NCBI GenBank assembly: GCA_963699635.1
Contig: CAVOUQ010000016.1
Coordinates: 200,680-264,679, forward strand
Direction of reading: 5' to 3'
From: an uncultured Actinomycetes bacterium
GTDB taxonomy: Bacteria > Actinomycetota > UBA4738 > HRBIN12
Length of the DNA stretch: 64,000 bases
Shown here: positions 1 through 64,000 of the stretch, one piece after another
Layout of the letters: the number at the start of each line of letters is the position of its first letter
Position numbering within the stretch: the first letter of the stretch is position 1
Program-made: the position numbers and the translations under genes
Notes under the pieces: generated by a model
Database searches by the model: none
What the model saw: the letters and a program-made list of their open reading frames with translations, nothing else
What the model was told of the DNA's origin: nothing

Positions 1-3
1 ACG

Positions 4-46
4 GGTTAAGAAGGGTAGTACCCACAGCAGGTCAGAGGGCCTTTCC
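4..46 (+). repeat. Dispersed intergenic repeat, copy A
   Basis: GGTTAAGAAGGGTAGTACCCACAG at 4-27 recurs at 2460-2483 and 3299-3322. Similarity to copy B continues to ~46 (TCAGAGG..CTT.CC). Confidence 0.6.
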
Positions 47-130
47 GGGCTGGACCATCCACAGGTCAGACGGCGGGGACCCTCCCCACGCTCATAGCGC
101 CAGGCTCAGGCGCTGGGGGATGAGGGCATA

Positions 131-148
131 ACGTGAACACGTTCACAG
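131..148. promoter_or_regulatory. Rex-operator-like inverted repeat
   Basis: ACGTGAA-CACG-TTCACAG versus the Rex consensus TTGTGAA-N4-TTCACAA. The GTGAA/TTCAC cores are intact with correct 4-nt spacing and 3 outer mismatches. Confidence 0.35.
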
Positions 149-300
149 CTCTCGCGACCGCGAGCCCAAGATCGCGAGGGAGATGACTGATTGCGTCGCC
201 ATGGCGATCTTCGGCCAGGGTGTCAGCGGCATGACGTCGGTCGGACCGAAGGCGGTGGCGTTGGTGATTCCGAGGTACAGGTAGTCCACGAAGCGCGGGC
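143..300 (-). pseudogene. C-terminal remnant of a pore-loop membrane protein (DUF1345 / ion-channel-like)
   Basis: The last ~50 codons of the 143..940 minus ORF read RFVDYLYLGITNATAFGPTDVMPLTPWPKIAMATQSVISLAILG. The upstream part of this frame is Arg-rich nonsense, and that space is used by the lipoprotein gene in another frame. Confidence 0.25.
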
Positions 301-322
301 GCCATCCCTGGGCGGCGGCGTG

Positions 323-472
323 GGGCTCGCGATGATCGAGCGCGACCACGACGTCGCCGACGACGACATCGCCAACGGCGCGTGGGGGCTCGATATCGTG
401 GGACGCAGCTATCCGGTGACGCTGTCGCTCGCGCCGATGTACGACCCGGCGCGCGCCCGGATCAGGGCCTAG
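323..472 (+). pseudogene. C-terminal remnant of a GcvT / dimethylglycine-sarcosine oxidase family aminomethyltransferase
   Basis: GLAMIERDHDVADDDIANGAWGLDIVGRSYPVTLSLAPMYDPARARIRA* matches the C-terminal barrel ending (..E.LG...PA.V...P.YDP...R.R) of this family. There is no credible N-terminal part upstream. Confidence 0.35.
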
Positions 473-912
473 GCGCTCGGCGACGCCGACGCGACGGTAC
501 AACCGAGCGCCATCTCGGCGCTGGTGACCTTCGACAGCGCGTCGGTGGCAACCTGCGCGACGTCGGCCGGCGCGGCGGTCGCGAGGTTCTGCACGTCGGT
601 CGCGAGATCGGCGACGTCGCTGGCGGCACCGGAGGCGCCCACCGAGTTCAGCAGGCTCGAGGCGCTCTGCAGGTCCGTCGCCATCGAGGCCGCTTGGCTC
701 GCGAACGCCCCCGTCTGGCCGGCCTGGGCGGTCGTGATCGCCGTGGATGCGGCGGCCAGCTTCGCGCACACCGTGACTTTGGCCTGTGCGAGCGGCCCTG
801 CGGCCGAGGTTGCGGCCGGCGAGCTGGGGCTCGACGACTTGCTGCACGCGGCGAGCATCAAGGCGAGCACGAGCGTGGCGGCCACGGTCAGTGTGCGGGT
901 GTGCGAACGCAT
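469..912 (-). CDS. Ala/Ser-rich secreted lipoprotein, function unknown
   Basis: 147-aa ORF with signal peptide plus lipobox (LALMLAAC|SKSS). Confidence 0.6.
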   Translation of the reverse strand: MRSHTRTLTVAATLVLALMLAACSKSSSPSSPAATSAAGPLAQAKVTVCAKLAAASTAITTAQAGQTGAFASQAASMATDLQSASSLLNSVGASGAASDVADLATDVQNLATAAPADVAQVATDALSKVTSAEMALGCTVASASPSA

Positions 913-1414
913 GAAGTCCTCCTCGATCGGTCGTCCGCATCTAGCCGCGAACGTCGCGAACGAACGCCTGTGCTCGCTTCCACCGCGGTAGATGCCTTAG
1001 GCCTTGCTCCCCGGTAGACCGGACACTCGAAGCTCCCACACAAGAAGAAGAGCCACGGGCATCTCCCCACCCGTCGAGTGCCTGCCCAACGAGTGGAGTA
1101 CGTTCGTGGCTTTTCTTCAGGTCTGGGGCGTGGGCGGAGTGTCCGGTCCCTACGGCCTGACCGGGTGGACCAGCGAAGTGATGGCTCCTCGGATCCCAGC
1201 CAAGACCTGTCGATCGGAGGAACAGATCCTGTCCCTGATCGGGGCGGCGTTCCTCGCCTTGGCGCTGATCGACTTCCTGCGCACGGATGTGAGTGTGGTC
1301 GAGGCTGAGAGAGGCGCACCGCCGCACGTCGGAAGCTTCGCCTGGGAGCGGACCCGACGACAAGGCTGCCCACGAGGCCGGGGCGGACGCCCCGACCTCC
1401 TGATCAGCGTCGTG

Positions 1415-1927
1415 CTACTCGCCCTCTGCGGCTTTCAGCTGCTTGGCCAGCTCGTCGGCGTCCGCGTCGACCGCCTGGGAGATGTAGCGATCCTGCGCCT
1501 TGATGCTCGCAGCGATCTGGTCGGCCATGTTCGTCGCGTAAATCACGATCAAGCCGGCCTGTCCCTTGTCCAGCACGGTGCCGAGCTGCTTGAGGTCGTC
1601 ATTGCTCATGCCACCCTTGATGTGCCCGGTGATGGCTCCGACGCCCGCACCCACGGCCATACCGACACCCAGACCGATCCCAGGAAGGATCGCGGCCGCG
1701 GCCCCGATGGCCAAACCTTCCCACGCACCGTGCCGCGTGGACGCCTCGTGCTTCTCGGCCACCTTGACCGTGCCGTCGGCTCCGCGCTCAAGGACCGCGG
1801 CATCGAAATCATGCCCGACCCCGGCGTTCGCGTACATCGCCTTCACTGCCTCGTAGTCCACCTCGGCGTCTGAAACGCTGTCGTAGGACGCTCCGAGGAC
1901 CAGCAGCATGTCCTTCTCGCTCATCAC
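1415..1927 (-). CDS. DUF1269-like membrane protein (glycine-zipper segment)
   Basis: 170-aa ORF with coding-type GC3. It has soluble domains flanking a central GLAIGAAAAILPGIGLGVGMAVGAGVGAITG segment. Confidence 0.75.
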   Translation of the reverse strand: MMSEKDMLLVLGASYDSVSDAEVDYEAVKAMYANAGVGHDFDAAVLERGADGTVKVAEKHEASTRHGAWEGLAIGAAAAILPGIGLGVGMAVGAGVGAITGHIKGGMSNDDLKQLGTVLDKGQAGLIVIYATNMADQIAASIKAQDRYISQAVDADADELAKQLKAAEGE

Positions 1928-2459
1928 GTTCCCTCCCTTTCGATGCCCGATCCCGCCCGCGAGGGCCTGCTAAAGGACCTTAGCAGGGGCTGCTCCCGGT
2001 GAGGGAGGAGGGAGCCGGGGGGGCACAGGGACTTTTCGCACGTATCCGCCCAATCGCGCCGGGCGTCACGGTTCGCAGGATGTGCCCTTCCGTTCCATCC
2101 TGCATCCGGAGCAACGGCAGCCTCAGACGGGACTGCGCTGCGGATCCGGGTTGGCGCCACCGACGCGAGCTCGGGGGTGTCGGTCGGGGCCACCTTGAGG
2201 CACCGGCCGTAGAGGGCAGCGAGTGGCTCGGAGCTGAGGCCCTGGGCCATGACGGAGAGCAAGATCGTCCAAGTCGTGCGCGACGACGGCAAGCCTTTCG
2301 ATCTGTCGATCAGTCTGGACGAGTGGCGAGCGGGGATCACGCGCGCGATGCTCGAGGCGCATGGGATGAGTCCGTCTGTCTGTCTGGTCTGTGGTGTGTG
2401 GGGTGTTCTCAGAAGTCCCTGACCACACGGAATCGCCGTCGTTCAGTGGAGTGCCCTCA

Positions 2460-2502
2460 GGTTAGGGAGGATAGTACCCACAGCGACTCAGAGGCTCTTA
2501 CC
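2460..2502 (+). repeat. Dispersed intergenic repeat, copy B
   Basis: GGTTAGGGAGGATAGTACCCACAGCGACTCAGAGGCTCTTACC, about 50-90 nt upstream of the TMEM175-family gene start. Confidence 0.6.
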
Positions 2503-2551
2503 CACTGCGATCCCGAGGGTCACCGATATCGAGGACCGCTATCCTCGGCGC

Positions 2552-3205
2552 GTGAGCAAAGACTCGTCGCCCAAGAACGAACGACGGTGGCTCCGTCCCA
2601 GCCGGATGGAGGCCTTCAGCGACGGGGTCTTCTCGATCGCGATCACGCTGCTGGTGCTGGATCTCGCCGTCCCCGAAACGGGCAGCGGGGTTGGTCATGC
2701 GCTCCTCGATCAGTGGCCTCTCTACTCGGCCTACCTCGTGAGCTTCGCATCAATCGGCGCGGTTTGGATCGCCCACTCAACTGTCACGAACCATTTCGAA
2801 CGTGTGGACTCCGTCCTGCTGCGGCTCAATCTGCTCCTGCTCTTCTTCGTCTCGGTGCTTCCGTTCCCGACGAGGATGCTCGCGGAGTTCATCGGGGATT
2901 TCGGGCCCGAGCGGATCGCTGTCACGGTCTACGGGATCAACCTGCTTGCGATGTCGGCCATGACGAGCGTCGTGTGGCGGCACGCGGTCTCAGAAGGGAT
3001 GCTCTCAAGCGAGCATCCCCAAGAGGAGGTGCAGGAGGTCACCAAGAAGTTGACCCCCACTCTCGGGTTCTACGCCGCAGCGATCGCGATCGGCCTGCTC
3101 GCGCCACGGGTCGCTGTCTTCCTCTACCTCGCGATCGCGCTCTACCTGCTCATCCCATTCCGCGCGGTCATGGAGCGGCGCCGCAGGCGGACGCATGGGG
3201 CATAG
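2552..3205 (+). CDS. TMEM175 / DUF1211 family potassium channel
   Basis: 217 aa, with the signature RMEAFSDGVFSIAITLLVL near the N-terminus and ~6 TM segments. Confidence 0.85.
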   Translation: MSKDSSPKNERRWLRPSRMEAFSDGVFSIAITLLVLDLAVPETGSGVGHALLDQWPLYSAYLVSFASIGAVWIAHSTVTNHFERVDSVLLRLNLLLLFFVSVLPFPTRMLAEFIGDFGPERIAVTVYGINLLAMSAMTSVVWRHAVSEGMLSSEHPQEEVQEVTKKLTPTLGFYAAAIAIGLLAPRVAVFLYLAIALYLLIPFRAVMERRRRRTHGA

Positions 3206-3210
3206 GTATT

Positions 3211-3249
3211 GAGAACACCCCATGGTTGGTCGGTCGGTGGGGTGTTCTC
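3211..3249 (+). terminator. Intrinsic-terminator-like hairpin after the TMEM175 gene
   Basis: Perfect 12-bp stem GAGAACACCCCA / TGGGGTGTTCTC with a 15-nt loop, starting 6 nt after the stop codon. No clear U-tract. Confidence 0.5.
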
Positions 3250-3280
3250 AAACCCCTTTGACCTCGCGGAATGCGGGTCC

Positions 3281-3322
3281 GTTGCAGGAGTACCCACAGG
3301 TTAAGAAGGGAACTGCCCACAG
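3281..3322 (+). repeat. Dispersed intergenic repeat, copy C (about 1.5-2 tandem units)
   Basis: GTTGCAGGAGTACCCACAG followed directly by GTTAAGAAGGGAACTGCCCACAG. Confidence 0.55.
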
Positions 3323-3841
3323 TTGCCCTGCAAGTCTCATCACGCAGGGGTGAGCAGCGACCTGGCAGCAAGATCGTCTCGCCACACCCGGCGGGAGCTG
3401 CGATCAGCGTGAGGCGGTCGCTTTAGATCAGTGACGAAGCTTGTCGACGAGTCGATCCGAACCAGTGTCTGGCCAACCGCGGGCGGGGGAAACAGTTGGT
3501 TCGCACAAGGATCGTGCTCCCGCAGCCCCCTCGAGGCCACCGATACCCTCAAACTCTCGCGCGATCGAAGGAGCAGCGCAGCCGCCCTCGACGCCCGGGT
3601 CGGGAGTCCGGCCACTTCGACCTGCCTCCTCTGCCACAGCGCTTCACTCCTAGCTCGATTCGGGCGAAGCTCCTCCACAGCCCACCTTCACCTAGGCGGG
3701 ATCGGCCGGTAGGGTTACGCGTGCGCATCAGCGTTCTGTGAGCGTGGACAGAGATGATCTCTGAGTCGCCTCGAACCCGGCGGATGAGACTGTGCCTGAA
3801 GGGAAAGCCATGACGTCGAGACGAGAGGGAAGCTGAGGAAC

Positions 3842-5278
3842 ATGGCGACATCACCGAGTGTCCAGCATCCGAGCGTGGCGGACCGGAAGGCGTTCGGGAA
3901 GCAGGCGAGGAAGCGGACGCCTCCGGACAGCAACGCCGGTTGGAAGCCCGTTTCGGACCGGTTCGACCCGGTGACCCTGCTCGAGGAGCAGGACGCGACC
4001 CGCGAGCCTGACCTCGTGCCGGTTCGTCACGGCCGCATGATGGTTTCGCCGTTCACGTTCTACCGGGGCGCGGCGAAGATCATGGCCGCGGACCTGAAGG
4101 ACACGCCGCGGGCCGGCCTCACCTCGCAACTCTGCGGCGATGCGCACCTCTCGAACTTCGGTGTCTTCGCATCTCCTGAGCGGAACCTGGTCTTCGACGT
4201 CAACGATTTCGACGAAACGCTGCCTGGGCCGTTCGAATACGACGTCAAGCGTATGTCCGCCAGCTTCACGATCGCGGCTCGCAACAACGGCTTCACGAAG
4301 ACCGATGCGAAGGCGGCGACGCTAGCCTCGGTGAGGTCCTATCGAGAGGCGATGGCCGAGCTGGCTCAGATGAACACGATGGAGATCTGGTACGCCCATC
4401 TGTCGGAGCAGGACCTGATGGCGGCGATCAAGACCTTCGCGGGCACCGGGTCGAAGGCGCAGAAGAAGGCAGCGACCAAGGGCGAGAAGGGCGTCAAGAA
4501 GGTCGCGGATAAGGCGCGCACGCGCGACAGCCTCCAAGCGCTATCCAAGCTGGCAGAGCTGGTCGACGGCGAATACCGGATCGTCAGCCAGCCGCCGATC
4601 GTCATCGCCGCGCGGGAGCTCACCAGCGTCGCCGGCATGTCCACCGATGAGCTCGAGCACGCGATCCACGAGCAGTTCCGCGCCTATCGCGCCACGCTGC
4701 AGTACGACCGTCGCCAGCTGTTGGAGCGGTTCAAGATCATCGACATGGCCCGGAAGGTCGTCGGGGTCGGGAGCGTGGGAGCGCGTGCGTTCATCGTCTT
4801 GCTCCAGGGCCGTGATCAGCAGGATCCGCTCTTCCTGCAGGTCAAGGAGGCGACCGCTTCGGTCCTCGAAGATCACCTCCCGAAGAGCCACTTCAAGCAG
4901 CCTGGAGAGCGCGTCGTGCAGGGACAGCGGATGATGCAGGCGGCCAGCGACATCTACCTCGGGTGGACCAAGAGCACGCAGGACAACCGCTACCTCTACT
5001 GGCGCCAGCTGCGGGACATGAAGGGCTCCGCCGACATCGAGTCGATGGACCCGACCAGCCTTCAGTTCTACGCAACGTTGTGCGGCTGGACGCTGGCTCG
5101 CGCTCACGCACGGTCAAGCGATCCCATCGCCATCTCGGCGTACCTCGGCAAGAGCGACCGATTTGATAGGTCGATCACCGACTTCTCCGAACGCTACGCC
5201 GATCAGAACGAGAAGGACTACCGGGCCTTCACCGACGCCGTCGCCTCTGGACGGCTGCAGGCGGTGGAGGGACTCTGA
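3842..5278 (+). CDS. DUF2252 domain-containing protein
   Basis: 478 aa containing SPFTFYRGAAKIMAADL, LCGDAHLSNFG and FDVNDFDET. SD GAGGAA lies upstream of the ATG. Confidence 0.85.
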   Translation: MATSPSVQHPSVADRKAFGKQARKRTPPDSNAGWKPVSDRFDPVTLLEEQDATREPDLVPVRHGRMMVSPFTFYRGAAKIMAADLKDTPRAGLTSQLCGDAHLSNFGVFASPERNLVFDVNDFDETLPGPFEYDVKRMSASFTIAARNNGFTKTDAKAATLASVRSYREAMAELAQMNTMEIWYAHLSEQDLMAAIKTFAGTGSKAQKKAATKGEKGVKKVADKARTRDSLQALSKLAELVDGEYRIVSQPPIVIAARELTSVAGMSTDELEHAIHEQFRAYRATLQYDRRQLLERFKIIDMARKVVGVGSVGARAFIVLLQGRDQQDPLFLQVKEATASVLEDHLPKSHFKQPGERVVQGQRMMQAASDIYLGWTKSTQDNRYLYWRQLRDMKGSADIESMDPTSLQFYATLCGWTLARAHARSSDPIAISAYLGKSDRFDRSITDFSERYADQNEKDYRAFTDAVASGRLQAVEGL

Positions 5279-5495
5279 GTGCCACTGGGCGGACGACAAC
5301 CGAGTAGCGAGGTCCAGCGGCCGGTCGGTGAAGGACAGCGAAGACCGCGTGACCCCTCCCACGCGATGGTTCCGCTGTCGCTCGAGATACCCTGTTCGGG
5401 ACGCCAGGCGCCGACGGTGCGCCCGGGCCTATACGAGTGCGACTTCGACCACCGCCGGACGGGCGTTCAGGTAGATCAGGGTTCCGAGCAGCGGT

Positions 5496-5580
5496 TGGTG
5501 GGAGGGGGAGGATTCGAACCTCCGTAGGCTTCGCCGGCGATTTTACAGACCGCTCCCTTTGGCCGCTCGGGCACCCTCCC
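5496..5580 (-). tRNA. tRNA-Tyr (anticodon GTA), type II with long variable arm, CCA encoded
   Basis: Hand-folded: acceptor GGGAGGG/CCCTCCC, anticodon stem GCGGT/ATCGC, loop CTGTAAA, T-arm GGAGG-TTCGAAT-CCTCC, 3-prime ACCA. Confidence 0.9.
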
Positions 5581-5633
5581 GGAAGCGATGGAAGGATAGC
5601 AACGCCCGCGAGCTGCCGCGCGCCTCAGCTGGC

Positions 5634-5639
5634 TAGGAT
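5634..5639 (+). promoter_or_regulatory. -10 element TAGGAT, likely leaderless yajQ transcript
   Basis: A TANNNT hexamer ends 6 nt before the yajQ ATG (5646), with no room for an SD. Confidence 0.4.
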
Positions 5640-5645
5640 ACGGAC

Positions 5646-6143
5646 ATGGCCAAGGCTGACTTCTCGTTCGACATCGTCTCCCAGGTCTCGATGCCCGAGG
5701 TGGCGAACGCCGTGGACCAGACGCGGCGCGAGATCGCCCAGCGGTTCGACTTCAAGGACACCGGCACCTCACTCTCGCAGGACGACAAGCTGATCGAGGT
5801 CCGCTCCTCCACGGAGGACCGGCTGAAGGCCGCCGTGGAGGTGCTGAAGGAGAAGGCCGTGCGGCGCGAGGTCTCCCTCAAGGCCCTCCACTTCGGGCCG
5901 ATCCTGCCCGGAGCCAAGGGGGCCGTGAAGCAGGCGATCAACGTGAACGTCGGCATCTCGGAGGAGAAGGCGCGGGAGCTCGTCAAGTTCGTCAAGGGCC
6001 TCAAGGTGAAGGTGCAGAGCCAGATCCAGGGCGACCAGCTGCGGATCACCGGCAAGGCGAAGGACGATCTCCAGGTCGTGATCCGGGCCGTCAAGGAGCA
6101 AGACTTCGGGCTGTCGCTCCAGTTCGTGAACTTCCGGCCCTAG
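5646..6143 (+). CDS. yajQ: YajQ family (UPF0234) nucleotide / c-di-GMP-binding protein
   Basis: 165 aa, MAKADFSFDIVSQV..EV.NAVDQ..REI.QRFDFK.. pattern over the full length. Confidence 0.9.
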   Translation: MAKADFSFDIVSQVSMPEVANAVDQTRREIAQRFDFKDTGTSLSQDDKLIEVRSSTEDRLKAAVEVLKEKAVRREVSLKALHFGPILPGAKGAVKQAINVNVGISEEKARELVKFVKGLKVKVQSQIQGDQLRITGKAKDDLQVVIRAVKEQDFGLSLQFVNFRP

Positions 6144-6184
6144 CCGGGCTCGGGTAGATTGCCGTTCACTGGGGGTGATCCGCC

Positions 6185-7567
6185 GTGGACACTGAGCGTC
6201 TGAAGGCAAGGGCCAACGAGATCGCCGAGCGGGAGGCCGCCCGACTGCTTGAGCGGACCCCGGCGTCCAAGCGGCTGTTCGAGCGCGCGTTGCGGAGCAT
6301 GCCGAACGGGGTGGCCTCGAACTTCCAGGCCGGCGACCCGTACCCCGTCTACCTGTCGCGGGGCAGCGGGTCCCATGTCTGGGACGTGGACGGCACCGAG
6401 TACGCGGACTTCCACGGCGGCTTCGGCGTGAACGTCGTGGGCCACGGCCACCCCAAGATCGTCGAGGCGATCCGAAAGGTCGCCGACCAGGGCATCCACT
6501 TCGCGGTCACGACCGAGACGACGGTCGCGCTGGCCGAGGCCATCTGCGAGCGCTTCCGGCTCGAGCAGATGCGGTTCGTGAACTCCGGCACGGAGGCGAC
6601 GATGGATGCGATCCGGGTGGCTCGAGCCGCGACCGGCCGGGACGTGATCGTGAAGATGGAGGGTTCGTATCACGGCCACCACGACTCGGTCCTGTTCTCG
6701 GTGGTCCCGGAGTCGGACGTGCTCGACATGCGGTTCACCACCGGGGCCGAGGGACAGGCCTGGTACCGCACGCGACCGACCTCGAAGGGTATCCCGCAGG
6801 CGCTGTGGGACACGGTCATCGTCGCGCCGTTCAACGACGCAGAGGCGGTCGCCCAGGCGTTCGCGGACAACCCGGAGCAGATCGCCGCGGTGATCCTCGA
6901 GCCCGTGATGATGAACATCGGCCTCGTCCTGCCGAAGGCCGGCTACCTCCAGGCGCTCCGCGACGTGTGCGAGCGCAACGGCGCCGCCCTCATCTACGAC
7001 GAGGTCAAGTGCGGCGGGACCATCGCCTACGGCGGCACGACGGAGCGCTTCGGGGTCGCGCCGCACCTGGCCGCCTACGCGAAGGCGGTGGGCGGCGGGG
7101 CGACGATCGGCGCGTTCGGCGGCGAGGCGCGGTGGATGGAGTGGGTCACCAAGGGCGCGGCCCAGCAGGGCACGTTCAACGGGAACCCGCTCTCGGCGGC
7201 GGCCGGGCTCGCGGCCCTCACCCAGGTGCTCACGAAGGACGCTTACGACCACCTCGGCAAGCTCGGGACGATGCTCGCCGAGGGCTGCCAGCGCGCGATC
7301 GCCGAGACCGGGATCCCGGCGCACGCCGTCGACCTCGGCGCGAAGGGCTGCGTCTCCTACCGCAGCGAGCGGCTCACTAACTATCGCGACTTCCTCGAGA
7401 CGATCCCGGAGCTCTTCTACGCGTCGTTCGGCTGGATGATCAACCGGGGCATCTTCATGACGCCCGGCGACGAGGAGCAGTGGACGATCTCGGTGCAGCA
7501 CACCGAGGAGGACGTCCAGCGCTACCTCGAGGCGTTCGGCGAGTTCTGCTCGGAGCTCGCGGCCTAG
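6185..7567 (+). CDS. Class-III (GSA-aminomutase-like) PLP aminotransferase
   Basis: 460 aa containing YADFHGGFGVNVVGHGHP, NSGTEATM, IYDEVKCGG and GTFNGNPL. Confidence 0.85.
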   Translation: MDTERLKARANEIAEREAARLLERTPASKRLFERALRSMPNGVASNFQAGDPYPVYLSRGSGSHVWDVDGTEYADFHGGFGVNVVGHGHPKIVEAIRKVADQGIHFAVTTETTVALAEAICERFRLEQMRFVNSGTEATMDAIRVARAATGRDVIVKMEGSYHGHHDSVLFSVVPESDVLDMRFTTGAEGQAWYRTRPTSKGIPQALWDTVIVAPFNDAEAVAQAFADNPEQIAAVILEPVMMNIGLVLPKAGYLQALRDVCERNGAALIYDEVKCGGTIAYGGTTERFGVAPHLAAYAKAVGGGATIGAFGGEARWMEWVTKGAAQQGTFNGNPLSAAAGLAALTQVLTKDAYDHLGKLGTMLAEGCQRAIAETGIPAHAVDLGAKGCVSYRSERLTNYRDFLETIPELFYASFGWMINRGIFMTPGDEEQWTISVQHTEEDVQRYLEAFGEFCSELAA

Positions 7568-7617
7568 GGCGCCCCGGCACCGGGAACCTGCGGGCGGCCG
7601 GCTCGCGAGGATCGCGC

Positions 7618-8976
7618 ATGGGATCGATGCACGAGTACACCGACGAGACCGAGGCCCTGACGAGGGCGATCGTCGCGTACGCCCGCGGCCGGATCGCGAA
7701 CCCGCAGCCACTCGATCGCCCCGCCTCGCCCGACGAGCTCGAGCGCCGGGCCGGGCGGACGATCACGCCGGGCGGCATCGGCGGCGAGGAGGCGCTCCGG
7801 ATCTGGGCCGAGGTGCTCGCGCCCACCGTGATGTCGACCGACCACCCGAGCTTCCTCGCCTTCGTCCCGGGCGCCCCGACGAAGGCCAGCGTGCTGTTCG
7901 ACCTGGTGATCAGCGCGTCCTCCTCGTACGGGGGGAGCTGGCTCGAGGGGGCGGGCGCGGTCTGGGCCGAGAACCAGATCCTGCGATGGATCGCCGACCT
8001 CGCCGGCATGCCGAATGAGGCGGGCGGGTGCTTCGTGTCGGGCGGGACCGCCGGAAACCTCTCGGCGCTCGTCGCCGCGCGTCACGCGGCCTCGGTCACC
8101 CGCGGCGGGAACCGTCCCGCGCGCTGGCGGCTCGCGTGCGCCGACACCGTGCACTCCTCCGTGGCATCGGCCGCGCGGGTCATGGACGTCGACCTGGTCA
8201 CCGTGGCGCACGACGAACGCGGGCGCCTCACGGGCTCCGCCCTCGCCGAGGCACTCGGCGCTTCCGGGACCGACGGCCTGTTCGCCGTGGTGGCGAGCGC
8301 GGGCTCGACCAACGCGGGCATCGTCGACGATCTCGAGGGCGTCGCCGCGGTGTGCCGCGAGGCCGGGACGTGGTTCCACGTCGATGGCGCGTACGGCGGG
8401 GCGGGACTGCTCGCACCGAGCGTGCGCGAGCGGTTCCGCGGCGTGGAGCACGCCGACTCGTTCATCGTCGACCCGCACAAGTGGCTCTTCGCGCCGTTCG
8501 ACGCCTGCGCGCTCCTGTATCGGGACCCCGCGATGGCGCGCTCGGCCCACCGGCAGGACGCCTCGTACCTCGACACGCTCAACGCGTCCTCGGAGTGGAA
8601 CCCGAGCGACTTCGCCCATCACCTCTCGCGGCGCGCGCGCGGGCTCCCGCTCTGGTTCTCGGTCGCGACCTACGGGACCGACGCCTACCGCGACGCGGTG
8701 GAGCGCGTCCTCGCCGTCACCCGGGAGAGCGCCGAGGAGATCCGTCGACGGCCCGAGCTGGAGCTCGTCATGGATCCCGAGCTCTCGGTGGTCCTGTTCC
8801 GACGACTCGGGTGGACACCCGAGGACTACGAGGCCTGGTGGCCTCGGGCGCTCGAGGCACAGGTCGGCTTCGTGCAGCCCTCGTCCTGGGAGGGCGAGAA
8901 GGTCGCTCGGCTGTGCTTCGTGAACCCGCGCACCACGATCGACCACGTCCGCGCGATCCTCGGCACCATGGCGTGA
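7618..8976 (+). CDS. Group II PLP-dependent amino-acid decarboxylase
   Basis: Contains HPSFLAFVPGAP, SGGTAGNLSALVAARH and DPHKWLFAPFDACALL (PLP-lysine motif). The start is taken at ATG 7618 behind GAGGA; the listed ORF extends to 7480. Confidence 0.85.
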   Translation: MGSMHEYTDETEALTRAIVAYARGRIANPQPLDRPASPDELERRAGRTITPGGIGGEEALRIWAEVLAPTVMSTDHPSFLAFVPGAPTKASVLFDLVISASSSYGGSWLEGAGAVWAENQILRWIADLAGMPNEAGGCFVSGGTAGNLSALVAARHAASVTRGGNRPARWRLACADTVHSSVASAARVMDVDLVTVAHDERGRLTGSALAEALGASGTDGLFAVVASAGSTNAGIVDDLEGVAAVCREAGTWFHVDGAYGGAGLLAPSVRERFRGVEHADSFIVDPHKWLFAPFDACALLYRDPAMARSAHRQDASYLDTLNASSEWNPSDFAHHLSRRARGLPLWFSVATYGTDAYRDAVERVLAVTRESAEEIRRRPELELVMDPELSVVLFRRLGWTPEDYEAWWPRALEAQVGFVQPSSWEGEKVARLCFVNPRTTIDHVRAILGTMA

Positions 8977-9638
8977 GCGAGATCCGGGCCGTCCTGCTCG
9001 ACCTGTACGACACGCTCGTGTGGAGCGAGTGGCCGAAGGCGCGCATCGCCTGGCAGCAACGCCTCGGCGTCTCCGAGGCCGAGCTCCTCCGGGCGTTCGT
9101 GGAGACCCGCCGGGCGCGAAGCGTGGGGGCGTTCGGCAGCGCCGAGGGCGACGTCGTCGCGGTCCTGCGGGCCGCCGGGGCCCCCTCATCCCCCGAGGTC
9201 GTCCGGGAGATCACCGACGCGACCCGCGAGTTCCTGCGCACCGGCGTGACGCTGTACGAGGACTCGCTGCCGACCCTGCGCGACCTTCGAGCCCGGGGCG
9301 TGCGGACCGCGGTCGTCAGCAATTGCGACCACACGACCCGGGCGGTCATCGAGCGGCTCGGCCTGGAGGAGGAGGCCGACGCGGTGATCCTCTCGTTCGA
9401 GGTCGAGGCGGCGAAGCCCGATCCCGCGATCTACGTCGCCGCCCTCGAGCGGCTCGAGGTCGCGGCGCCCGAGGCGGCGTTCGCCGACGACCAGGCGCGG
9501 TACTGCGACGGGGCGGCCGGGCTCGGGATGAGGACGTTCCTCGTCCAGCGCGACGGCGCGGCGCCGGCCGAGGGCGTGAGTGAGCCCCGAGGTCATCGGG
9601 TGATCCCCGATCTCCGGGCGCTCCTGGACGCGATCTAA
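8973..9638 (+). CDS. HAD-superfamily hydrolase
   Basis: The GTG start overlaps the decarboxylase stop (GTGA). Motifs LLDLYDTLV, VVSNCD, KPDP. Confidence 0.8.
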   Translation: MSEIRAVLLDLYDTLVWSEWPKARIAWQQRLGVSEAELLRAFVETRRARSVGAFGSAEGDVVAVLRAAGAPSSPEVVREITDATREFLRTGVTLYEDSLPTLRDLRARGVRTAVVSNCDHTTRAVIERLGLEEEADAVILSFEVEAAKPDPAIYVAALERLEVAAPEAAFADDQARYCDGAAGLGMRTFLVQRDGAAPAEGVSEPRGHRVIPDLRALLDAI

Positions 9639-10510
9639 ACCGGGCTCGTCCCGAGCTGTCGCTTGATCTCCTCGAGCCGCGCGATGCGCGCCTCGGTCGG
9701 CGGATGCGTCGAGAACAGGCCGGCGAAGCTCGCCGAGGCCTGCCGCCCGCGGAACGGGTTCACGATGAACAGATGCGCCTGCGCCGGGCTCACGGTCGCC
9801 GGCACCGGCACCCGCTTCGCCGTCGCCTCGAGCTTGCGGAGCGCGCTCGCGAGCGCGTCGGGATCGTGCGAGAGGATCGCGCCCGATTCGTCCGCCTGAT
9901 ACTCGCGCGAGCGACTCACGGCCATCTGGATGATGGCGGCGGCGATCGGTGCGAGGAGCCACGCGAAGAGCATGCCGAACGCGCCGAACGGGCCGTTGCG
10001 ATCGTCTCCGCCGCCGAAGAACAAGGCGAAGCGGGCGAGGAACGTGATGCTCATGCCGATCCCCGCGGCGATCGAGCTGATCAGGATGTCGCGATTGGCG
10101 ACGTGCGAGAGCTCGTGCGCCAGGACCCCGCGGAGCTCGCGCTCGTCGAGGATCTCGAGGATCCCCCTCGTCACCGACACGGCGGCGTGGTCCGGGTTTC
10201 GGCCGGTCGCGAACGCGTTGGGCTGTTGCATCTCCGAGACGTAGATCGTGGGCATCGGCATGTGGTTGAGCTGCGTGAGCTCTCGAACGATCCGGTACAG
10301 CTCCGGCGCCTCCGCCTCGCTCACCGGCTTGGATCTCGTGGTCGCGATCGCGATCTTGTCGCTGAACCAGTACATCGAGAAGTTGAAGACCAGGGCGATC
10401 GCCAGCGCCAGCACCATGCCGCCGGTGCCCCAGATGGAGCCGACGAGGACGAAGGCTCCCCCGAGCGCCGCGATCAGGATCCAGGTCTTGATCCTGTTGA
10501 GACCGATCAT
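9635..10510 (-). CDS. htpX: Zinc metalloprotease HtpX
   Basis: 291 aa with HELSHVANRD (HExxH), 4 TM segments and SD AAAGGAGGG upstream. Confidence 0.9.
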   Translation of the reverse strand: MIGLNRIKTWILIAALGGAFVLVGSIWGTGGMVLALAIALVFNFSMYWFSDKIAIATTRSKPVSEAEAPELYRIVRELTQLNHMPMPTIYVSEMQQPNAFATGRNPDHAAVSVTRGILEILDERELRGVLAHELSHVANRDILISSIAAGIGMSITFLARFALFFGGGDDRNGPFGAFGMLFAWLLAPIAAAIIQMAVSRSREYQADESGAILSHDPDALASALRKLEATAKRVPVPATVSPAQAHLFIVNPFRGRQASASFAGLFSTHPPTEARIARLEEIKRQLGTSPV

Positions 10511-10561
10511 CGGTTCGATCCCTCCTTTGGGAACGATTCGCCGAGCCGGGGCTGTGGGGTT

Positions 10562-12028
10562 CTAGGGGCCGGCGAGGGTCGACAGCGGCGGGAAATGGGC
10601 CAGGAGCTCGGGCCACACGCCCACGGCCACCACCGCCGCCGTCGCCACGACCGTCACGGCGGTCACCAGGACCGGAGGGACGAGCGGCCGGTCGTGCTCG
10701 GGCTCCGCGAACAGCATCTCCCTCGGCACGGCGAGGTAGTACACGAGGCTGATCACGGAGTTGACGAGCATCACCACGGCCAGCATCGTTCCGATCCCGC
10801 CGCGCTCGATGGCGACCTTGAAGACCAGGAACTTCGCCCAGAAGCCTCCGGTCGGCGGGATCCCGGCGAGCGAGACCATGAACACGGTCATCGCGACCGC
10901 GATGAACGGGGCCCGGCGGCTGAGTCCGGCGAAGTCCGAGATCAGCAGGCCGCGGGACTCCTTGGACATCGCGATCACGACGGCGAACGCGCCGAGCGTC
11001 ATGATCGCGTAGATCAGGATGTAGGTGACCGCGGCCGCGAACGCGTCCCGGTTGATGCCCGCGTCGGCCGAGACGAGGGCGAACGGCAGCAGCATGTACC
11101 CGGCCTGGGCGATGCTCGAGTAGGCGAGCAGCCGGACCACCTGTCGCTGCTGTAGCGCGACGAGGTTGCCGATCGTCATCGTCGCGATCGACAGCGTCGC
11201 GAAGATCGGGGTCCAGAACTCGTACTGGTTCGGGAACGCGACGAACATCAGCTGGAGGAGTCCGGCGAACCCCGCGGCCTTCGACGCCGTCGCGAGGAAC
11301 GCCGCGACCGGCACCGGCGCGCCCTCGTACGTGTCGGGCGCCCAGAACTGGAACGGGACGGCGCTCACCTTGAACGCGAACCCGGTCACGATGAACAGGA
11401 TGGCGGCGAGCACGAGCGTCTCCTGCCCGTCGGGCAGCGCCCCCGAGAGCGCCCGTCCGATCTCGCCGAGGTTGAGCGTCCCGGTCACGCCGTAGATCAG
11501 GCTCATCCCGTACAGCATCACGGCCGTGGAGAGGACGCCGATCAGGAAGAACTTGATCCCGGCCTCGTTGGAGCGAGGGTCGGCCTTGCGGAAGGCCGCG
11601 ATGAGGAACCCGGGGGCGCTCACCGTCTCGAGCGCGATGAACAGCATCAACAGGTCGCGCGAGCTCGGCATGAGCAGGCAACCCAGGAAGGACGTCAGGA
11701 GCAGGAAGTAGTACTCGCCCTGGTAGAAGCGCCCGTCGCGGAAGTACCGGAGCGAGAGCATCAGGACGATCAGCGCGACGGTCAGAAAGAAGATCTTGAA
11801 CAGGACGGCGAAGTCGTCAACGACGAACGCCCCGCCGAACGTCGTGCGGTCCTGCCCGACGAGCGTGAGCACCGCGATCAGGGACGCGAGCACGCCGACG
11901 AACCCGAGCGGCATCGTGAACCACTTCCGCCGCTCGGACAGGAACGCATCCACGATGAGGACGAGCAGGATCGTGCCGGAGAGGATCATCTCCGGCAGGA
12001 TCGCGTAGTAGTCGATCGCCTGGTTCAT
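10562..12028 (-). CDS. nuoN: NADH-quinone oxidoreductase subunit N (operon 1, partial complex I)
   Basis: 488-aa polytopic antiporter-like ORF, last gene after nuoM. Confidence 0.9.
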   Translation of the reverse strand: MNQAIDYYAILPEMILSGTILLVLIVDAFLSERRKWFTMPLGFVGVLASLIAVLTLVGQDRTTFGGAFVVDDFAVLFKIFFLTVALIVLMLSLRYFRDGRFYQGEYYFLLLTSFLGCLLMPSSRDLLMLFIALETVSAPGFLIAAFRKADPRSNEAGIKFFLIGVLSTAVMLYGMSLIYGVTGTLNLGEIGRALSGALPDGQETLVLAAILFIVTGFAFKVSAVPFQFWAPDTYEGAPVPVAAFLATASKAAGFAGLLQLMFVAFPNQYEFWTPIFATLSIATMTIGNLVALQQRQVVRLLAYSSIAQAGYMLLPFALVSADAGINRDAFAAAVTYILIYAIMTLGAFAVVIAMSKESRGLLISDFAGLSRRAPFIAVAMTVFMVSLAGIPPTGGFWAKFLVFKVAIERGGIGTMLAVVMLVNSVISLVYYLAVPREMLFAEPEHDRPLVPPVLVTAVTVVATAAVVAVGVWPELLAHFPPLSTLAGP

Positions 12029-12052
12029 CGCCGCGCCGTCATCCGCCCGGGA

Positions 12053-13588
12053 TCAGCCGCCGAAGAGGTGGAGGAGGGCGTCGACCGGCTCCTGGGTCAC
12101 GCCGAAGATGATGCTGGGGAAGATCCCGAGCAGGACCGTCGCGACCAGCAACGGAACCCACGACACCCACTCCACGGCCACCACGTCGGGGAACGCGTCC
12201 TGCTGCCACTTCTCCGGGAGCGTGCCCATGTTCACGCGCTGCAACATCCACAGGAAGTACCCGGCGGTGAGGATGGTCCCGATGCCACCCGCCACCATGA
12301 AGACGCGGAACAGCCCCGTGTTGAGGGCGGCGGCCGGGCTGTAGCTCGAGAGCAACGCCATCACCTCGCCCCAGAAGCCGGCAAGGCCAGGCAGGCCCAG
12401 CGACGCGATCGCGACGAACGCGAAGACGCCGCCAAGGTAGGGCAGCTTCTGCATCACCCCGCCGCCGATCTCGGCGATCTCCCGCGTGTGGTAGCGGTCG
12501 TAGAGCGATCCGACGCAGAAGAAGAGCATCCCGGTGATCACGCCGTGCGCAACCATGCCGAAGATCGCGGCGTTGATCCCGATCGTCGTGAGCGTCGCGA
12601 TCCCGAGCATCACGAACCCCATGTGGCCGACGGAGCTGAACGCGATGAGGCGTTTCAGGTCCTTCTGCGCCAGACACGCGAGTGCCGCGTAGACGATGGC
12701 GATGGCCGCGAGCGCGCCGATCAACGGCGCGTACCGCTGAGCCCCGTACGGCAGGATCGGCAGCGCGATCCGGATGAACCCGTAGGTGCCCATCTTCAGC
12801 ATCACGCCGGCGAGCAAGACCGAACCGATCGTCGGCGCCTCGGTATGGGCATCGGGCAGCCAGGTGTGGAAGGGCCACATCGGGACCTTCACGGCGAAGC
12901 CAAGCCCGACGGCCGCGAACGCCACCAGCTGGAAGTCGTTCGAGAAGCCGCCGCCGGCCGCGAAGTGCTGAAGGGCAACCATGTCGAAGGTGTGCAGCCC
13001 ACCCCCGATGTCCGAGCGGAAGTACATCGCGAGGAATCCCAGGAGCATGAACACCGATCCGAACAGCGTGTACAGGAAGAACTTGATGGCCGCGTACTCG
13101 CGGTTCGCGCTCCCCCAGATGCCGATCAGGAAGTACATCGGGACCAGCACGAGCTCCCAGAAGACGAAGAACAGGATCAGGTCGAACGCGATGAACGTGC
13201 CGGCCATCCCGGTCTCGAGCAGCAACATGAGCCCGATGAAGGCCTTGGTCTTTCCGGGCTTCGGGACGAACCGCCACGTGTAGATGGCGCAGAGGAACGA
13301 GAGGGCAAAGGTGAGCACGTACAGCGGGAGGGAGATGCCGTCGATGCCGACGTGATATCGGGCGTTGATCGCCGGGATCCAGCTCGTGTCCAGCTGGAAC
13401 TGGAGCCCGGCGGCGCCGTAGTCGAAGTCGATCGCCATCGCGATCGCCACCAGGAGCGCGGCGCCCGTGAACGCGATGCCGAGCGCTCGCACCGCCTTTT
13501 CGTTTCGGCGCGGGACGATCGCGATCACCAACGCTCCCGCCAGCGGCAGGAAGGTGGCGATCGTGATCGCCGAGTTCTCCCAGGTCAT
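12053..13588 (-). CDS. nuoM: NADH-quinone oxidoreductase subunit M (operon 1)
   Basis: 511 aa, antiporter-like, with WLPDAHTEAPT motif. Confidence 0.9.
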   Translation of the reverse strand: MTWENSAITIATFLPLAGALVIAIVPRRNEKAVRALGIAFTGAALLVAIAMAIDFDYGAAGLQFQLDTSWIPAINARYHVGIDGISLPLYVLTFALSFLCAIYTWRFVPKPGKTKAFIGLMLLLETGMAGTFIAFDLILFFVFWELVLVPMYFLIGIWGSANREYAAIKFFLYTLFGSVFMLLGFLAMYFRSDIGGGLHTFDMVALQHFAAGGGFSNDFQLVAFAAVGLGFAVKVPMWPFHTWLPDAHTEAPTIGSVLLAGVMLKMGTYGFIRIALPILPYGAQRYAPLIGALAAIAIVYAALACLAQKDLKRLIAFSSVGHMGFVMLGIATLTTIGINAAIFGMVAHGVITGMLFFCVGSLYDRYHTREIAEIGGGVMQKLPYLGGVFAFVAIASLGLPGLAGFWGEVMALLSSYSPAAALNTGLFRVFMVAGGIGTILTAGYFLWMLQRVNMGTLPEKWQQDAFPDVVAVEWVSWVPLLVATVLLGIFPSIIFGVTQEPVDALLHLFGG

Positions 13589-13603
13589 CGGCCCGTTCCC
13601 CTC

Positions 13604-15592
13604 TCAGATCCTCGTGAAGACGATGGCCAAGATCACCACGCCGGCGAACAGGAACGCGGCGTAGCGCTGGACGTTGCCCGATTGGATGTAGCGCAGGATT
13701 CCCCCCGTGAATCCGGCCAGGTGGGCGGCCCCGTTCACCGCACCGTCGATCACGTTCCGGTCGAACCACGAGATCACGCCGGAGAAGACCACCGTGACCG
13801 AGGCCACGCCGTTCACCGCGCGATCGATGACGTTCTGGTTGGTCCAGTAGACGAACGCCGCGATCGGATCCCGGATCGGCCGGATGATCCCCTTCCAGTA
13901 CACGTCGTCGAGGTAGTACTTGTTCTCGAGCAGGGTGTACACCGGCCCCAGAGATCGGATGGGGTCGCGCTCCTGCCAGCGTCGGTAGACGACGAAGCCC
14001 GCGCCGATCCCGGCGATCGCCACGACGATCGACAATCCGGCGACCCACGGCACCAGCTTCACCGCCTCCGGCTCCTCGAAGAAGACCCAGTCGAAGAACG
14101 CGGCCCCGACCGGGCCGGCCCCGAGCCACCCGACGAAGAGCGTCGCCCCCGCCAGCCCGATCAGCGGGCCGGTCATCGAGACGGGCGACTCATGCGGGTG
14201 GGCTTGACCCCGGTAGCTCCCGAAGAAGGTCTGCATCAGCATGCGCATCGTGTAGAAGGCCGTCACGATGGCCGTCAGCACCATCACGGTGAACAGCACC
14301 TCGTGGCCCTTCGAGGCCCCGACCAGGATCTCGTCCTTCGACCAGAAGCCGGCGAGGGGCGGCACGCCCGCGAGCGCGGCCGAGCCGATCAGGAACGTCC
14401 AGAAGGTGACGGGCATCGGCCGGCGGAGCCCGCCCATCTCGCTCATGTTGTTCGTGTGGCAGGCGTGGATGACCGATCCGGACCCGAGGAACAGCAGCGC
14501 CTTGAAGAACGCGTGGGAGAAGAGGTGGAACATCGCCGCGTCGCGCCCGATCGCGCCGATCGACATGATCGCGACCATGTAGGCGAGCTGTGAAACCGTC
14601 GAGTACGCGAGGACGCGCTTGATGTCGTCCTGAACCAGCCCGAGCAACGCGGCGCCGAGCATGGTGATGCCACCGACGACGCCGACGACCTGCAAGACAT
14701 ACGGCTCCGCGTGCGCGAAGACGTCGAACATCCGTCCGACCAGGTAGACGCCGGCCGCGACCATCGTCGCCGCGTGGATCAGCGCGGAGACCGGCGTGGG
14801 GCCGGCCATCGCGTCGGGGAGCCACACGTGCAGCGGGAACTGCGCAGACTTGCCGATCGTGCCGCCGAACAACAGGAGCGCGGCGGCCGAGATCAGGGCG
14901 ACCGACATCCGGCCACCGGCCACGATCTCGCCGATCTCGCGGATGTTCGAGGTCCGGAACCCCGTGGCGGCAACCAGGACGAAGATCCCGAACATGAACG
15001 GGACGTCGCCGATGCGCGTGGTGATGAAGGCCTTGATCGCCGAGCTCGAGTTGACGTGCTCCTCCCACCAGTGGCCGATCAGCAGGTAGGAGCAGACCCC
15101 CATCACCTCCCAGCCGACGAGCAGCTGGAAGAGGTTGTTCGCGATGACCACGTCCAGCATCGCGCCAGTGAAGATCGACAGCACGACGAAGAACCAGGTG
15201 TAGCGCCGGTCTCCATGCATGTAGCCGACCGAGTAGACGTGGACGCAGAGCGACACCGCGGTGACGACCACGAACATGACGGCGGTCAACCCGTCGACGA
15301 GCTGCCCGAGCTCCATCTGGAGCGGGCCGATCTGGAACCAGTCGATCGAGCTCTCGTACGTGCCGCCGCCGTGCTGGACGAACTGCCAGAGCACGCCGAG
15401 CGACAGGACGAAGCACACGCCGATCGCGGCGATCCCGTACACCGCTCCCTTGCCGGGCGTGCGCTTGCCGAGGAACAGCGTGAGGGCGGCCGACACGAAC
15501 GGCAGGATCACGATGATCCACGCGTGCTGGATAAACCAGTTCGGCTCGGCGGTGGCATGCTCCGCGGCCTGCAGGACGACGGCGGCTACCAC
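13604..15592 (-). CDS. nuoL: NADH-quinone oxidoreductase subunit L (operon 1)
   Basis: 662 aa with [22 protein letters not shown] and a long C-terminal lateral-helix region. Confidence 0.9.
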
Positions 15593-15888
15593 TTGAGGAG
15601 GTTCACCTCGTCGACGTTGATCGTCTCGCGGTTGCGATAGATCAAGATGACGATCGCGAGCCCGATGCCGACCTCGGCCGCAGCCACCGCGATCACGAAG
15701 AGCGCGAACACCTGTCCCGTGAGCTGTCCGAGCTGTTGGCTGAAGGCGATGAGGTTGATGTTCACGGCGTTCAGCATCAGCTCGATCGCCATCAGGACCA
15801 TCACGGCGTTGCGCCGGGCGAGGACGCCGTACACGCCGGTGGAGAACAGGATGGCGGCGAAGGTCAGGGGAAGGAACAGCCGGATCAC
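15586..15888 (-). CDS. nuoK: NADH-quinone oxidoreductase subunit K (operon 1)
   Basis: 100 aa from GTG 15888 (the GTGA-type overlap with the nuoJ stop was checked by hand), with ..[21 protein letters not shown]. Confidence 0.85.
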
Positions 15889-16385
15889 GTTCGATCGTCC
15901 CGACGCGAGAGCACGATGGCGCCGATCAATGCCGCGAGAAGGATGAACGACACGACCTCGAACGGAAGGATGAAGTCGCTGAAGATCGAGAGCCCGATCG
16001 ACTCCGGGCTCCCCGACACCGGCTGGATCTTCGGGTCGTCCCAGGGGAACGCCCCCTGGATCATGAAGACGAGCCCGGCGAGGATCGCCAGGCCGATCAG
16101 GAACGCAACCCCCCGCCGTTGGTTGTCGAGCGCCTCTCGGCCGATCGGCGCCTTCGTCAGCATCAGTCCGAAGAGGAACAGGATCACGATCGCGCCGACG
16201 TAGATCAGGATCTGCACCCACGCCACGAACTCGGCGGCCAGCAGCAGGTAGACGCCGGCGACCATCGACAGCGTCAGCACCAGATACAACGCCGCGTGGA
16301 CGACGTTCCGAGCCGTGACGAGTCGGAACGCGGAGACCACCCCCACGACGGCCATCACGACGAACGCGTACTCCTGCCCCGTCAC
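15885..16385 (-). CDS. nuoJ: NADH-quinone oxidoreductase subunit J (operon 1)
   Basis: 166 aa from GTG 16385, which overlaps the nuoI stop (GTGA). Contains [11 protein letters not shown] and [14 protein letters not shown]. Confidence 0.85.
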
Positions 16386-17245
16386 GCGCCCTCCGCCTTC
16401 CTCCGGGCCGCGATGATCGCCGCCCGTTTGGCTTGCCCCTCGGCCACCCGCCGGTCCTTCCCCTGCGCCAACTGCTCCGCCAGCACCCGATCGAACGTCT
16501 CCTGATCCGGCACCACCTCGACATGCCCCCCCGCCGCGGCCGCCGTCGGCGACGGGGCGACCTGCGCGACCGGCGCCTCGGTGGGAGCGGCCCCCGCGGG
16601 CGCCGGGGTTGCGGCAACGGGAGCGGCCACGGCAGCCGCCGGGGGCTCTCCGGCGGTGATCACGCCAGGAAGCACCGACGCCGCCGCCGGAGCCTCCCCC
16701 GGCGGAGCCGAGGCCGCGACCGAAACAGCGTCCGTCAAGGGTTCCGCCCCCGTCTCGAGCTCGGGCGGCGGGAGGACCGTGTAGGTCCACTCCTCGAGCT
16801 TCTCCTTCTCGTGCGTGAGCAGGTCGATCTCGTAGGTGGAGTACTCGAACTCCGGGCTCCAGAAGAGTGCGTCGAACGGGCAGACCTCGATGCAGATCCC
16901 GCAGTACATGCACAGCGCGAAGTCGATCGCGAACCGGTCGAGCACCTTGACCGATCGCGCCTTGCCTCCGGAGGCCGGGTCGTGCGTCTCCTTGTGGGCG
17001 TCGATGTAGATGCACCAGTCCGGGCACTCCCGCGAGCACTTGTAGCAGACGGTGCAGTTGGCTTCCTTGAGGGCGATCACGCCTCGCGTTCGAGGGGGCA
17101 GGTCCGGCTTGACCTCCGGGTACTGCTGCGTGATCGAGCGGCGGAGCGCGTGCTTCATCGTGACGCCGAGCCCCTTGATCAGGCCGGCACCCGACCCCTT
17201 CGGATCGGGCGAGGTCTGCACGTCCCGTTCGTCGATCGCCATCAC
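16382..17245 (-). CDS. nuoI: NADH-quinone oxidoreductase subunit I (operon 1) with ~120-aa Ala/Pro-rich C-terminal extension
   Basis: Two CxxCxxCxxxCP motifs ([24 protein letters not shown]). The tail is ..[21 protein letters not shown].. and ends in [30 protein letters not shown]. Confidence 0.9.
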
Positions 17246-17252
17246 GAGCCCC

Positions 17253-18260
17253 CTAGACCGCGACCTTCACGATGCCGACGACCAGGACCTGCGCCAGCGC
17301 CAACGGGATGAGCGCGAGCCAGGATCCCCGCTGCAGCTGATCCTCGCGCATGCGGGGATACGTGGCGCGCAACCAGATGATGAAGAACGAGAGGCCGCCG
17401 ATCTTCGCCGCCATCCAGAGCGGGCCGGGGATGAACTCGAGGAACGGGAGCGAAAGATAGCCACCGAGGAACAGCACCGAGGCGACGGCCGAGAGCGCCA
17501 CGATCCCGCCGTACTCCGCCAGCAGGAAGAACGCGAACTTCAACCCCGTGTACTCGGTCAGCGCGCCGAAGATGATCTCGGAGTCGGCGACCGGCATGTC
17601 GAACGGCGGGCGCGTCAGCTCGGCGAGCGCCGCCACGACGAAGATCGCGAACCCGATCGGCTGCGTGAGCACGAACCAGAACCGCTGCTGCGCCTCGACG
17701 ATCCCGATCATCGAGAGCGTTCCCGCCTGCATCACCACGGCCGCCGCGCCGAGCACCAGAGGCAGCTCGTAGGCGATCAGCTGGGCGGCCGCGCGCAGGG
17801 CGCCGATCAGCGAGAACTTGTTGGCCGAAGCCCAGCCGGCCATCAGCACACCGATCACGGTGACCGACGTGATCGCCATGACGAAGAAGATCCCAACGTC
17901 GAGGTTGAGGATGAAGATCTGGTCCGAGAACGGGATGACGACGAACAGCGCGATGTACGGGACCAACGCGACGGCGGGCGCCATCGAGAAGACCCAGCGA
18001 TCGGCCGCGGCGGGGACGATGTCCTCCTTCTGGACGAACTTCACGCCGTCGGCGATCAGCTGCGCCCAGCCGTGGAAGCGTCCCGCGTACATCGGACCCA
18101 GTCGGGACTGCATGTGCGCGAGCACCTTGTGCTCCATGTACCCGACCACGAGCGGCGCGGTGAGGAAGAACACCAGCACGACGGCGGCCTTGACGACGAG
18201 CACCAGCCAGTAGTTGTCGAACCACTGATCCACGACGCTCACGCCCGCCTGCCCGATCAC
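17253..18260 (-). CDS. nuoH: NADH-quinone oxidoreductase subunit H (operon 1)
   Basis: 335 aa with [11 protein letters not shown] and [18 protein letters not shown] motifs. Its start overlaps the nuoC stop. Confidence 0.9.
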
Positions 18261-18778
18261 TCCTCCTCTTCCTCCTCACCCTCCGCCGCGCCCGGCCAGG
18301 GCTTGACCACGCGCGACATCAGCGGGAAGTCCTTGCGGAGCGGGTGGCCCTCGAAGGGCTCGGGCAGGAGCAGGCCGACGGGCTGCGGGTGGCCCTCGAA
18401 CGTGACCCCGAACATCTCCATGGTCTCGCGCTCGTGCCAGTTCGCCGTCGCGTAGATGTCGGAGATCGTCGGGCAGACCAGGTCGTCGGCCGGCAGGCGC
18501 ACCTTGACGCGGACGTTGTGACGGTGGGTGGTCGAGTAGACGTGGGTCACGATCTCGAGTCCGTCCTGCCCGCGATCGACGCCGGAGGTGAAGTCGCAGT
18601 AGTCGCACGCGAACTCGGGCTCGTCGCGGAGGAAGGTCATCAGCTCCCGGTACCGCGGCGCGACGACCGTCACGACCGGGTGACCGAACGAGTCCTCGAA
18701 GGCGAGGACGTCGTCCCCGAACTGCGCCCGAAGGCGCGTCTCGACCTCAGGAGGTGGCAGCGGATGTGTGCTTACCAC
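18257..18778 (-). CDS. nuoC: NADH-quinone oxidoreductase subunit C (30-kDa family; operon 1), poly-Glu C-terminus
   Basis: 173 aa with [20 protein letters not shown], ending [10 protein letters not shown]. It is followed directly by nuoH, so there is no nuoD. Confidence 0.85.
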
Positions 18779-19259
18779 TCCACTTCTCCCTGATGTCTTC
18801 CTTCTCGATCTTCTCCTGCAGCCGGATGATGCCCTCGAGCAGGGCCTCCGGCCTCGGCGGGCAGCCCGGCACGTAGACGTCGACCGGGATGATCTGGTCG
18901 ATGCCCTTCAGGACCGAGTACGAGTCCCAGTAGGGGCCGCCGCAGTTGGCGCAGGACCCCATCGAGATCACGTACTTCGGCTCGGGCATCTGGTCGTACA
19001 GGCGCTTGATGACGGGCGCCATCTTGTCCGTCGGCGTGCCCGCGACGACCAGCAGGTCGGCCTGACGGGGGCCGTGAGCGAACGGGATCACGCCGAACCG
19101 GATGAAGTCGTGCTTGGAGGTCGAGGCCGCGATGAACTCGATCGAGCAGCACGCGAGGCCGAAGTTGAACACCCACAGCGAGTACCTGCGGCCCCAGTTG
19201 AGGAGGAACTTGATGGGCTGGAACTGTGCGAGGGGCGTCTTCTCCGTGATCAGGCCCAT
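18747..19259 (-). CDS. nuoB: NADH-quinone oxidoreductase subunit B (operon 1)
   Basis: 170 aa from ATG 19259. N2 cluster ligands are present ([23 protein letters not shown]). Confidence 0.9.
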
Positions 19260-19615
19260 CGCAGGACCCCTTTGCGCCACGAGTAGAGCAGCCCGACGGC
19301 CAGGATCCCGATGAAGACCGCCATCTCGACCAGCGCCTGGTATCCGAGGCGCTCGAAGATGCTGGCCCAGGGGAACAGGAAGACCGACTCGACGTCGAAG
19401 ATCACGAAGAGGAACCCGTAGACGTAGTAGCGGACCTGGCTCTGCGACCAGCCCTCGCCCACGGGGTCGATGCCGCACTCATAGGTCAGCAGCTTCTCCG
19501 GGAGCGGGCGCCGGGGTGCGATCAGCCGTGCGGTCCCGAAGGCGACCACGACGAGCCCGACGCCGGCAACCAGGACCGCGAGGACGACCCCGTAGGACTC
19601 GTAATAGGTCTCCAA
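19250..19615 (-). CDS. nuoA: NADH-quinone oxidoreductase subunit A (operon 1)
   Basis: 121 aa with YECGIDP and [15 protein letters not shown]. Confidence 0.9.
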
Positions 19616-19632
19616 CTAGCGGGTCCCCACGC

Positions 19633-19650
19633 TTGTGAACGTCTTCTCGA
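19633..19650. promoter_or_regulatory. Degenerate Rex box upstream of nuoA (operon 1)
   Basis: TTGTGAA-CGTC-TTCTCGA, with a perfect left half and 2 mismatches in the right half. It lies 18-35 nt upstream of the nuoA start. Confidence 0.4.
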
Positions 19651-19678
19651 GCAGCGCGGATTCTAGCAACATCGCCCC

Positions 19679-20686
19679 TCAGCCCTGCCTGGCTTCGCAG
19701 CGAGTGGCGAGGAACTCCGCGAGCTGGACGAGGGCGCTCAGGGCCGGCCCCTCGGGGAGGCGGGCGCCGAGCGCGTGGGCCCGGTCGACCTCCGCCACGA
19801 CCGCCGCGCGGGCGGCCCCGAGGCTCTCCGGGCCCCGGACGATCTCGAGCGCCCGGCGGAACCGGTCGCCTTCGGGCGGACCCGAGCGCAGCAGCGAGCC
19901 CAGCTCGTCCGCCCCGTTCCCGTGCGCGAGGGCGTGCAGCACCGGGAAGGTGTAGACGCCCTCCCGCAGATCCTGGCCGGGCTCCTTCTGGAGCTCCTGC
20001 TCGGTCGCCGTGAGGTCCATGATGTCGTCGGAGAGCTGGAAGGCCAGGCCGAGCGACTCGCCGAACTCCTCGAGCACGTCCAGGGAGTCGGCGGGGGCAT
20101 CGGAAAGCATCCCGCCGAGCCGGCACGAGGTGGCGATCAGCGCCCCGGTCTTCCGTCGGATGATCTCGAGGTACGCGTCGACCGTCTGGTCCACTCGGCC
20201 TGCGGCCTCGACCTCGCGGATCTGGCCGTCGCAGAGCGTCGCGATCGTCCTGGCGAGGAGCGCGCAGACGTCCGTCCCGAGATCGGTCGCGATGTCGGAG
20301 GCCCGGGCGAACAGGTAGTCGCCCGTGAGGATCGCGACGGTGTTGTTCCAGCGGACGTTCGCCGCGGCCACGCCGTGGCGCGAGTCCGCCTCGTCGATCA
20401 CGTCGTCGTGGTACAGCGTGGCCTGGTGCACGAGCTCGATCGAGACCGACCCCGGGATCAGGCGAGGGTCGGCGGGATCCCCGAAGTAGCCGGCCAGGAG
20501 GATGAGCATCGGGCGGAAGCGCTTCCCGCCGGCGGTGAGCAGGTAGCGGGCCGTCTCCCACAACATGTCGGAGTCGGCCCGGACGGCCTTCTCGAGGGCC
20601 TCCTCGACCTCGCCGAGGCGGGCTCGGATCTCGCGCTCGAGGACGGGGTCGGGAACCTCCAGCCCGGGGATCACGCGGCGGCTCAT
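19679..20686 (-). CDS. Polyprenyl diphosphate synthase (trans-IPPS; probable menaquinone side-chain synthase)
   Basis: 335 aa with GGKRFRP, LYHDDVIDEADSRHG and FQLSDDIMD (both Asp-rich motifs). Confidence 0.85.
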   Translation of the reverse strand: MSRRVIPGLEVPDPVLEREIRARLGEVEEALEKAVRADSDMLWETARYLLTAGGKRFRPMLILLAGYFGDPADPRLIPGSVSIELVHQATLYHDDVIDEADSRHGVAAANVRWNNTVAILTGDYLFARASDIATDLGTDVCALLARTIATLCDGQIREVEAAGRVDQTVDAYLEIIRRKTGALIATSCRLGGMLSDAPADSLDVLEEFGESLGLAFQLSDDIMDLTATEQELQKEPGQDLREGVYTFPVLHALAHGNGADELGSLLRSGPPEGDRFRRALEIVRGPESLGAARAAVVAEVDRAHALGARLPEGPALSALVQLAEFLATRCEARQG

Positions 20687-20720
20687 CGCCCCGACCCTAC
20701 CTGCTCGATGCCCGCCAGGT

Positions 20721-22169
20721 TCACCATCGCAGCACCGCCGCCCGGTCCAGGAAGCCGATCACGAGGCCGGGGAACACGCCGAGCACGAGGACCAGCGCCG
20801 CAGAGACGCCGACCACGAGCCGGGGCAGGAAGGTCTCGTCCGTCTCCGCGTCGCCCTCCGGCTCGTGCATGAACATCAGGACGACCACCCGGAGGTAGAA
20901 GAAGGCCGCCACGACGCTTGCCAGCACGCCGATCAGCACGAGGGGCCAGGATCCGGCGTCGACGGCGGCCCGGAACACCCCCACCTTGGCGATGAAGCCG
21001 GCCGTCGGCGGGATCCCGGCGAGCGACAGCAGGAACAGCGTGAGGAGCCCCGCAAGGAGCGGGCTCCGGCGCCCGAGCCCCGCGTAGGACGCGAGCGAGG
21101 TACGCCGCTCCCCCCGCGCGGACACCAGCATCACGACGCCGAACGCGCCGAGGATCGTGAGCGCGTACGCGACCAGGTAGAACAGGGCGGCGCTGATGCC
21201 CGTCTCGCCCACGGCCACGATCCCCGTCAACACGAACCCCGCGTGGGCGATGCTCGAGTACGCGAGCATCCGCTTGATGTCGGTCTGCGCGATCGCGAGC
21301 ACGCTCCCGGCGATCACCGAGACCGCGGCCAGGACCCAGACGAGCGGACGCCAGTCCCACGCCAGCGGCTGCAGCGCGACGTTGAACACCCGCATCAGCG
21401 CGGCGAAGGCCGCCACCTTCGTCCCCGCCGACATGAACGCCGTGACCGCCGTCGGGGCGCCCTGGTACACGTCGGGCGTCCACATGTGGAACGGCACCGC
21501 CGAAACCTTGAAGGCGAAGCCGACGGCGAGGAGCCCCATCGCCGCGAGCGCGAGGGCCAGGCCGTCGGTCCGGCCCGCGAGCGCCCGCGAGATCGCGGAG
21601 AGTTGGGTCGAGCCGGTGGCGCCGTAGGCCATCGCGACGCCGAAGAGGAAGAACGCGGACGAGAAGGCCCCGAGCAGGAAGTACTTCATCGCGCCCTCGA
21701 CCGACCCGAGGCGCTGGCTGAAGCCGGTCAGGACGTAGAGCGAGAGCGAGAGGACCTCGAGGGCGAGGAACACGAGGATCAGGTCTGAAGCCACCGCGAT
21801 CAGCGTCATCCCCGACGTCGCGAACAGGACGAGCGGGAAGAACTCGGCGCGAGCCTCCCCGGAGCGCTCGAAGTAGTGGGAGCCGAAGACGAGACCGATC
21901 GCGGCGGTCCCGAGGATGATCAACCGGACGACCACCCCGAAGCGGTCGACGGCGACGGAGCCGGCGAGCACGGTCGGGCCGCCCCCCCAGTCCCACAGCG
22001 CGATCGAGGCGGCGGCGGCGGCGGCGACGCCCACGAGCGAGACGAGCAGGAGCGTGAGCGGCTCGACCCGGCGGAGCGTCGCGCCCGCCAGCAGGACCAG
22101 GATCCCGGTTCCCACCAGGATGAGCTCGGGGAAGACCGGCCCGAGATCGACGGCCGGGTGCGGGATCAC
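20721..22169 (-). CDS. nuoN: NADH-quinone oxidoreductase subunit N (operon 2, complete complex I)
   Basis: 482-aa antiporter-like ORF. Its start overlaps the nuoM stop. Confidence 0.9.
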   Translation of the reverse strand: MIPHPAVDLGPVFPELILVGTGILVLLAGATLRRVEPLTLLLVSLVGVAAAAAASIALWDWGGGPTVLAGSVAVDRFGVVVRLIILGTAAIGLVFGSHYFERSGEARAEFFPLVLFATSGMTLIAVASDLILVFLALEVLSLSLYVLTGFSQRLGSVEGAMKYFLLGAFSSAFFLFGVAMAYGATGSTQLSAISRALAGRTDGLALALAAMGLLAVGFAFKVSAVPFHMWTPDVYQGAPTAVTAFMSAGTKVAAFAALMRVFNVALQPLAWDWRPLVWVLAAVSVIAGSVLAIAQTDIKRMLAYSSIAHAGFVLTGIVAVGETGISAALFYLVAYALTILGAFGVVMLVSARGERRTSLASYAGLGRRSPLLAGLLTLFLLSLAGIPPTAGFIAKVGVFRAAVDAGSWPLVLIGVLASVVAAFFYLRVVVLMFMHEPEGDAETDETFLPRLVVGVSAALVLVLGVFPGLVIGFLDRAAVLRW

Positions 22170-23749
22170 GGCGCCCCCTCACCCGAGCCGCTCGGCGCGG
22201 CGATGACGCCGACCGGCGGCCGGAACTCGGGCTGGACCTCGGCTCGAAGCCCGCCGGGGAGCCCGGGCTGGCCCACCTCCACGGTGTCGATCCAGGCGAC
22301 CGTGCCCTCGCTCGTCGGGTTGATCCGGTCGAGCACGACGTTCGGGTAGACGCCGATGAAGAGCATGGCCGCGATCACCGGCAGGACCGCGGCGAACTCC
22401 CGCGGCAGCATGTCGGCGACGCCGCGGTGGCGCCCCGGCTCGGGTCCCTGGAACGTCCGCTGATAGGCCCACAACATGTAGATCGCGGCGAGCACCACGC
22501 CGGTGACGGCGATCGCGCCGAGCCACCGGTTCGCCCCGAAGGCCCCGAGGATCACGAGGAACTCGCCGACGAAGTTGTTCAGGCCGGGAAGACCGATGGA
22601 GGAGAGCGTCGCCACCAGGAACGTCGCGGCGATCCAGGGCGTGACCTGGGCGAGGCCGCCCATCTCACCCATCTCGCGCGTGTGGGTTCGCTCGTAGAGC
22701 ATGCCGATCGCGAAGAAGAGGAGCCCGGTGGACAGCCCGTGGTTCACCATCTGGATCACGGCGCCGCTCATCCCCTCGGTCGTGAGGGTGAAGATCCCAA
22801 GGATCACGAACCCCATGTGGCTGACGGAGGAGTACGCCACGAGCCGCTTCACGTCGGTCTGCATCATCGCGACGATCGCGCCGTACACGATGCCGATCAC
22901 CGCGAGCACCCCGATCGCTTCGGCGAAGTACCGGGACGCCTCGGGGAACAGGTCGAGGTTGAACCGCAGGAGGCCGTACGGCCCGGCCTTCAGCAGGAGC
23001 GCCGCCAGGACGATCGAGCCCTTCGTCGGCGCCTCGGTGTGCGCGTCCGGGAGCCAGGTGTGGAGCGGGAAGATCGGGACCTTCACCGCGAACCCGATGA
23101 AGAACGCGACGAAGAGCCACCGCTGGACGCCGACCCCGAGCGAAAGCTGCTCCATCTGCCGGATGTCGAAGCTCCCCTGCCCGAACTGTTCCACCGTCTG
23201 GAACCACAGATAGAGCGTCGCCAGGAGGATGAACGCCGACCCGAGCATCGTGTAGAGGAAGAACTTCACGCTGGCGTACACGCGCCGCGACGAGCCCCAG
23301 ACCCCGATGATCAGGAACATCGGGACGAGCAGCGCCTCGAAGAAGACGAAGAAGAGCAGGAGGTCGAGCGCGCAGAACGAGCCGAGCACGACCGTCTCGA
23401 GCACGAGCGAGAGCGCCATGAACGCCCGGACCCGGCTGGTCATGCCCCACGCCGCGATCAGGCCGATGGGGAACATGAACGCCGTGAGGACGACCAGCCA
23501 GATGCTGAAGCCGTCCACGCCCACGAGGTAGGAGACGCCCGCCGACGCGACCCAGTCGACCTGCTCGACGAGCTGATAGCCCGAGCGCTCGATGTCGAAT
23601 GCCCCGAGGACCCCGAGGGAGACGACGAAGCAGGCGATCATCACGAGGAGGGTCAGCCACCGGGCCTGAGCGTCGGTCATCCCTCGCCAGAGCAGGAGCA
23701 CCGGCACCCCGATCAGCGGCAGGAAGATGAGGACGCTCAGCCAGGGCAT
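22166..23749 (-). CDS. nuoM: NADH-quinone oxidoreductase subunit M (operon 2)
   Basis: 527 aa with WLPDAHTEAPT. Confidence 0.9.
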   Translation of the reverse strand: MPWLSVLIFLPLIGVPVLLLWRGMTDAQARWLTLLVMIACFVVSLGVLGAFDIERSGYQLVEQVDWVASAGVSYLVGVDGFSIWLVVLTAFMFPIGLIAAWGMTSRVRAFMALSLVLETVVLGSFCALDLLLFFVFFEALLVPMFLIIGVWGSSRRVYASVKFFLYTMLGSAFILLATLYLWFQTVEQFGQGSFDIRQMEQLSLGVGVQRWLFVAFFIGFAVKVPIFPLHTWLPDAHTEAPTKGSIVLAALLLKAGPYGLLRFNLDLFPEASRYFAEAIGVLAVIGIVYGAIVAMMQTDVKRLVAYSSVSHMGFVILGIFTLTTEGMSGAVIQMVNHGLSTGLLFFAIGMLYERTHTREMGEMGGLAQVTPWIAATFLVATLSSIGLPGLNNFVGEFLVILGAFGANRWLGAIAVTGVVLAAIYMLWAYQRTFQGPEPGRHRGVADMLPREFAAVLPVIAAMLFIGVYPNVVLDRINPTSEGTVAWIDTVEVGQPGLPGGLRAEVQPEFRPPVGVIAAPSGSGEGAP

Positions 23750-23750
23750 C

Positions 23751-25619
23751 TCAGAACCTCAGCCCGATGAACAGCAGGAGCGCCACCGCACCCAGGAGGA
23801 ACGCGAGCGCGTAGGAGCGCACGAAGCCCGACTGGAGGACCGGGGCGAGCCGCGAGGCCCGGCCGACCTCCTCGGCGACCTCGTTCACCGCCCCGTCGAC
23901 GACCCGGTCGTCGACCGTGCGCAGGCCTCGGCCGAATCCCATCCCGGCCGTGCGGACGAGCCAGGCGTACAGCGCGTTCACGTAGAAGGCGTTCGAGAGC
24001 CAGCCGGCCAGCTCGGGCTGGCGCCGCGGGAACGCCTCCCAATCCACGCGACCCGAGGCCCAGATGAACCACGCGATCCCCACGGCCAGCACCGCGAGGG
24101 CGACGGAGATCACCACCAGCACGGCCTCGGACAGGCTCGCGTGCCCCGGGTCGGCGATGCCGACGACGGGCTCGAGGAATCGCGCGAGCACCCCTTCCGC
24201 CCGGAAACCGAGCAGGAACCCGCTCACCACCGAGCCGGCCGCCAGGACGGCGAGGGGCGCGTGCATCGACCACGGCGCCTCGTGTGGGTGGGCGTCGGTC
24301 CGCGGCCGGCCGAAGAACGCGAGGAACAGCGGCCTCGCGATGTAGAACGCCGAAAGGAACGCGCCGAGCGACGCGAGCACCCAGGCGAACTCGCGATGGG
24401 ACAGGTAGGCGAAGCCGACGATGTGGTCCTTGGCGAAGAACCCGGCGAGCGGCGGGATCCCGGCGAGCGCGAGCGCTCCGATCGCGAACCAGGTCGCCGA
24501 GACCGGCATCGCCCCCCGCAGCCCACCCATCCTCCGCAGGTCGGTCTCGTCGTCCAGGCCGTGCATGACGTTCCCGCTCGTGAGGAACAGCAGGGCCTTG
24601 TAGAAGGCGTGACAGACGAGGAGGAGCATCGCGCCGGCGTAGAAGCCCATCCCGGCGGCGAAGAACATGAATCCGACCTGGCTCATCGTCGAGTAGGCGA
24701 GCGCGCGTTTGATGTCGAACTGCCCGATCGAGGCGAGCGCCGCGTAGATCGCCGAGAGCAGGCCGATCACGAGGACGATCGTGAGCGCAACATCGGACGC
24801 CTCGAACAGGGCGTGCGAGCGGACGATCAGGTACACCCCGGCGGTCACCATCGTCGCGGCGTGGATCAGCGCCGACACCGGCGTCGGTCCCTCCATCGCG
24901 TCCGGGAGCCAGACGTGCAGCGGCAGCTGCGCGGACTTGCCGACCGCCCCGGCGAGCAGGAGCAACGCGATCGCCGTCGAGGCGGACTCCGAGACCGCCG
25001 CGTTCGCCCCGAACACCTTCCCGAAGTCGAGCGAGCCGTAGTGGACGAAGATCAGCGCGACGCCGAGCAGCATCGCGGCGTCGCCGATCCGGGTCGTCAC
25101 GAACGCCTTCTTGGCCGCGCTCGCCGCGACCGGGCGCTCGAACCAGAACCCGATCAGCAGGTACGAGCAGAGCCCGACGCCCTCCCACCCCAGGTACAGG
25201 AGGAGGTAGTTCTCCGCGAGGACGAGCATCAACATGAAGAACACGAACAGGTTGAAGTACGCGAAGAACCGGCCCACCCGCGGGTCGTGCTCCATGTAGC
25301 CGATCGCGTACACATGGATCAGCGCGCCGACCCCGGTGACGACCATCACCATCGTCATCGAGAGCGGGTCGACGAGCAGGTTCGCCTCCACGCGGAAGGT
25401 GCCCACGGTGATCCACTCGAAGAGGTTCACGACGTGGTGGCGTGCCTCGGCCGGCAGAGAGAGCAGGTCCAGCAGCACGGCGACGCCGACGACGAACGAG
25501 GCGACGACGAACGCCGAGGCGAGCCAGCCGGCCCTCCGCCCGAGCCGCTTGCCCAGGAACAGGTTCACGGACGCGCCGGCGAGCGCGAGCGCGGGGATCA
25601 GCCAGGCGGCATCGAGCAC
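23751..25619 (-). CDS. nuoL: NADH-quinone oxidoreductase subunit L (operon 2)
   Basis: 622 aa with [22 protein letters not shown]. Confidence 0.9.
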   Translation of the reverse strand: MLDAAWLIPALALAGASVNLFLGKRLGRRAGWLASAFVVASFVVGVAVLLDLLSLPAEARHHVVNLFEWITVGTFRVEANLLVDPLSMTMVMVVTGVGALIHVYAIGYMEHDPRVGRFFAYFNLFVFFMLMLVLAENYLLLYLGWEGVGLCSYLLIGFWFERPVAASAAKKAFVTTRIGDAAMLLGVALIFVHYGSLDFGKVFGANAAVSESASTAIALLLLAGAVGKSAQLPLHVWLPDAMEGPTPVSALIHAATMVTAGVYLIVRSHALFEASDVALTIVLVIGLLSAIYAALASIGQFDIKRALAYSTMSQVGFMFFAAGMGFYAGAMLLLVCHAFYKALLFLTSGNVMHGLDDETDLRRMGGLRGAMPVSATWFAIGALALAGIPPLAGFFAKDHIVGFAYLSHREFAWVLASLGAFLSAFYIARPLFLAFFGRPRTDAHPHEAPWSMHAPLAVLAAGSVVSGFLLGFRAEGVLARFLEPVVGIADPGHASLSEAVLVVISVALAVLAVGIAWFIWASGRVDWEAFPRRQPELAGWLSNAFYVNALYAWLVRTAGMGFGRGLRTVDDRVVDGAVNEVAEEVGRASRLAPVLQSGFVRSYALAFLLGAVALLLFIGLRF

Positions 25620-25623
25620 GTCG

Positions 25624-25925
25624 TCACCCCCGCAGCACCGTCGCGTCGTCCACGCTGGCGCTGGCCCGTCGCCGGTAGACGTTCACGATGATCGCGAGGC
25701 CGACGACCACCTCGGCCGCCGCGACCACCATCGAGAAGAAGGCCAGGACCTGGCCGTTCAGGTTGCCGTGCATCCGGCTGAACGCGACCAGGGACAGGTT
25801 CACGGCATTCAGCTGAAGCTCGACCGACATGAAGATCACCAGCGCGTTCTTTCGCACGAGCACGCCGATCGTCCCGATCGCGAACAGCATGCTCGACACG
25901 ACGAGGAAGTAGGAGATCGGTGTCC

Positions 25926-25929
<4 letters not shown>
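25624..25929 (-). CDS. nuoK: NADH-quinone oxidoreductase subunit K (operon 2)
   Basis: 101 aa with [21 protein letters not shown]. Confidence 0.9.
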
Positions 25930-26512
<583 letters not shown>

Positions 26513-26513
<1 letters not shown>

Positions 26514-27022
26514 TAGCGCCCCTCCTGCGTTCCGGGTGCGGTGCCGAGCGGCAGCGGCGGCTCGAGCAGCTCCTCCTTCGACAGGATCGCCTCCTCGCGC
26601 GAGAGGAAGCTCATCTCGTAGGCGCTCGTGAGCGTGAGCGCGCGGGTCGGGCAGGCCTCGACGCAGAGGCCGCACATGATGCAGCGCAGGTAGTTGATCT
26701 GGTAATCCTTCGCGTACCGCTCCCCCGGGCTCGTCGGGTGCTCCGGGTCGTTGTCCGCCCCCTCGACCCAGATGGCGTCGGCGGGGCACGCGAACGCGCA
26801 GAGCTCGCACCCGATGCACTTCTCGAGCCCGTTCTCGTGCCGGTTCAGGAGGTGCCGGCCGATGTGACTGCGGGGCGGCGGCGGATCGATCTCCTTCGGA
26901 TACTGCTCGGTGACGTCGCGGCGGAAGATCTGCTTGAAGACCGTCCCCATCCCCTTCGCGATCGCGCCGACCGAGGTCCCGAAGTCGACCCCGGGGCGCT
27001 CGTTCGAGCCCTCCTCGCTCAC
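26513..27022 (-). CDS. nuoI: NADH-quinone oxidoreductase subunit I (operon 2)
   Basis: 169 aa from GTG 27022 (GTGA overlap with the nuoH stop). Contains [12 protein letters not shown] and [12 protein letters not shown]. No long tail. Confidence 0.9.
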
Positions 27023-28146
27023 GACGGCGTCACCTCCCGCGTGGACGTGGACGGCCGCGCGAACAGCGGCCAGATCAGCGAGAGCGCGAGCGCCGCGCCG
27101 ACCAGGATCGCCCCGCCGATCACGACCTCGCGCTTGCCGTAGACATCGGGCAGCACCACGACGGCTCCCGTCGCGAGCACCCACAGCAGCCCGAAGGGGA
27201 TCAGGAACTTCCAGCCGAACGACATCAGGCGGTCGTAGCGCATCCGCGGCAGCGTGGCCCTGATCCAGATGTACACGTAGATGACCACCAGCACCTTCAG
27301 CAGGAACCACAGCAGCGGCCAGAGCCACGGCAGGAGATCGGGCGCGGGCCCGCGCCAACCGCCGAGCCACAGCGTGACGGCGACCGCCGCCACCGTGACG
27401 GTGTTGAGGTACTCGCCGAGGTAGAACATCGCGAACTTGATCCCGCTGTACTCGGTGTGGTACCCGGCGACGAGCTCGGACTCGGCCTCGGGCAGGTCGA
27501 AGGGCGGGCGGTTGGTCTCGGCGAGGCCGGCGATCAGGTAGATCACGAAGGCCGGGAACTGCGGGACGACGTTCCACACGGAGTCCTGGCTCGCGACGAT
27601 CTCGGACATCCTCAACGAGCCCGAGTACATGAGCACCGCGACCAGCGCGAGCCCCATCCCAACCTCGTAGCTGATCATCTGCGCCGAGGAGCGGATCGCG
27701 CCGAGCAACGGGTAGTTCGAGCCGCTCGACCAGCCGGCGAGGACGATCGAGTAGACCATGAGCGACCCCATCGCCAGGACCCACAGGATCCCGATGTTGA
27801 GGTCGGCGATCTGGAACGGGACCTCGCGCCCGAACAGGACGACGCCGGTCCCGAAGGGGATCACGGCGAACGCGAGGAAGGCGGGCAGCATCGCGATCAC
27901 CGGCGCGATCGCGTAGACCGGCCGGTCCACGAGGGTCGGCGTGATTCCCTCCTTGAAGAAGAGCTTGATGCCGTCGGCGAGGGTGATCAGCACGCCCCGG
28001 GGGCCGGCCCGCATCGGGCCGACGCGCGTCTGCATGTCCGCGACGACCTTGCGCTCGATCCAGATGAGGATCATCACCAGCAGCAGCAGCACGAAGAACA
28101 CGACGACGACCTGCCCGACGAGCAGCACCCAGTCGAGCCAGTCCAC
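27019..28146 (-). CDS. nuoH: NADH-quinone oxidoreductase subunit H (operon 2)
   Basis: 375 aa from GTG 28146 with [12 protein letters not shown] and [18 protein letters not shown]. Confidence 0.9.
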
Positions 28147-30554
28147 TACGCGGCTCCCTCTTGCGCAGAGACGGCGGCTTCGGAGGCGATCGCCTCGACC
28201 GTCACGGGCCCGACGAATCCACCGGACAGGAGGGTGTTCGCGGCGAGGCCGGGCTGGTTGAACGGGACGAAGACCGTCCCCACGGCCACGCCGGGGGTCA
28301 CCCGGACCGGAACCTCCGCCTCTCCGGCGTCGGTCCGCAGTCGGATCCGATCGCCGTCCACGACGCCGCGCTTCTCCGCGTCCTCGGGGTGCAGCTCGGC
28401 AAACGCCTCGTCCTGGAGCGCGGCCTTCAGCTCGTCGGCCCCCTGCGAGAGCCGGCCCTCGTCGACCAGGAGCGGGTACGTGAACATCGTGAGGTCGCCG
28501 AGGAGCTGGGGCCTGCCGGTGCCGGTCCAGGCCGTGGCTCGCGCCGAGACCGTGCGGCCCCCCAGGAGGCGCGAGGCCTCCTCCCGCAACTCCTCCAGCG
28601 TCTCGAACCCCAGGTCGCCGCCCGCCGCCACGGCGAGTCCCGCGAAGATCTCCCAGTCCGGTCGCGCGACGCCCGCCGGCGAACGCACCGGGCGGATCGG
28701 CTGCGAGCGGCCCTCCCAGTCGGTCACCGACCCGTCGCGCTCCGCCCACGCCGCCGCAGGAAGGAACGCGTCGGCGTACGGCTCCAGATCGCCGAGCTCG
28801 AGCCCCTGGACGACCTTGTGCCGGGCGTTCTCGAGGGCCCGGCGCGCGAGCTCGGCGTCGGGGAAGTCGCGAAGGGGGTCGACGCCGACGAGGAACAGGA
28901 GGTCGACCTCCCGATTCGCAGAGGCCTGGAGGATGGCGCGGCTGGAGCGTCCGGGATCGGTCGCGGTCAACGGCCCCCAGACGGCTTCGACCTCCGCGAG
29001 CTCCTCGGGGTTGCCGATCCGCCGGCCGCCGGGCAGCAGCGCCGGATGCACTCCCGCCCGCAACGCGCCGCGATCGTTCGCCCGTCGCGTCGCGAACGCG
29101 AACCGGGCGCCGAACCGCTGCGCGACCGACAGCGCGACGTCCGCCGCGAGCGGATGCTCGGCGAGTCGCTCACCGGCGATCACGACCGCGTCGCCACGCG
29201 CCTCTCGCAGCGCCCCTGCGACCCGCTCCTCGAATGCGTCCCCGGCCCCCGCGGCGTCGTGGATCCGCTCGAGCACGTACGACTGATGCTCGGGTCGGCA
29301 GAGCTCGTGCTCCGCGACGTCGTGCAGGCGCGTCGTCCGCGGATGGATGACGAAGACCCTCGCACCCCGGCGGGCCGCCTTACGGATCCGCAGGTGCAGG
29401 ATCGGCAGCTCCTGTTCGGCGTCAAGGCCGGCGAGGAGGATCACCTTCGCGCGCTCGACGTCGCGATTGGTCGTCCCCATCGGGGATGCGGCCGCCATCT
29501 CCTCGGCGAGACCGCCGTGGAGCGCCCGGCGGTGATCGAGGTCGTTGGTCCCGAACACGGTCCGGGCGAGCTTCGACAGCGCGTACGCGTCCTCGTCGCC
29601 GAGGCGCCCCCCGGTCAGGAACGCCACCCGATTGCCCCTCGACCACGAGGCGATCGTCCCCAGGACCTCTCCGAACGAGGCCGGCTCGAGCCCTCGATCG
29701 CGGATCAGCGGCGTCGTGATCCGCGTGGTCAGGTCCGCGTGCCGGAACGCGTACCGGCCCTTGTCGCAGAGCCAGGCGTCGTTCACGTCGTCGTTTTCCC
29801 TGGCGAGCACGCGGACGATCTCCCCTCGGCGGAGATCGAGCTTCACGTTGCAGCCGGCGCCGCAGTGCCCGCATACGGAATCGGCGCTCGACAGGTCGAA
29901 CGGGCGCGCGACGAACCGGTACGTCTGGGAGGTGAGCGCGCCGACCGGGCAGATCTGTACGGTGTTGCCGCTGAACGGCGAGCGGAAGTCCTCGCCGGCG
30001 GCGATCGAGACCCGCTCGCCGGCCCCCCGCGCGTACAGCTCGATGAAGCGATCGCCGCTGATCTCGTCGCAGAACCGGGTGCACCGGGCGCAGAGCACGC
30101 ACCGCTCGCGGTCGAGCTTCACCAGCGGCGAGAGCGGGATCGGCTTCTCGTACGTGCGCTTGGGCTCGGCGTAGCGGCTCTCGCCGGGCCCGAACGCCAT
30201 CGACTGGTCCTGGAGCGGGCACTCGCCGCCCCGGTCGCAGATCGGGCAGTCGAGCGGGTGATTCAGCAGGAGGAACTCCAGGTTGGCGACCTGCGCCTCG
30301 TGCGCGACGTCGGACGTGTTCTGTGTTCTCACGACCATGCCCGGCGCGACCTCGGTCGTGCAGGACGTGAAGAGCTTGCGCTGGCCCTCGATCTCGACGT
30401 AGCACTGCCGGCACGCGCCGACGGGTTCGAGGAACGGGTGGTCGCAGAACCGGGGGATCTCGACGCCGAGCTGCTCGGCGGCGCGGATGATCAGTGTCCC
30501 CTTCGGAACCGTGACTTCCTTCCCGTCCACGGTCAGCGTGACGGGATCGCTCAT
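28146..30554 (-). CDS. nuoG: NADH-quinone oxidoreductase subunit G (operon 2)
   Basis: 802 aa with an N-terminal 2Fe-2S/4Fe-4S region ([33 protein letters not shown]) followed by a molybdopterin-like domain. Confidence 0.9.
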
Positions 30555-31897
30555 CCGAGCGCCTCACTCAGGTCCGGCTCCACGCTCGCGACTGCCGCAA
30601 CCCCAGGGCCCTCGCCCGTGAACGGGCAGCGACGCTCCTCGATGTGCCGCTCGTACTCGTCGCGGAAGTACCGCAGGCTCGACTGGATCGGGCTCACCGC
30701 GCCGTCCGCAAGCGCGCAGAACGCCCGGAACAGGATGTTCCTTCCCAGGTCGTCCATGAGCGGCAGGTCCTCCGGCCGGCCATAGCCGGCCTCGATCCGC
30801 TCGAGCACGCGACTGCCCCACCACGTGCCCTCGCGGCACGGGGTGCACTTGCCGCAGGACTCGTGCGCGTAGAACGCGACGAGCCTTCGCGTCGCCTCGA
30901 CGATGCAGTCGGTCTCGTCCATCACGATGACGGCGCCGGTGCCGAGCAGCGACCCGGCCGCCGCGACCGATTCGAAGTCGAGCCCGACGTCGAGGTGCTC
31001 GTCGGTGAGCATCGGGGTCGAGGATCCGCCCGGAGTCCACGCCTTGAGCCGCCTGCCGCCGAGCACGCCCCCCGCGTGGTCCTCCAGAAGCGTCCGCAAC
31101 GGCGTCCCCATCGGCACCTCGTAGTTGCCCGGGCGCTCGACCTTGCCCGAGACGCTGAAGAGCTTCGTCCCGGGCGACCGTTCCGGACCGATCTTCGCGA
31201 ACCACTCGGACCCGTTCCGAAGGACATGCGGCACGTTGCAGAGCGTCTCCACGTTGTTGATGAGCGTCGGGCACGCGAACAGCCCCTCGACGGCGGGGAA
31301 CGGCGGCCGCAGACGCGGTTGTCCGCGAAAGCCCTCGAGCGAGGACAGCAGCGCGGTCTCCTCGCCGCAGATGTAGGCCCCGGCGCCGCGATGCAAGGTG
31401 ACGTTCAGCTCCCAGCCGCTGCCGAGCATCGAGCTTCCGAAGACGCCCTCCTCGTACGCCTCACGGATCGCCCGGTCGAGGACCCGGCCCGGGTGGAGGA
31501 ACTCGCCGCGGCAATACACGTAGGCCTCGTGGCTCCCGATGCCGTAGGCGGCGATCGCCATCCCCTCGAGGAACTGGTGCGGCTCGCGCTCGACCAGCTC
31601 GCGGTTGTTGAAGGTGCCCGGCTCGGACTCGTCGAAGTTGGCGACCACGTAGGTGGGCTTCCCGGTGTCCTGGGGGACGAACGACCACTTCACGCCCGTC
31701 GGGAAGCCCGCCCCGCCCCGGCCCCGCAGGCCCGAGGCCTTCACGACGTCGATCACCTCCGCCGAGGTCATGCCCAGCGCCGCGCGCAGGCCCTCGTAGC
31801 CGCCGTTCGCCTGGTAGCCCTCGACCGGAACCACGTCCGGGTTGCCCCAGTTCGCCGTGATGACCTTCTCCGTCGGGGGGCCGCCGCTCGGCTTCAC
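30551..31897 (-). CDS. nuoF: NADH-quinone oxidoreductase subunit F (operon 2)
   Basis: 448 aa with GLRGRGGAGFPTGVKW, YICGEETALL and ESCGKCTPCREG. Confidence 0.9.
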   Translation of the reverse strand: MKPSGGPPTEKVITANWGNPDVVPVEGYQANGGYEGLRAALGMTSAEVIDVVKASGLRGRGGAGFPTGVKWSFVPQDTGKPTYVVANFDESEPGTFNNRELVEREPHQFLEGMAIAAYGIGSHEAYVYCRGEFLHPGRVLDRAIREAYEEGVFGSSMLGSGWELNVTLHRGAGAYICGEETALLSSLEGFRGQPRLRPPFPAVEGLFACPTLINNVETLCNVPHVLRNGSEWFAKIGPERSPGTKLFSVSGKVERPGNYEVPMGTPLRTLLEDHAGGVLGGRRLKAWTPGGSSTPMLTDEHLDVGLDFESVAAAGSLLGTGAVIVMDETDCIVEATRRLVAFYAHESCGKCTPCREGTWWGSRVLERIEAGYGRPEDLPLMDDLGRNILFRAFCALADGAVSPIQSSLRYFRDEYERHIEERRCPFTGEGPGVAAVASVEPDLSEALG

Positions 31898-32517
31898 GAC
31901 TCGGCCACCTCACGCTCGGGGCCTCGCTCGTCGGCCCCCCCGTCCCCCCGGTCCGTGTGCTCGAGGCCGGCGAGGATCCGGGACGCGTCGCGGAAGTCGG
32001 CCGGCGCGTCGCCGCGCGCGGGCTCGGGAACCTCGCCGCGGCGCAGCCGCTCGATCAGCTCGCTCATCCGCTCCGGCGTGACCCGGTCGTGGTTGGCGAA
32101 GTCGACCTGCACGACGGGGGCCGCGTCGCAGGCGCCGAGGCACTCCTCCTCGTGCACCGAGAAGAGGCCGTCCTCGGAGAGCTCGCCCCCGTGCGGGATG
32201 CCGGTCGCCCGATGCGCCGCCTCGTAGACGTCCTTCGCGCCCCGGAGCGCGCAGGACAGGTTCGTGCAGACGTTGACGAGGTGCTTCCCGGTCGGACGAA
32301 GACGCAGCATCGTGTAGAAGCTCGCGACCGCCTCCACCTCGGCGGTCGTGAGGCCGAGCAGACCGGCAACCTCGCGGAGCCCGTCGCGAGACACGTGTCC
32401 CTGCACCGACTGCGCGAGATACAGGAGCGGCATGATCGCCGAGCGCGAGTGGTCGTTCGGATACCTCGACAGGATCTCGTCCGCGCGCCGGCGGAGCTCC
32501 CCCGACAGCACCGGCAT
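31894..32517 (-). CDS. nuoE: NADH-quinone oxidoreductase subunit E (operon 2)
   Basis: 207 aa from ATG 32517 (ATGA overlap with the nuoD stop). Contains VCTNLSCALRG and ECLGACDAAP, plus an acidic C-terminal tail. Confidence 0.85.
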   Translation of the reverse strand: MPVLSGELRRRADEILSRYPNDHSRSAIMPLLYLAQSVQGHVSRDGLREVAGLLGLTTAEVEAVASFYTMLRLRPTGKHLVNVCTNLSCALRGAKDVYEAAHRATGIPHGGELSEDGLFSVHEEECLGACDAAPVVQVDFANHDRVTPERMSELIERLRRGEVPEPARGDAPADFRDASRILAGLEHTDRGDGGADERGPEREVAES

Positions 32518-33752
32518 CAGCGGTCCACTCCACCCATCACGGGGTCGACGCTCGAGATCACCGCGACCGTGTCGGCGACGAGCCCGCGATCCACCATCGT
32601 GGGCACGGCCTGGAGGTTCACGAACGAGGGGTCGCGGATCTTGACCCGGTACGGCTTGTTGCCGCCGTCGGAGACGACGTAGTAGCCGAGCTCCCCCCGC
32701 GGCGACTCGACCGTCACGTAGGTCTCGCCGGCGGGGACGAAGACGCCCTCGGTCACCATCTTGAAGTGATGGATCAGGGCCTCCATCGACTCCTCCATGA
32801 TGTGCCGCACGTACGCGGGCGAGTTCCCGATCCCGTCGGGGCCGACCTCGAGCTGCGCCGGCCACCGCACCTTCGGGTCCTCGACCATCACGGGGCCCGG
32901 CTCGCCGAGCCGGTCCACGCACTGTTGCACGATGCGCAGAGATTCCTTCATCTCCTCGATCCGGACCTCGAAGCGCGCGTAGCAGTCCCCCGCGTCGCGG
33001 ACCGGCACGTCGAACTCGTAGGACTCGTACCCGCAGTAGGGCTCGTCCCTGCGCAGGTCCTTCGCGACGCCGGCCGCGCGGAGCGAAGGGCCCGTCACGC
33101 CGAACGAGAGCGCGTCCTCGGCGGACAGCACGCCGACGCCGACGTTGCGCTCGATCCAGATCGGGTTCCTGGACAGGAGCGACTCGTACTCGCGGATCCG
33201 GCCGGGCATCATGTCGAGCCACGCGAGGATCTGGTCGATCGCGCCATCGGGCAGGTCCATCACGACGCCACCGATCCGGACGTACGCGTGGTTCATGCGC
33301 AGTCCCGTCGCGGCCTCGAAGATGTCGATGATCGTTTCTCGCTCGCGAAAGCCGTAGAGCATCAGGCTGATCGCGCCGAGCTCCATCCCCGCCGTCGCGA
33401 GCCAGACCAGGTGCGAGGCGACCCGGTTCATCTCCATGAACAGGATGCGGAGCACCTGTGCGCGGGACGGGGCCTGGATGCCGAGGAGCCGCTCGGCCGC
33501 GAGGCAGTACGCCGTCTCGTTGAAGAAGGGTGAGAGGTAGTCGGCCCTCGTGACGTAGGCGACGCCCTGCTGCCACGTCCGGTACTCCGTGTTCTTCTCG
33601 ATGCCCGTGTGGAGGTAGCCGATGATCGGCGTGCACGAAACGACGGTCTCGCCGTCCAGCTCGAGCAGCAGTCGGAGCACCCCGTGGGTCGAGGGGTGCT
33701 GCGGGCCCATGTTGATGACCATCGTCTCCTGGCGAACCTCGTCCACCGACAT
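32517..33752 (-). CDS. nuoD: NADH-quinone oxidoreductase subunit D (operon 2)
   Basis: 411 aa with [14 protein letters not shown] and GYLHTGIEK. Confidence 0.9.
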
Positions 33753-33794
33753 CGCGCCCGTCCTGCTCGCCCGCGAGCTCGGCCCGACGCTCGC

Positions 33795-34288
33795 TCACGT
33801 GGTCCTCCGGTCGACGGGCGGGATGAAGGCGCCCTGGTATCTCGTGGGCACGCCGCCGAGCTCCTCGTCCTTGCGCAGCGGCCACCCCTCCCAGTCGTCG
33901 GGCAGCAGGATCCTGCGCAGATCCGGGTGGCCCTCGAACTCGATGCCGTAGAAGTCGTAGACCTCGCGCTCGTGCCAGTCGGCCGTCGGAAACAGGGACG
34001 AGAGCGACGGCACGCGCGCATCGTCCTCGGGCACGCCGACCTTCACCCGGAGTCGATGCCGGTGCGCGATCGAGAGCAGCTCCACCACGACCCAGAACCG
34101 CGGCTCGCGCCCCGGCCAGTCGGTGGCCGTCAGGCTCGAGAGGAAGTCCAGTGACAGCTCGGGGTCCTCGCGCAGGCCGTCGAGCGAGGACAGGAGCTCC
34201 TCGCGCTCAAGGAACAGCGTGACCTCGTCTCGCACGACGACGACGTCGGGATGTCGGGCCCGGATGCGATCGGCGAGGTCCTCCGCCC

Positions 34289-34292
<4 letters not shown>
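33795..34292 (-). CDS. nuoC: NADH-quinone oxidoreductase subunit C (operon 2)
   Basis: 165 aa from GTG 34292 (GTGA overlap with the nuoB stop). Contains [20 protein letters not shown]. Confidence 0.85.
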
Positions 34293-34858
<566 letters not shown>

Positions 34859-35244
34859 GACGACGCTCGTCGCGCTCCCAGTCGAGGCCGCCCCGCTTCC
34901 AGATGTAGACGTACGCGACGAACACGAGCCCGATGAACACCGTCATCTCGACCAGGCCGAACAGCCCCAGCTGACGGAACCCGACCGCCCACGGGAACAG
35001 GAAGATCGTCTCGATGTCGAAGATGATGAACAGCATCGCGACGACGTAGAACTTCACGCTGAATCGCTCGCCCTTGGGCAGCCGCTCGGGCTCGATCCCG
35101 CACTCGTACGGCGCGAGCTTGGCCGCCGTGGGCCGGCTCGGAGCCAGCCACGAAGAGGCGGCGAGCGAGAGCACGGCGAACGCGAGCGCGAGCGCGGCGA
35201 GGATCACGATCGGCAGGTACTCGGACAGCTCCATCGCTTGCCCC

Positions 35245-36498
35245 CTAGGACACGCGCGCCAGTCGCTCGAGGCCGTACATCAGCTTGTCCTGGGCGTCCC
35301 CTTCTCGGCCGTCGGTGAGGTTCCCCATCACGCGAATCGCGAACCGCATCAGCCACGCTCGGGGCAGGCCGTAGTCCGTCAGCGTCCGCATGACGCTCGG
35401 GTGGCCGATCGCCCGAACGAAGTTGGTCCCGATGCGGTAGTAGCGACCGTACCGCTCGCGCAGGATCGTCGGGTACAGGTGCGCGATGCCCGGGCGATCC
35501 TTCACGAGCGCGTCGTGGATCAGCTCGGCGGCGAGCTCGCCGGACTCCATGGCGTACGCGATGCCCTCGCCGTTGAACGGGTTCACCAGACCGGCCGCGT
35601 CCCCGATCACGAGCATCCCCGGCACGCCCGCCGGCACCCGGCTCATGCCCATCGGGAGCGGCCCGGAGAGCACCGCGCCCTCGGCCGTCTCCTCGTTCAC
35701 GTTCCAGTCGGCTGGCAGCATCCTCCAGAAGGCGTCGAACACGCGCTGCGCCGAGACGTCCTTGAAGTTCTTGAACGTGTTCAGGAGGCCGGCCCCCAGG
35801 TTCACCGAGCCGTCGGCCAGCGCGAACAGCCACCCGTAGCCCGGCATCATCGCGTCGCCCTCCCACAGGTCCATCCAGACCTCGAGCCACGAGCCCGGAT
35901 GACGGTCGATCCGGTAGTAGCGTCGCGCCGCGATCCCGAGCGGCTTGGCCGGGTCCCGTCGCACGCCGGCCTGTCCCGCGAACCGACTGGCGGCGCCGTC
36001 GGCGGCGACGACGAACCGGGCCCGGACGTCGAGCTCCTCGTCGCGTTCGAGGTCGCGCGCGCGCGCGCCGATCACCCATCCGTTCTCGGTCACGGGGGCA
36101 AGGGCCTCGGTCCGTTCGCGCAGCCCCGCCCCCGCCTTCTCGGCCCGGCGGACGAGGAGCTCGTCGAAGCTGTGGCGCGTCATCGTCAGGCCGTAGCCCG
36201 GGAAGTCCTCGAGGGTCGGCCACGGCAGCTCGAGCATGGTCTTGCGCGAGTAGATGCGGAGGCCCTCGTGGCGCTCGAAGCGGGGGTCGTCGGTGTCGAT
36301 CCCCATCCTCCGCACCTGCGCGACGCCGCGAGGCGTCAGCCCGTCACCGCAGACCTTCTCGCGGGGAAAGCGGGCCTTCTCCAGCACCGTGACGTCGATC
36401 CCGTGGCGGGCCAGGTGATACGCGGCCGCGGAGCCCCCGGGTCCGGCGCCGACGATCGCGACGTCGGTCTCGATGTGCGTGCTCGACGAACCCGGCAC
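35245..36498 (-). CDS. Geranylgeranyl reductase family flavoprotein (MenJ-like menaquinone side-chain reductase candidate)
   Basis: 417 aa with DVAIVGAGPGGSAAAYHLA and EKVCGDGLTPRG. It sits 11 nt upstream of nuoA, probably as the first gene of the operon. Confidence 0.8.
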   Translation of the reverse strand: MPGSSSTHIETDVAIVGAGPGGSAAAYHLARHGIDVTVLEKARFPREKVCGDGLTPRGVAQVRRMGIDTDDPRFERHEGLRIYSRKTMLELPWPTLEDFPGYGLTMTRHSFDELLVRRAEKAGAGLRERTEALAPVTENGWVIGARARDLERDEELDVRARFVVAADGAASRFAGQAGVRRDPAKPLGIAARRYYRIDRHPGSWLEVWMDLWEGDAMMPGYGWLFALADGSVNLGAGLLNTFKNFKDVSAQRVFDAFWRMLPADWNVNEETAEGAVLSGPLPMGMSRVPAGVPGMLVIGDAAGLVNPFNGEGIAYAMESGELAAELIHDALVKDRPGIAHLYPTILRERYGRYYRIGTNFVRAIGHPSVMRTLTDYGLPRAWLMRFAIRVMGNLTDGREGDAQDKLMYGLERLARVS

Positions 36499-36529
36499 CG
36501 GCAGTCCCCCACCGCTCGTCAGAACCCGA

Positions 36530-36547
36530 TTGTGAAAAAATTCACAA
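36530..36547. promoter_or_regulatory. Rex operator (perfect consensus)
   Basis: TTGTGAA-AAAA-TTCACAA in an unusually AT-rich intergenic stretch 32-49 nt upstream of the reductase-nuo operon start. Confidence 0.75.
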
Positions 36548-36561
36548 GGATGCTAACCGAC

Positions 36562-36579
36562 TTGTGAAGTTCCTCACAA
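36562..36579. promoter_or_regulatory. Rex operator (1 mismatch)
   Basis: TTGTGAA-GTTC-CTCACAA, 14 nt from the first box. Confidence 0.7.
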
Positions 36580-36605
36580 ACCCTATGTCGGTGGCGTCGA
36601 GCCGT

Positions 36606-37064
36606 TCAACCGACCCGGGGGCGCTCCTCGCGGGCGTGGTCCCAAGCCGCGATGCGTTCGGGGGTGACGCGGAGGAAGCCGAGGCCTCGAACCTCGTCCG
36701 CGAACCGGGGGAACCCGTCCCCCGCGAGCAGCGGCCGGTACTTCTCGTGCCACGCCGAGATCGGCTGGCGCAGGTCCGCGTGCTCCGCCGGCAGCGGCTC
36801 GGCGCGACCCCGAACCTCGATGCCGGCGATCTCGATCCACGCCCGCCCGAGGTCGATCGTGAGCGCCACGCGGGGATCCGTTGCGACGTTGGCCCAGGTG
36901 CGCCCCTCGCGACGCGTCGAGACGTAGATCGCGTCCTCCGGCCACACGAACCACAGCGGCACGACGTGGGGCGAGCCGTCCAGATCCAGCGTCGCCACGG
37001 ATACGACCGAGAGCCCGCCGAACATCCGGCGCGCGGCCGCCACGTCGACCCCCCGAACCTGCAT
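36606..37064 (-). CDS. Pyridoxamine 5-phosphate oxidase (PPOX) family / FMN-F420-binding split-barrel protein
   Basis: 152 aa with VSVATLDLDGSPHVVPLWFVW. Confidence 0.75.
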   Translation of the reverse strand: MQVRGVDVAAARRMFGGLSVVSVATLDLDGSPHVVPLWFVWPEDAIYVSTRREGRTWANVATDPRVALTIDLGRAWIEIAGIEVRGRAEPLPAEHADLRQPISAWHEKYRPLLAGDGFPRFADEVRGLGFLRVTPERIAAWDHAREERPRVG

Positions 37065-37935
37065 CAGGACCGCTCCTCGATGCGCAACGACGCCGCGAGC
37101 GTCGGCGAGCGCCGTCGCCGCCGCCGCGTCCAGCGGCGGGCCGTCGAGCGCCGACGCCCGCGCGCGCGGCCAGGTCGTTCACCCGCGCGACCGCGTCGGG
37201 GCCCGCGTCGCCGTCGAGGACGTCGTCGCGCAGCTGGAATGCCTCCCCCACCAGCCGGGCGTAGACGCGCAACGGCCCCTCGACGGCCGGCCCCGCCGCG
37301 GCCAGCGCCGTCCCGATCAGCACGGGCCCTTCCGCCGTGTAGGAGCCGGTCTTGAGCGCCGCGACGCGCGGGGATGCGGGGCCCGGGTCTCGATCGCGCA
37401 CGTCGAGGAACTGGCCGGCGGCCATCTCCTCCCGCATCCGATCGAACCGCCCCATCGCCAGCCCGAGCGGCTCGGCCGGGGCGCCGCATGTCCGCAGCAG
37501 TCGCTCGGCGAGGACCGCCGCCAGGTCGCCGACGAGGATGGCGATCGACGTCCCAAACGCATCCGGATCCGAGCCGGCCGGCGCGGCATTCGCGAACCAC
37601 GCGTGCGTCGACGCCACCCCGCGACGCTCGTCCGTCCGGTCCATCACGTCGTCGTGAACGATCGCGAAGGTATGGAGCAGCTCGAGCGCGGCCGCGGCGC
37701 GGACGATCGGGGGCCGATCCTGCCCGCCGGCCGCGAGGTGCGACCAGAAGCAGAGTGCCGGTCGGATGCGCTTGCCGCCCGCGGCCAGGAGCCGGAGGAT
37801 CTCGTCGACCAAGACGACCGCCCCGGGGTCCATGGCCGCGAGCTCGGCCCGGCGATCCGCGAGGAACCCCGCGAGCTCCTCGTCCACGCGCTCCACGACC
37901 CCGAGCGCCGGGGCGGCGATCGTTCGCTCGGTCAC
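37064..37935 (-). CDS. Second polyprenyl diphosphate synthase, 3-prime end frameshifted (possible pseudogene or sequence error)
   Basis: Contains [22 protein letters not shown] and FQLRDDVLD. After ..[10 protein letters not shown] (~37160) the frame degenerates to Arg/Gly nonsense, while another frame reads [21 protein letters not shown] third frame ends in a TGATG stop/start junction with the PPOX gene. Confidence 0.65.
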
Positions 37936-38027
37936 GGGTCGAAGTATGCCAAGCGACGACGGATCGCGGTCCCCTCGCGAGGAGGCGGCTGCTATCGTTC
38001 GACCACGCTCAGGGCGATCCGGATCAG

Positions 38028-39855
38028 ATGACTCGCTTCCAGAAGCTCACCATCGCGACGACGGCCTCGACCGTGCTGCTGGTCACGGTGGGCGGCCTCG
38101 TTCGGGCGACCGGCTCGGGTCTGGGGTGTCCGGGCTGGCCCACGTGCTTCGGCAGGTGGATCCCGCCGCTCGCGTACCACGCCGTCATCGAGTACAGCCA
38201 CCGGCTCCTCGCGAGCGTCGTCGTGATCCTGGTCTGCCTCCAGGCGGTCGTCGCGTGGCGGCAGTTCCGGCGCGTGAAGCAGATCCTGTGGCCGGCGCTC
38301 GCGGCGGTCGGACTCGTGTTCTTCCAGGCGGCGCTGGGCGGGATCGTCGTCAAGGGCGAGCTCGAGGCCACGCTGGTGGCCCTGCACTTCGCGACGGCAA
38401 TGGCGCTCCTCGGCGTGCTCACGAACATCACCGCGAACTCCTTCTGCTTCGTCAAGCTCCCGATGAAGGGCCCGTCGATCGCGGGATCCGATCCGGCGTT
38501 CGCCCGCCTCACGCTGTGGACGGCCGCCGCCGCCGGGGCGCTCCTGATCGTCGGCGCCTACGTGCGGGCGGAGGCGGCGGGCCTCGCCTTCCGCGACTGG
38601 CCGCTGATGGACGGCCGGCTGGTCCCGACGCTCGGCGGTGTCGCGACGTTGATGTTCGCCCACCGCGTGCTGGCGGGGCTGGTCCTGCTCCTCGTCATCT
38701 GGCTGGCGATCCGCGCACGGACGATGACGAACCGATCGCGGGACCTCGTGGTCCTCTCGACGATCGCGCTCTCGCTGATGACGGCGCAGATCCTCGTCGG
38801 GGCGGCCAACGTCTGGTCCCGGCTGACCCCCGCCGCGGTCACCGCACACGTCGCGCTCTCGGCGACGATCTGGGGCGTCCTCGTGGCGATCGCCACGCTG
38901 AGCCGGCGATTCTCCGACCACGGCCGCGGGCGACCGGTCGAGACCGACGTGCGGAGCAACGGCAAGAAGGGCTCGCTCCGCGAGACCACCGCCGCCTACT
39001 TCCAGCTCACGAAGCCCCGTATCGTCGTGCTCCTGCTGATCACGACCGTGCCGGCGATGATGCTCGCCGACCGCGGGATGCCCTCCCTCTGGCTCGTCGT
39101 CGCCACGCTCGCCGGTGGCACGGTCGCCGCCGGCTCGGCGAACGCGATCAACTGCTACCTGGATCGCGACATCGACGAGGTCATGCGCCGAACCCGGCGG
39201 CGCCCGCTCCCGGCGCACCGGATCGAGCCGGGACGCGCGCTCGCGTTCGGCTACGTCCTCGGCGCGATCTCGTTCTTCTTCCTGGCGATCGCGGTCAACA
39301 CGCTCGCGGCGAGCCTCGCGCTGTCGGCGATCGCGTTCTACGTGTTCGTCTACACGATGTGGCTGAAGCGCACGAGCGTGCAGAACATCGTGATCGGCGG
39401 CGCGGCCGGGGCGGTCCCCGCGCTCGTCGGGTGGGCGGCCGTCACCGGCACGGTGGGCCTGCCCGCCTGGATCTTGTTCGCGATCGTCTTCGTCTGGACG
39501 CCGCCGCACTTCTGGGCTCTCGCGCTCAAATACCGCGGTGACTATGCGGAGGCGGGCGTCCCGATGCTCCCGGTCGTGCGGGGTCCCGAGGAGACCAGGC
39601 GGCAGATCCTTCGCTACTCGCTGATCCTGTTCGCGACGTCGCTGCTGCTGGTGCCGGCTCGGCCACATGGGACCGACCTACGGGGCGACGGCCGTCGTCC
39701 TCGGCGCCTGGTTCGTCTGGCGAGCCCTCGTGCTCCACCGAAGCGACTCGCCGGCGGAGCCGATGCGCCTGTTCCGGTACTCGATCCTGTACCTCGCGTT
39801 GCTGTTCGTCGCGGTCGCGGTGGACGCGATGCTGCCGGCGGGCCCGCTCGCTTAG
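38028..39855 (+). CDS. ctaB: Fused heme A synthase (CtaA/COX15) - heme O synthase (CtaB), with a frameshift near 39650-39668
   Basis: The N-terminal ~300 aa are COX15-like ([15 protein letters not shown], paired His in TM helices). This is followed in the same frame by [37 protein letters not shown]. The last 62 aa ([38 protein letters not shown]) lie in the +1 frame. Confidence 0.8.
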
Positions 39856-40361
39856 CTCGGCGCCGACGACGCCTTGGCGACGAGGTCCCGGAGCGTGGCC
39901 GCGTCGATCTCCCCGGTGATCCGGTAGCGGAGACGACCCTCCGCGTCCACGATCACGGTGGTCGGCAGGAACGGCACGCCGAACCGATAGGCGACGTCTC
40001 CGGCAGAGTCCAGGAGGCTCGGGTACTCGACGCCGAAGTCCTCGAGATACGCGCGCGCCGCCGCGGCGTCGTCCCGGTAGTTGACGCCGACGAACACGGG
40101 CCCGCCCTTCCCGGCGTCCGCCTGCGCGGCGGAAAGGATCGGCTGCTCGCGACGACACGGGCCGCACCAGGTGGCCCAGAAGTTCACCACCACGACCCGT
40201 CCCGCGTAGTCTTGCGGCGAGATCGAACCTCCCATGAGCGCCTCGCCCTCCAGCTCGGGCATCGCGCCGCTCACCTCCTGAACGGCCGGCCCCGACGGGG
40301 TCGCCCCCGACGCGGTGCACGCGACGAGCGCGACGAGGAGCAACGGCAGCAGGCGCCTCAT
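39852..40361 (-). CDS. TlpA/ResA-like thiol-disulfide oxidoreductase lipoprotein
   Basis: 169 aa with lipobox LVAC|T and [11 protein letters not shown]. Confidence 0.85.
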
Positions 40362-40402
40362 GTCGGGGCCATCGTCCCACGGGCGGCGCAGAGCGCCGGG
40401 CG

Positions 40403-41380
40403 TCAGGGCGAGGGTCCGGTCGGCGCCGTGCCCTCGGGCGGCGGCCCCGCCCCGCCGGCGACGACCACCGTCCCGTTCATCGTCGGGTGGACGTCACACT
40501 GGAAGTAGTACTCGCCCGCGGGTTCCGGCGGGATCGGGTATTCGACGGTGTCCGGCCCGGTGACCAGGTCGCCCTGGAAGAATGCCTGCCCGAGGCTCGC
40601 GTCCGAGTAGATCGAGATGTTGTGTTGCACCCCGGCGTCCTGATTGTCGAACGTGATCGTCGACGGGGCGTCCGCGGGGAGCTCGATCGTGTCGGTGTCG
40701 AACGCGATGTTCGCCGCGACGACCTGCACCGGCGGGGCGCCGCCTCCCCCGCCCTCTCCGCCACCCCCGCCGCCCGGCCTGATCTCGAGCTCTCCGGTCA
40801 TGTTCGGATGCACGACGCAGCGGAACGGATAGATCCCCTGCGGGAGCGGGGCCACCTCGTACTCGGCCTGTGCCGGCCCCGTCACCAGGTCCCCGTCGAA
40901 CAGAGGCGTCCCCGAGTAGTCCGGGTTGTCGAAGATCTGGACGTTGTGTTGTACGCCCGCGTCCCGGTTGTCGAACGCGATGACGAATGGTTCGTCGGCC
41001 GTCGCGGTCAACGTCGTCGGCTCGAACGCGATGTTGGCGGCGGCGAGGTGGACGACGGCCCCGGGCCCGGGTCCGGCTCCCCCGCCCTCTTCCTCGCCGG
41101 CCACGACCGCGATCGCGATCCCGCCGGCGAGCATGGCGATCCCCGCCGTCGCGCCGACCATCGCGACGATCGTCGACCCCCGCACCTGCGGTCTCGCCGC
41201 GGCGACGCCCGCGATGAGCACGATCGCCCCCGCCACGGTCATCGCGACCAACGTGGCCGCGGCCCCGTGGACGCCCAGGAGGAGCCTCGAGAATCCCCAG
41301 AGCGCCAGCCCGACCACCGCCAGGATGCCGAGCGGCAACAGGATCGGGAGCAGCAGGCGATCTCGGGTGTCGGCCTTCAC
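40403..41380 (-). CDS. Membrane-anchored protein with two tandem type-1 copper (cupredoxin) domains
   Basis: 325 aa from GTG 41380 (GTGA overlap with the ctaG stop). Three N-terminal TM segments are followed by two repeats, each with a His...Cys-x2-His-x2-Met ligand set ([13 protein letters not shown] and [13 protein letters not shown]), separated by a poly-Gly linker. Confidence 0.8.
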
Positions 41381-42204
41381 TTCGCGATCCTCGTCCGGAC
41401 GTCGCGCTCGACGTTTCGGAGCGCCAGCGCGTCCCAGCCGCTCTGCTCCCGCGCGTGCCAGTTGAAGAAGATCACCGCGATGAACCCCCACAGGATCAGC
41501 CCGCCGACGATCTTCATCACGAGCCCGGCGATGAGCTGATCGTCGAGCGCCGACAGGCCCCAGACCCTCGGGAACGTGGCGTACACGGGATACAGGAGCG
41601 TGTGGCCGAAGGTGAGGAACGACGCGGGGATCGTCGGCGCGAGCGACTGGAGGAACAGGTAGAGCATCTGCGCGGGCGGGGGGAGGGCCGGCCGCTCGGG
41701 AAGCGGCGACATCACCGGCCACCACATCGCCACCGCCGAGCCGAACAGCAGCACGTGAAGGCCGAAGTGGATCCACTCGGAACCGACCGCGGCCGTCACC
41801 ACCTCGGGCCAGTGCGTGAACAACAGGAAGCCGTTGAACACGATCAGCGCGACGATCGGCCGCGTGAGGAACCCGAAGACCCTGCTCACGGGCTTGGGAC
41901 GCAGGAGATCGCGCCACAGCCACGCGGGGATCCCGGCCACGATCAGCGGCGGCGCCACCAGCGTGTACACGAGGTGCTGCACCATGTGGATCGAGTACAG
42001 GGACCGCTCGGCCAGGTCGTGCATCGGCCAGGTCGAGGCGAGCCACAGCGCGCCCATGCCCACCGAGAACAGCGTCCGCCGGCGCCGGCGCTCGTCGCGT
42101 TCCTTCGGCGAGGCCGGCACGTGGCGCCGCACGGCGACGAGGTAGGCGAACCAGATCCCTCCGAGCAGGAGCCAGACGTCCGGGTGCACGTGCCAGGCGG
42201 GCAT
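41377..42204 (-). CDS. ctaG: Cytochrome c oxidase assembly factor CtaG (Bacillus-type, COG3336)
   Basis: 275-aa polytopic ORF with HMVQHLVYTLVAPPLI, located directly after the oxidase subunit genes. Confidence 0.75.
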   Translation of the reverse strand: MPAWHVHPDVWLLLGGIWFAYLVAVRRHVPASPKERDERRRRRTLFSVGMGALWLASTWPMHDLAERSLYSIHMVQHLVYTLVAPPLIVAGIPAWLWRDLLRPKPVSRVFGFLTRPIVALIVFNGFLLFTHWPEVVTAAVGSEWIHFGLHVLLFGSAVAMWWPVMSPLPERPALPPPAQMLYLFLQSLAPTIPASFLTFGHTLLYPVYATFPRVWGLSALDDQLIAGLVMKIVGGLILWGFIAVIFFNWHAREQSGWDALALRNVERDVRTRIAK

Positions 42205-42209
42205 CGTCG

Positions 42210-42557
42210 CTACCCCGCGAACGTCCGGAAGATCATGAGCACGACGAGGAAGAGGGTGATCGCGCCGGCCAGGCCCATGAGGAAGAACCGAGCGTACGTC
42301 CGGCTGTCGAACCGCAGGTGCATGAACCAGAGGACGACGAGAGTGAACTTGATCGCTCCGAAGAAGAAGAGGAGCGGGATCAGCAGGTCGTTGTCGTGGA
42401 TCCAGTCGATGTAGTAGATCGCTACCTCGGTCGCCGTGATCACGCCGAGGACGATGGCGATCCGAACGTACTCCTTCGTGCTCGGGTGTCGCGCGTGCGG
42501 ACGCCGCCCCGGTGCCACGCGCTCGGGGTGCTCGACCTCCGTCCCCTCGATCGCCAT
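42210..42557 (-). CDS. ctaF: Cytochrome c oxidase subunit IV (prokaryotic COX4 / CtaF-like)
   Basis: 115 aa from ATG 42557 (ATGA overlap with the ctaE stop). Contains YVRIAIVLGVITATEV..KFTLVVLWFMHL. Confidence 0.8.
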   Translation of the reverse strand: MAIEGTEVEHPERVAPGRRPHARHPSTKEYVRIAIVLGVITATEVAIYYIDWIHDNDLLIPLLFFFGAIKFTLVVLWFMHLRFDSRTYARFFLMGLAGAITLFLVVLMIFRTFAG

Positions 42558-43186
42558 CAGGTGGGTCCGTTCCCGGTCGGGATCAGGTACACGACGGTGA
42601 AGATCACGATCCAGACGATGTCGACGAAGTGCCAGTACAGGCCGACGAGCTCGACCGCCTCCGCGCGCTCGGGCCCCAGCCGTCCGGCGAACGACAGCGA
42701 GACGAGCGTGAGGAGCATCAGGATCCCGACGGTCACGTGGGTGCCGTGGAACCCGGTGAGCACGAAGAACGACGTCCCGAACACGTTCGCCTGGAGCGTC
42801 AGACCCTCTCGGACGAACGACGTGAACTCGTACACCTGACCGCCCACGAACGTCATGCCGAGGAGCGCCGTCGCGAGCAGCCACACACGCGAGCGTCCGA
42901 CGTCGCCTCCCTGGAGAGCCGCGAGCGCAAGCACCATCGTGAGCGAGCTCGCGAGCAGCACGAACGATGAGACCGAGGTGTACGGGATGTCGAAGACGTC
43001 GCTCGGGTACGGGCCCGTCACGCTCGCGCCGCGATACAGCACGTAGGTCGAGATCAGCGCCCCGAACAGCAGGCAGTCCGACGCCAGGAACAGCCACATG
43101 GCGAGCTTGATGCTCGGGAGACCGGTGCTGGTCGCGTGCTCGGGAACCACCGCGTGCGCGGCGTCGGCGTGCTCGACGGCGGCCAT
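42557..43186 (-). CDS. ctaE: Cytochrome c oxidase subunit III
   Basis: 209 aa with FFVLTGFHGTHVTVG. Confidence 0.9.
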   Translation of the reverse strand: MAAVEHADAAHAVVPEHATSTGLPSIKLAMWLFLASDCLLFGALISTYVLYRGASVTGPYPSDVFDIPYTSVSSFVLLASSLTMVLALAALQGGDVGRSRVWLLATALLGMTFVGGQVYEFTSFVREGLTLQANVFGTSFFVLTGFHGTHVTVGILMLLTLVSLSFAGRLGPERAEAVELVGLYWHFVDIVWIVIFTVVYLIPTGNGPT

Positions 43187-43193
43187 CAGGCGC

Positions 43194-45062
43194 TCATTCC
43201 GCCGAGGGCTCCAGGACCCACCCGTAGAAGCCGGCGAGCGTCACGACGAGACCGACCCCGACGAGCCACCAGTCGAAGATGATGCCGTACGCGACGAGCG
43301 GCATCCCGAGCGCCGCGACGAGCGGGTAGTACGAAGGCCCGGGCATGTGGATCGCGTGGCCCCCGTGCCCGCCCCCGGGCGCCATCTCCCCCGAGCCGCC
43401 GGCCGGCACCGGGACGACCCGGCCGCCCTGCGTCTCGGCGTACTTGCGGTGCCACAGGTCGTCCAGCGAGTGCACGACCGGGATCTCGTCGAAGTTGTGC
43501 TCGGGCGGCGGAGACGACGTCGCCCACTCGAGCGTCCGGGCGTCCCAGGGATCCGCGACCATATCCTTCGCCCTGCGAAAGCTCGACACGGCGTTCGCGA
43601 GGAACACGAGGACGCTGACCGCGATCAGGAAGGCGCCGATCGTCGAGACGAGGTTCCAGAACGACAGGCCGAGCGACGCCGGATAGCTCTGGATCCGGCG
43701 CGGCATGCCCTGGAGCCCGAGCACGTGCATCGGGCCGAAGGTCATGTTGAAGCCGACCAGCATGATCCAGAAGTTCACCTTGCCCAGGCGCTCGGAGAGC
43801 ATGCGGCCGAACACCTTCGGCCACCAGTAGTACAGGCCGCCGAAGAGCCCGAAGATCGCGCCGCCGAAGAGCACGTAGTGGAAGTGCGCGACGATGTAGT
43901 ACGTGTCCGTCTGCTGGTAGTCCGACGGCACCACCGCGTGTGTCACCCCGGAGAGCCCGCCGATCACGAACATCGCGATGAAGCCGACCGCGAACAGCAT
44001 GGGCGTGGCGAACCAGATGTCGCCCTTCCACATGGTGCCGAGCCAGTTGAAGATCTTCACCCCCGTGGGGACGGCGATGATCATGGTCGAGACCGCGAAC
44101 GCGGTGTTCGCGATCGGCCCGAGCCCCACCGCGAACATGTGGTGAGCCCAGACGCCGAACCCGATGAAGCCGATCGCGATCCCGCTGAACACCACGAATT
44201 GATACCCGAACAGCGGCTTGCGCGAGAAGACCGGAAGGATCTCCGAGACGATCCCCATCGCCGGCAGGACGAGGATGTACACCTCGGGGTGCGCGAAGAG
44301 CCAGAACAGGTGCTGCCACAACACCGGCGACCCTCCGGCGGCGGCGTCGAAGAAGTGCGTGCCGAACCGGCGGTCGAACAGCAGCTCGACCAGCCCGATC
44401 GTCACGATCGGCAGCGAGAACGCCAGCAGCAGCTGGACGACGAGCCCCATCCACACGAACACGGGCATCCGGAACAACGTCATCCCCGGCGCGCGCATGT
44501 TGATGACCGTCACGGCGAGGTTGAGCGCGGAGACGGTCGAGGCGATCCCGGCGATCAGGAGTCCGAGCGCGTAGAAGGTCATTCCGATCGAGGGATCCAG
44601 GACAGAGTTCGGCGGGTAGCCGAACCACCCGCCGTTCGGCGCGCCGCCGAGGAACCACGACGAGTAGATGAATACCCCCGCGAACAGGAACGCCCAGTAG
44701 CTGTAGGCGTTCAACCGTGGGAAGGCGACGTCTCGAGCCCCGATCATCAGTGGGATGAAGTAGTTGAAGAAGGCGGCGGACAGCGGCATGACCACGAAGA
44801 AGACCATCGTCACCCCGTGCATCGTGAACAGCTCGTTGAAGGTGCTCGGCGGGACGATGTCCTGGTCCGGCCGGGCGAGCTGGACCCGGATGAGGAGCGC
44901 CTCCGCGCCACCGACCAGGAAGAACCCGAACGCGGTGATGCCGTACAGGATGCCGATCTTCTTGTGGTCGACCGTCGTGAACCACGACCAGAACCCACCG
45001 GTCGCCGACGGACGACGGAGCGCGCCGCGCGCTCGCTCGGCCGGGACGCTCACGCTCGTCAT
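43194..45062 (-). CDS. ctaD: Cytochrome c oxidase subunit I
   Basis: 622 aa with WFTTVDHKKIGILY, LFWLFAHPEVYILVLP and HHMF. Confidence 0.95.
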   Translation of the reverse strand: MTSVSVPAERARGALRRPSATGGFWSWFTTVDHKKIGILYGITAFGFFLVGGAEALLIRVQLARPDQDIVPPSTFNELFTMHGVTMVFFVVMPLSAAFFNYFIPLMIGARDVAFPRLNAYSYWAFLFAGVFIYSSWFLGGAPNGGWFGYPPNSVLDPSIGMTFYALGLLIAGIASTVSALNLAVTVINMRAPGMTLFRMPVFVWMGLVVQLLLAFSLPIVTIGLVELLFDRRFGTHFFDAAAGGSPVLWQHLFWLFAHPEVYILVLPAMGIVSEILPVFSRKPLFGYQFVVFSGIAIGFIGFGVWAHHMFAVGLGPIANTAFAVSTMIIAVPTGVKIFNWLGTMWKGDIWFATPMLFAVGFIAMFVIGGLSGVTHAVVPSDYQQTDTYYIVAHFHYVLFGGAIFGLFGGLYYWWPKVFGRMLSERLGKVNFWIMLVGFNMTFGPMHVLGLQGMPRRIQSYPASLGLSFWNLVSTIGAFLIAVSVLVFLANAVSSFRRAKDMVADPWDARTLEWATSSPPPEHNFDEIPVVHSLDDLWHRKYAETQGGRVVPVPAGGSGEMAPGGGHGGHAIHMPGPSYYPLVAALGMPLVAYGIIFDWWLVGVGLVVTLAGFYGWVLEPSAE

Positions 45063-45081
45063 CGCTGCCGTTCCCCCTCCA

Positions 45082-46209
45082 TCACCCGAGCGTCATGAGG
45101 TAGTCGACCAGGGCGTCGATCTGGTCCTGCGTCAGCGGCGGGTTCAGCCGCATCCACGAACCCGCCTCGACCGCCTGCGGGTTCTTCAACCAGCGCTCCA
45201 GGTTCTCCCGGGTGATGGGCATCGTGCATCCCCGGAAGCACTGTCGGCTCATCAGGTGGGTCAGGTTGGGGGCGCCGTTGGAGCCGACGATCGGCTCGCC
45301 GTTCTGATCCTGGAGCCCGTTGATCGCGTGGCACGCGATGCACTGACCGGTGCCGAAGATCTCCGCTCCCACCGCGGCCGCACTCCCGGGCTCGGGCATC
45401 GCCGCCGGCGCGAGCTGACCCTGCAGCCACCGCTGGAAGTCCTCGGGCGTGTGCGCCACCACCGTGAACCTCATGTAGGCGTGCGAGAGCCCGCAGAACT
45501 CCTTGCACTGGCCCTGGTAGGTGCCGGGCTCGTCGGCCTCGATCCATAGGGTGTTCGTCTGGCCGGGAACCACGTCCTGCGTCCCCGCGAGCTGGGGCAC
45601 CCAGAACGAGTGGATCACCGCGTCGCCGACGAGCGCCGGCTGCGGGCCCTCGGGGGCTCCCGGCTGACACGTGCTCGGGGCCGCCTTCGGTTCTTGGGGG
45701 GTCCCGGCGATGCCGACGCCGCAGAGCTGGAGGTAGATGGGCTCACCGATCGGGATGTGGAGCTCGTTCGCGGTGGTGAAGCCCTGCTCGCGATAGCTGA
45801 ACTCCCACCACCACTGATGACCGAGCACGTCGACCCGCATCGTCCCCGGATCCGGTGGTCGCGCGAGCTCGAAGATCGTGGTCACGGTCGGGACGGCGAC
45901 ACCGGCGAGGATCACCGCGGGCAGGATCGTCCAGGCGATCTCGAGCCGGGTGTTGCCGTGGACCTGCGGGGGGATGCCCTCGCGGGCCTTCCGGTGCCGG
46001 TACCGGAACACGAAGACGACCAGGGCGCCCTCGACGAGCACGAAGATCACCGCCGCGACCCAGAAGACCGGAACGATCAGGTCGTACGAGTCGCGGGCGA
46101 ACTCCCCGGCCGGCTCGAGCGTGCTCTGGGTGGCGTTCGGGGCGCACGCGCCGGCGACCGCCGCCAGTGCCACCAGACCGACGGCCAGGAGCGTCTTCCT
46201 GCGCACCAC
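45082..46209 (-). CDS. ctaC: Cytochrome c oxidase subunit II with fused C-terminal cytochrome c domain (caa3-type)
   Basis: 375 aa with a lipoprotein signal (AGAC|A), CuA site HSFWVP..CKEFCGLSHAYM and heme motif CIACH. Confidence 0.9.
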   Translation of the reverse strand: MVRRKTLLAVGLVALAAVAGACAPNATQSTLEPAGEFARDSYDLIVPVFWVAAVIFVLVEGALVVFVFRYRHRKAREGIPPQVHGNTRLEIAWTILPAVILAGVAVPTVTTIFELARPPDPGTMRVDVLGHQWWWEFSYREQGFTTANELHIPIGEPIYLQLCGVGIAGTPQEPKAAPSTCQPGAPEGPQPALVGDAVIHSFWVPQLAGTQDVVPGQTNTLWIEADEPGTYQGQCKEFCGLSHAYMRFTVVAHTPEDFQRWLQGQLAPAAMPEPGSAAAVGAEIFGTGQCIACHAINGLQDQNGEPIVGSNGAPNLTHLMSRQCFRGCTMPITRENLERWLKNPQAVEAGSWMRLNPPLTQDQIDALVDYLMTLG

Positions 46210-46302
46210 TCCTACCGATTCCCTCCGCGCGGGCCCGGGCCGGGCACCGAGGCCCGGCGCACTGTAGCACCGTTCAACCGGCCGCCGGGTCAGCTTCGAG
46301 GG

Positions 46303-47253
46303 TCACACCCCCGCATACGAATGGAGCCCGACAATCCAAAGATTCACCGCGTAGTACGTGATCAACAAGCTCACGAACCCGATGAGCGCGATGACGGCGG
46401 CCCGGCGACCGCGCCATCCCGACGTCGCCCGCGCGTGAAGGTAGCCGGCGAAGACGACCCACGTGACGAACGACCAGGTCTCCTTCGGGTCCCACCCCCA
46501 ATACCGGCCCCAGGCACGCTCGGCCCAGATCGCGCCGGTGATGATGCCGAACGTCCAGATGGGGAACGCGAACGCGATCATTCGGTACGCGAGCCGGTCG
46601 AGCGTTGCCGCGCTCGGCAGCAGCCCGCGCCGGCGCACGACCCGAGCCTCGGGTTCGTCCGAGGCCGCGACGAGGTCGTGAGGGTAGTCGCCCGAGCGGC
46701 GGGGATCGACGTCGACCGAACCCCCGGCAATGGCTGGCACCGCGTCGCGGCGCTCCCGCCGGTCCTTCGCGAGATACAGGATCGTGAGCACGCATCCCAA
46801 CGAGAGCAGGCTCGAGCTCACGATCATCGAGGTCACGTGGATCTGACGCCAGTACGAGTTCAGCGCGGGGACGAGCGGGGCGGGCCCGACGTGCAGGAAC
46901 AACGCGGCCACCGCCATGGTGATCGTCGCGAAGGCCAGGACGAACCCACCCAGCGTCCGGACCTTCGCGAGCCCCTCCACGAAGACGAGGTACGCGACCA
47001 CCACGAGGAACGAGAGCGCGAGCGAGTACTCGTACATGTTCCCGAGCGGGAGCCGCCCGGCCGCCGCACCCCGCGCGACCAACGAGACGAGCTGCGCCCC
47101 GGCCCCGAGGATCGCGAGCGCGATGGATGCCGCCCACACGGGTCGCATGCGGAACGCGAGATGGTGGAAGGCGGCGAGCATCGCCGCCAGATACGCGAAG
47201 AACGCGATCGTGAAGGCGTCCGTCGAGATCCGGGCCCAGGCTTCGAGGCTCAT
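46303..47253 (-). CDS. resC: Cytochrome c biogenesis protein ResC/CcsA (system II)
   Basis: 316 aa from ATG 47253 (ATGA overlap with the resB stop). Trp-rich motif WGRYWGWDPKETWS. Confidence 0.9.
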   Translation of the reverse strand: MSLEAWARISTDAFTIAFFAYLAAMLAAFHHLAFRMRPVWAASIALAILGAGAQLVSLVARGAAAGRLPLGNMYEYSLALSFLVVVAYLVFVEGLAKVRTLGGFVLAFATITMAVAALFLHVGPAPLVPALNSYWRQIHVTSMIVSSSLLSLGCVLTILYLAKDRRERRDAVPAIAGGSVDVDPRRSGDYPHDLVAASDEPEARVVRRRGLLPSAATLDRLAYRMIAFAFPIWTFGIITGAIWAERAWGRYWGWDPKETWSFVTWVVFAGYLHARATSGWRGRRAAVIALIGFVSLLITYYAVNLWIVGLHSYAGV

Positions 47254-48779
47254 GCGTCCACCCGTTCCCCCGCTTGCGACGCGCGCTCGAGCTGCGCCAC
47301 CAGCTTCGAGAACTCCTCCTCGAACTGCTGCCGCCGCTGGAGGGCGAAGCCTCCGACCTTCAGCACCGTGCCCCCTCCGTTCGTCTCGGCGGTGACCCAC
47401 AGCTTGCGCCGGGACGTGTACAGCGCCGGGAGCAACCCGGCGAGCACGAGGATAGCGGCCGCCAGCACGATCCACAGGCCGCGGTCCCGGGCCACCTGGA
47501 GGACGGTGTACTGCCGGAGGTCGCTGAAGGTCATCGTGACGCCGTCGGCGATGACGACCGTGCGGTCGGCGCCGAGCACTCCGCTGTCGGTCTCGCGCAT
47601 TGCGGTCGTGTCGAGGACGCCGGCCTGCTGCACCAGCTCGCTCCGAAGGTCTCCCTCGTACACGGTGTAGCTCATGACCGGGGAGAACTCGCCGAACATC
47701 GGCATCGCGGTGCCGGTCTCCAGGAGCGCGAACAGCCCGCGGCTGTCCGGCCACAACTGGAGGCGGACCCCGACCTCGGGCCGGAGCGAGGGGAGCTTCA
47801 GGACGCAGTTCCACGGCATCTGGAGCGGGCTCACCCCTTCGGGAGGCGGGTCCTGCGCGCACACGATCGGGTCGGCGGCAATCAGCTCGCCGTCGCTGCG
47901 GACCTCGACCACCGGGGCCCATCCGTAGCCGAACTGGTAGAAGCGCACGCCGTCGATCTCGGCGGGCTCGTTCACGCGGATCTCGACGTCGCGCGCCTGC
48001 CCTCCGTCGGCCTCCGAGATCGTGGCGCGGGTCACGAAGTCCTCGGGCTGGCCCGTCGCTCGATAGGTGACCTCGAAGTCGCGCACGAGGATCTGCGCGC
48101 CCGAGTGGTCCTCGCCGAAGAAACGCCCCTCGCGCAGCGAGCCGTCGTAGTTGGCATGGGCCTCGACCCACCGCTGGCCCTCCACGATCACGGCCCGGCC
48201 CGAGAAGCCGGTCCCCTTGCCCCAGACGATGCCGACGAGGAGCAGGAAGAACGACCAGTGGAACAGGAGGCTCCCGAGCTCCCGGGCGAGACCCTTGTCG
48301 GCCGCCAGCGCCGGACGACCGTTCGGGCCGTTCACGCGGAAGAGACGCCGCCGAAGGACGCGACGGGCGCCGGCGATGGCACGATCGGGGCCGGCCGGGA
48401 CCACGACCTCCGCGTAGTGGCGCATCCCGTCGAGGTCGCGGGCGGGCGCCGGCTTGGTCCGCAGGTTCCGGACGAACGCTCGTGTCCGCGGCAGCAGGCA
48501 GGCGCCGAGCGAGAGCAGCAGCAAGACGTACAGGAGCGTGAACCACCACGAGCCGTAGACGTCGAACAGGCCGAGCTGCTCGAAGACCCGAGCCCGCAAG
48601 GGGTGGCCGCGGAACGTCGCCGCGATCCGCGCGTCCGCCACCCCGACCTGGGGCACCAGCGACCCGGCGACGGCGGCGAGCGCCAGGAGCAGCAGCAGCA
48701 CGAGCGCCGTGCGCATCGAGCGGAGCGACCGCCAGGCCATCGCGGTCGAGCGGCGCAACGTCGGCGGGGAGGAGGCCAT
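47250..48779 (-). CDS. resB: Cytochrome c biogenesis protein ResB/Ccs1 (system II)
   Basis: 509 aa with an N-terminal TM pair, a large extracytoplasmic domain and a C-terminal TM. Confidence 0.85.
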   Translation of the reverse strand: MASSPPTLRRSTAMAWRSLRSMRTALVLLLLLALAAVAGSLVPQVGVADARIAATFRGHPLRARVFEQLGLFDVYGSWWFTLLYVLLLLSLGACLLPRTRAFVRNLRTKPAPARDLDGMRHYAEVVVPAGPDRAIAGARRVLRRRLFRVNGPNGRPALAADKGLARELGSLLFHWSFFLLLVGIVWGKGTGFSGRAVIVEGQRWVEAHANYDGSLREGRFFGEDHSGAQILVRDFEVTYRATGQPEDFVTRATISEADGGQARDVEIRVNEPAEIDGVRFYQFGYGWAPVVEVRSDGELIAADPIVCAQDPPPEGVSPLQMPWNCVLKLPSLRPEVGVRLQLWPDSRGLFALLETGTAMPMFGEFSPVMSYTVYEGDLRSELVQQAGVLDTTAMRETDSGVLGADRTVVIADGVTMTFSDLRQYTVLQVARDRGLWIVLAAAILVLAGLLPALYTSRRKLWVTAETNGGGTVLKVGGFALQRRQQFEEEFSKLVAQLERASQAGERVDA

Positions 48780-48821
48780 CGCGGTGGGCCGATCCTATCG
48801 GGGCCCTGGCTCAACGCCCCG

Positions 48822-49559
48822 TCAGATCGCCGGGGTGAAGTCGCTGATCGCTCGCAGGACCGGGCTCAGCATCCGCGTCCACAGGTTCGTCGCCACCAGG
48901 AGGCCGATCGCGATCATCACGACCCCCGAGATCCCGGCGAACCAATGGTAGTTCCGCCTGACGAACCCCAGCACACCCATCAGCCGCCGGATCCCGAGCC
49001 CCACCAGCAGGAACGGGACTCCGAGCCCCACCGAGTACACGAACAGCAGGTACGCGCCGCGCAGCGAGCCCCCCTGGGCGGCGGCGATCGCGAGGACGCC
49101 GGCGAGCACGGGCCCGATGCAGGGCGTCCACCCCGCCCCGAACGCGACCCCGACCGGGAACGCCCATCCCCGGCCCGGATGCACGCGCTGGAGCAGGGGC
49201 CGGCGCTCCGTGAACAGCGAAGGGGAACCGAGACGGAGCGCGTACAGGAGCATCAGCACGCCGAAGGCGATGATGATCGCGCCCGAGATCCGGATGCCGG
49301 CCGGCGAGCGCAGGATCCGGGTGACCGCGCCGGTGAAGGCCCCGAGCGCGGTGAACACGGCCGCGAACCCCCCGATGAACAGCAGGATCGGGACCACGGG
49401 ACGCCGCTCGTCCTTCGCCTCCCCGCCGGCCACGAACGACAGGTATCCGGGCACCAATGGGAAGACGCACGGCGAGGCGAACGAGACGACCCCGGCCGCG
49501 AAGGCCAGCCCCGGCGCCCACCACGACGCGAGCCCGTCATTCACGAAGTCGGCGAGCAC
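48822..49559 (-). CDS. ccdA: Cytochrome c biogenesis thiol-reductant transporter CcdA
   Basis: Contains FASPCVFPLVPGYLSF and GWTPCIGPVL. The start is taken at GTG 49559, 6 nt after a TACACT -10 (leaderless). The listed ORF start is 49607. Confidence 0.85.
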   Translation of the reverse strand: MLADFVNDGLASWWAPGLAFAAGVVSFASPCVFPLVPGYLSFVAGGEAKDERRPVVPILLFIGGFAAVFTALGAFTGAVTRILRSPAGIRISGAIIIAFGVLMLLYALRLGSPSLFTERRPLLQRVHPGRGWAFPVGVAFGAGWTPCIGPVLAGVLAIAAAQGGSLRGAYLLFVYSVGLGVPFLLVGLGIRRLMGVLGFVRRNYHWFAGISGVVMIAIGLLVATNLWTRMLSPVLRAISDFTPAI

Positions 49560-49619
49560 GCGGCAAGTGTAGGCAGGTGGGTTGCGAGGCCCGGGGCTCC
49601 TTGCCATAGTGGCGCGTGC

Positions 49620-49637
49620 TTGTGAAGGTTTTCACGA
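49620..49637. promoter_or_regulatory. Rex operator in the divergent ccdA / bc-operon intergenic region
   Basis: TTGTGAA-GGTT-TTCACGA (1 mismatch). Confidence 0.65.
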
Positions 49638-49683
49638 GCCGGCGGCCGGGATCGGCGGCGTCGGGACGACCGAGGTCCGTGTG

Positions 49684-49689
49684 TAGAAT
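49684..49689 (+). promoter_or_regulatory. Candidate -10 (TAGAAT) for the bc-complex operon
   Basis: TAGAAT preceded by GTG, 47 nt downstream of the Rex box and 60 nt upstream of the first GTG start. Confidence 0.3.
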
Positions 49690-49748
49690 CCGGCGGCGAG
49701 ACGGGGCGAGGAGCTGGGAGCTGCGATCCGCGTGATGATGGGGTTCGC

Positions 49749-50099
49749 GTGAAGATCACGCAAGGGCTCGTGAAGCTGAAGGAGCGGGCCGAGCCCATCG
49801 TCAAGGGGTTCGAGTGGACGTGGACGAAGGCCGTCCTGTTCTCGCTCGGACTGGCCTTCTTCTGCGTCATCACCATGGCCGTGATCCCGTCGTTCTGGCT
49901 CTACTTCGCGGAGCAGAAGCTCGGCTGGGGCGGGATCTCCGGCACCTCCAACTGGCGGCCGCTCGCGCGAGACTTCATCGCCGTGAACCTTGCGATCGGC
50001 CCGTTCGTCACGCTCGTCGTCGCGGGCGCGATCATGCAGAACTGGCGTCGGAAGCTCCGAGGCGCCTCGGGGGAACGAGCCGCCGGCGGGTATCGATGA
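49749..50099 (+). CDS. Small membrane protein, first gene of the bc-complex operon
   Basis: 116 aa with 2-3 TM segments (AVLFSLGLAFFCVITMAVIPSFWLYF, FIAVNLAIGPFVTLVVAGAI). No family recognised. Confidence 0.6.
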   Translation: MKITQGLVKLKERAEPIVKGFEWTWTKAVLFSLGLAFFCVITMAVIPSFWLYFAEQKLGWGGISGTSNWRPLARDFIAVNLAIGPFVTLVVAGAIMQNWRRKLRGASGERAAGGYR

Positions 50100-50118
50100 C
50101 GACGAGGTCGAGGGCCTG

Positions 50119-50517
50119 ATGCCGTTCACCAAGACCGAGGTCGACGTCCACACCGACTACGTCGTCGAGGCGGTCGATCCGGCGTGGTTGGCCAAGGGCG
50201 TGAAGTCGCCCAAGCATCTGATGCTCGATCCGGACAACTGCATCCTGTGCCGGGCGTGCGAGGACGTCTGCCCCTGGAACTGCATCTTCATGATGTCGAC
50301 CGAGATCGTTCGCGACGCCGCGGACGAGGCCGTGGGGGCGGAGATCGGCGAGGCGTACTCGGTGTTCGTGGTCGACGACAACGCGTGCACGCGGTGCTCG
50401 GTGTGCGTGGACCGTTGCCCCACGGACACGCTGTACTATGCGCGACTGCCCGAGGCCGCGAGTGGACAGCGGACGATGGCCGCCGTCCCGGAGTCGCAGC
50501 GAGCCGAGGCCGAGTAG
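50119..50517 (+). CDS. 2x[4Fe-4S] dicluster ferredoxin
   Basis: 132 aa from ATG 50119 with CILCRACEDVCP and CTRCSVCVDRCP. Confidence 0.8.
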   Translation: MPFTKTEVDVHTDYVVEAVDPAWLAKGVKSPKHLMLDPDNCILCRACEDVCPWNCIFMMSTEIVRDAADEAVGAEIGEAYSVFVVDDNACTRCSVCVDRCPTDTLYYARLPEAASGQRTMAAVPESQRAEAE

Positions 50518-50541
50518 CGAGCAGGAGGGGGAAGGAACCGG

Positions 50542-51312
50542 GTGAAGCTCAAGCCGCCCTCGCCCAGCGAGGTGCTGGACCGGGTCCGCGAGACCGAGGT
50601 CTGGAAGTCGATCTTCCGGCCGGGCTCGATCTTCCGCCGAGGCTACAGGGACACGTCGCGAGACCGGGCCCTCGCCACGATGAACAACGTCCTGTACCAC
50701 CTGCATCCCGTCAAGATGAAGCGGCACGGGCTGAAGCTGACCTACACGTTCTGCCTCGGCGGCCTCTCGTTCTTCCTGTTCATCCTGCTGACGGTCACGG
50801 GGATCTTCCTGATGTTCTTCTACCGGCCGGCCGCCGAGCTCGGCGCCGCCGCCGCGTACACGGACATGCAGAACATCCGGACGTCGGTGTTCTTCGGCGA
50901 CCTCGTCCGGAACCTGCACCGGTGGGGCGCGCACCTCATGGTCTTCAGCGTGACGCTGCACATGGCCCGGGTCTTCTACACCGGCTCGTACAAGCCGCCC
51001 CGTGAGTTCAACTGGGTCGTCGGCGTCGTGCTGCTGTTCCTGACGCTCGGCCTGTCGTTCACCGGCTACCTGCTGCCCTGGGACCAGCTCGCGATCTGGG
51101 CCGTCACGGTGGGGACATCGCTCGCCGGGTACTCGCCGATGATCGCGAAGCAGGCGAACTTCCTCCTGCTCGGCGGGGTCGTGGTCGGGCCGGACACGCT
51201 GCTCCGCTGGTACGTGTTACACGTTCTCGCGCTGCCGTTCGTGCTCGTCATCTTCCTGTCGGTGCACTTCTGGCGGATCCGCAAGGACGGCGGGATCTCG
51301 GGACCGCTCTAA
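50542..51312 (+). CDS. Cytochrome b6-type subunit (N-terminal half of cytochrome b)
   Basis: 256 aa with SD GGAGGGGGAAGGA. Heme ligand pairs are H-x13-H ([16 protein letters not shown]) and H-x14-H ([16 protein letters not shown]), the b6-type spacing. Confidence 0.9.
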
Positions 51313-51325
51313 GGAAGAGGAGAAC

Positions 51326-51571
51326 ATGGCTCGCGAGGACACGCCGCTCGACCAGGAGACCTTCGACCGGGTCCTGGCCGACGAGCTCGCCAAGGGCACC
51401 GACCGCCGGGTCGCCGAGGGCCGCGCGCGCTCGGCCGCCGTCCGCGCCTACAAGGCCGCGCACGGGGAGGCACCTGCGGCCGCTCCGGCCGCTCGCCGGA
51501 CTGCGGCGGCTCGGGAGACGGAGGGCGGCTCGCCGCCACGGTCGCGCCGGCGGCGACCTCCGCTCCTGTAG
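51326..51571 (+). CDS. Small protein, or N-terminal extension of subunit IV, carrying the NuoI-tail motif
   Basis: Reads [56 protein letters not shown]. The 3-prime third turns Arg-rich, while the neighbouring frame continues as [20 protein letters not shown]. Probable frameshifts link it to 51609..52184. Confidence 0.55.
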   Translation: MAREDTPLDQETFDRVLADELAKGTDRRVAEGRARSAAVRAYKAAHGEAPAAAPAARRTAAARETEGGSPPRSRRRRPPLL

Positions 51572-51608
51572 CTGCCCCGGCGGCGGGAGCCGCGGCCGCC
51601 CGACGCGG

Positions 51609-52184
51609 TTGCGCGCGACCACCATCGCTCCGACTCGACAGGCGCCGGCGCCCACCGGGAACGTGCCGGAGCCGAAGAAGGGCGCCGAGGAGAAGCACCG
51701 GCTCCTCGCGCTCGTGCCCCCCGAGGGCATCCAGCGCGTCGAACGCGAGCAGGGCGACCGGATCAACGTGTGGCCGCACCTGCTGATCGAGGAGTTCGTG
51801 GCCCTGCTGATCATGACCGTGGGCCTCGTCATCTTCTCGACGTTCGTGAACGCCCCGCTCCGCGAGCTCGCGAACCCCAACCTCACGCCGAATCCTTCGA
51901 AGGCGCCGTGGTACTTCCTCGGTCTTCAGGAGCTGCTCCGCTACTTCCACCCGATGGTGGCCGGGGTCCTGTTCGCGCCGACGCTGGTGCTGCTCGCGCT
52001 CGCGGTCGTCCCGTTCCTCGACCGGAACCCGAGCACGAGGCCCGGGGACCGGAAGATCGCGATCACGTTGTTCACGATGCTCATGATGTTCGGGGCGACC
52101 CTGACGATCATCGGCTCCTTCTTCCGCGGCACCGGCTACAACTGGATCTGGCCGTGGGCCCAGGGGGTGTTCTTCGAGTTGTGA
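51609..52184 (+). CDS. Cytochrome bc/b6f subunit IV (C-terminal half of cytochrome b)
   Basis: Contains [16 protein letters not shown] (PEWY-equivalent) and 3 TM segments. The listed TTG start has no SD, so the true 5-prime end probably lies upstream (see 51326..51571). Confidence 0.8.
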
Positions 52185-52918
52185 CCGGGGTCCTGGCCAT
52201 CTCGAACGGCACGGTGGCGGCGATCGTCGCGATCGTGGTCCTCGACCTGTTCGCGATCGTGTTCGGGCTCTCCTTCAGGCGCGCGCGTCGCGAGCAGCGC
52301 GCGGCCGAGGCCGCGGCCACCGCCGTCGCGCTCGGGGGGCCGGCCCCGAAGGCGCCGAAGCCCATGAGCCGCCGCGAGTTCTTCCGCAGGTCGCTGGTCG
52401 CCTCGCTGCTGATCTACGGCGCCCAGTTCGGGGGCGCGAGCATCGCGTTCCTGTGGCCGAACCTGAAGGGCGGGTTCGGCTCGGTGATCAACGCGGGCAA
52501 GCTGGAGGAGATCAAGAGCGCGATCACCGATACCGGCCTTCCCGTCTACTCCGGGACCGGGCGGTTCTACATCGTCGCCTACGACGGCCGGCCGGACGAG
52601 GACATCGACTACGAGACCGAGGCCGTCTCCGCGCAGGGGGTCATGCCCCTGTACCAGCGGTGCGTGCATCTCGGGTGCCGGGTCCCGTTCTGCGAGCAGT
52701 CGCAGTGGTTCGAGTGCCCCTGCCACGGCTCGAAGTACAACACCGCGGGCGAGTACAAGCTCGGGCCGGCCCCCCGCGGGATGGACCGCTTCCGCGTCGA
52801 GATCACCGGCTCAGGAGACGTGATGGTCGACACGTCCGAGGTGATCCAGGGGCCGCCACGCGGGACCGACACGCTGCGCCGGCCGCAGTCGGGGCCCTTC
52901 TGCGTGGCGACGGCATGA
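52181..52918 (+). CDS. Rieske [2Fe-2S] subunit
   Basis: Contains CVHLGC and CPCHGS boxes and an internal twin-arginine motif [10 protein letters not shown]. The GTG start overlaps the subunit IV stop. Alternative ATG at 52364. Confidence 0.9.
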
Positions 52919-53663
52919 TCGGGATCTCGCAGGCGCAAGGCATCGTCCTCGCGGTCGGCGGAGCGATCTTCGTCGCCGTCGCGGGCGGCGTCGTGTTCCT
53001 GCGGGGTCGGCACCAGGCCGCGGTCTCGGCGCCGGACATCCCCCTAGGGATGCGGCCCGGACCATCGGACGCGGACCTCGAGACCCCGCTCCTGCTCAGA
53101 AGCTCCAGGGCTGGGGCCTCCTGATCGTCATCTTCCTCGTGGTCTGGGTGCCGGCGACCTGGCTGTTCGAGCCGGACCGCAACCTCGGCCAGGAGGACGC
53201 GCTCAGGCACGACGCGATCAACCGGGGCAGCCTAGCCGTCCAGCTGTACACGGAGGACAACCAGGGTGGCATCGGCTGCGTTCGGTGCCACGGCCCCGAG
53301 CTCCAGGGCAGCGTGATCCTCGACACGAAGTTGAATACGCCGAGGACGACCCCCAACCTCACGACGGTCTGCGGAGGCCCCTATACGGGTCATGGGCAGA
53401 TCTACGGCCTGAACGACATCTACACGACGATCGAGCAGGGACGAGGGCTTATGCCGTCGTGGAGCATCCGGTACGCGGGCGCCCTCAACGACCAGCAGAT
53501 CAACGACATCGTCAACTACATCGTGAGCATCCAGGACGAGGAGCTGGTGCCGTTCGAGAAGAACGTGTGCCTGAACCCGGACGCACAGACCGCCGCCGTC
53601 GACGAGTTCCTCGGCGGCGATCTGAGCAAGAAGCCGTCCCCGACGACCAACGTGGTGCTGTGA
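52915..53663 (+). CDS. Membrane-anchored monoheme cytochrome c subunit, frameshift near 53090-53100
   Basis: The ATGA-coupled ORF 52915..53124 provides TM1 ([20 protein letters not shown]). The next frame continues [24 protein letters not shown] (TM2), then CVRCH and GLMPSW. The listed start 53139 falls inside TM2. Confidence 0.75.
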
Positions 53664-54409
53664 TGCTGGCCGAGAGCTGCGTCGGGTTCCAGATCCCCTG
53701 CGAGACGCTGCTGAAGGGCGGGCTCACGGTGGTCATGGCGTTCGTCCTGTTCGTCGGGAGCGTGCTGCTCGTGCTCTCCGCGGTGTTCGGACGGCGCATG
53801 GGGTACCTGGTCCTCGCGGTCTCCTTCTTCGGCTGGATGACGATCATGTCGACCATCTGGCTCACCGGGTTCTTCATCTCGCAGGGCCCGACGACGCCGA
53901 AGAACCTCGGGCCGCGGGGCATGGAGCCGACGTGGGTGGTCGAGTCCCTCGGCACCGATCCCGAGCCCGTCTACGAGGTCTACGCGAGCTACCCGGCGGG
54001 CGACGAGTGGCGCGTCCCGGGCACGAACGACAACGACACGTCGTCGGTCCAGTCGGTGACCTCGGCGGCGCAGGGGTTCCTCGCCGATCGGGCCAACGAG
54101 GATCTCGGTCTCGAGGAGCATGAGCAGGGCGCCGTGACGACGACGCAGTTCACCATCGAGAACATCCGGTTCGCGACGGCGGGCGACGTCTCCCTGGCCG
54201 CGGCCGAGGCCTACTTCACCGGCGGCGGCCCGCGCGTGACGCTCTACATGCGGCACGACTCCGGCAGCGTGAACCGGTACTCCTGGATGTTCCTGGTCGG
54301 CTCCGTGTTCGGCCTGGCAATCCACGTGCCGTTCCTGGACCGCTCCGAGCGCGCGCGCAAGCAGATCCTGACGGGCGGGGCGGCCCCGCCATGGTACGGA
54401 CCCGCCTAG
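53663..54409 (+). CDS. Membrane protein, function unknown, translationally coupled to the cytochrome c gene
   Basis: 248 aa with a TGATG junction, TM segments at both ends and a central soluble domain. Confidence 0.7.
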   Translation: MLAESCVGFQIPCETLLKGGLTVVMAFVLFVGSVLLVLSAVFGRRMGYLVLAVSFFGWMTIMSTIWLTGFFISQGPTTPKNLGPRGMEPTWVVESLGTDPEPVYEVYASYPAGDEWRVPGTNDNDTSSVQSVTSAAQGFLADRANEDLGLEEHEQGAVTTTQFTIENIRFATAGDVSLAAAEAYFTGGGPRVTLYMRHDSGSVNRYSWMFLVGSVFGLAIHVPFLDRSERARKQILTGGAAPPWYGPA

Positions 54410-54428
54410 CCACCCCGAGGAGGATGCG

Positions 54429-54542
54429 ATGCTCGCACAGGAAACGGCGCGGCTCATCGATCAGGGCGCGGTCCAGTTCATCCTGTTCGGGGTCATGGTC
54501 CTGGTCATCTTCGTGGTCATGTGGTTCACGATCGCGAAGTAG
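54429..54542 (+). CDS. 37-aa single-TM peptide (not in the ORF track)
   Basis: Strong SD GAGGAGGA 6 nt before the ATG. Sequence MLAQETARLIDQGAVQFILFGVMVLVIFVVMWFTIAK* with coding-type GC3. Confidence 0.5.
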   Translation: MLAQETARLIDQGAVQFILFGVMVLVIFVVMWFTIAK

Positions 54543-55224
54543 CGGCCGCCCTCCCCTTCCGCTTCACGTCCGCGAGCGCCGCCTTGCGCTGCTCGTAGTA
54601 CGTGAGGATCTGGAGCTCGACCGCGACGTCGACCTTGCGCATCGACACGCCCTCGGGCACCGCAAGCGCGGCCGGCGCGAAGTTCAGGATCGAGCGGATC
54701 CCGGCGTCGACCATCGCGTCGCCCACCTGCTGCGCCGCAGCCGCGGGCGTCGAGATCACGCCGATCAACGCGTCGTGCTCGCGGACGATCGCGGGCAGAT
54801 CCTCGATCGGGCGGATCCGGAGGTCGCCGACGGACTCGCCCACCTTCGCGGGGTCGTTGTCGACGAGCGCCGCGATCCGGAATCCGCGCTCGGCGAACCC
54901 CCGGTAGTTCGCCAGGGCGTGCCCGAGGTTCCCGATCCCGGCGATCACGATCGGCCAGTGCTGGGTCAGCCCCAACTCCCGCCGGATCTGATGGATGAGG
55001 TAAGCGACGTCGTATCCCACACCGCGGGTGCCGTAGGAGCCGAGATGTGACAGGTCCTTGCGGACCTTCGCCGAGTTCACGCCGGTCGCCTCGGCGAGCA
55101 CCTCGGAGGAGACCGTGGTGGCGCCGCTCTCGGCGATCTCGACGAGGGCCCGGAGGTAGATCGGGAGGCGCCCGACCGTGGCCTCCGGGATCGGCCGTTC
55201 GGTCACGGGCGGATGATAGTGCAT
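54526..55224 (-). CDS. rex: Redox-sensing transcriptional repressor Rex
   Basis: 232 aa from ATG 55224 with IPEATVGRLPIYLRAL (winged helix) and IAGIGNLGHALANY (Rossmann). Confidence 0.9.
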   Translation of the reverse strand: MHYHPPVTERPIPEATVGRLPIYLRALVEIAESGATTVSSEVLAEATGVNSAKVRKDLSHLGSYGTRGVGYDVAYLIHQIRRELGLTQHWPIVIAGIGNLGHALANYRGFAERGFRIAALVDNDPAKVGESVGDLRIRPIEDLPAIVREHDALIGVISTPAAAAQQVGDAMVDAGIRSILNFAPAALAVPEGVSMRKVDVAVELQILTYYEQRKAALADVKRKGRAAATSRS

Positions 55225-55250
55225 TCGTGAAGACGTCTTCACGAATGCAC
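55219..55250. promoter_or_regulatory. 32-bp perfect palindrome containing a Rex-like site with 6-nt spacer, overlapping the rex start codon
   Basis: GTGCATTCGTGAAGAC|GTCTTCACGAATGCAC, with core TCGTGAA-GACGTC-TTCACGA. The rex ATG (55224-55222) lies inside the left arm. Confidence 0.6.
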
Positions 55251-55253
55251 GAG

Positions 55254-55489
55254 CTAGCCGAACGGCCGCCGCGAAGGCGGGGGGGTCGACCCGGACCTCG
55301 AAGGCCTCCTCGCCGTCGACGAGGATCACGGGGATGCGGATCCCGTACTCGAGCTCGAGCGCGTCGTCGCCCGAGACGTCCACCTCGTCGAACGCGAACG
55401 GGGTCCGGCTCGCTCTCCGCGAGGATCACCTCGCGAGCCTCGTCGCACAGGCCGCAGCCCGGGCGCGAGTACATCAGGACCCGCCGCAC
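55254..55489 (-). pseudogene. Glutaredoxin-like (DUF836-type) protein, frameshifted, with no clean stop before rex
   Basis: The N-terminus reads MRRVLMYSRPGCGLCDEAREV in one frame. The continuation FDEVDVSGDDALELEYGIRIPVILVDGEEAFEVRVD lies in the rex frame, with the shift near 55385-55392. The only nearby stop (TAG 55254-55256) is in the third frame. Confidence 0.5.
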
Positions 55490-55540
55490 GGCGGCGCATC
55501 CTAACGGGCGTCCTCATCCCGCTGTGGTAGGAAACCGGCC

Positions 55541-56112
55541 ATGCGCGAGGAGGAGGGGGTCGAGGACCTCGAGCTGCACCGGCGGCTGAGCACCGGCGAC
55601 CGGGCGCGTTCGACGAGCTGTACCGGCGGTACGGCACGGCCTCGTACGGACTCGCGCTCCGCATCACGGCTCAGCAGGCACTCGCGCAGGAGGTGGTCCA
55701 GGACGCCTATCTCGCGCTCTGGCGGGCGCCCGAGGCGTTCGATCCCGCACGGGGGGCGTTCCGGTCCTTCTTCCTGTCGCTCGTCCACCACCGGGCGGTC
55801 GACACGGTCCGGCGCGAGGAGCGCCTTCGGACCCGGACCGAACGCGCCTCGAACCTCGAGCCGGTTCGTGGCGAAGATGTTGCGGACGAGGTCGTCGAGG
55901 GCGCCTACCTGAGCGTTCGTCGCAAGCAGGTGCGGGAGGCCATGGCGACGCTCCCTCCGGAGCAGCGGCAGGTGATCGAGCTGGCATACTTCGGCGGCTA
56001 CACGCAGACGCGGATCGCCGATGCCATCGGCATCCCGATCGGGACGGTGAAGACCCGCACCCTCGCGGCCATGCGAAAGCTGCGACGGGCGCTCTCCGGG
56101 GAGGACGAGTGA
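55541..56112 (+). CDS. ECF-type RNA polymerase sigma factor, frameshift near 55600-55606
   Basis: MREEEGVEDLELHRRLSTGDRA is in one frame. The next frame reads AFDELYRRYGTASYGLALRITAQQALAQEVVQDAYLALW (region 2) ... QRQVIELAYFGGYTQTRIADAIGIPIGTVKTR (region 4). Confidence 0.8.
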
Positions 56113-56849
56113 GCCTGGAACACGACCGCATCGAGGAGCTGCTCGCCGGCTATTCGCTCCTGTCCCTGTCCGGCTCCGACGCGATCGAGGCCGACCGCAT
56201 CCTCACCGAGCACGTGCCCGGGTGCCGTTCCTGCCGACAGACGGTCGCCGACTTCCAGGCCTTCGCCGGCGACCTGGGCCTCGCCGCCGATCCGGCCCTG
56301 CCCTCGGATCTCGTGCTCGCCCGGATCCACCGTGGGATCGACGACGTCCCGCTCGGACGTCGTCGGTCGCGCCGCGGGTCGTGGTTCGCGGTCGCGGCGA
56401 GCGTGGCCGCGCTCGTGGCCATGGGCGGGCTCTCGTTCGCGATGGCGACCCGGGCGTCGCAAGCGGAGGACGCGCGCGCCCTCGCCATCGAGCTCTTCTC
56501 GCTGATGCGATCTCCCGGCGTCGACCCCGTGAGGCTGGATCCCGAGGGCGAGACGCCGTCGGCCTCCGGCTTCCTCGGCGTCCCGGCGCCGGACGTCCGC
56601 CGCTTCTACCTCGTCGCGGACGGGTGTCCCGAGCCGGCGTCCGGACACGCGTACCAGCTCTGGCTCGGTGCGGACGGCTCGTTCACCCCGGTGGGCCGCA
56701 TGTTCGTCCCGACGGGCGGGACGGTGCTGATCGGGCTCACCGTGGACGTCGCCCGCTACGACCAAGTCTGGATCACCGAGGAGGTCGCGGGGCTCCCGCC
56801 CGCCACACCCAGCACCGGCGGCCGCTCCTGGCGGGCCGACCTCGCCTGA
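56109..56849 (+). CDS. Anti-sigma factor (zf-HC2 plus RskA-like C-terminal domain)
   Basis: The GTG start overlaps the sigma stop. Contains HVPGCRSCRQ, one TM segment (WFAVAASVAALVAMGGLSF) and an extracytoplasmic YQLWL.. domain. Confidence 0.8.
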   Translation: MSLEHDRIEELLAGYSLLSLSGSDAIEADRILTEHVPGCRSCRQTVADFQAFAGDLGLAADPALPSDLVLARIHRGIDDVPLGRRRSRRGSWFAVAASVAALVAMGGLSFAMATRASQAEDARALAIELFSLMRSPGVDPVRLDPEGETPSASGFLGVPAPDVRRFYLVADGCPEPASGHAYQLWLGADGSFTPVGRMFVPTGGTVLIGLTVDVARYDQVWITEEVAGLPPATPSTGGRSWRADLA

Positions 56850-56890
56850 ACGGTCCCCGCCGGCGCGATCACAGCTCGCGAGACCGTTCA
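56847..56890. terminator. Inverted repeat spanning two convergent stop codons
   Basis: TGAACGGTC ... GACCGTTCA (9-bp arms, each containing a TGA stop) with an inner CGCGA/TCGCG hairpin. Confidence 0.35.
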
Positions 56891-57602
56891 CCGTGACGGG
56901 GGTTCCGGAGCTCTGAGATCCGGGCGGATCGTCTTCCGCGACGCCCGGAGGAAGCCGCCGAACATGATCCCGATGCCCGCCGAGCAGCGCCAGCGAGAAC
57001 GGCAGGAGCTTGCCGAGCGCGGCGAAGGCCGACCCGAACCCGGCGATCACCGTCGCGCCGAGCGCGATCAGGAGGGTGCCCGCGAAGCGATCCCGGAGCT
57101 CGGGCCGTCCGCGCATCCTCCAGGCCGACCAGATCGGCACCGCCGACGAGGACGAGGTAGGCGGGGATCGAGATCAGCTGCGGGAGCCGGTGCGCCGGCG
57201 ACCCGTCGCCGAACACGTCCTTGCCCGATGGGAGGGTCTGGGCGAGTGCGGCGCCCGCTCGACGGGGGCCGTGCGAACCACCGCGATCGTGTAGGCCGTG
57301 AGGAACACGAGGACGACGTACAGGCACCAGCGAACCAGACGGTTCCGCACCAGCAGGTCGAGCTCGCCCTGTGCGAGGAACGGGACGTTCAACACGGCGC
57401 CGAGGATCCAGTACACGCGGAACTCGCCCGAGGTCCATCCGTCGGCCACGCCGAGGGCCACCGTCGCCGAGGCGATCGCGTACATGAGGAGCGCGATCGC
57501 CCAGAGCGCCTGGTAGGAGCGCCGCCGCCGCACGTACTGGCGCGTGAGAAGCGCCGCGAACACGAGCGCGACCAGCGCCGAGAGCATCGGGAACACCCAC
57601 AC
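56888..57602 (-). pseudogene. Polytopic membrane protein readable only across three frameshifts (~57250, ~57140, ~56980)
   Basis: The pieces join coherently: ..VVLVFLTAYTIAVVRTAPVE | RAGAALAQTLPSGKDVFGDGSPAHRLPQLISIPAYLVLVGG | PIWSAWRMRGRPELRDRFAGTLLIALGATVIAGFGSAFAALGKLLPFSLALLGG | IGIMFGGFLRASRKTIRPDL..*. Confidence 0.5.
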
Positions 57603-57610
57603 GGCCCGGG

Positions 57611-57616
57611 AGCATA
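57611..57616 (-). promoter_or_regulatory. -10 element TATGCT (leaderless minus-strand membrane-protein gene)
   Basis: TANNNT lies 8 nt upstream of GTG 57602. Confidence 0.35.
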
Positions 57617-57647
57617 TCGACCGAGCCGGAGGGCTCGGGGCCACTGC

Positions 57648-57653
57648 TAGCAT
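57648..57653 (+). promoter_or_regulatory. -10 element TAGCAT (leaderless isomerase gene)
   Basis: TANNNT lies 8 nt upstream of GTG 57662. The same GCTAGCATCG string recurs at 58531-58540. Confidence 0.4.
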
Positions 57654-57661
57654 CGGGAAGC

Positions 57662-58474
57662 GTGACGCGCGCACCCGAGACCGAGGGCCCCAGGATCGCC
57701 TGTTCCACGGTCAGCCTGTTCAGCCACCCCCTCCACGACGTCTTTCCCCTGCTGGCCGAGACGGGCTTTGCGGCCGTCGAGCTGATGGTCACGAAGGATC
57801 CCGATACCCAGGACCGGCGTCGTCTGGTCGAGCTCGCGCAGGACCACGGCCTCCCGATCGTGGCGATCCACGCCCCGTTCCTCCTGATGACGAGGAGCGT
57901 GTGGGGAGCCGAGCCGGTCGGCAAGATCTCCCGCGCGATCGAGCTCGCCGAGCAGGTCGGCGCGCCCCTGGTCGTCGTGCATCCGCCCTACCGATGGCAG
58001 ACGACGTATCGAGACTGGCTCCGGGACGAGCTACCGGCGCTCGGAGAACGCACGACCGTCCGGGTGGCAGTGGAGAACATGTTCCCGGTCCGGGTTCGCG
58101 GACGCACGCTCGCCGCCTTCCATGCGATCCGCACGCTCGAGGACCTCGAGGGGTTCCCGGACGTCGTGCTCGACACCAGCCACGCCGCGGTGGCCGGGCT
58201 CGACCTCTTCGAGGCGCTCGTGGCCCTCCGGGGACGGCTGGCGCACGTCCACCTGTCGAACAACGCCGGGAAGGGCTGGGACTCGCACCTGCCCGTCACC
58301 GAGGGTGTGCTCCCGCTGGACCGGTTCCTCGACGCGCTCGCCTCGGAGCGCTACGCGGGCACGATCTCGCTCGAGATCGACCTGCGCCGTCATCTGAACG
58401 ACCCCGAGGCTCTCCGGCGCGCCCTGGTGGCGAACCGGGAGTTCTGCGCCTCACGGCTGCCCCTCGTCGCCTGA
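57662..58474 (+). CDS. Sugar phosphate isomerase/epimerase (xylose-isomerase-like TIM barrel)
   Basis: 270 aa with AAVELM, IVAIHAP, VVVHPP, VAVENM, LDTSH and HVHLSNN strand-end motifs. Confidence 0.8.
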   Translation: MTRAPETEGPRIACSTVSLFSHPLHDVFPLLAETGFAAVELMVTKDPDTQDRRRLVELAQDHGLPIVAIHAPFLLMTRSVWGAEPVGKISRAIELAEQVGAPLVVVHPPYRWQTTYRDWLRDELPALGERTTVRVAVENMFPVRVRGRTLAAFHAIRTLEDLEGFPDVVLDTSHAAVAGLDLFEALVALRGRLAHVHLSNNAGKGWDSHLPVTEGVLPLDRFLDALASERYAGTISLEIDLRRHLNDPEALRRALVANREFCASRLPLVA

Positions 58475-58476
58475 TC

Positions 58477-58514
58477 GAAGGGGTCCCCTTCGGAGGGGAG
58501 GAACGGACCTCCCC
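58477..58514 (+). terminator. Two tandem GC-rich hairpins after the isomerase gene
   Basis: GAAGGGG-T-CCCCTTC (58477-58491) and GGGGAGG-AACGGA-CCTCCCC (58495-58514). Confidence 0.4.
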
Positions 58515-58566
58515 GGAGTTGCGTCAGAGGGCTAGCATCGAACCGAGGCCGAGAGGGGTGGGGCTC

Positions 58567-60322
58567 ATGTTCGTTCGCTCCTTCCGTTCCACCCGCGGGC
58601 AACGCAGCGCAGGGGTGACTGCAACGCTCGCGGTCGCACTCGTGGCGACGCTGCTGGCGGCCGGTCCGGCTCCGGCCGCGACTGCGTGCAGCAGCCCGCC
58701 ACAGACGTTCCCGACCAGCCAAATGACCAGTGGGATGACGGGCGTCGGGTACACGGTCCTTCAGGGCACGACGCTCGTGCCCTTCGACGTGGAGATCCTC
58801 GGCGTCATGCCGAACGCGATCTTCCTGGGGGTCGACATCGTCGTCGCGAAGATCACGGGGCCCGCCGACTTCGTGGCAACGACCGGCGGTGCCATCGCGG
58901 GGATGTCCGGCTCCCCCATCTACATCGCCGGAAAGCTCGCCGGGGCGGTCGCCTGGGCGATCGCGCAGGACCGGCAGATCTTCGGCATGACCGCCGCCGA
59001 GGACATGGTCGGGATGCTCTCGCTCCCGGGGGCGGCGGGGTCGGGCTCGATGTCGGCGCAGGTCCCGCTCACCACACAGGTTCGCCGCGCCGCAAGCGCG
59101 GCGGGATCCAGCCTCGAGCCCGGCGCGACGCTCGAGGCGCTCCCGGTTCCGCTCGGCGTCTCGGGTCTGTCCGGGATGCCGCTGTCCGAGATCGAGAGCT
59201 CGTTCGCCGACCACGGGATCCGAGTGCAGGCGTTCCGAGCCGGATCGGTCTCGGCGCCGACGTCGTCCACGATCGACCCGAGTCACTTCCAGCCCGGCGG
59301 TGGGCTCGGGGTGGCGCTGTCCTACGGCGACGTCTCCTACTACGGGTTCGGCACGACGACCGCGGTCTGCGGCGACGTCGCGCTCGGCTTCGGGCACCCG
59401 ATGTTCTGGGGCATCGGGGCGCGTGTCGCTCGGCATGAACGAGGTCGACGTGATCGCGGTCGACAACGGCTCGCTCTGGGGAACGAAGATCGGGATCCTC
59501 GGGGACGCGCACGGGGTGATGACCCGCGACGGGTTCGCCGGCGTCACGGGCGTCTTCGGCGTACTCCCGACGCTGATCCCGATCACGAGCGACGTGTCCA
59601 GCCCGGACACGGGGCTCTCGCGACAGGGCGAGACCGAGGTCGCGTGGGACGAGGACTACTTCATGGCCGACGCCGCCTTCTCGCACGCGTGGTCGAACCT
59701 CACCTACGTCGCCCAGCAGGACGCACCCGGGACGCTCGATCTCGCGTGGACGATCACCGGGACGCGCGAGGACGGGACACCGTTCACGGTGTCGAATCGG
59801 TTGATGAGCTATAGCGGCTACGGCGCCGCGTACGACGCGTACCGGATGGCGGACATGGTCGCCACGCTCGCCTTCAACGGGTTCGAGGACATCGCGTTCA
59901 CCGGCGTCGACATGACGGGCGACATCACGGAGGCGAACCTCACCTCGAAGATCACGAGCGTGCGGGTGTCGAGCCCCGTCCAGACCGCGCTGAAGCAGCG
60001 CGACGTCGTCCGGGCCCGGCCCGGCGACCTCGTCACGATCGAGGTGACCCTCGACCCGGTGGACGGGCCGGACGTGATCGCCACCACCAGCGTCAAGGTG
60101 CCGAGGCACGCCCACGGGTTCGAGGCCATCGACCTGTCGGGCGGCAAGGGCCGGCTCGACTACTACGGGCGCGGCATCGGCAGCCTGGACGAGCTGCTCG
60201 GCATCCTGAGCGGCGGCGACCACAAGAACGACCTGATCGTGCGGGGGTTCGGCCGGAGCAGCGTCCAGGTCCAGGACGTGATCGTCCGCGGCAGGGGCGG
60301 TTTCCTGATCCAGGTCGTCTAG
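58567..60322 (+). CDS. Secreted SpoIVB-type (peptidase S55) serine protease-like protein, frameshift near 59415-59425
   Basis: Signal peptide. GGAIAGMSGSPIYIAGKLAGAV matches the S55 catalytic-serine motif. ..GFGHPMFWGIGA continues in the next frame as VSLGMNEVDVIAVDNGSLWG.. to 60322. Confidence 0.7.
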
Positions 60323-60329
60323 GGGCTCG

Positions 60330-60375
60330 CGCGATCCGATGGGCGGGACCTCGAGGTCCCGCCCATCGGATCGCG
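60330..60375. terminator. 46-bp perfect palindrome (21-bp stem, TCGA loop)
   Basis: CGCGATCCGATGGGCGGGACC-TCGA-GGTCCCGCCCATCGGATCGCG, 8 nt after the peptidase stop. No U-tract. Confidence 0.55.
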
Positions 60376-60396
60376 ACCTCCTGCTAGCCTCGGCGC

Positions 60397-60603
60397 GTGC
60401 GCCGGTTCACCCTCGTCACGCTGATCTGCCTGTTCCTGCTGATCGCCGGCGCCGCGGTCTATCAGCTGGCGCTCGCGAATCGCGACGTCGAGCGCTTCCC
60501 CGGGCCGCGAGATCGGCACGCCGCTGCCGTCCGCGACGGCCGCGCCCTGATCGCGGGCTCGCCTCCCATGAAGCGTCAGGCGCCGCCCGCCTGCTCGAGG
60601 TAG
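60397..60603 (+). CDS. 68-aa ORF with N-terminal TM segment, possibly leaderless or a truncated hydrolase N-terminus
   Basis: A TAGCCT -10 lies 6 nt upstream of the GTG. RRFTLVTLICLFLLIAGAAVYQLALANRDVERFPGP resembles alpha/beta-hydrolase N-termini. The 3-prime end overlaps the convergent hydrolase gene by 28 nt. Confidence 0.3.
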   Translation: MRRFTLVTLICLFLLIAGAAVYQLALANRDVERFPGPRDRHAAAVRDGRALIAGSPPMKRQAPPACSR

Positions 60604-61325
60604 GTCTCGATCAGCCTTCCGACGACCTCGCCCTGGCCGCCGCCGAGCAGGTCCGTCCCGTGGTCGTCGGAGGGCACGACCTCGACTCGCTTCGGTGGCG
60701 GGGATTCCTGATACAGGGTCTCGGCATCGGCCGCGGCGGGCGCGTCGCCAACCCCCGCGATGAAGAGCTTCGCCGCCGTGATCCGCGTCAGCAGGGAGGC
60801 ATCGGCCACGAGGCCCTCGGTCGACGCCGGCGCGGAGAGCGTGATCACGGCCCGGACGTCGATGCCCTCCTGGGCGGAGGCGACGAGCGAGGCCGTCCCC
60901 CCCATGCTGGCCCCGACGAGCGAGACCGAGGTGGCGCCCTGCGAGCGGACGTACTCGATCGCGCCGAGGACGTCCTGCCAGATCGCGCCGATGTCACGAT
61001 CACCGGCCGAGCACCCGCCGTCGCCGCCGGGGCAATAGCCGCGGAAGTCGTAGGTGAGCACGAGGTAGCCGGCATCGGCCAGGCGGTCGGCGAACGCGAA
61101 CCACGAGCGCTGGTCGGCCGGCCGCATGTGCGAGAGCACCACCGCCGAGTCCCCGTCCCCGAACAGCCGGCCCTCGAGGCGCACGCCGTCCGCCGAGTGG
61201 AACGCGACGGCCTCCGAACCCGGCGGCGCGGCCTCGGGTTCCGAGCTCGAACACGTCGCCAGCGCCGCCGAGACGAGCACGCCCGCGAGGAGCGCTCCGA
61301 TCCGGCGGCGCGGCAGGCGGCGCAT
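60576..61325 (-). CDS. Alpha/beta hydrolase lipoprotein
   Basis: 249 aa with lipobox LATC|S and nucleophile elbow GASMGG. Confidence 0.8.
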   Translation of the reverse strand: MRRLPRRRIGALLAGVLVSAALATCSSSEPEAAPPGSEAVAFHSADGVRLEGRLFGDGDSAVVLSHMRPADQRSWFAFADRLADAGYLVLTYDFRGYCPGGDGGCSAGDRDIGAIWQDVLGAIEYVRSQGATSVSLVGASMGGTASLVASAQEGIDVRAVITLSAPASTEGLVADASLLTRITAAKLFIAGVGDAPAAADAETLYQESPPPKRVEVVPSDDHGTDLLGGGQGEVVGRLIETYLEQAGGA

Positions 61326-61337
61326 CGCCCTTCGGCG

Positions 61338-61439
61338 GCTACCGCCCCTGTTGACGCCGCTGCCAGCGGGTCTTCTTGAGCAGCTTCTTGTGCTTCTTCT
61401 TCCGCATCTTCTTGCGACGTTTCTTGACGAGCGACGGCA
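61338..61439 (-). CDS. Ribosomal protein bS22 (actinobacterial 33-aa basic protein; not in the ORF track)
   Basis: Hand translation gives VPSLVKKRRKKMRKKKHKKLLKKTRWQRRQQGR*. SD AGAGGA lies upstream of the GTG. Confidence 0.8.
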
Positions 61440-61464
61440 CGCGTTTCCTCTCTGTCGGTGCGGC

Positions 61465-62397
61465 TTACTCCGACCCGAAGAGGTTCCGAAGGTCCACGCG
61501 CTTGGCGCGGAAATCCTCGTCGAGCCGAACGGACCCCAGTCTAAGCGCCTTCGGGCCCGCTGCCACGGGCGAGATCAGGCGGAGCACCCCCTCGTCCGGG
61601 GCGTGCTCCAGGTAACCGAGCCCCGTGTACGAGCCCGCCCCGTCGGAGAGCCCGACCAGGATCCGGTGCAGGCTCGCGGAGTCGAACATCGGCGGGAGCG
61701 CCGGCATGAAGACCGTTGGCTTCACGCGGAATCGATGGAGCTCTCCGGAGAAGTACCGGCGCATCGCGCGCTCCCGGTTTTCGGCGCGCTGGTCGACGGT
61801 GGTTGGAACGACCCCCGGATGGACCCCCAGCGGGACGACCTCGGTCGCGAAGAACCGTTGGATCACCCCGAGCAAGGGAAGGAGCTCCTCGCCGCGCTGG
61901 AGCCCGATGACGAGGTCCGGCCGGAGCAGCTCCACCTTGTGGTACTTGAGGATCTGGCCGTAGACGCCCGACACGAGCCCGGACGTGTCGACGACCACGA
62001 AGTCGGCGCCGTCCTGGATCGCCCTGCGATGGAGCGTCGCGACGCCGGCAAGCACGGGCAGGAGATGTCCCTCCGGCGTCGTCGACCCGACGAAGGACAG
62101 GGCGTCGGCTTCGGCGAATCGATCCGGCTCCAGATCGGCGGCGGCGACCACCCGCTTCAGCGCGATCGTTGCCGGCGGGCCGACGGTCTTCTGTCCGACG
62201 TCGGCGTCGAGGTAGGCGGCGGGCCGGCCGGCGGTCACGGCGGCCGAGAGCAACGAACGCGACAGCGTGCTCTTGCCCGTATCCAGCCCGCCGACGAGGA
62301 CGATCGTGTGCTTGGTCCGCGCCGACTCGTCGACGAGCGCTTCGTACTCGTTCACGTCCGCCTCCGGTATGAATCGGCCCGGAGGCCCGTTTCGCAC
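61465..62397 (-). CDS. Clp1/Grc3/Nol9-family P-loop protein (putative polynucleotide 5-prime-kinase)
   Basis: 310 aa with P-loop VLVGGLDTGKSTLSRSL, followed by the YLDADVGQ motif characteristic of the Clp1_P domain, then VVDTSG. Confidence 0.7.
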   Translation of the reverse strand: MRNGPPGRFIPEADVNEYEALVDESARTKHTIVLVGGLDTGKSTLSRSLLSAAVTAGRPAAYLDADVGQKTVGPPATIALKRVVAAADLEPDRFAEADALSFVGSTTPEGHLLPVLAGVATLHRRAIQDGADFVVVDTSGLVSGVYGQILKYHKVELLRPDLVIGLQRGEELLPLLGVIQRFFATEVVPLGVHPGVVPTTVDQRAENRERAMRRYFSGELHRFRVKPTVFMPALPPMFDSASLHRILVGLSDGAGSYTGLGYLEHAPDEGVLRLISPVAAGPKALRLGSVRLDEDFRAKRVDLRNLFGSE

Positions 62398-62601
62398 GCG
62401 TGTGCGCGGTTCTGCGGCCTTACCGTGCCTTCGCGTCCCTCCGCCGGCGGGTCCGTACGGTCGTCTTGCTCGTCTCGGGATGGATGGATGTGGGCGCGAG
62501 CCCGTTCACGCGGTCGAACCGTGCCTCTGGGTCGGATGTGCGCTTCAACGTCCGCCCATCCTACCGAGCGGCGGTCCGGACGCGCTCCGCGCTCGAGTTG
62601 G

Positions 62602-63430
62602 CTAGGGCAGGCGGGCGGCGATCGCCTGGAAGCAGGGCCAGTAGTCCTGGGGCCGGACGTTGTCGTCCATCACGATCACCGCCTCGGTCCGTCCCTGCGC
62701 CCGCGCGACCAGAAGCGCGGGGTCGTTCACGTCCGCGATCGAGACGGTGTCGACCCCGCGCTCGATCGCCGCGCCCGCGAACCCGTGATCGGCGAAGACG
62801 AGGTCCGGCCGCTCCCGCTCGAGCATGCGAGCCATCGCGTCCCCGCTGTGCGTGTGTCGGGCACTCGCCGTGTCGGTGAGGAGCGCGAGGCCCTCCAGAT
62901 AGCGAATCTGCCACGGATGGTCCCGGTCGCCGTCCTCCCACCTGAGCCCGTCCGCGGGCGTAAGGAGCTCGACGCCTCGATCGTGCAGCTCCCGCCCAAC
63001 GGCGAGGTAGAGGTGCGCCAACCCCACCGGGTGACCGGTCGCGAGGATGACGCGCTCGCCGCGCCGGCTGGCCAAGGCCAGGCGATCGCCCACTCGCCCG
63101 GCAGGCGTCGAGGACGTGGTCCGGGTCGACCGGCACCGGACCGGTGCGGGCGAGCGGGTCCGGCTCGAACCCGGCCGCGTGGCCGACGAGCGCCAGGACC
63201 TCCGTCGGCGCCAGGGTCTGGAGGCCCGTCATCCCGAACTGCTTGTCCGGATCGCCGTCCAGGAGCAAACGGATGTTGCCGAGGACATTTTCGAGCGGGT
63301 GGGAGATCTGATCGCCGGCGATGCCCCCCTCGAGGAGGCCGATCACGAGCTCGTCGCGCTCGATCGGCCCGGGCGTCCAACGGTCGTCGATCGCCGGGAG
63401 CCGAGCGGCGTGGTATCGGATCGCGTCCAT
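62602..63430 (-). CDS. Conserved hypothetical protein (possible phosphoesterase), frameshift near 63085-63095
   Basis: MDAIRYHAARLP..PVDPDHVLDACR continues in the next frame as VGDRLALASRRGERVILATGHPVGLAHLY..ARHTHSGD..FADHGF... The function call is weak. Confidence 0.5.
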
Positions 63431-63473
63431 CGGGGCTCCCATCGTACGAGAGCGGCGACCGTAGGCTCTTGGA

Positions 63474-64000
63474 GTGGACCTTCGAGGCGCCGCCGTCGTG
63501 GTCACGGGAGCGTCGTCGGGCATCGGGGAGGCTTCGGCGAAGCGCTTCGCGAGGTCGGGCTCGCGCGTCGTGCTCGCGGCGCGGCGTCTCGAGCGACTCG
63601 AGGCGATCGCGGAGCTCGTCCGCTCTCGCGGGGGTATCGCCATCCCGGTTCGGTGCGACGTCACGGACGACGCGGACGTCGCGACGCTGGTCGAGCGGAC
63701 GCTGGCCGAGCTCGGGCGGTGCGACGTGCTCGTGAACAACGCAGGGATCCCCGGTGGCGGTCCGTTCCGCCAGCTCGGCGTGGAGCAGATCGACCGTGTC
63801 GTTGAGGTGAATCTCCTGAGCGTGCTGCATGTCACGAAGGCGTTCCTGCCATCCATGCTCGGGCGCGGGCGCGGTCACGTCGTCAACGTCGCCTCGCTCG
63901 CGGGGCGGTTCGCGACACCCGGCTCCTCGGTGTACGGGGCGACGAAGCACGCGGTCGTCGCGTTCGGCGAGTCCCTGTACCACGAGCTGAAGCCGCTCGG
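63474..64000 (+). CDS. Short-chain dehydrogenase/reductase (SDR), 3-prime end outside the window
   Basis: Hand translation from GTG 63474 gives VDLRGAAVVVTGASSGIGEA.., NNAG and YGATKHA (Y-x3-K). The frame is open to the window end. Confidence 0.85.
   Translation, partial: MDLRGAAVVVTGASSGIGEASAKRFARSGSRVVLAARRLERLEAIAELVRSRGGIAIPVRCDVTDDADVATLVERTLAELGRCDVLVNNAGIPGGGPFRQLGVEQIDRVVEVNLLSVLHVTKAFLPSMLGRGRGHVVNVASLAGRFATPGSSVYGATKHAVVAFGESLYHELKPL

Follow-up and report, generated by a model that had tools for sequence, protein, structure and literature searches.

The window (the whole stretch of 64,000 nucleotides analysed) carries two operons for complex I subunits on its minus strand, with a polyprenyl diphosphate synthase gene between them. 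The shorter one, operon 1 (10562-19615), has the order nuoA-B-C-H-I-J-K-L-M-N, and every gene gives a full-length Pfam match, in agreement with the gene content proposed in the initial annotation. The features are listed below, with genes of the 11-subunit type labelled 11-type.

9635-10510, minus strand: htpX-like M48 peptidase, directly downstream of nuoN (Pfam Peptidase_M48)
10562-12028, minus strand: nuoN, 11-type (Pfam Proton_antipo_M)
12053-13588, minus strand: nuoM, 11-type (Pfam Proton_antipo_M)
13604-15592, minus strand: nuoL, 11-type (Pfam Proton_antipo_M and Proton_antipo_N)
15586-15888, minus strand: nuoK, 11-type (Pfam Oxidored_q2, E 2.9e-31), both membrane Glu motifs read
15885-16385, minus strand: nuoJ, 11-type (Pfam Oxidored_q3, E 3e-40)
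16382-17245, minus strand: nuoI, 11-type, 287 aa (Fer4 and NuoI models)
17253-18260, minus strand: nuoH, 11-type (Pfam NADHdh, E 1.5e-100), with 53-70% identity to H from 11-gene operons and 41-43% to the canonical H of the window
18257-18778, minus strand: nuoC, 11-type, 173 aa (Pfam Complex1_30kDa, E 5.9e-38), with an acidic EGEEEEEE end
18747-19259, minus strand: nuoB, 11-type (Pfam Oxidored_q6 and NCBIfam NuoB), N2 cysteines present, Thr75
19250-19615, minus strand: nuoA, 11-type (Pfam Oxidored_q4, E 1.9e-35)
19634-19649, plus strand: predicted Rex-like operator, 2 mismatches, just upstream of nuoA
19679-20686, minus strand: polyprenyl diphosphate synthase, between the two nuo operons (Pfam polyprenyl_synt, E 3.4e-61)
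20721-35234, minus strand: canonical 14-gene nuoA-N operon, given as context and separate from the 11-type enzyme

In the canonical operon, Pfam matches identify A, B, C, E, F, G, I and J, the genome search adds one for D, and tblastn locates H, K, L, M and N; the complete 14-gene operon that had been placed upstream of operon 1 on the same strand is thereby confirmed. Among 19 loci compared, an htpX homologue lies downstream of nuoN in 12 and a polyprenyl synthase gene upstream of nuoA in seven; these are the only conserved neighbours, and genes for an input module are not among them. Matches to the Rex-like operator number six within the window against 0.2 expected, and a site occupies the equivalent position upstream of nuoA in three congeneric genomes.

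The GTG start of nuoH (18258-18260) and the stop of nuoC (18257-18259) overlap by 4 nt (GTGA, 18257-18260), so there is no space for nuoD between C and H. The same direct junction is seen in 17 of 20 relatives, spanning eight families, and is therefore no local accident. Genes for NuoE, NuoF and NuoG are likewise absent from the cluster. Both the overlap and the missing NADH-oxidising module had been described in the initial annotation and stand as described. Operon 1 as a 14-subunit NADH:quinone oxidoreductase was considered and rejected, as no NuoE, NuoF or NuoG of its own is encoded with the set.

The residues expected of a working enzyme are in place. In the translations, NuoB retains a 16-residue stretch together with PGCPP, and NuoI retains two CxxCxxCxxxCP motifs, as had been claimed, and with the family models also matched, the ligands of N2 (NuoB) and of both NuoI [4Fe-4S] clusters are present. 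The TM5 Glu, TM7 Lys, TM8 Lys and TM12 Glu of NuoM align with a solved NuoM chain, and corresponding Glu/Lys motifs can be read in NuoL, NuoN and NuoK, which we take to be the conserved Glu/Lys chain of the antiporter-like subunits. Comparison with three other genomes of the genus gives dN/dS values of 0.04-0.30 across all 11 genes, counting a stand-alone nuoD described below, and this orphan gene and the operon genes are alike under purifying selection. Soil metatranscriptome contigs that are 90-95% alike span the operon 1 stretch, a weak hint of expression. It is conceivable that operon 1 is a decaying duplicate, a non-functional remnant heading for loss, and the genes missing from the cluster are what such a reading has in its favour. 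However, all frames are open, selection is purifying, the cofactor and pump residues are retained, the operon is conserved across the whole class and much of the phylum, and the metatranscriptome matches point the same way; we regard decay as extremely improbable.

The initial annotation saw in operon 1 an electron path that lacks its NuoD partner, a view that a dedicated, co-occurring nuoD paralogue elsewhere in the genome would overturn. We looked for such a gene and found a stand-alone nuoD on contig C27 (G000:C27:14764-15951), encoding 396 aa and scoring 431.7 bits against the NCBIfam NuoD cut-off of 360. Of 20 relatives 19 carry the gene, and within the class it occurs at 69-92% identity in 145 of 151 genomes; 99 of the 100 phylum genomes with a nuoH of the operon 1 type (H1-type) also have this type of nuoD. 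The orphan nuoD thus travels with operon 1 across class and phylum, and the view of an electron path without its NuoD does not hold. Sixteen loci from 10 or more other families have the D orthologue between C and H, forming A-B-C-D-H-I-J-K-L-M-N operons, and the tree joins orphan and in-operon D in a single clade (100/99), apart from a canonical D clade (100/99), the orphan nesting among the in-operon nuoD genes of sister classes. By this placement the orphan nuoD is identified as the orthologue of the nuoD that lies between C and H in those 11-gene operons. All 11 core subunits (A, B, C, D and H-N) are therefore present and co-inherited, ten in the operon and D on C27, and with its own nuoD on another contig the operon 1 set lacks nothing but the NADH-oxidising module.

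A second argument for this partnership comes from the residues around cluster N2. At the N2-adjacent switch position NuoB has Thr in 22 of 22 operons of the 11-type and Arg in five of five canonical operons, and NuoD has the reverse, Arg in the 11-type (24/24) and Thr in the canonical type (6/6). Thr75 of the operon 1 NuoB (NuoB1) is the position that holds Arg in canonical actinobacterial NuoB. An identical arginine switch has been described between Yarrowia and Thermus, and in Yarrowia loss of the N2-adjacent arginine abolishes N2 and all quinone-reductase activity (PMC8042128). As judged from the aligned residues, the switch pairs NuoB1 with the orphan NuoD and not with the NuoD of the neighbouring operon. 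The initial annotation had suggested that operon 1 borrows the latter, and the local order invites this, with nuoC abutting nuoH and the complete operon only 1.1 kb upstream. But a dedicated orthologous nuoD co-occurs with the operon, and a combination of NuoB1 (Thr) with canonical NuoD (Thr) would leave no arginine beside N2, so the borrowing reading is contradicted and very improbable.

This arrangement is not confined to the window. In Streptomyces the second set comprises nuoA2, B2, D2 and H2-N2, with nuoD2 separate and no N-module, and the cluster is expressed as an operon (PMC3765725, PMC8388888); the initial annotation's mention of partial second nuo sets in Streptomyces is thus correct. 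An 11-subunit complex I is also known in Actinobacteria (PMC3144371). The window has what characterises the Streptomyces type, an A-B-(C)-H-I-J-K-L-M-N cluster beside a canonical nuoA-N with nuoD at a separate locus, and operon 1 with its relocated nuoD is an arrangement already described there as nuo2 plus nuoD2. The two share gene order, a NuoC-like gene between B and H, a nuoD elsewhere, the lack of an N-module and a canonical nuoA-N nearby; in Streptomyces-like genomes the orphan NuoD falls in the shared clade and adjoins a PF02636 methyltransferase gene. They differ in that the window comes from an uncultured Actinomycetota class with genomes of 2-4 Mb, that the linker and basic tail motif of its NuoI are absent from Streptomyces-like NuoI, and that NuoC has a short acidic end in the window and a long repetitive tail in the Streptomyces-like proteins. 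Against the 11-gene nuoABCDHIJKLMN operons found in other classes of Actinomycetota, Nitriliruptorales among them (16 operons), identity is 66-82% in B, 50-70% in H and 51-67% in D. These operons share the Trp, deletion and arginine switch of NuoD and NuoB and the tandem position beside a canonical operon, but keep nuoD between C and H, from where it has moved out in the lineage of the window. We conclude that operon 1 and the stand-alone nuoD very probably encode an actinobacterial 11-subunit complex I-type enzyme (NuoA-D and H-N, no NuoEFG) of the Streptomyces nuo2 plus nuoD2 kind.

For Streptomyces it has been proposed, by analogy with cyanobacterial NdhD/F isoforms, that membrane subunits of the second set (such as L2 and M2) are swapped into the canonical complex I, and conserved antisense RNAs run over nuoL2 and nuoM2 (PMC3765725, PMC8388888). 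The cyanobacterial isoforms differ in D and F only, however, whereas the second set has an entire 11-subunit core that is inherited together, including A, B, C, D, H, I, J and K of its own, and an internally matched B-D pair; subunit exchange is accordingly quite improbable here.

Compared with the canonical 14-subunit enzyme (operon 2, T. thermophilus type), the 11-type enzyme has homologous core subunits and the same N2 and NuoI cluster ligands and pump residues, but operon 1 is without E, F and G. An 11-subunit core lacking NuoEFG is shared with cyanobacterial NDH-1 (ferredoxin), archaeal Fpo (F420H2 via FpoF) and the Campylobacter Nuo (flavodoxin), and the orphan NuoD is a short-type protein that can be aligned over its full length to the FpoD model and to Mbh/Mbs large subunits. 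Unlike in those systems, a donor-specific subunit is not linked to the operon in the window.

It is plausible at first sight that the Q- and P-modules of operon 1, with the orphan NuoD, dock the NuoEFG of the canonical operon to give a second NADH:menaquinone isoenzyme. A canonical operon lies near the 11-type operon in every genome inspected across the phylum, usually in tandem, and the reading retains some probability because of this proximity. The Rex-like (NADH/NAD-sensing) operator before nuoA, conserved within the genus, also fits, as does a NuoF-family gene in 98 of 100 genomes with the 11-type. Since NuoF-family genes occur in 231 of the 251 genomes of the phylum sample, however, this co-occurrence has no power, and no NuoF match was found in two 11-type genomes, G377 (96% complete) and G216 (91% complete). 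Elsewhere, enzymes of 11 subunits (cyanobacterial NDH-1, Fpo, Campylobacter) are supplied by other donors (PMC4453560). Moreover, the NuoI core shares only some 30% identity with canonical NuoI and NuoD is strongly remodelled, so a NuoG docking surface is unlikely to have been retained. On balance we consider a shared N-module unlikely.

The other reading of the initial annotation, an alternative-donor complex, may apply to the 11-subunit enzyme. There are roughly even chances that the donor is a soluble low-potential carrier, either ferredoxin or F420H2 via an unlinked FpoF-like protein. The genome makes F420 and encodes an FpoF-like protein (C10:322144-323274) with two [4Fe-4S] clusters, FrhB_N and FrhB_C, which at 151 bits is far below the FpoF family cut-off of 475. 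By a hand count from the tables, some 68% of 11-type genomes have an orthologue, compared with some 10% of the rest. In the genomes compared the gene is never adjacent to the 11-type operon, and it was not found in Streptomyces-like genomes or in several further families in which the 11-type enzyme occurs. Outside a contaminant stretch and the canonical operon, the genome has a single NuoF-family gene, located beside formate dehydrogenase.

The quinone site is also changed. All 24 D11-type NuoD proteins have Trp at the Nqo4-Tyr87 position, a 41-column deletion and an FFVVGDVDR-like C-terminus. In the orphan NuoD the headgroup ligand His38 is kept and Tyr87 (both T. thermophilus numbering) corresponds to Trp99; relative to canonical NuoD it has some 40 residues fewer and bears the N2-proximal Arg that canonical enzymes carry on NuoB. 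Cyanobacterial NdhH, by comparison, keeps the quinone Tyr. The replacement weakens a claim of canonical quinone chemistry and leaves that of subunit homology unaffected, and an unusual mode of quinone reduction may be used by the 11-type enzyme. No mention of this Trp in every 11-type NuoD was found in the literature searched.

The EGEEEEEE end of NuoC and the long tail of NuoI, both pointed out initially, are real. NuoI consists of a core with two [4Fe-4S] clusters (residues ~1-150), an Ala/Pro-rich linker and a C-terminal basic motif of about 45 aa (nt 16385-16534), the tail as a whole being about 135 aa. The motif is conserved in most 11-type NuoI proteins and occurs in other proteins too, one of them encoded in a bc-complex operon, a sharing that we did not find in the literature searched.

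We propose that electrons would enter the 11-subunit enzyme at the two NuoI clusters, delivered by a donor that is not a dedicated NADH module, and pass to N2 on NuoB and on to menaquinone in a modified pocket with His kept and Tyr replaced by Trp; this transfer would drive proton pumping through the intact antiporter-like subunits.

A further gene appears to belong with the orphan nuoD. A PF02636 gene (MidA/NDUFAF7 family, E 2.4e-34) lies 1.6 kb from it. Of 20 class genomes, all have such a gene no more than 8 kb from nuoD, and in all five Streptomyces-like genomes the distance is at most 1 kb. Three further families have it downstream of nuoD at a distance of some 8 kb, directly after nuoN in the two loci checked, and outside the class of the window it is within 3 kb at 29 of 48 orphan-nuoD loci, many of them from named Actinomycetes. 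It was not found in some families with the 11-type operon (f14, f15 and f11). In mitochondria the N2-proximal arginine of the NuoD homologue is dimethylated. The target arginine, in an HRGxE motif, is invariant in D11-type NuoD and Thr in canonical D, and by analogy the MidA/NDUFAF7-family enzyme probably dimethylates the N2-proximal Arg of the orphan NuoD. A widespread link between orphan nuoD and a MidA/NDUFAF7 methyltransferase gene was not found in the literature searched.

More tentatively, nuoD and the methyltransferase gene might form a conserved two-gene module in which the N2-side Arg would need to be dimethylated before NuoD joins NuoB and NuoH, as in mitochondria. The enzyme, with Trp at the position of the quinone-ligand Tyr and a tethered basic motif on NuoI, would be a ferredoxin- or F420H2-driven pump with quinone-site chemistry or docking unlike that of every characterised complex I. 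If this is true, the 11-subunit enzyme would be a bacterial model of an arginine-methylation assembly step, in which the genes for enzyme and substrate are linked.

Operon 1 occupies 10562-19615 on the minus strand, within the high-GC actinobacterial DNA of the window (about 68–72% GC), and consists of ten closely packed genes, nuoA, B, C, H, I, J, K, L, M and N, each with a full-length Pfam match. None of them is nuoD, E, F or G, as the initial annotation had stated, and nuoH starts with a GTG that shares a 4-base overlap with the nuoC stop, which leaves no room for nuoD between the two. The complete nuoA-N operon (operon 2) and the polyprenyl synthase gene lie upstream as described, and translation confirms the N2 cysteines of NuoB, the two CxxCxxCxxxCP motifs of NuoI, the EGEEEEEE C-terminus of NuoC, and the long tail on NuoI. 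Cluster ligands are present in the operon 1 products, the usual Glu/Lys motifs are readable in NuoL, NuoN and NuoK, and NuoM aligns with a solved chain at its four key charged residues. Judged by these residues the pump is likely intact, and the core of the enzyme looks functional. Neutral evolution of operon 1, raised earlier as an option, is not seen: dN/dS against three same-genus genomes is 0.04–0.30 in all eleven genes, counting a nuoD located elsewhere in the genome. A single soil RNA run contained 5% of the sampled words; the contigs are short and mostly 90–95% alike to the window, and therefore come from relatives. We regard this as weak evidence for expression, with DNA carry-over possible.

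The operon had been proposed to encode an electron path without NuoD. The whole-genome search with the Complex1_49kDa model suggested in the initial annotation was run, and three nuoD genes were found. Operon 2 contributes one, the canonical gene. Another belongs to a third nuo operon (C18:55.8-73.6 kb) which was set aside as not native, as it lies in a stretch (about 10–85 kb) of 51% GC in a contig that is otherwise 70%; the assembly is scored as 8.7% contaminated, and we treat the stretch as contamination or mis-assembly. The last stands alone on a further contig (C27), encodes 396 aa, has native GC and no other nuo gene around it, and gave no Rfam matches beside it. Its product scores above the NCBIfam NuoD cut-off and shares only about 45% identity with canonical NuoD. 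A region of 62% GC is also present at G000:C19:~1-180000, within a contig otherwise at 70%, and both this and the C18 stretch (~10000-85000) probably arose by chimeric joining or contamination; the C18 stretch holds an FrhB-like gene together with the foreign nuo operon, and could mislead whole-genome counts.

The orphan nuoD follows operon 1 closely. It is found in 19 of 20 relatives at 72–92% identity, and 145 of the 151 genomes from the window's class have it at no less than 69% identity; the direct nuoC-nuoH junction is present in 17 of the 20 relatives, those lacking it being incomplete assemblies. In a phylum sample of 251 genomes with a completeness of 90% or higher, nuoH of the operon 1 type occurs in 100, of which 99 also have the orphan-type nuoD. 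Because the genomes are related and not independent, these co-occurrence counts are descriptive and are not statistics. The tallies (relatives, class, phylum, NuoF, FpoF-like and methyltransferase) include genomes flagged as unpublished (G011, G017, G041, G047, G071, G072, G091, G099, G100, G106, G122, G125, G149, G150, G157, G173, G201, G220, G268, G292, G315, G357 and G367), and none of these genomes contributed a fetched locus or a row of an alignment or tree. Outside the window's class the nuoD and nuoH genes are usually adjacent, and all 16 fetched loci, from at least 10 families, contain an 11-gene A-B-C-D-H-I-J-K-L-M-N operon. In a maximum-likelihood tree the orphan NuoDs, drawn from the window's class and two other families, fall within the clade of in-operon NuoDs (support 100/99), and canonical NuoDs form a separate clade (100/99). 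The orphans group together at only 65/20 support, and nuoD may have departed from the operon either once or twice. The electron path of operon 1 is thus not one without NuoD, but has a dedicated partner encoded on C27 that co-occurs with the operon. A nuoD remnant between nuoC and nuoH was sought in Streptomyces-like genomes and none was found, the gap there corresponding to a repetitive C-terminal tail of NuoC. In one such genome (G207, L030:5900-7300) this tail is about 300 aa long, consists of Pro/Ala/Asp/Glu-rich repeats, and fills the gap before nuoH.

Residue equivalences in the orphan NuoD were anchored to solved structures. His50 aligns with the quinone-ligand histidine (T. thermophilus His38), Trp99 with the quinone-ligand tyrosine (Thermus Tyr87, Yarrowia Y144, and also Tyr in cyanobacterial NdhH), and Arg76 with R121 of Yarrowia, part of the HRGxE motif. 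The Yarrowia residue is 3.7 Å from cluster N2 and is a target of dimethylation by NDUFAF7; when it is mutated, N2 and all quinone-reductase activity are lost. Thermus has Thr at this position, and Arg83 of Nqo6 (NuoB) fills the same space (PMC8042128). In our alignments the N2-proximal arginine is present in 24/24 NuoDs of 11-subunit enzymes (D11 type, both orphan and in-operon), and the matching NuoB position, residue 75 in operon 1, is Thr in 22/22 NuoBs of these enzymes; canonical actinobacterial proteins have Thr in NuoD (6/6) and Arg in NuoB (all five that were readable). Thr75 presumably corresponds to Nqo6 Arg83, as judged from its distance of 28 residues to the third N2 cysteine and from the Thermus numbering. 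The initial annotation had suggested that NuoD is borrowed from the neighbouring operon, and the switch speaks directly against this, since pairing NuoB of operon 1 with canonical NuoD would leave N2 without a neighbouring arginine. The arginine switch indicates which NuoB would go with which NuoD. All D11-type NuoDs furthermore have Trp in place of the otherwise strictly conserved quinone Tyr, have an altered C-terminus, and lack about 40 residues of canonical NuoD, a gap also seen in the FpoD model and in the Mbh and Mbs large subunits.

Clustering of the neighbours of the orphan nuoD was noisy, because spurious high-GC frames passed the filter, and gave the lead to a gene located outside the window, 1.6 kb from the orphan nuoD:

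G000:C27:17526-18629 (L006:11527-12630), minus strand: MidA/NDUFAF7-family methyltransferase (PF02636)

NDUFAF7 methylates exactly the N2-proximal arginine (PMC3829151, PMC8042128), which is kept in the D11 type and absent from canonical actinobacterial NuoD. The methyltransferase gene is within 8 kb of nuoD in 20/20 genomes of the class (a count that includes G017) and within 1 kb in 5/5 Streptomyces-like genomes, and it adjoins nuoD in three genomes of family f16. In families f32, f42 and f39 the distance is about 8 kb, with the gene downstream of nuoD and, in both loci checked, right after nuoN. Outside the class, 29 of 48 orphan-nuoD loci have it within 3 kb, often immediately upstream on the same strand, which is also its position in several named Actinomycetes. 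Across the phylum sample PF02636 occurs in 83 of the 251 genomes, 80 of which have a D11-like nuoD; it was not found in some families with the operon (f14, f15, f11). We infer that this putative methyltransferase matures the orphan NuoD.

A donor module was sought among conserved neighbours of the operon in 19 loci, and only an htpX-like M48 peptidase gene after nuoN (12 loci) and a polyprenyl synthase gene before nuoA (7 loci) recur. In favour of a shared canonical NuoEFG are the tandem arrangement of both operon types in every genome inspected and the Rex-like operator before nuoA of operon 1, which is kept within the genus, but no NuoF was found in two genomes with the 11-subunit enzyme, and we consider such sharing unlikely. 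Co-occurrence has no power to test it, since NuoF-family genes are nearly universal (231 of 251 phylum genomes). A second NuoF-family gene (C19:818 kb) was rejected as an input module, as it adjoins a selenocysteine formate dehydrogenase gene and fdhD:

G000:C19:818004-822867: fused NuoE/F-like protein, molybdopterin formate dehydrogenase and fdhD

The formate dehydrogenase gene has an in-frame TGA, probably encoding selenocysteine; this enzyme is the reason for selA in the genome, and selA seems to lie beside the orphan nuoD by coincidence. By analogy with NDH-1, ferredoxin is a candidate donor to the 11-subunit enzyme, and F420H2 is another. F420 biosynthesis genes are present (C11:178-183.5 kb), as is a stand-alone FpoF-like protein:

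G000:C10:322144-323274, minus strand: FpoF-like protein with a 2x[4Fe-4S] + FrhB_N + FrhB_C architecture

It is conserved in many Actinomycetota classes and scores far under the FpoF cut-off. By hand count, orthologues occur in about 68% of genomes with the 11-subunit enzyme versus about 10% of others; none of them adjoins the operon, and none was found in Streptomyces-like genomes or in several other families with the enzyme.

The NuoI tail consists of an Ala/Pro-rich linker followed by a C-terminal basic motif, about 45 aa long (16385-16534; consensus LDQETFD..LAE..KG..RRVAEG.A..AA), which is kept in most NuoIs of this type across classes and is sometimes duplicated. The motif also opens a small ORF (51326-51571) that, in a bc-type operon of the window, separates the cytochrome b6 gene from the PetD-like one, and it is found at the end of a 209-aa single-helix membrane protein (G000:C18:558005-558680). 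Pfam has no model for either the motif or this membrane protein. The motif could be a docking module common to respiratory proteins, and the ORF and the C18 gene may contain frame problems in the GC-rich linker. The bc/b6f-type operon (49990-53663) has a split cytochrome b and the order 2x[4Fe-4S] protein, cytochrome b6, small motif ORF, PetD-like subunit IV, Rieske protein and cytochrome c, with a Rex-like box at 49621-49636. The window is strongly enriched in Rex-type operators (TGTGAA-N4-TTCACA, allowing up to 2 mismatches), with 6 observed against 0.2 expected, and these are placed before respiratory operons:

132-147, 19634-19649, 26391-26406, 36531-36546, 36563-36578, 49621-49636: Rex-type operators

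Partial second nuo sets do exist in Streptomyces, as the initial annotation had mentioned. Streptomycetes have nuoA2, B2, D2 and H2-N2, with nuoD2 apart from the rest, and this nuo2 cluster, which has no N-module, is expressed as an operon, as reported in two transcriptome papers (PMC3765725, PMC8388888); the arrangement was therefore already known. Actinobacteria also figure among the carriers of the 11-subunit complex I given by Moparthi and Hägerhäll (PMC3144371). These three papers assign the enzyme no function or donor, and the remodelled NuoD, the linked methyltransferase and the NuoI tail motif are not described in the literature searched. A scan of named genomes, in which the window's class appears as soil MAGs named 'Actinomycetota bacterium', gave 80 loci with a D11-type nuoD; it is an orphan in 70, including Kribbella, Actinoplanes, Micromonospora, Streptosporangium, Intrasporangium, Terrabacter and Streptomyces, and in-operon in 10, such as in Nitriliruptorales.

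The puzzle of a complex I without its quinone-pocket subunit thus dissolves, the subunit being encoded at another locus. The 11-subunit enzyme is present in about 40% of sampled Actinomycetota, with many cultured genera among the carriers, and its function is made testable in cultured strains by three handles: the invariant Tyr-to-Trp change at the quinone site, the matched arginine switch that pairs NuoB with NuoD, and the widespread linkage of the orphan nuoD to a homologue of the mitochondrial assembly factor NDUFAF7.

What the first reader, a model, noticed from the sequence alone, without database searches (positions are those of the whole stretch)
16385..16750. NuoI (operon 1) has an Ala/Pro-rich tether ending in a motif shared with a bc-complex operon protein
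After the ferredoxin core, NuoI1 continues for ~120 aa of low-complexity Ala/Pro linker (..[33 protein letters not shown]..). It ends with [33 protein letters not shown] (16385-16507).

The ORF at 51326 in the bc operon starts with [33 protein letters not shown], followed by its own Ala/Pro linker. By hand alignment, 24 of 33 residues are identical.

At the DNA level, 5 of the first 10 identical codons differ only at the third position (GAT/GAC, ACG/ACC, GAT/GAC, GTG/GTC, GCG/GCC). This points to selection on the peptide rather than a recent DNA duplication.

NuoI2 (26513-27022) lacks the tail. I do not recognise the motif as a named domain.

A flexible, tethered, predicted-helical module on the cytoplasmic face of two different respiratory complexes suggests a shared docking partner or direct complex-to-complex tethering.
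Basis: seen in the sequence. Interest (0 to 1): 0.7.

Follow-up and report, generated by a model that had tools for sequence, protein, structure and literature searches.

The report
Tethered helical hairpin on respiratory proteins
A conserved, unannotated 40-residue two-helix module sits on long flexible Ala/Pro leashes on the cytoplasmic side of several respiratory membrane proteins in a group of uncultured Actinomycetota, and is probably a shared docking or clustering handle whose partner is unknown.

Summary
NuoI1 (16382-17245, minus strand) ends in an ~80-residue Ala/Pro linker followed by a 44-residue module. The ORF at 51326 starts with the same module: 24/33 identical, BLASTP E=6e-14, and 15 of the 24 identical residues use different synonymous codons.

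The module is not low complexity. A profile finds only 224 proteins among 1.84 billion representatives, and every one whose source name was looked up is from Actinomycetota. It has no Pfam, NCBIfam or PDB match. AlphaFold2 predicts a helix-turn-helix hairpin (pLDDT 95) with an acidic first helix and a basic second helix.

It occurs on four hosts:
- the C-terminus of NuoI from the partial nuoABCHIJKLMN operon;
- the N-terminus of the cytochrome b6-type subunit IV;
- the C-terminus of a small single-pass membrane protein, the commonest host, always upstream of Zincin_2-tilS;
- a membrane-anchored cupredoxin.

It is present in one or two copies, always on a 50-200-residue Ala/Pro(/Glu) linker and always predicted to be cytoplasmic.

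One correction: the 81-residue ORF is not a separate protein. It is the N-terminus of subunit IV, broken in this window by two frameshifts.

The function is inferred, not shown. The most likely role is a leashed docking module for a common partner, or for other copies of itself.

The parts
16382..17245 (-). nuoI1: NuoI of the partial nuo operon, 287 aa, including the tail
   Evidence: ORF. Fer4 domains and best NCBIfam matches are to NuoI models, though below their curated cut-offs. The gene lies between nuoH and nuoJ.
16754..17245 (-). NuoI1 ferredoxin core, residues 1-164
   Evidence: Pfam Fer4/Fer4_7 at residues 60-127. The core is 78-90% identical to orthologues in other species.
16517..16753 (-). 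Ala/Pro-rich linker of NuoI1, residues 165-243, ~79 aa
   Evidence: Sequence. In 16 non-redundant orthologues the linker is 67-93 aa (median 80), with A 30%, P 21%, E 13%. The equivalent linker in a two-module protein is modelled as disordered (pLDDT <50).
16385..16516 (-). Hairpin module, copy 1 ([44 protein letters not shown]). The 33-aa core is 16409-16507.
   Evidence: AlphaFold2 predicts helix 5-17, a turn, then helix 22-43, mean pLDDT 95.3.
51326..52184 (+). One gene for module + linker + cytochrome b6f-type subunit IV, broken here by two frameshifts and so read as an 81-aa ORF plus a 191-aa ORF
   Evidence: The gene is one in-frame ORF of 275-312 aa in 22 GTDB species. The window's three frames together reconstitute an orthologue-like linker.
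51338..51469 (+). Hairpin module, copy 2 ([44 protein letters not shown]). The 33-aa core is 51350-51448.
51470..51614 (+). Ala/Pro linker of subunit IV carrying the two frameshifts. Frame 0 reads sensibly to ~51493, frame 2 from 51511 to 51600 (SGDGG...AAGAAAA), and frame 1 from 51615.
   Evidence: Intact orthologues have a 47-78-aa linker (median 60) containing the same GDGG element.
51615..52184 (+). Subunit IV (PetD-like) membrane core
   Evidence: PF00032 Cytochrom_B_C, E=1.4e-9, 38.5 bits against a cut-off of 20.7. 77-95% identical to orthologues.
10562..19615 (-). Partial nuo operon nuoA-B-C-H-I1-J-K-L-M-N, with no nuoD, E, F or G. This is the host operon of copy 1.
   Evidence: Gene map and Pfam hits. 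The same gene order is seen in 10 other species.
49749..53663 (+). Rieske/cytochrome b operon: orf116, 2x[4Fe-4S] ferredoxin, cytochrome b6, module-subunit IV, Rieske, cytochrome c. This is the host operon of copy 2.
   Evidence: The same order is seen in L050, L060, L064, L067, L076, L078 and L086.
26513..27022 (-). nuoI2 of the complete nuoA-N operon, 169 aa, no tail (for comparison)

Best explanation
The 40-44-residue segment is an independently folding alpha-helical hairpin. Helix 1 is acidic ([16 protein letters not shown]). A conserved turn and N-cap (G-T-D-R-R) follow. Helix 2 is basic and Ala-rich (RVAEGxAxxAAxxAARKKA). The hairpin is held 50-200 residues from the membrane protein that carries it by an extended, disordered Ala/Pro(/Glu) leash, always on the cytoplasmic side.

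I propose it acts as a docking handle. Every copy presents the same conserved polar surface to one common cytoplasmic partner. This would concentrate that partner at the membrane through the dedicated single-pass anchor protein. It would also place it next to the complex-I-like enzyme of the partial nuo operon (via NuoI), the Rieske/cytochrome b complex (via subunit IV) and, in some lineages, a membrane-anchored cupredoxin. If the partner is multivalent, the same interaction would also hold these respiratory components together.

Shown: the module, its conservation, its hosts, the linkers and the predicted fold.

Inferred: the topology (from known NuoI and subunit IV topology and the positive-inside rule), the binding itself, and everything about the partner.
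For: 1. Strong purifying selection on the peptide in paralogous copies: 24/33 aa identical with 15 synonymous codon differences and a longest exact DNA match of 8 nt.

2. Polar positions are invariant or nearly so across all host classes in the 23-sequence alignment: invariant L16, G19, R23, V24, A25, E26, G27, A29; at least 90% D4, Q5, L12, T20, D21, R22, A32, A36. The class consensus sequences agree. That is more than a helical hairpin needs for stability, and it argues for a specific recognition surface.

3. The hairpin is predicted with confidence (pLDDT 95.3), and the linkers are predicted disordered.

4. The same module sits on four unrelated membrane hosts, at the N- or the C-terminus, in 1-2 copies. 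One genome carries the NuoI, subunit IV and anchor versions together: JBMDWR01 in L004/L045/L061, and chromosome OY969934 in P0299/L043/L081.

5. The commonest host (39 of 80 GTDB loci) is a single-pass protein with nothing else recognisable in the cytoplasm. This is what a dedicated membrane receptor for a soluble partner would look like.

6. The family is rare and lineage-restricted: 224 of 1.84e9 representatives. This fits a lineage-specific interaction system rather than generic low-complexity sequence.
Against: - No partner has been identified and no binding test could be run. No multimer prediction was available.
- Conservation of polar residues could instead reflect intra-hairpin salt bridges between the acidic and basic helices.
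- A soluble partner does not obviously explain why a periplasmic cupredoxin needs a cytoplasmic handle.
- The tandem second copies in some proteins change otherwise invariant residues (TDRRVAEG to L(P/A)RPIAE(G/S)). That is awkward if all copies bind one site.
Confidence: 0.4

Rival explanations
1. Direct module-to-module association ('respiratory Velcro'). Hairpins from different chains pair into four-helix bundles. This would link the complex-I-like enzyme, the dimeric Rieske/cytochrome b complex, anchored cupredoxins and anchor proteins into clusters through flexible cytoplasmic leashes, with no third partner.
For: - All identifiable hosts are respiratory-chain components.
- Helix 2 has both a bulky hydrophobic face and an Ala stripe (A25, A29, A32/33, A36), so one face could be free for a second hairpin (sequence).
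- Tandem two-module versions exist on NuoI, on anchors and on cupredoxins, giving the valency needed for networks.
- In tandem proteins the two copies differ systematically, including charge reversal in helix 1 of copy 2 of the cupredoxin type (EEAAxVRKRV). That could reflect complementary pairing.
- Leashes of 50-200 residues would span tens of nanometres laterally (the distance is my estimate).
Against: - A single-module anchor with no other function would only cap such a network, yet it is the commonest form (39 of 80 loci).
- AlphaFold2 on a natural two-module chain gave two confident hairpins but pTM 0.27. Foldseek matches never aligned more than ~49 columns, so no packed bundle was indicated. 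This evidence is weak, because only 7 sequences were used and no error map was available.
- Self-association motifs usually tolerate more sequence drift than is seen here.
Confidence: 0.25
2. The hairpin acts in cis or on the membrane. It would fold back onto its own complex as a regulatory or assembly element, or bind anionic lipid head groups through the basic helix 2, rather than recruiting anything.
For: - Helix 2 carries +3 to +4 net charge.
- NuoI1 belongs to an operon lacking nuoD-G, whose peripheral arm composition is unknown. A tail could fill a structural role there.
Against: - The same highly conserved sequence occurs on unrelated hosts and on an anchor with nothing to regulate.
- A leash of 50-200 disordered residues is unnecessary for binding the membrane the protein already sits in.
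- Helix 1 is acidic (-3) and the module is about neutral overall, which is poor for binding anionic lipid.
Confidence: 0.1
3. The module is a recognition tag for membrane-protein quality control or processing, for example by the product of the Zincin_2 metallopeptidase-like gene immediately downstream of the anchor gene, or by FtsH a few genes further on.
For: - The anchor gene is always immediately upstream of, and co-directional with, Zincin_2 then tilS (39 loci). hpt and ftsH follow in L001.
- In L085 the anchor stop overlaps the Zincin_2 start (8001-9170 and 9167-10225).
Against: - To my knowledge, Zincin_2-tilS-hpt-ftsH is a housekeeping arrangement in Actinobacteria that have no module, so the adjacency may be incidental. 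This was not tested here.
- Degrons are normally short and unstructured, not confidently folded hairpins.
- There is no direct evidence.
Confidence: 0.1
4. Artefact or accident: a low-complexity or coiled-coil segment, or a recent strain-specific duplication, with no function.
For: - The surrounding sequence is compositionally extreme.
- Many database entries are fragments.
- Some 48-49-aa 'free' modules turned out to be hybrid junctions on short contigs.
Against: - Only 224 hits in 1.84e9 representatives, all on a few coherent architectures.
- Present in all examined NuoI, subunit IV and anchor orthologues across dozens of species.
- The synonymous-site divergence rules out recent duplication.
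Confidence: 0.02

Closest known systems
Peripheral-subunit-binding domain (PSBD, Pfam E3_binding PF02817) of 2-oxo-acid dehydrogenase E2 chains
   Same: A ~35-45-residue, mostly two-helix mini-domain. It is flanked by long Ala/Pro-rich extended linkers, and its only job is to dock other proteins. Public annotation even calls some tail fragments 'dihydrolipoamide succinyltransferase, partial' (P0039, P0060).
   Different: There is no sequence match to PF02817 even at E<=10. The hosts are membrane respiratory proteins, not E2 acyltransferases. The position is terminal rather than internal. The partner is unknown.
ZipA-type bitopic tethers (N-out transmembrane helix, long Pro-rich linker, C-terminal binding domain that recruits FtsZ to the membrane)
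   Same: The anchor host has the same layout: a short external N-terminus, one transmembrane helix, a 55-209-residue Pro-rich disordered linker and a small C-terminal folded module.
   Different: There is no homology (no Pfam hit). The same module is also fused to enzyme subunits. Nothing connects it to cell division.
Encapsulation peptides of bacterial microcompartments and cargo-loading peptides of encapsulins; dockerin-cohesin systems
   Same: One short conserved element is appended through a flexible linker to either terminus of several unrelated proteins, so that they all bind one receptor.
   Different: Those are single short helices or Ca-binding dockerins that target shells or scaffoldins. 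Here the element is a hairpin on integral membrane proteins. No shell or scaffold gene was seen nearby.
Actinobacterial respiratory supercomplexes (mycobacterial/corynebacterial CIII2CIV2) and peripheral cytoplasmic subunits of b6f or NDH-1 such as PetP and NdhS
   Same: These are ways of organising respiratory complexes or adding cytoplasmic-side docking sites to them.
   Different: From my own knowledge, not tested here: those rely on rigid subunit contacts or separate small subunits with other folds. None uses one module shared between complexes on long leashes. The lineage here has a split b6/subunit IV complex rather than QcrABC.

Membership tests
PSBD / E3_binding (PF02817) | Sequence match to the family profile | tested here: not met
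   hmmscan of both window modules against Pfam-A at E<=10 gives no E3_binding hit. A profile search of PDB sequences gives no E2 or PSBD chain.
PSBD / E3_binding (PF02817) | Small helical domain flanked by Ala/Pro-rich flexible linkers | tested here: met
   AlphaFold2 hairpin at pLDDT 95. Linkers are 50-63% Ala+Pro, and the inter-module linker of a two-module protein is modelled at pLDDT <50.
PSBD / E3_binding (PF02817) | Located inside an E2 acyltransferase, between the lipoyl and catalytic domains | tested here: not met
   The hosts are NuoI, subunit IV, a single-pass anchor and a cupredoxin. The E2 names in databases are attached to linker-plus-module fragments only.
PSBD / E3_binding (PF02817) | Binds E3 and/or E1 | not testable with these tools
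   No binding assay or multimer prediction was available.
NuoI (complex I 23 kDa / TYKY subunit), for the host of copy 1 | Two CxxCxxCxxxCP 4Fe-4S motifs and a match to NuoI profiles | tested here: inconclusive
   Both motifs are present and the Fer4 Pfam hits pass. The best NCBIfam hits are all NuoI models, but they fall below their curated cut-offs (NF004540 95.7 vs 215; TIGR01971 90.7 vs 113).
NuoI (complex I 23 kDa / TYKY subunit), for the host of copy 1 | Encoded between nuoH and nuoJ in a nuo operon | tested here: met
   The order nuoA-B-C-H-I-J-K-L-M-N is seen in the window and in 10 other species.
Cytochrome b6f subunit IV / cytochrome b C-terminal part (PF00032), for the host of copy 2 | Profile match above the gathering score, and a gene directly after a cytochrome b6-type gene | tested here: met
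   PF00032 scores 38.5 bits against a cut-off of 20.7. The upstream gene matches PF00033 at E=5e-42. The same order is seen in other species.
Generic coiled-coil or low-complexity segment | Occurs scattered over many unrelated proteins and taxa | tested here: not met
   224 hits at E<=1e-3 in 1.84e9 representatives, on four coherent architectures. Every source name returned is Actinomycetota, or Actinomycetes/'bacterium' for MAG titles, apart from two short, probably mis-binned contigs and one 'Solirubrobacterales bacterium'.
ZipA-like bitopic tether (by analogy, for the anchor host) | N-out single transmembrane helix, long disordered Pro-rich linker, C-terminal folded binding domain | tested here: inconclusive
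   The layout is evident from the sequences. However, the topology is inferred from the positive-inside rule only, and there is no homology to ZipA.

The most novel reading that the evidence does not exclude
The hairpins bind one another, or a small multivalent adaptor. The complex-I-like enzyme, the Rieske/cytochrome b complex, anchored cupredoxin electron carriers and anchor proteins would then be strung together by 20-30-nm cytoplasmic Ala/Pro leashes. This would be a 'leashed respirasome': a way of building respiratory supercomplexes or membrane domains by flexible tethering through one shared module, rather than by rigid transmembrane contacts.
Probability: 0.25. Interest if true: 0.8.

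Novelty: new variant of a known kind. Interest (0 to 1): 0.6.

Why it matters
How bacteria organise respiratory enzymes in the membrane is mostly known from rigid supercomplexes in a few cultured species. Here one strongly conserved, unannotated mini-domain is shared by subunits of two different respiratory complexes, by an electron-carrier cupredoxin and by a dedicated membrane anchor. In every case it hangs on a long leash. This points to a lineage-wide interaction system acting at the cytoplasmic face of the respiratory chain.

The module also marks the enigmatic partial nuoABCHIJKLMN enzyme, which lacks its NADH-oxidising module and NuoD, as having a specific interaction that the canonical complex I of the same cell lacks.

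The module is short enough to synthesise, so the hypothesis can be tested directly even though the organisms are uncultured.

On the practical side, gene callers and assemblers routinely break these genes in the linker. The family is therefore invisible in annotation, and fragments are mislabelled as E2 components.

Tried and rejected
1. Named-domain searches found nothing usable.
- Pfam at E<=10, NCBIfam at E<=1, a PDB sequence profile search, and Foldseek against the PDB for both the single-module and the two-module models.
- The only 'hits' were 12-residue matches to de novo TIM barrels and E>1 fold matches to helices inside kinases. I rejected both as chance.

2. E2/PSBD membership, suggested by database names of fragments, is rejected (see the membership test).

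3. Recent DNA duplication or gene conversion between the window copies is rejected by the synonymous differences and the 8-nt longest exact match.

4. A free-standing 48-49-aa form of the module is rejected as a class.
- Ten or more clusters looked like stand-alone genes (P0003, P0004, P0009, P0059, P0062 and others).
- L087 and L088 show cytochrome b6, then a module with a subunit-IV-type N-half and a NuoI-type C-half, then nuoJ.
- L086 shows cytochrome b6 followed by the same kind of hybrid module, and the contig ends 7 bp after the stop.
- These are hybrid junctions on contigs of 3.2 kb or less.

5. The 81-aa ORF as a real small protein is rejected in favour of a frameshifted subunit IV gene.

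6. Long upstream open frames in L035 and L072 were examined as possible NuoI-subunit IV fusions. They are only out-of-frame read-through of cytochrome b6.

7. Singleton fusions to other domains (P0174, P0236, P0249) sit on contigs of about 1 kb or less. I set them aside as probable chimeras.

8. Homologues of the anchor's transmembrane part outside the family: only 75 hits, from unnamed or Actinomycetota-labelled sources. None has a useful name (the few JGI names are unrelated to one another) or a relevant Pfam domain.

9. Literature searches found no description.
- Searched: the motif strings, NuoI C-terminal extension, Ala/Pro linker with complex I or b6.
- Only the partial nuoABCHIJKLMN operon is already on record, in Streptomyces (PMC8622039).

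10. The class-level taxonomy of the carriers could not be resolved. Record titles say only Actinomycetota, and one NuoI is labelled Solirubrobacterales.
Full report
**1.

NuoI1 is the 287-aa ORF at 16382..17245 on the minus strand. Its parts are:
- Residues 60-127 carry the two 4Fe-4S motifs.
- The conserved core ends near LPPPELE, residues 158-164.
- Residues 165-243 are an Ala/Pro-rich stretch.
- Residues 244-287 read [44 protein letters not shown].

The ORF at 51326..51571 starts [41 protein letters not shown].

BLASTP aligns the two over 33 residues with 24 identities, 30 positives and no gaps, E=6e-14.

At the DNA level there are 9 identical codons, 15 synonymous differences and 9 replacements, with 68/99 nt identical. 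The longest exact DNA match is 8 nt.

A profile of the two copies finds nothing else in the six-frame translation of the window; the next hit has E=0.37.

NuoI2 (26513-27022, 169 aa) has no tail.

**2. The second copy is the N-terminus of subunit IV, not a separate protein**

The 81-aa ORF lies between a cytochrome b6-type gene (50542-51312, PF00033) and a subunit IV-type ORF (51609-52184, PF00032).

In 22 other species the module sits at residues ~5-55 of a single ORF. It continues through a 47-78-residue Ala/Pro linker into subunit IV, which is 77-95% identical to the window's.

In the window the three frames, read one after another, give an orthologue-like linker:
- frame 0 to ~51493 (..HGEAPAAAPAA);
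- frame 2 from 51511 to 51600 (SGDGG..AAGAAAA, including the GDGG element seen in orthologues);
- frame 1 from 51615 ([23 protein letters not shown]).

So two frameshifts interrupt the gene here. A related long-read MAG locus (L002) is riddled with such shifts. Assembly error is therefore the likeliest cause, but this is not proven.

**3. The module is a real, rare, conserved family**

A word-indexed search returned 121 short proteins or fragments. All names given by sources were Actinomycetota or Actinobacteria.

An exhaustive profile search of 1.84 billion representatives found only 224 proteins at E<=1e-3, of which 162 were at E<=1e-10.

A scan of one genome per GTDB species confirmed at least 233 stretches, all in uncultured Actinomycetota MAGs. 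The exceptions are two short, probably mis-binned contigs.

There is no match in Pfam, NCBIfam or PDB sequences.

AlphaFold2 on a 23-sequence alignment gives a hairpin with helix 5-17, a four-residue turn and helix 22-43, at mean pLDDT 95.3. Foldseek finds nothing below E=1.

Helix 1 has net charge -3 and helix 2 has +3 to +4.

In the 23-sequence alignment the invariant positions are L16, G19, R23, V24, A25, E26, G27 and A29. Positions conserved in at least 90% of sequences are D4, Q5, L12, T20, D21, R22, A32 and A36. Across the host classes the shared part is [20 protein letters not shown]. The last third of helix 2 is class-specific..RSAAVRAYRAxHG on subunit IV..[12 protein letters not shown] on anchors and NuoI.

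**4. Hosts**

I classified the 80 GTDB loci by the ORF that holds the module and by its neighbours:
- 13 loci: C-terminus of NuoI.
- 28 loci: N-terminus of subunit IV, 22 of them complete.
- 39 loci: C-terminus of a small single-pass membrane protein.

The small membrane protein has this layout:
- a signal-like or short N-terminus;
- ..DPxxTPxxNxGGWV(Y/F);
- one transmembrane helix;
- Y(M/L)R(F/Y)APRF on the positive, presumably cytoplasmic side;
- an Ala/Pro linker of 55-209 residues (median 113);
- the module, followed by the stop codon.

Its gene has a fixed position: UbiB (divergent), usually a tRNA-like stretch, the anchor, Zincin_2, then tilS; hpt and ftsH follow in L001. Its membrane part has no annotated relatives.

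The exhaustive search added further variants:
- anchors with two modules (P0121, P0123-P0127; P0125 is again upstream of Zincin_2);
- NuoI with two modules (P0247, P0334, P0290, P0368);
- a secreted cupredoxin domain, one transmembrane helix and two modules (P0248, P0254).

One genome carries the NuoI, subunit IV and anchor versions together: JBMDWR01, and chromosome OY969934.1.

NuoI is cytoplasmic. From the established topology of cytochrome b/b6f, the N-terminus of subunit IV is on the n-side. The residues after the anchor helices are positively charged. So all copies are inferred to be cytoplasmic.

**5. Context of copy 1**

NuoI1 belongs to a partial operon nuoA-B-C-H-I-J-K-L-M-N (19615 to 10562) with no nuoD, E, F or G. 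That operon lies just downstream of a polyprenyl synthetase gene and of a complete nuoA-N operon.

The tailed NuoI lies in the order A-B-C-H-I-J-K-L, with no nuoD-G between C and H, in all nine loci whose flanks reach nuoA; a tenth (L079) begins within nuoC.

All 11 NuoI sequences examined from the 120 listed clusters carry the tail.

A partial nuoABCHIJKLMN operon beside a complete one is already described for Streptomyces (PMC8622039). The tail is not.

**6. What it most likely does**

These features point to a docking handle with a specific, conserved recognition surface:
- a confidently folded mini-domain;
- strict conservation of polar residues across paralogues, despite saturated synonymous sites;
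- placement at either terminus of unrelated membrane proteins;
- long extended leashes;
- one or two copies per chain;
- a dedicated anchor whose only cytoplasmic feature is the module.

I rank the readings as follows:
- A common cytoplasmic partner, possibly multivalent: 0.40.
- Direct module-module pairing that clusters respiratory components: 0.25.
- Action in cis or on lipid: 0.10.
- A quality-control tag linked to the neighbouring Zincin_2/FtsH genes: 0.10.

The only test I could run on self-association was AlphaFold2 of a natural two-module chain. It gave two confident hairpins and a disordered linker, but pTM 0.27 and no bundle-like Foldseek match. That is weak evidence against stable pairing and not decisive.

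**7. Comparison with known systems**

The design is that of the peripheral-subunit-binding domain of E2 chains (a helical mini-domain on Ala/Pro linkers) and of ZipA-type tethers. The logic is that of encapsulation peptides or dockerins. Membership of the PSBD family was tested and not met.

I know of no described case in which subunits of two respiratory complexes, an electron carrier and a dedicated anchor share one leashed module. The literature searches found none.

I rate it a new variant of a known design principle. There is a 0.25 chance that it represents a new way of organising a respiratory chain.

**8. Caveats**

- All relatives are from metagenomes.
- Many are fragments, because assemblers and gene callers break in the linkers.
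- Topology and function are inferred.
- The partner is unknown.
- The class-level taxonomy is unresolved.

Noticed in passing
window 10562-19615 (-) and 20721-35234 (-): A partial operon nuoA-B-C-H-I-J-K-L-M-N, lacking nuoD as well as nuoE, F and G, lies directly downstream of a complete nuoA-N operon. A polyprenyl synthetase gene (19679-20686) separates them. How an enzyme without NuoD forms a quinone site is unclear. The arrangement is conserved in 10 other species and is known from Streptomyces (PMC8622039).
   Followed up: partly
window 51490-51615 (+): Two frameshifts inside the Ala/Pro linker split the module-subunit IV gene into an 81-aa ORF and a 191-aa ORF. The gene is intact in 22 other species. 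The cause is probably assembly indels in GC-rich repetitive sequence, but a recent pseudogene is not excluded.
   Followed up: yes
L086 3022-3168; L087 852-1001; L088 354-503: Short contigs (3.2 kb or less) from different samples carry a 48-49-aa 'free' module directly after cytochrome b6. Its N-half is subunit-IV-type and its C-half is NuoI-type. In L087 and L088 it is directly followed by nuoJ; L086 ends 7 bp after the stop. This is either chimeric assembly across the repeated module or a real inversion between the two inverted copies. An inversion would also create a NuoI-linker-module-linker-subunit IV fusion.
   Followed up: partly
window 49749-50517 (+), divergent from 48822-49607 (-): The Rieske/cytochrome b operon starts with an unannotated 116-aa membrane ORF and a 2x[4Fe-4S] ferredoxin, placed ahead of cytochrome b6 and divergent from a CcdA/DsbD-type gene. 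The same order is seen in seven other loci. A ferredoxin inside a bc-type operon is unusual, and its role is unknown.
   Followed up: no
L001 5433-6147 and 38 other loci (e.g. L005, L059, L081, L085): The single-pass anchor gene always sits between a divergent UbiB/ABC1-Usp gene (usually with a tRNA-like stretch) and Zincin_2-tilS; hpt and ftsH follow in L001. In L085 its stop overlaps the Zincin_2 start.
   Followed up: partly
P0039, P0060 (public records): Linker-plus-module fragments are annotated in NCBI as '2-oxoglutarate dehydrogenase E2 / dihydrolipoamide succinyltransferase, partial'. The cause is presumably the Ala/Pro composition. These look like mis-annotations.
   Followed up: partly
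P0219 and nine cluster members (439 aa): This is a NuoI variant with an extra ~180-residue N-terminal region containing several hydrophobic stretches, in addition to the C-terminal linker and module. It was seen on up to 98-kb contigs, so it is probably real.
   Followed up: no
window 52180-52918 (+): The Rieske-type protein has CVHLGC...CPCHGS in its sequence. The stretch I translated (52180-52918) gave no Pfam hit at E<=1e-3, and the orthologue in L002 has only a weak Rieske hit. Either it is a divergent Rieske protein, or my chosen coordinates were out of frame (I did not check).
   Followed up: no
L083 8001-9179 (P0248) and P0254: This is a membrane-anchored cupredoxin (PF13473) with two divergent modules on its cytoplasmic tail. 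Copy 1 begins DPxKVYxAVL. Copy 2 begins EEAAxVRKRV, a charge reversal in helix 1. It lies next to a YkuD L,D-transpeptidase gene.
   Followed up: partly
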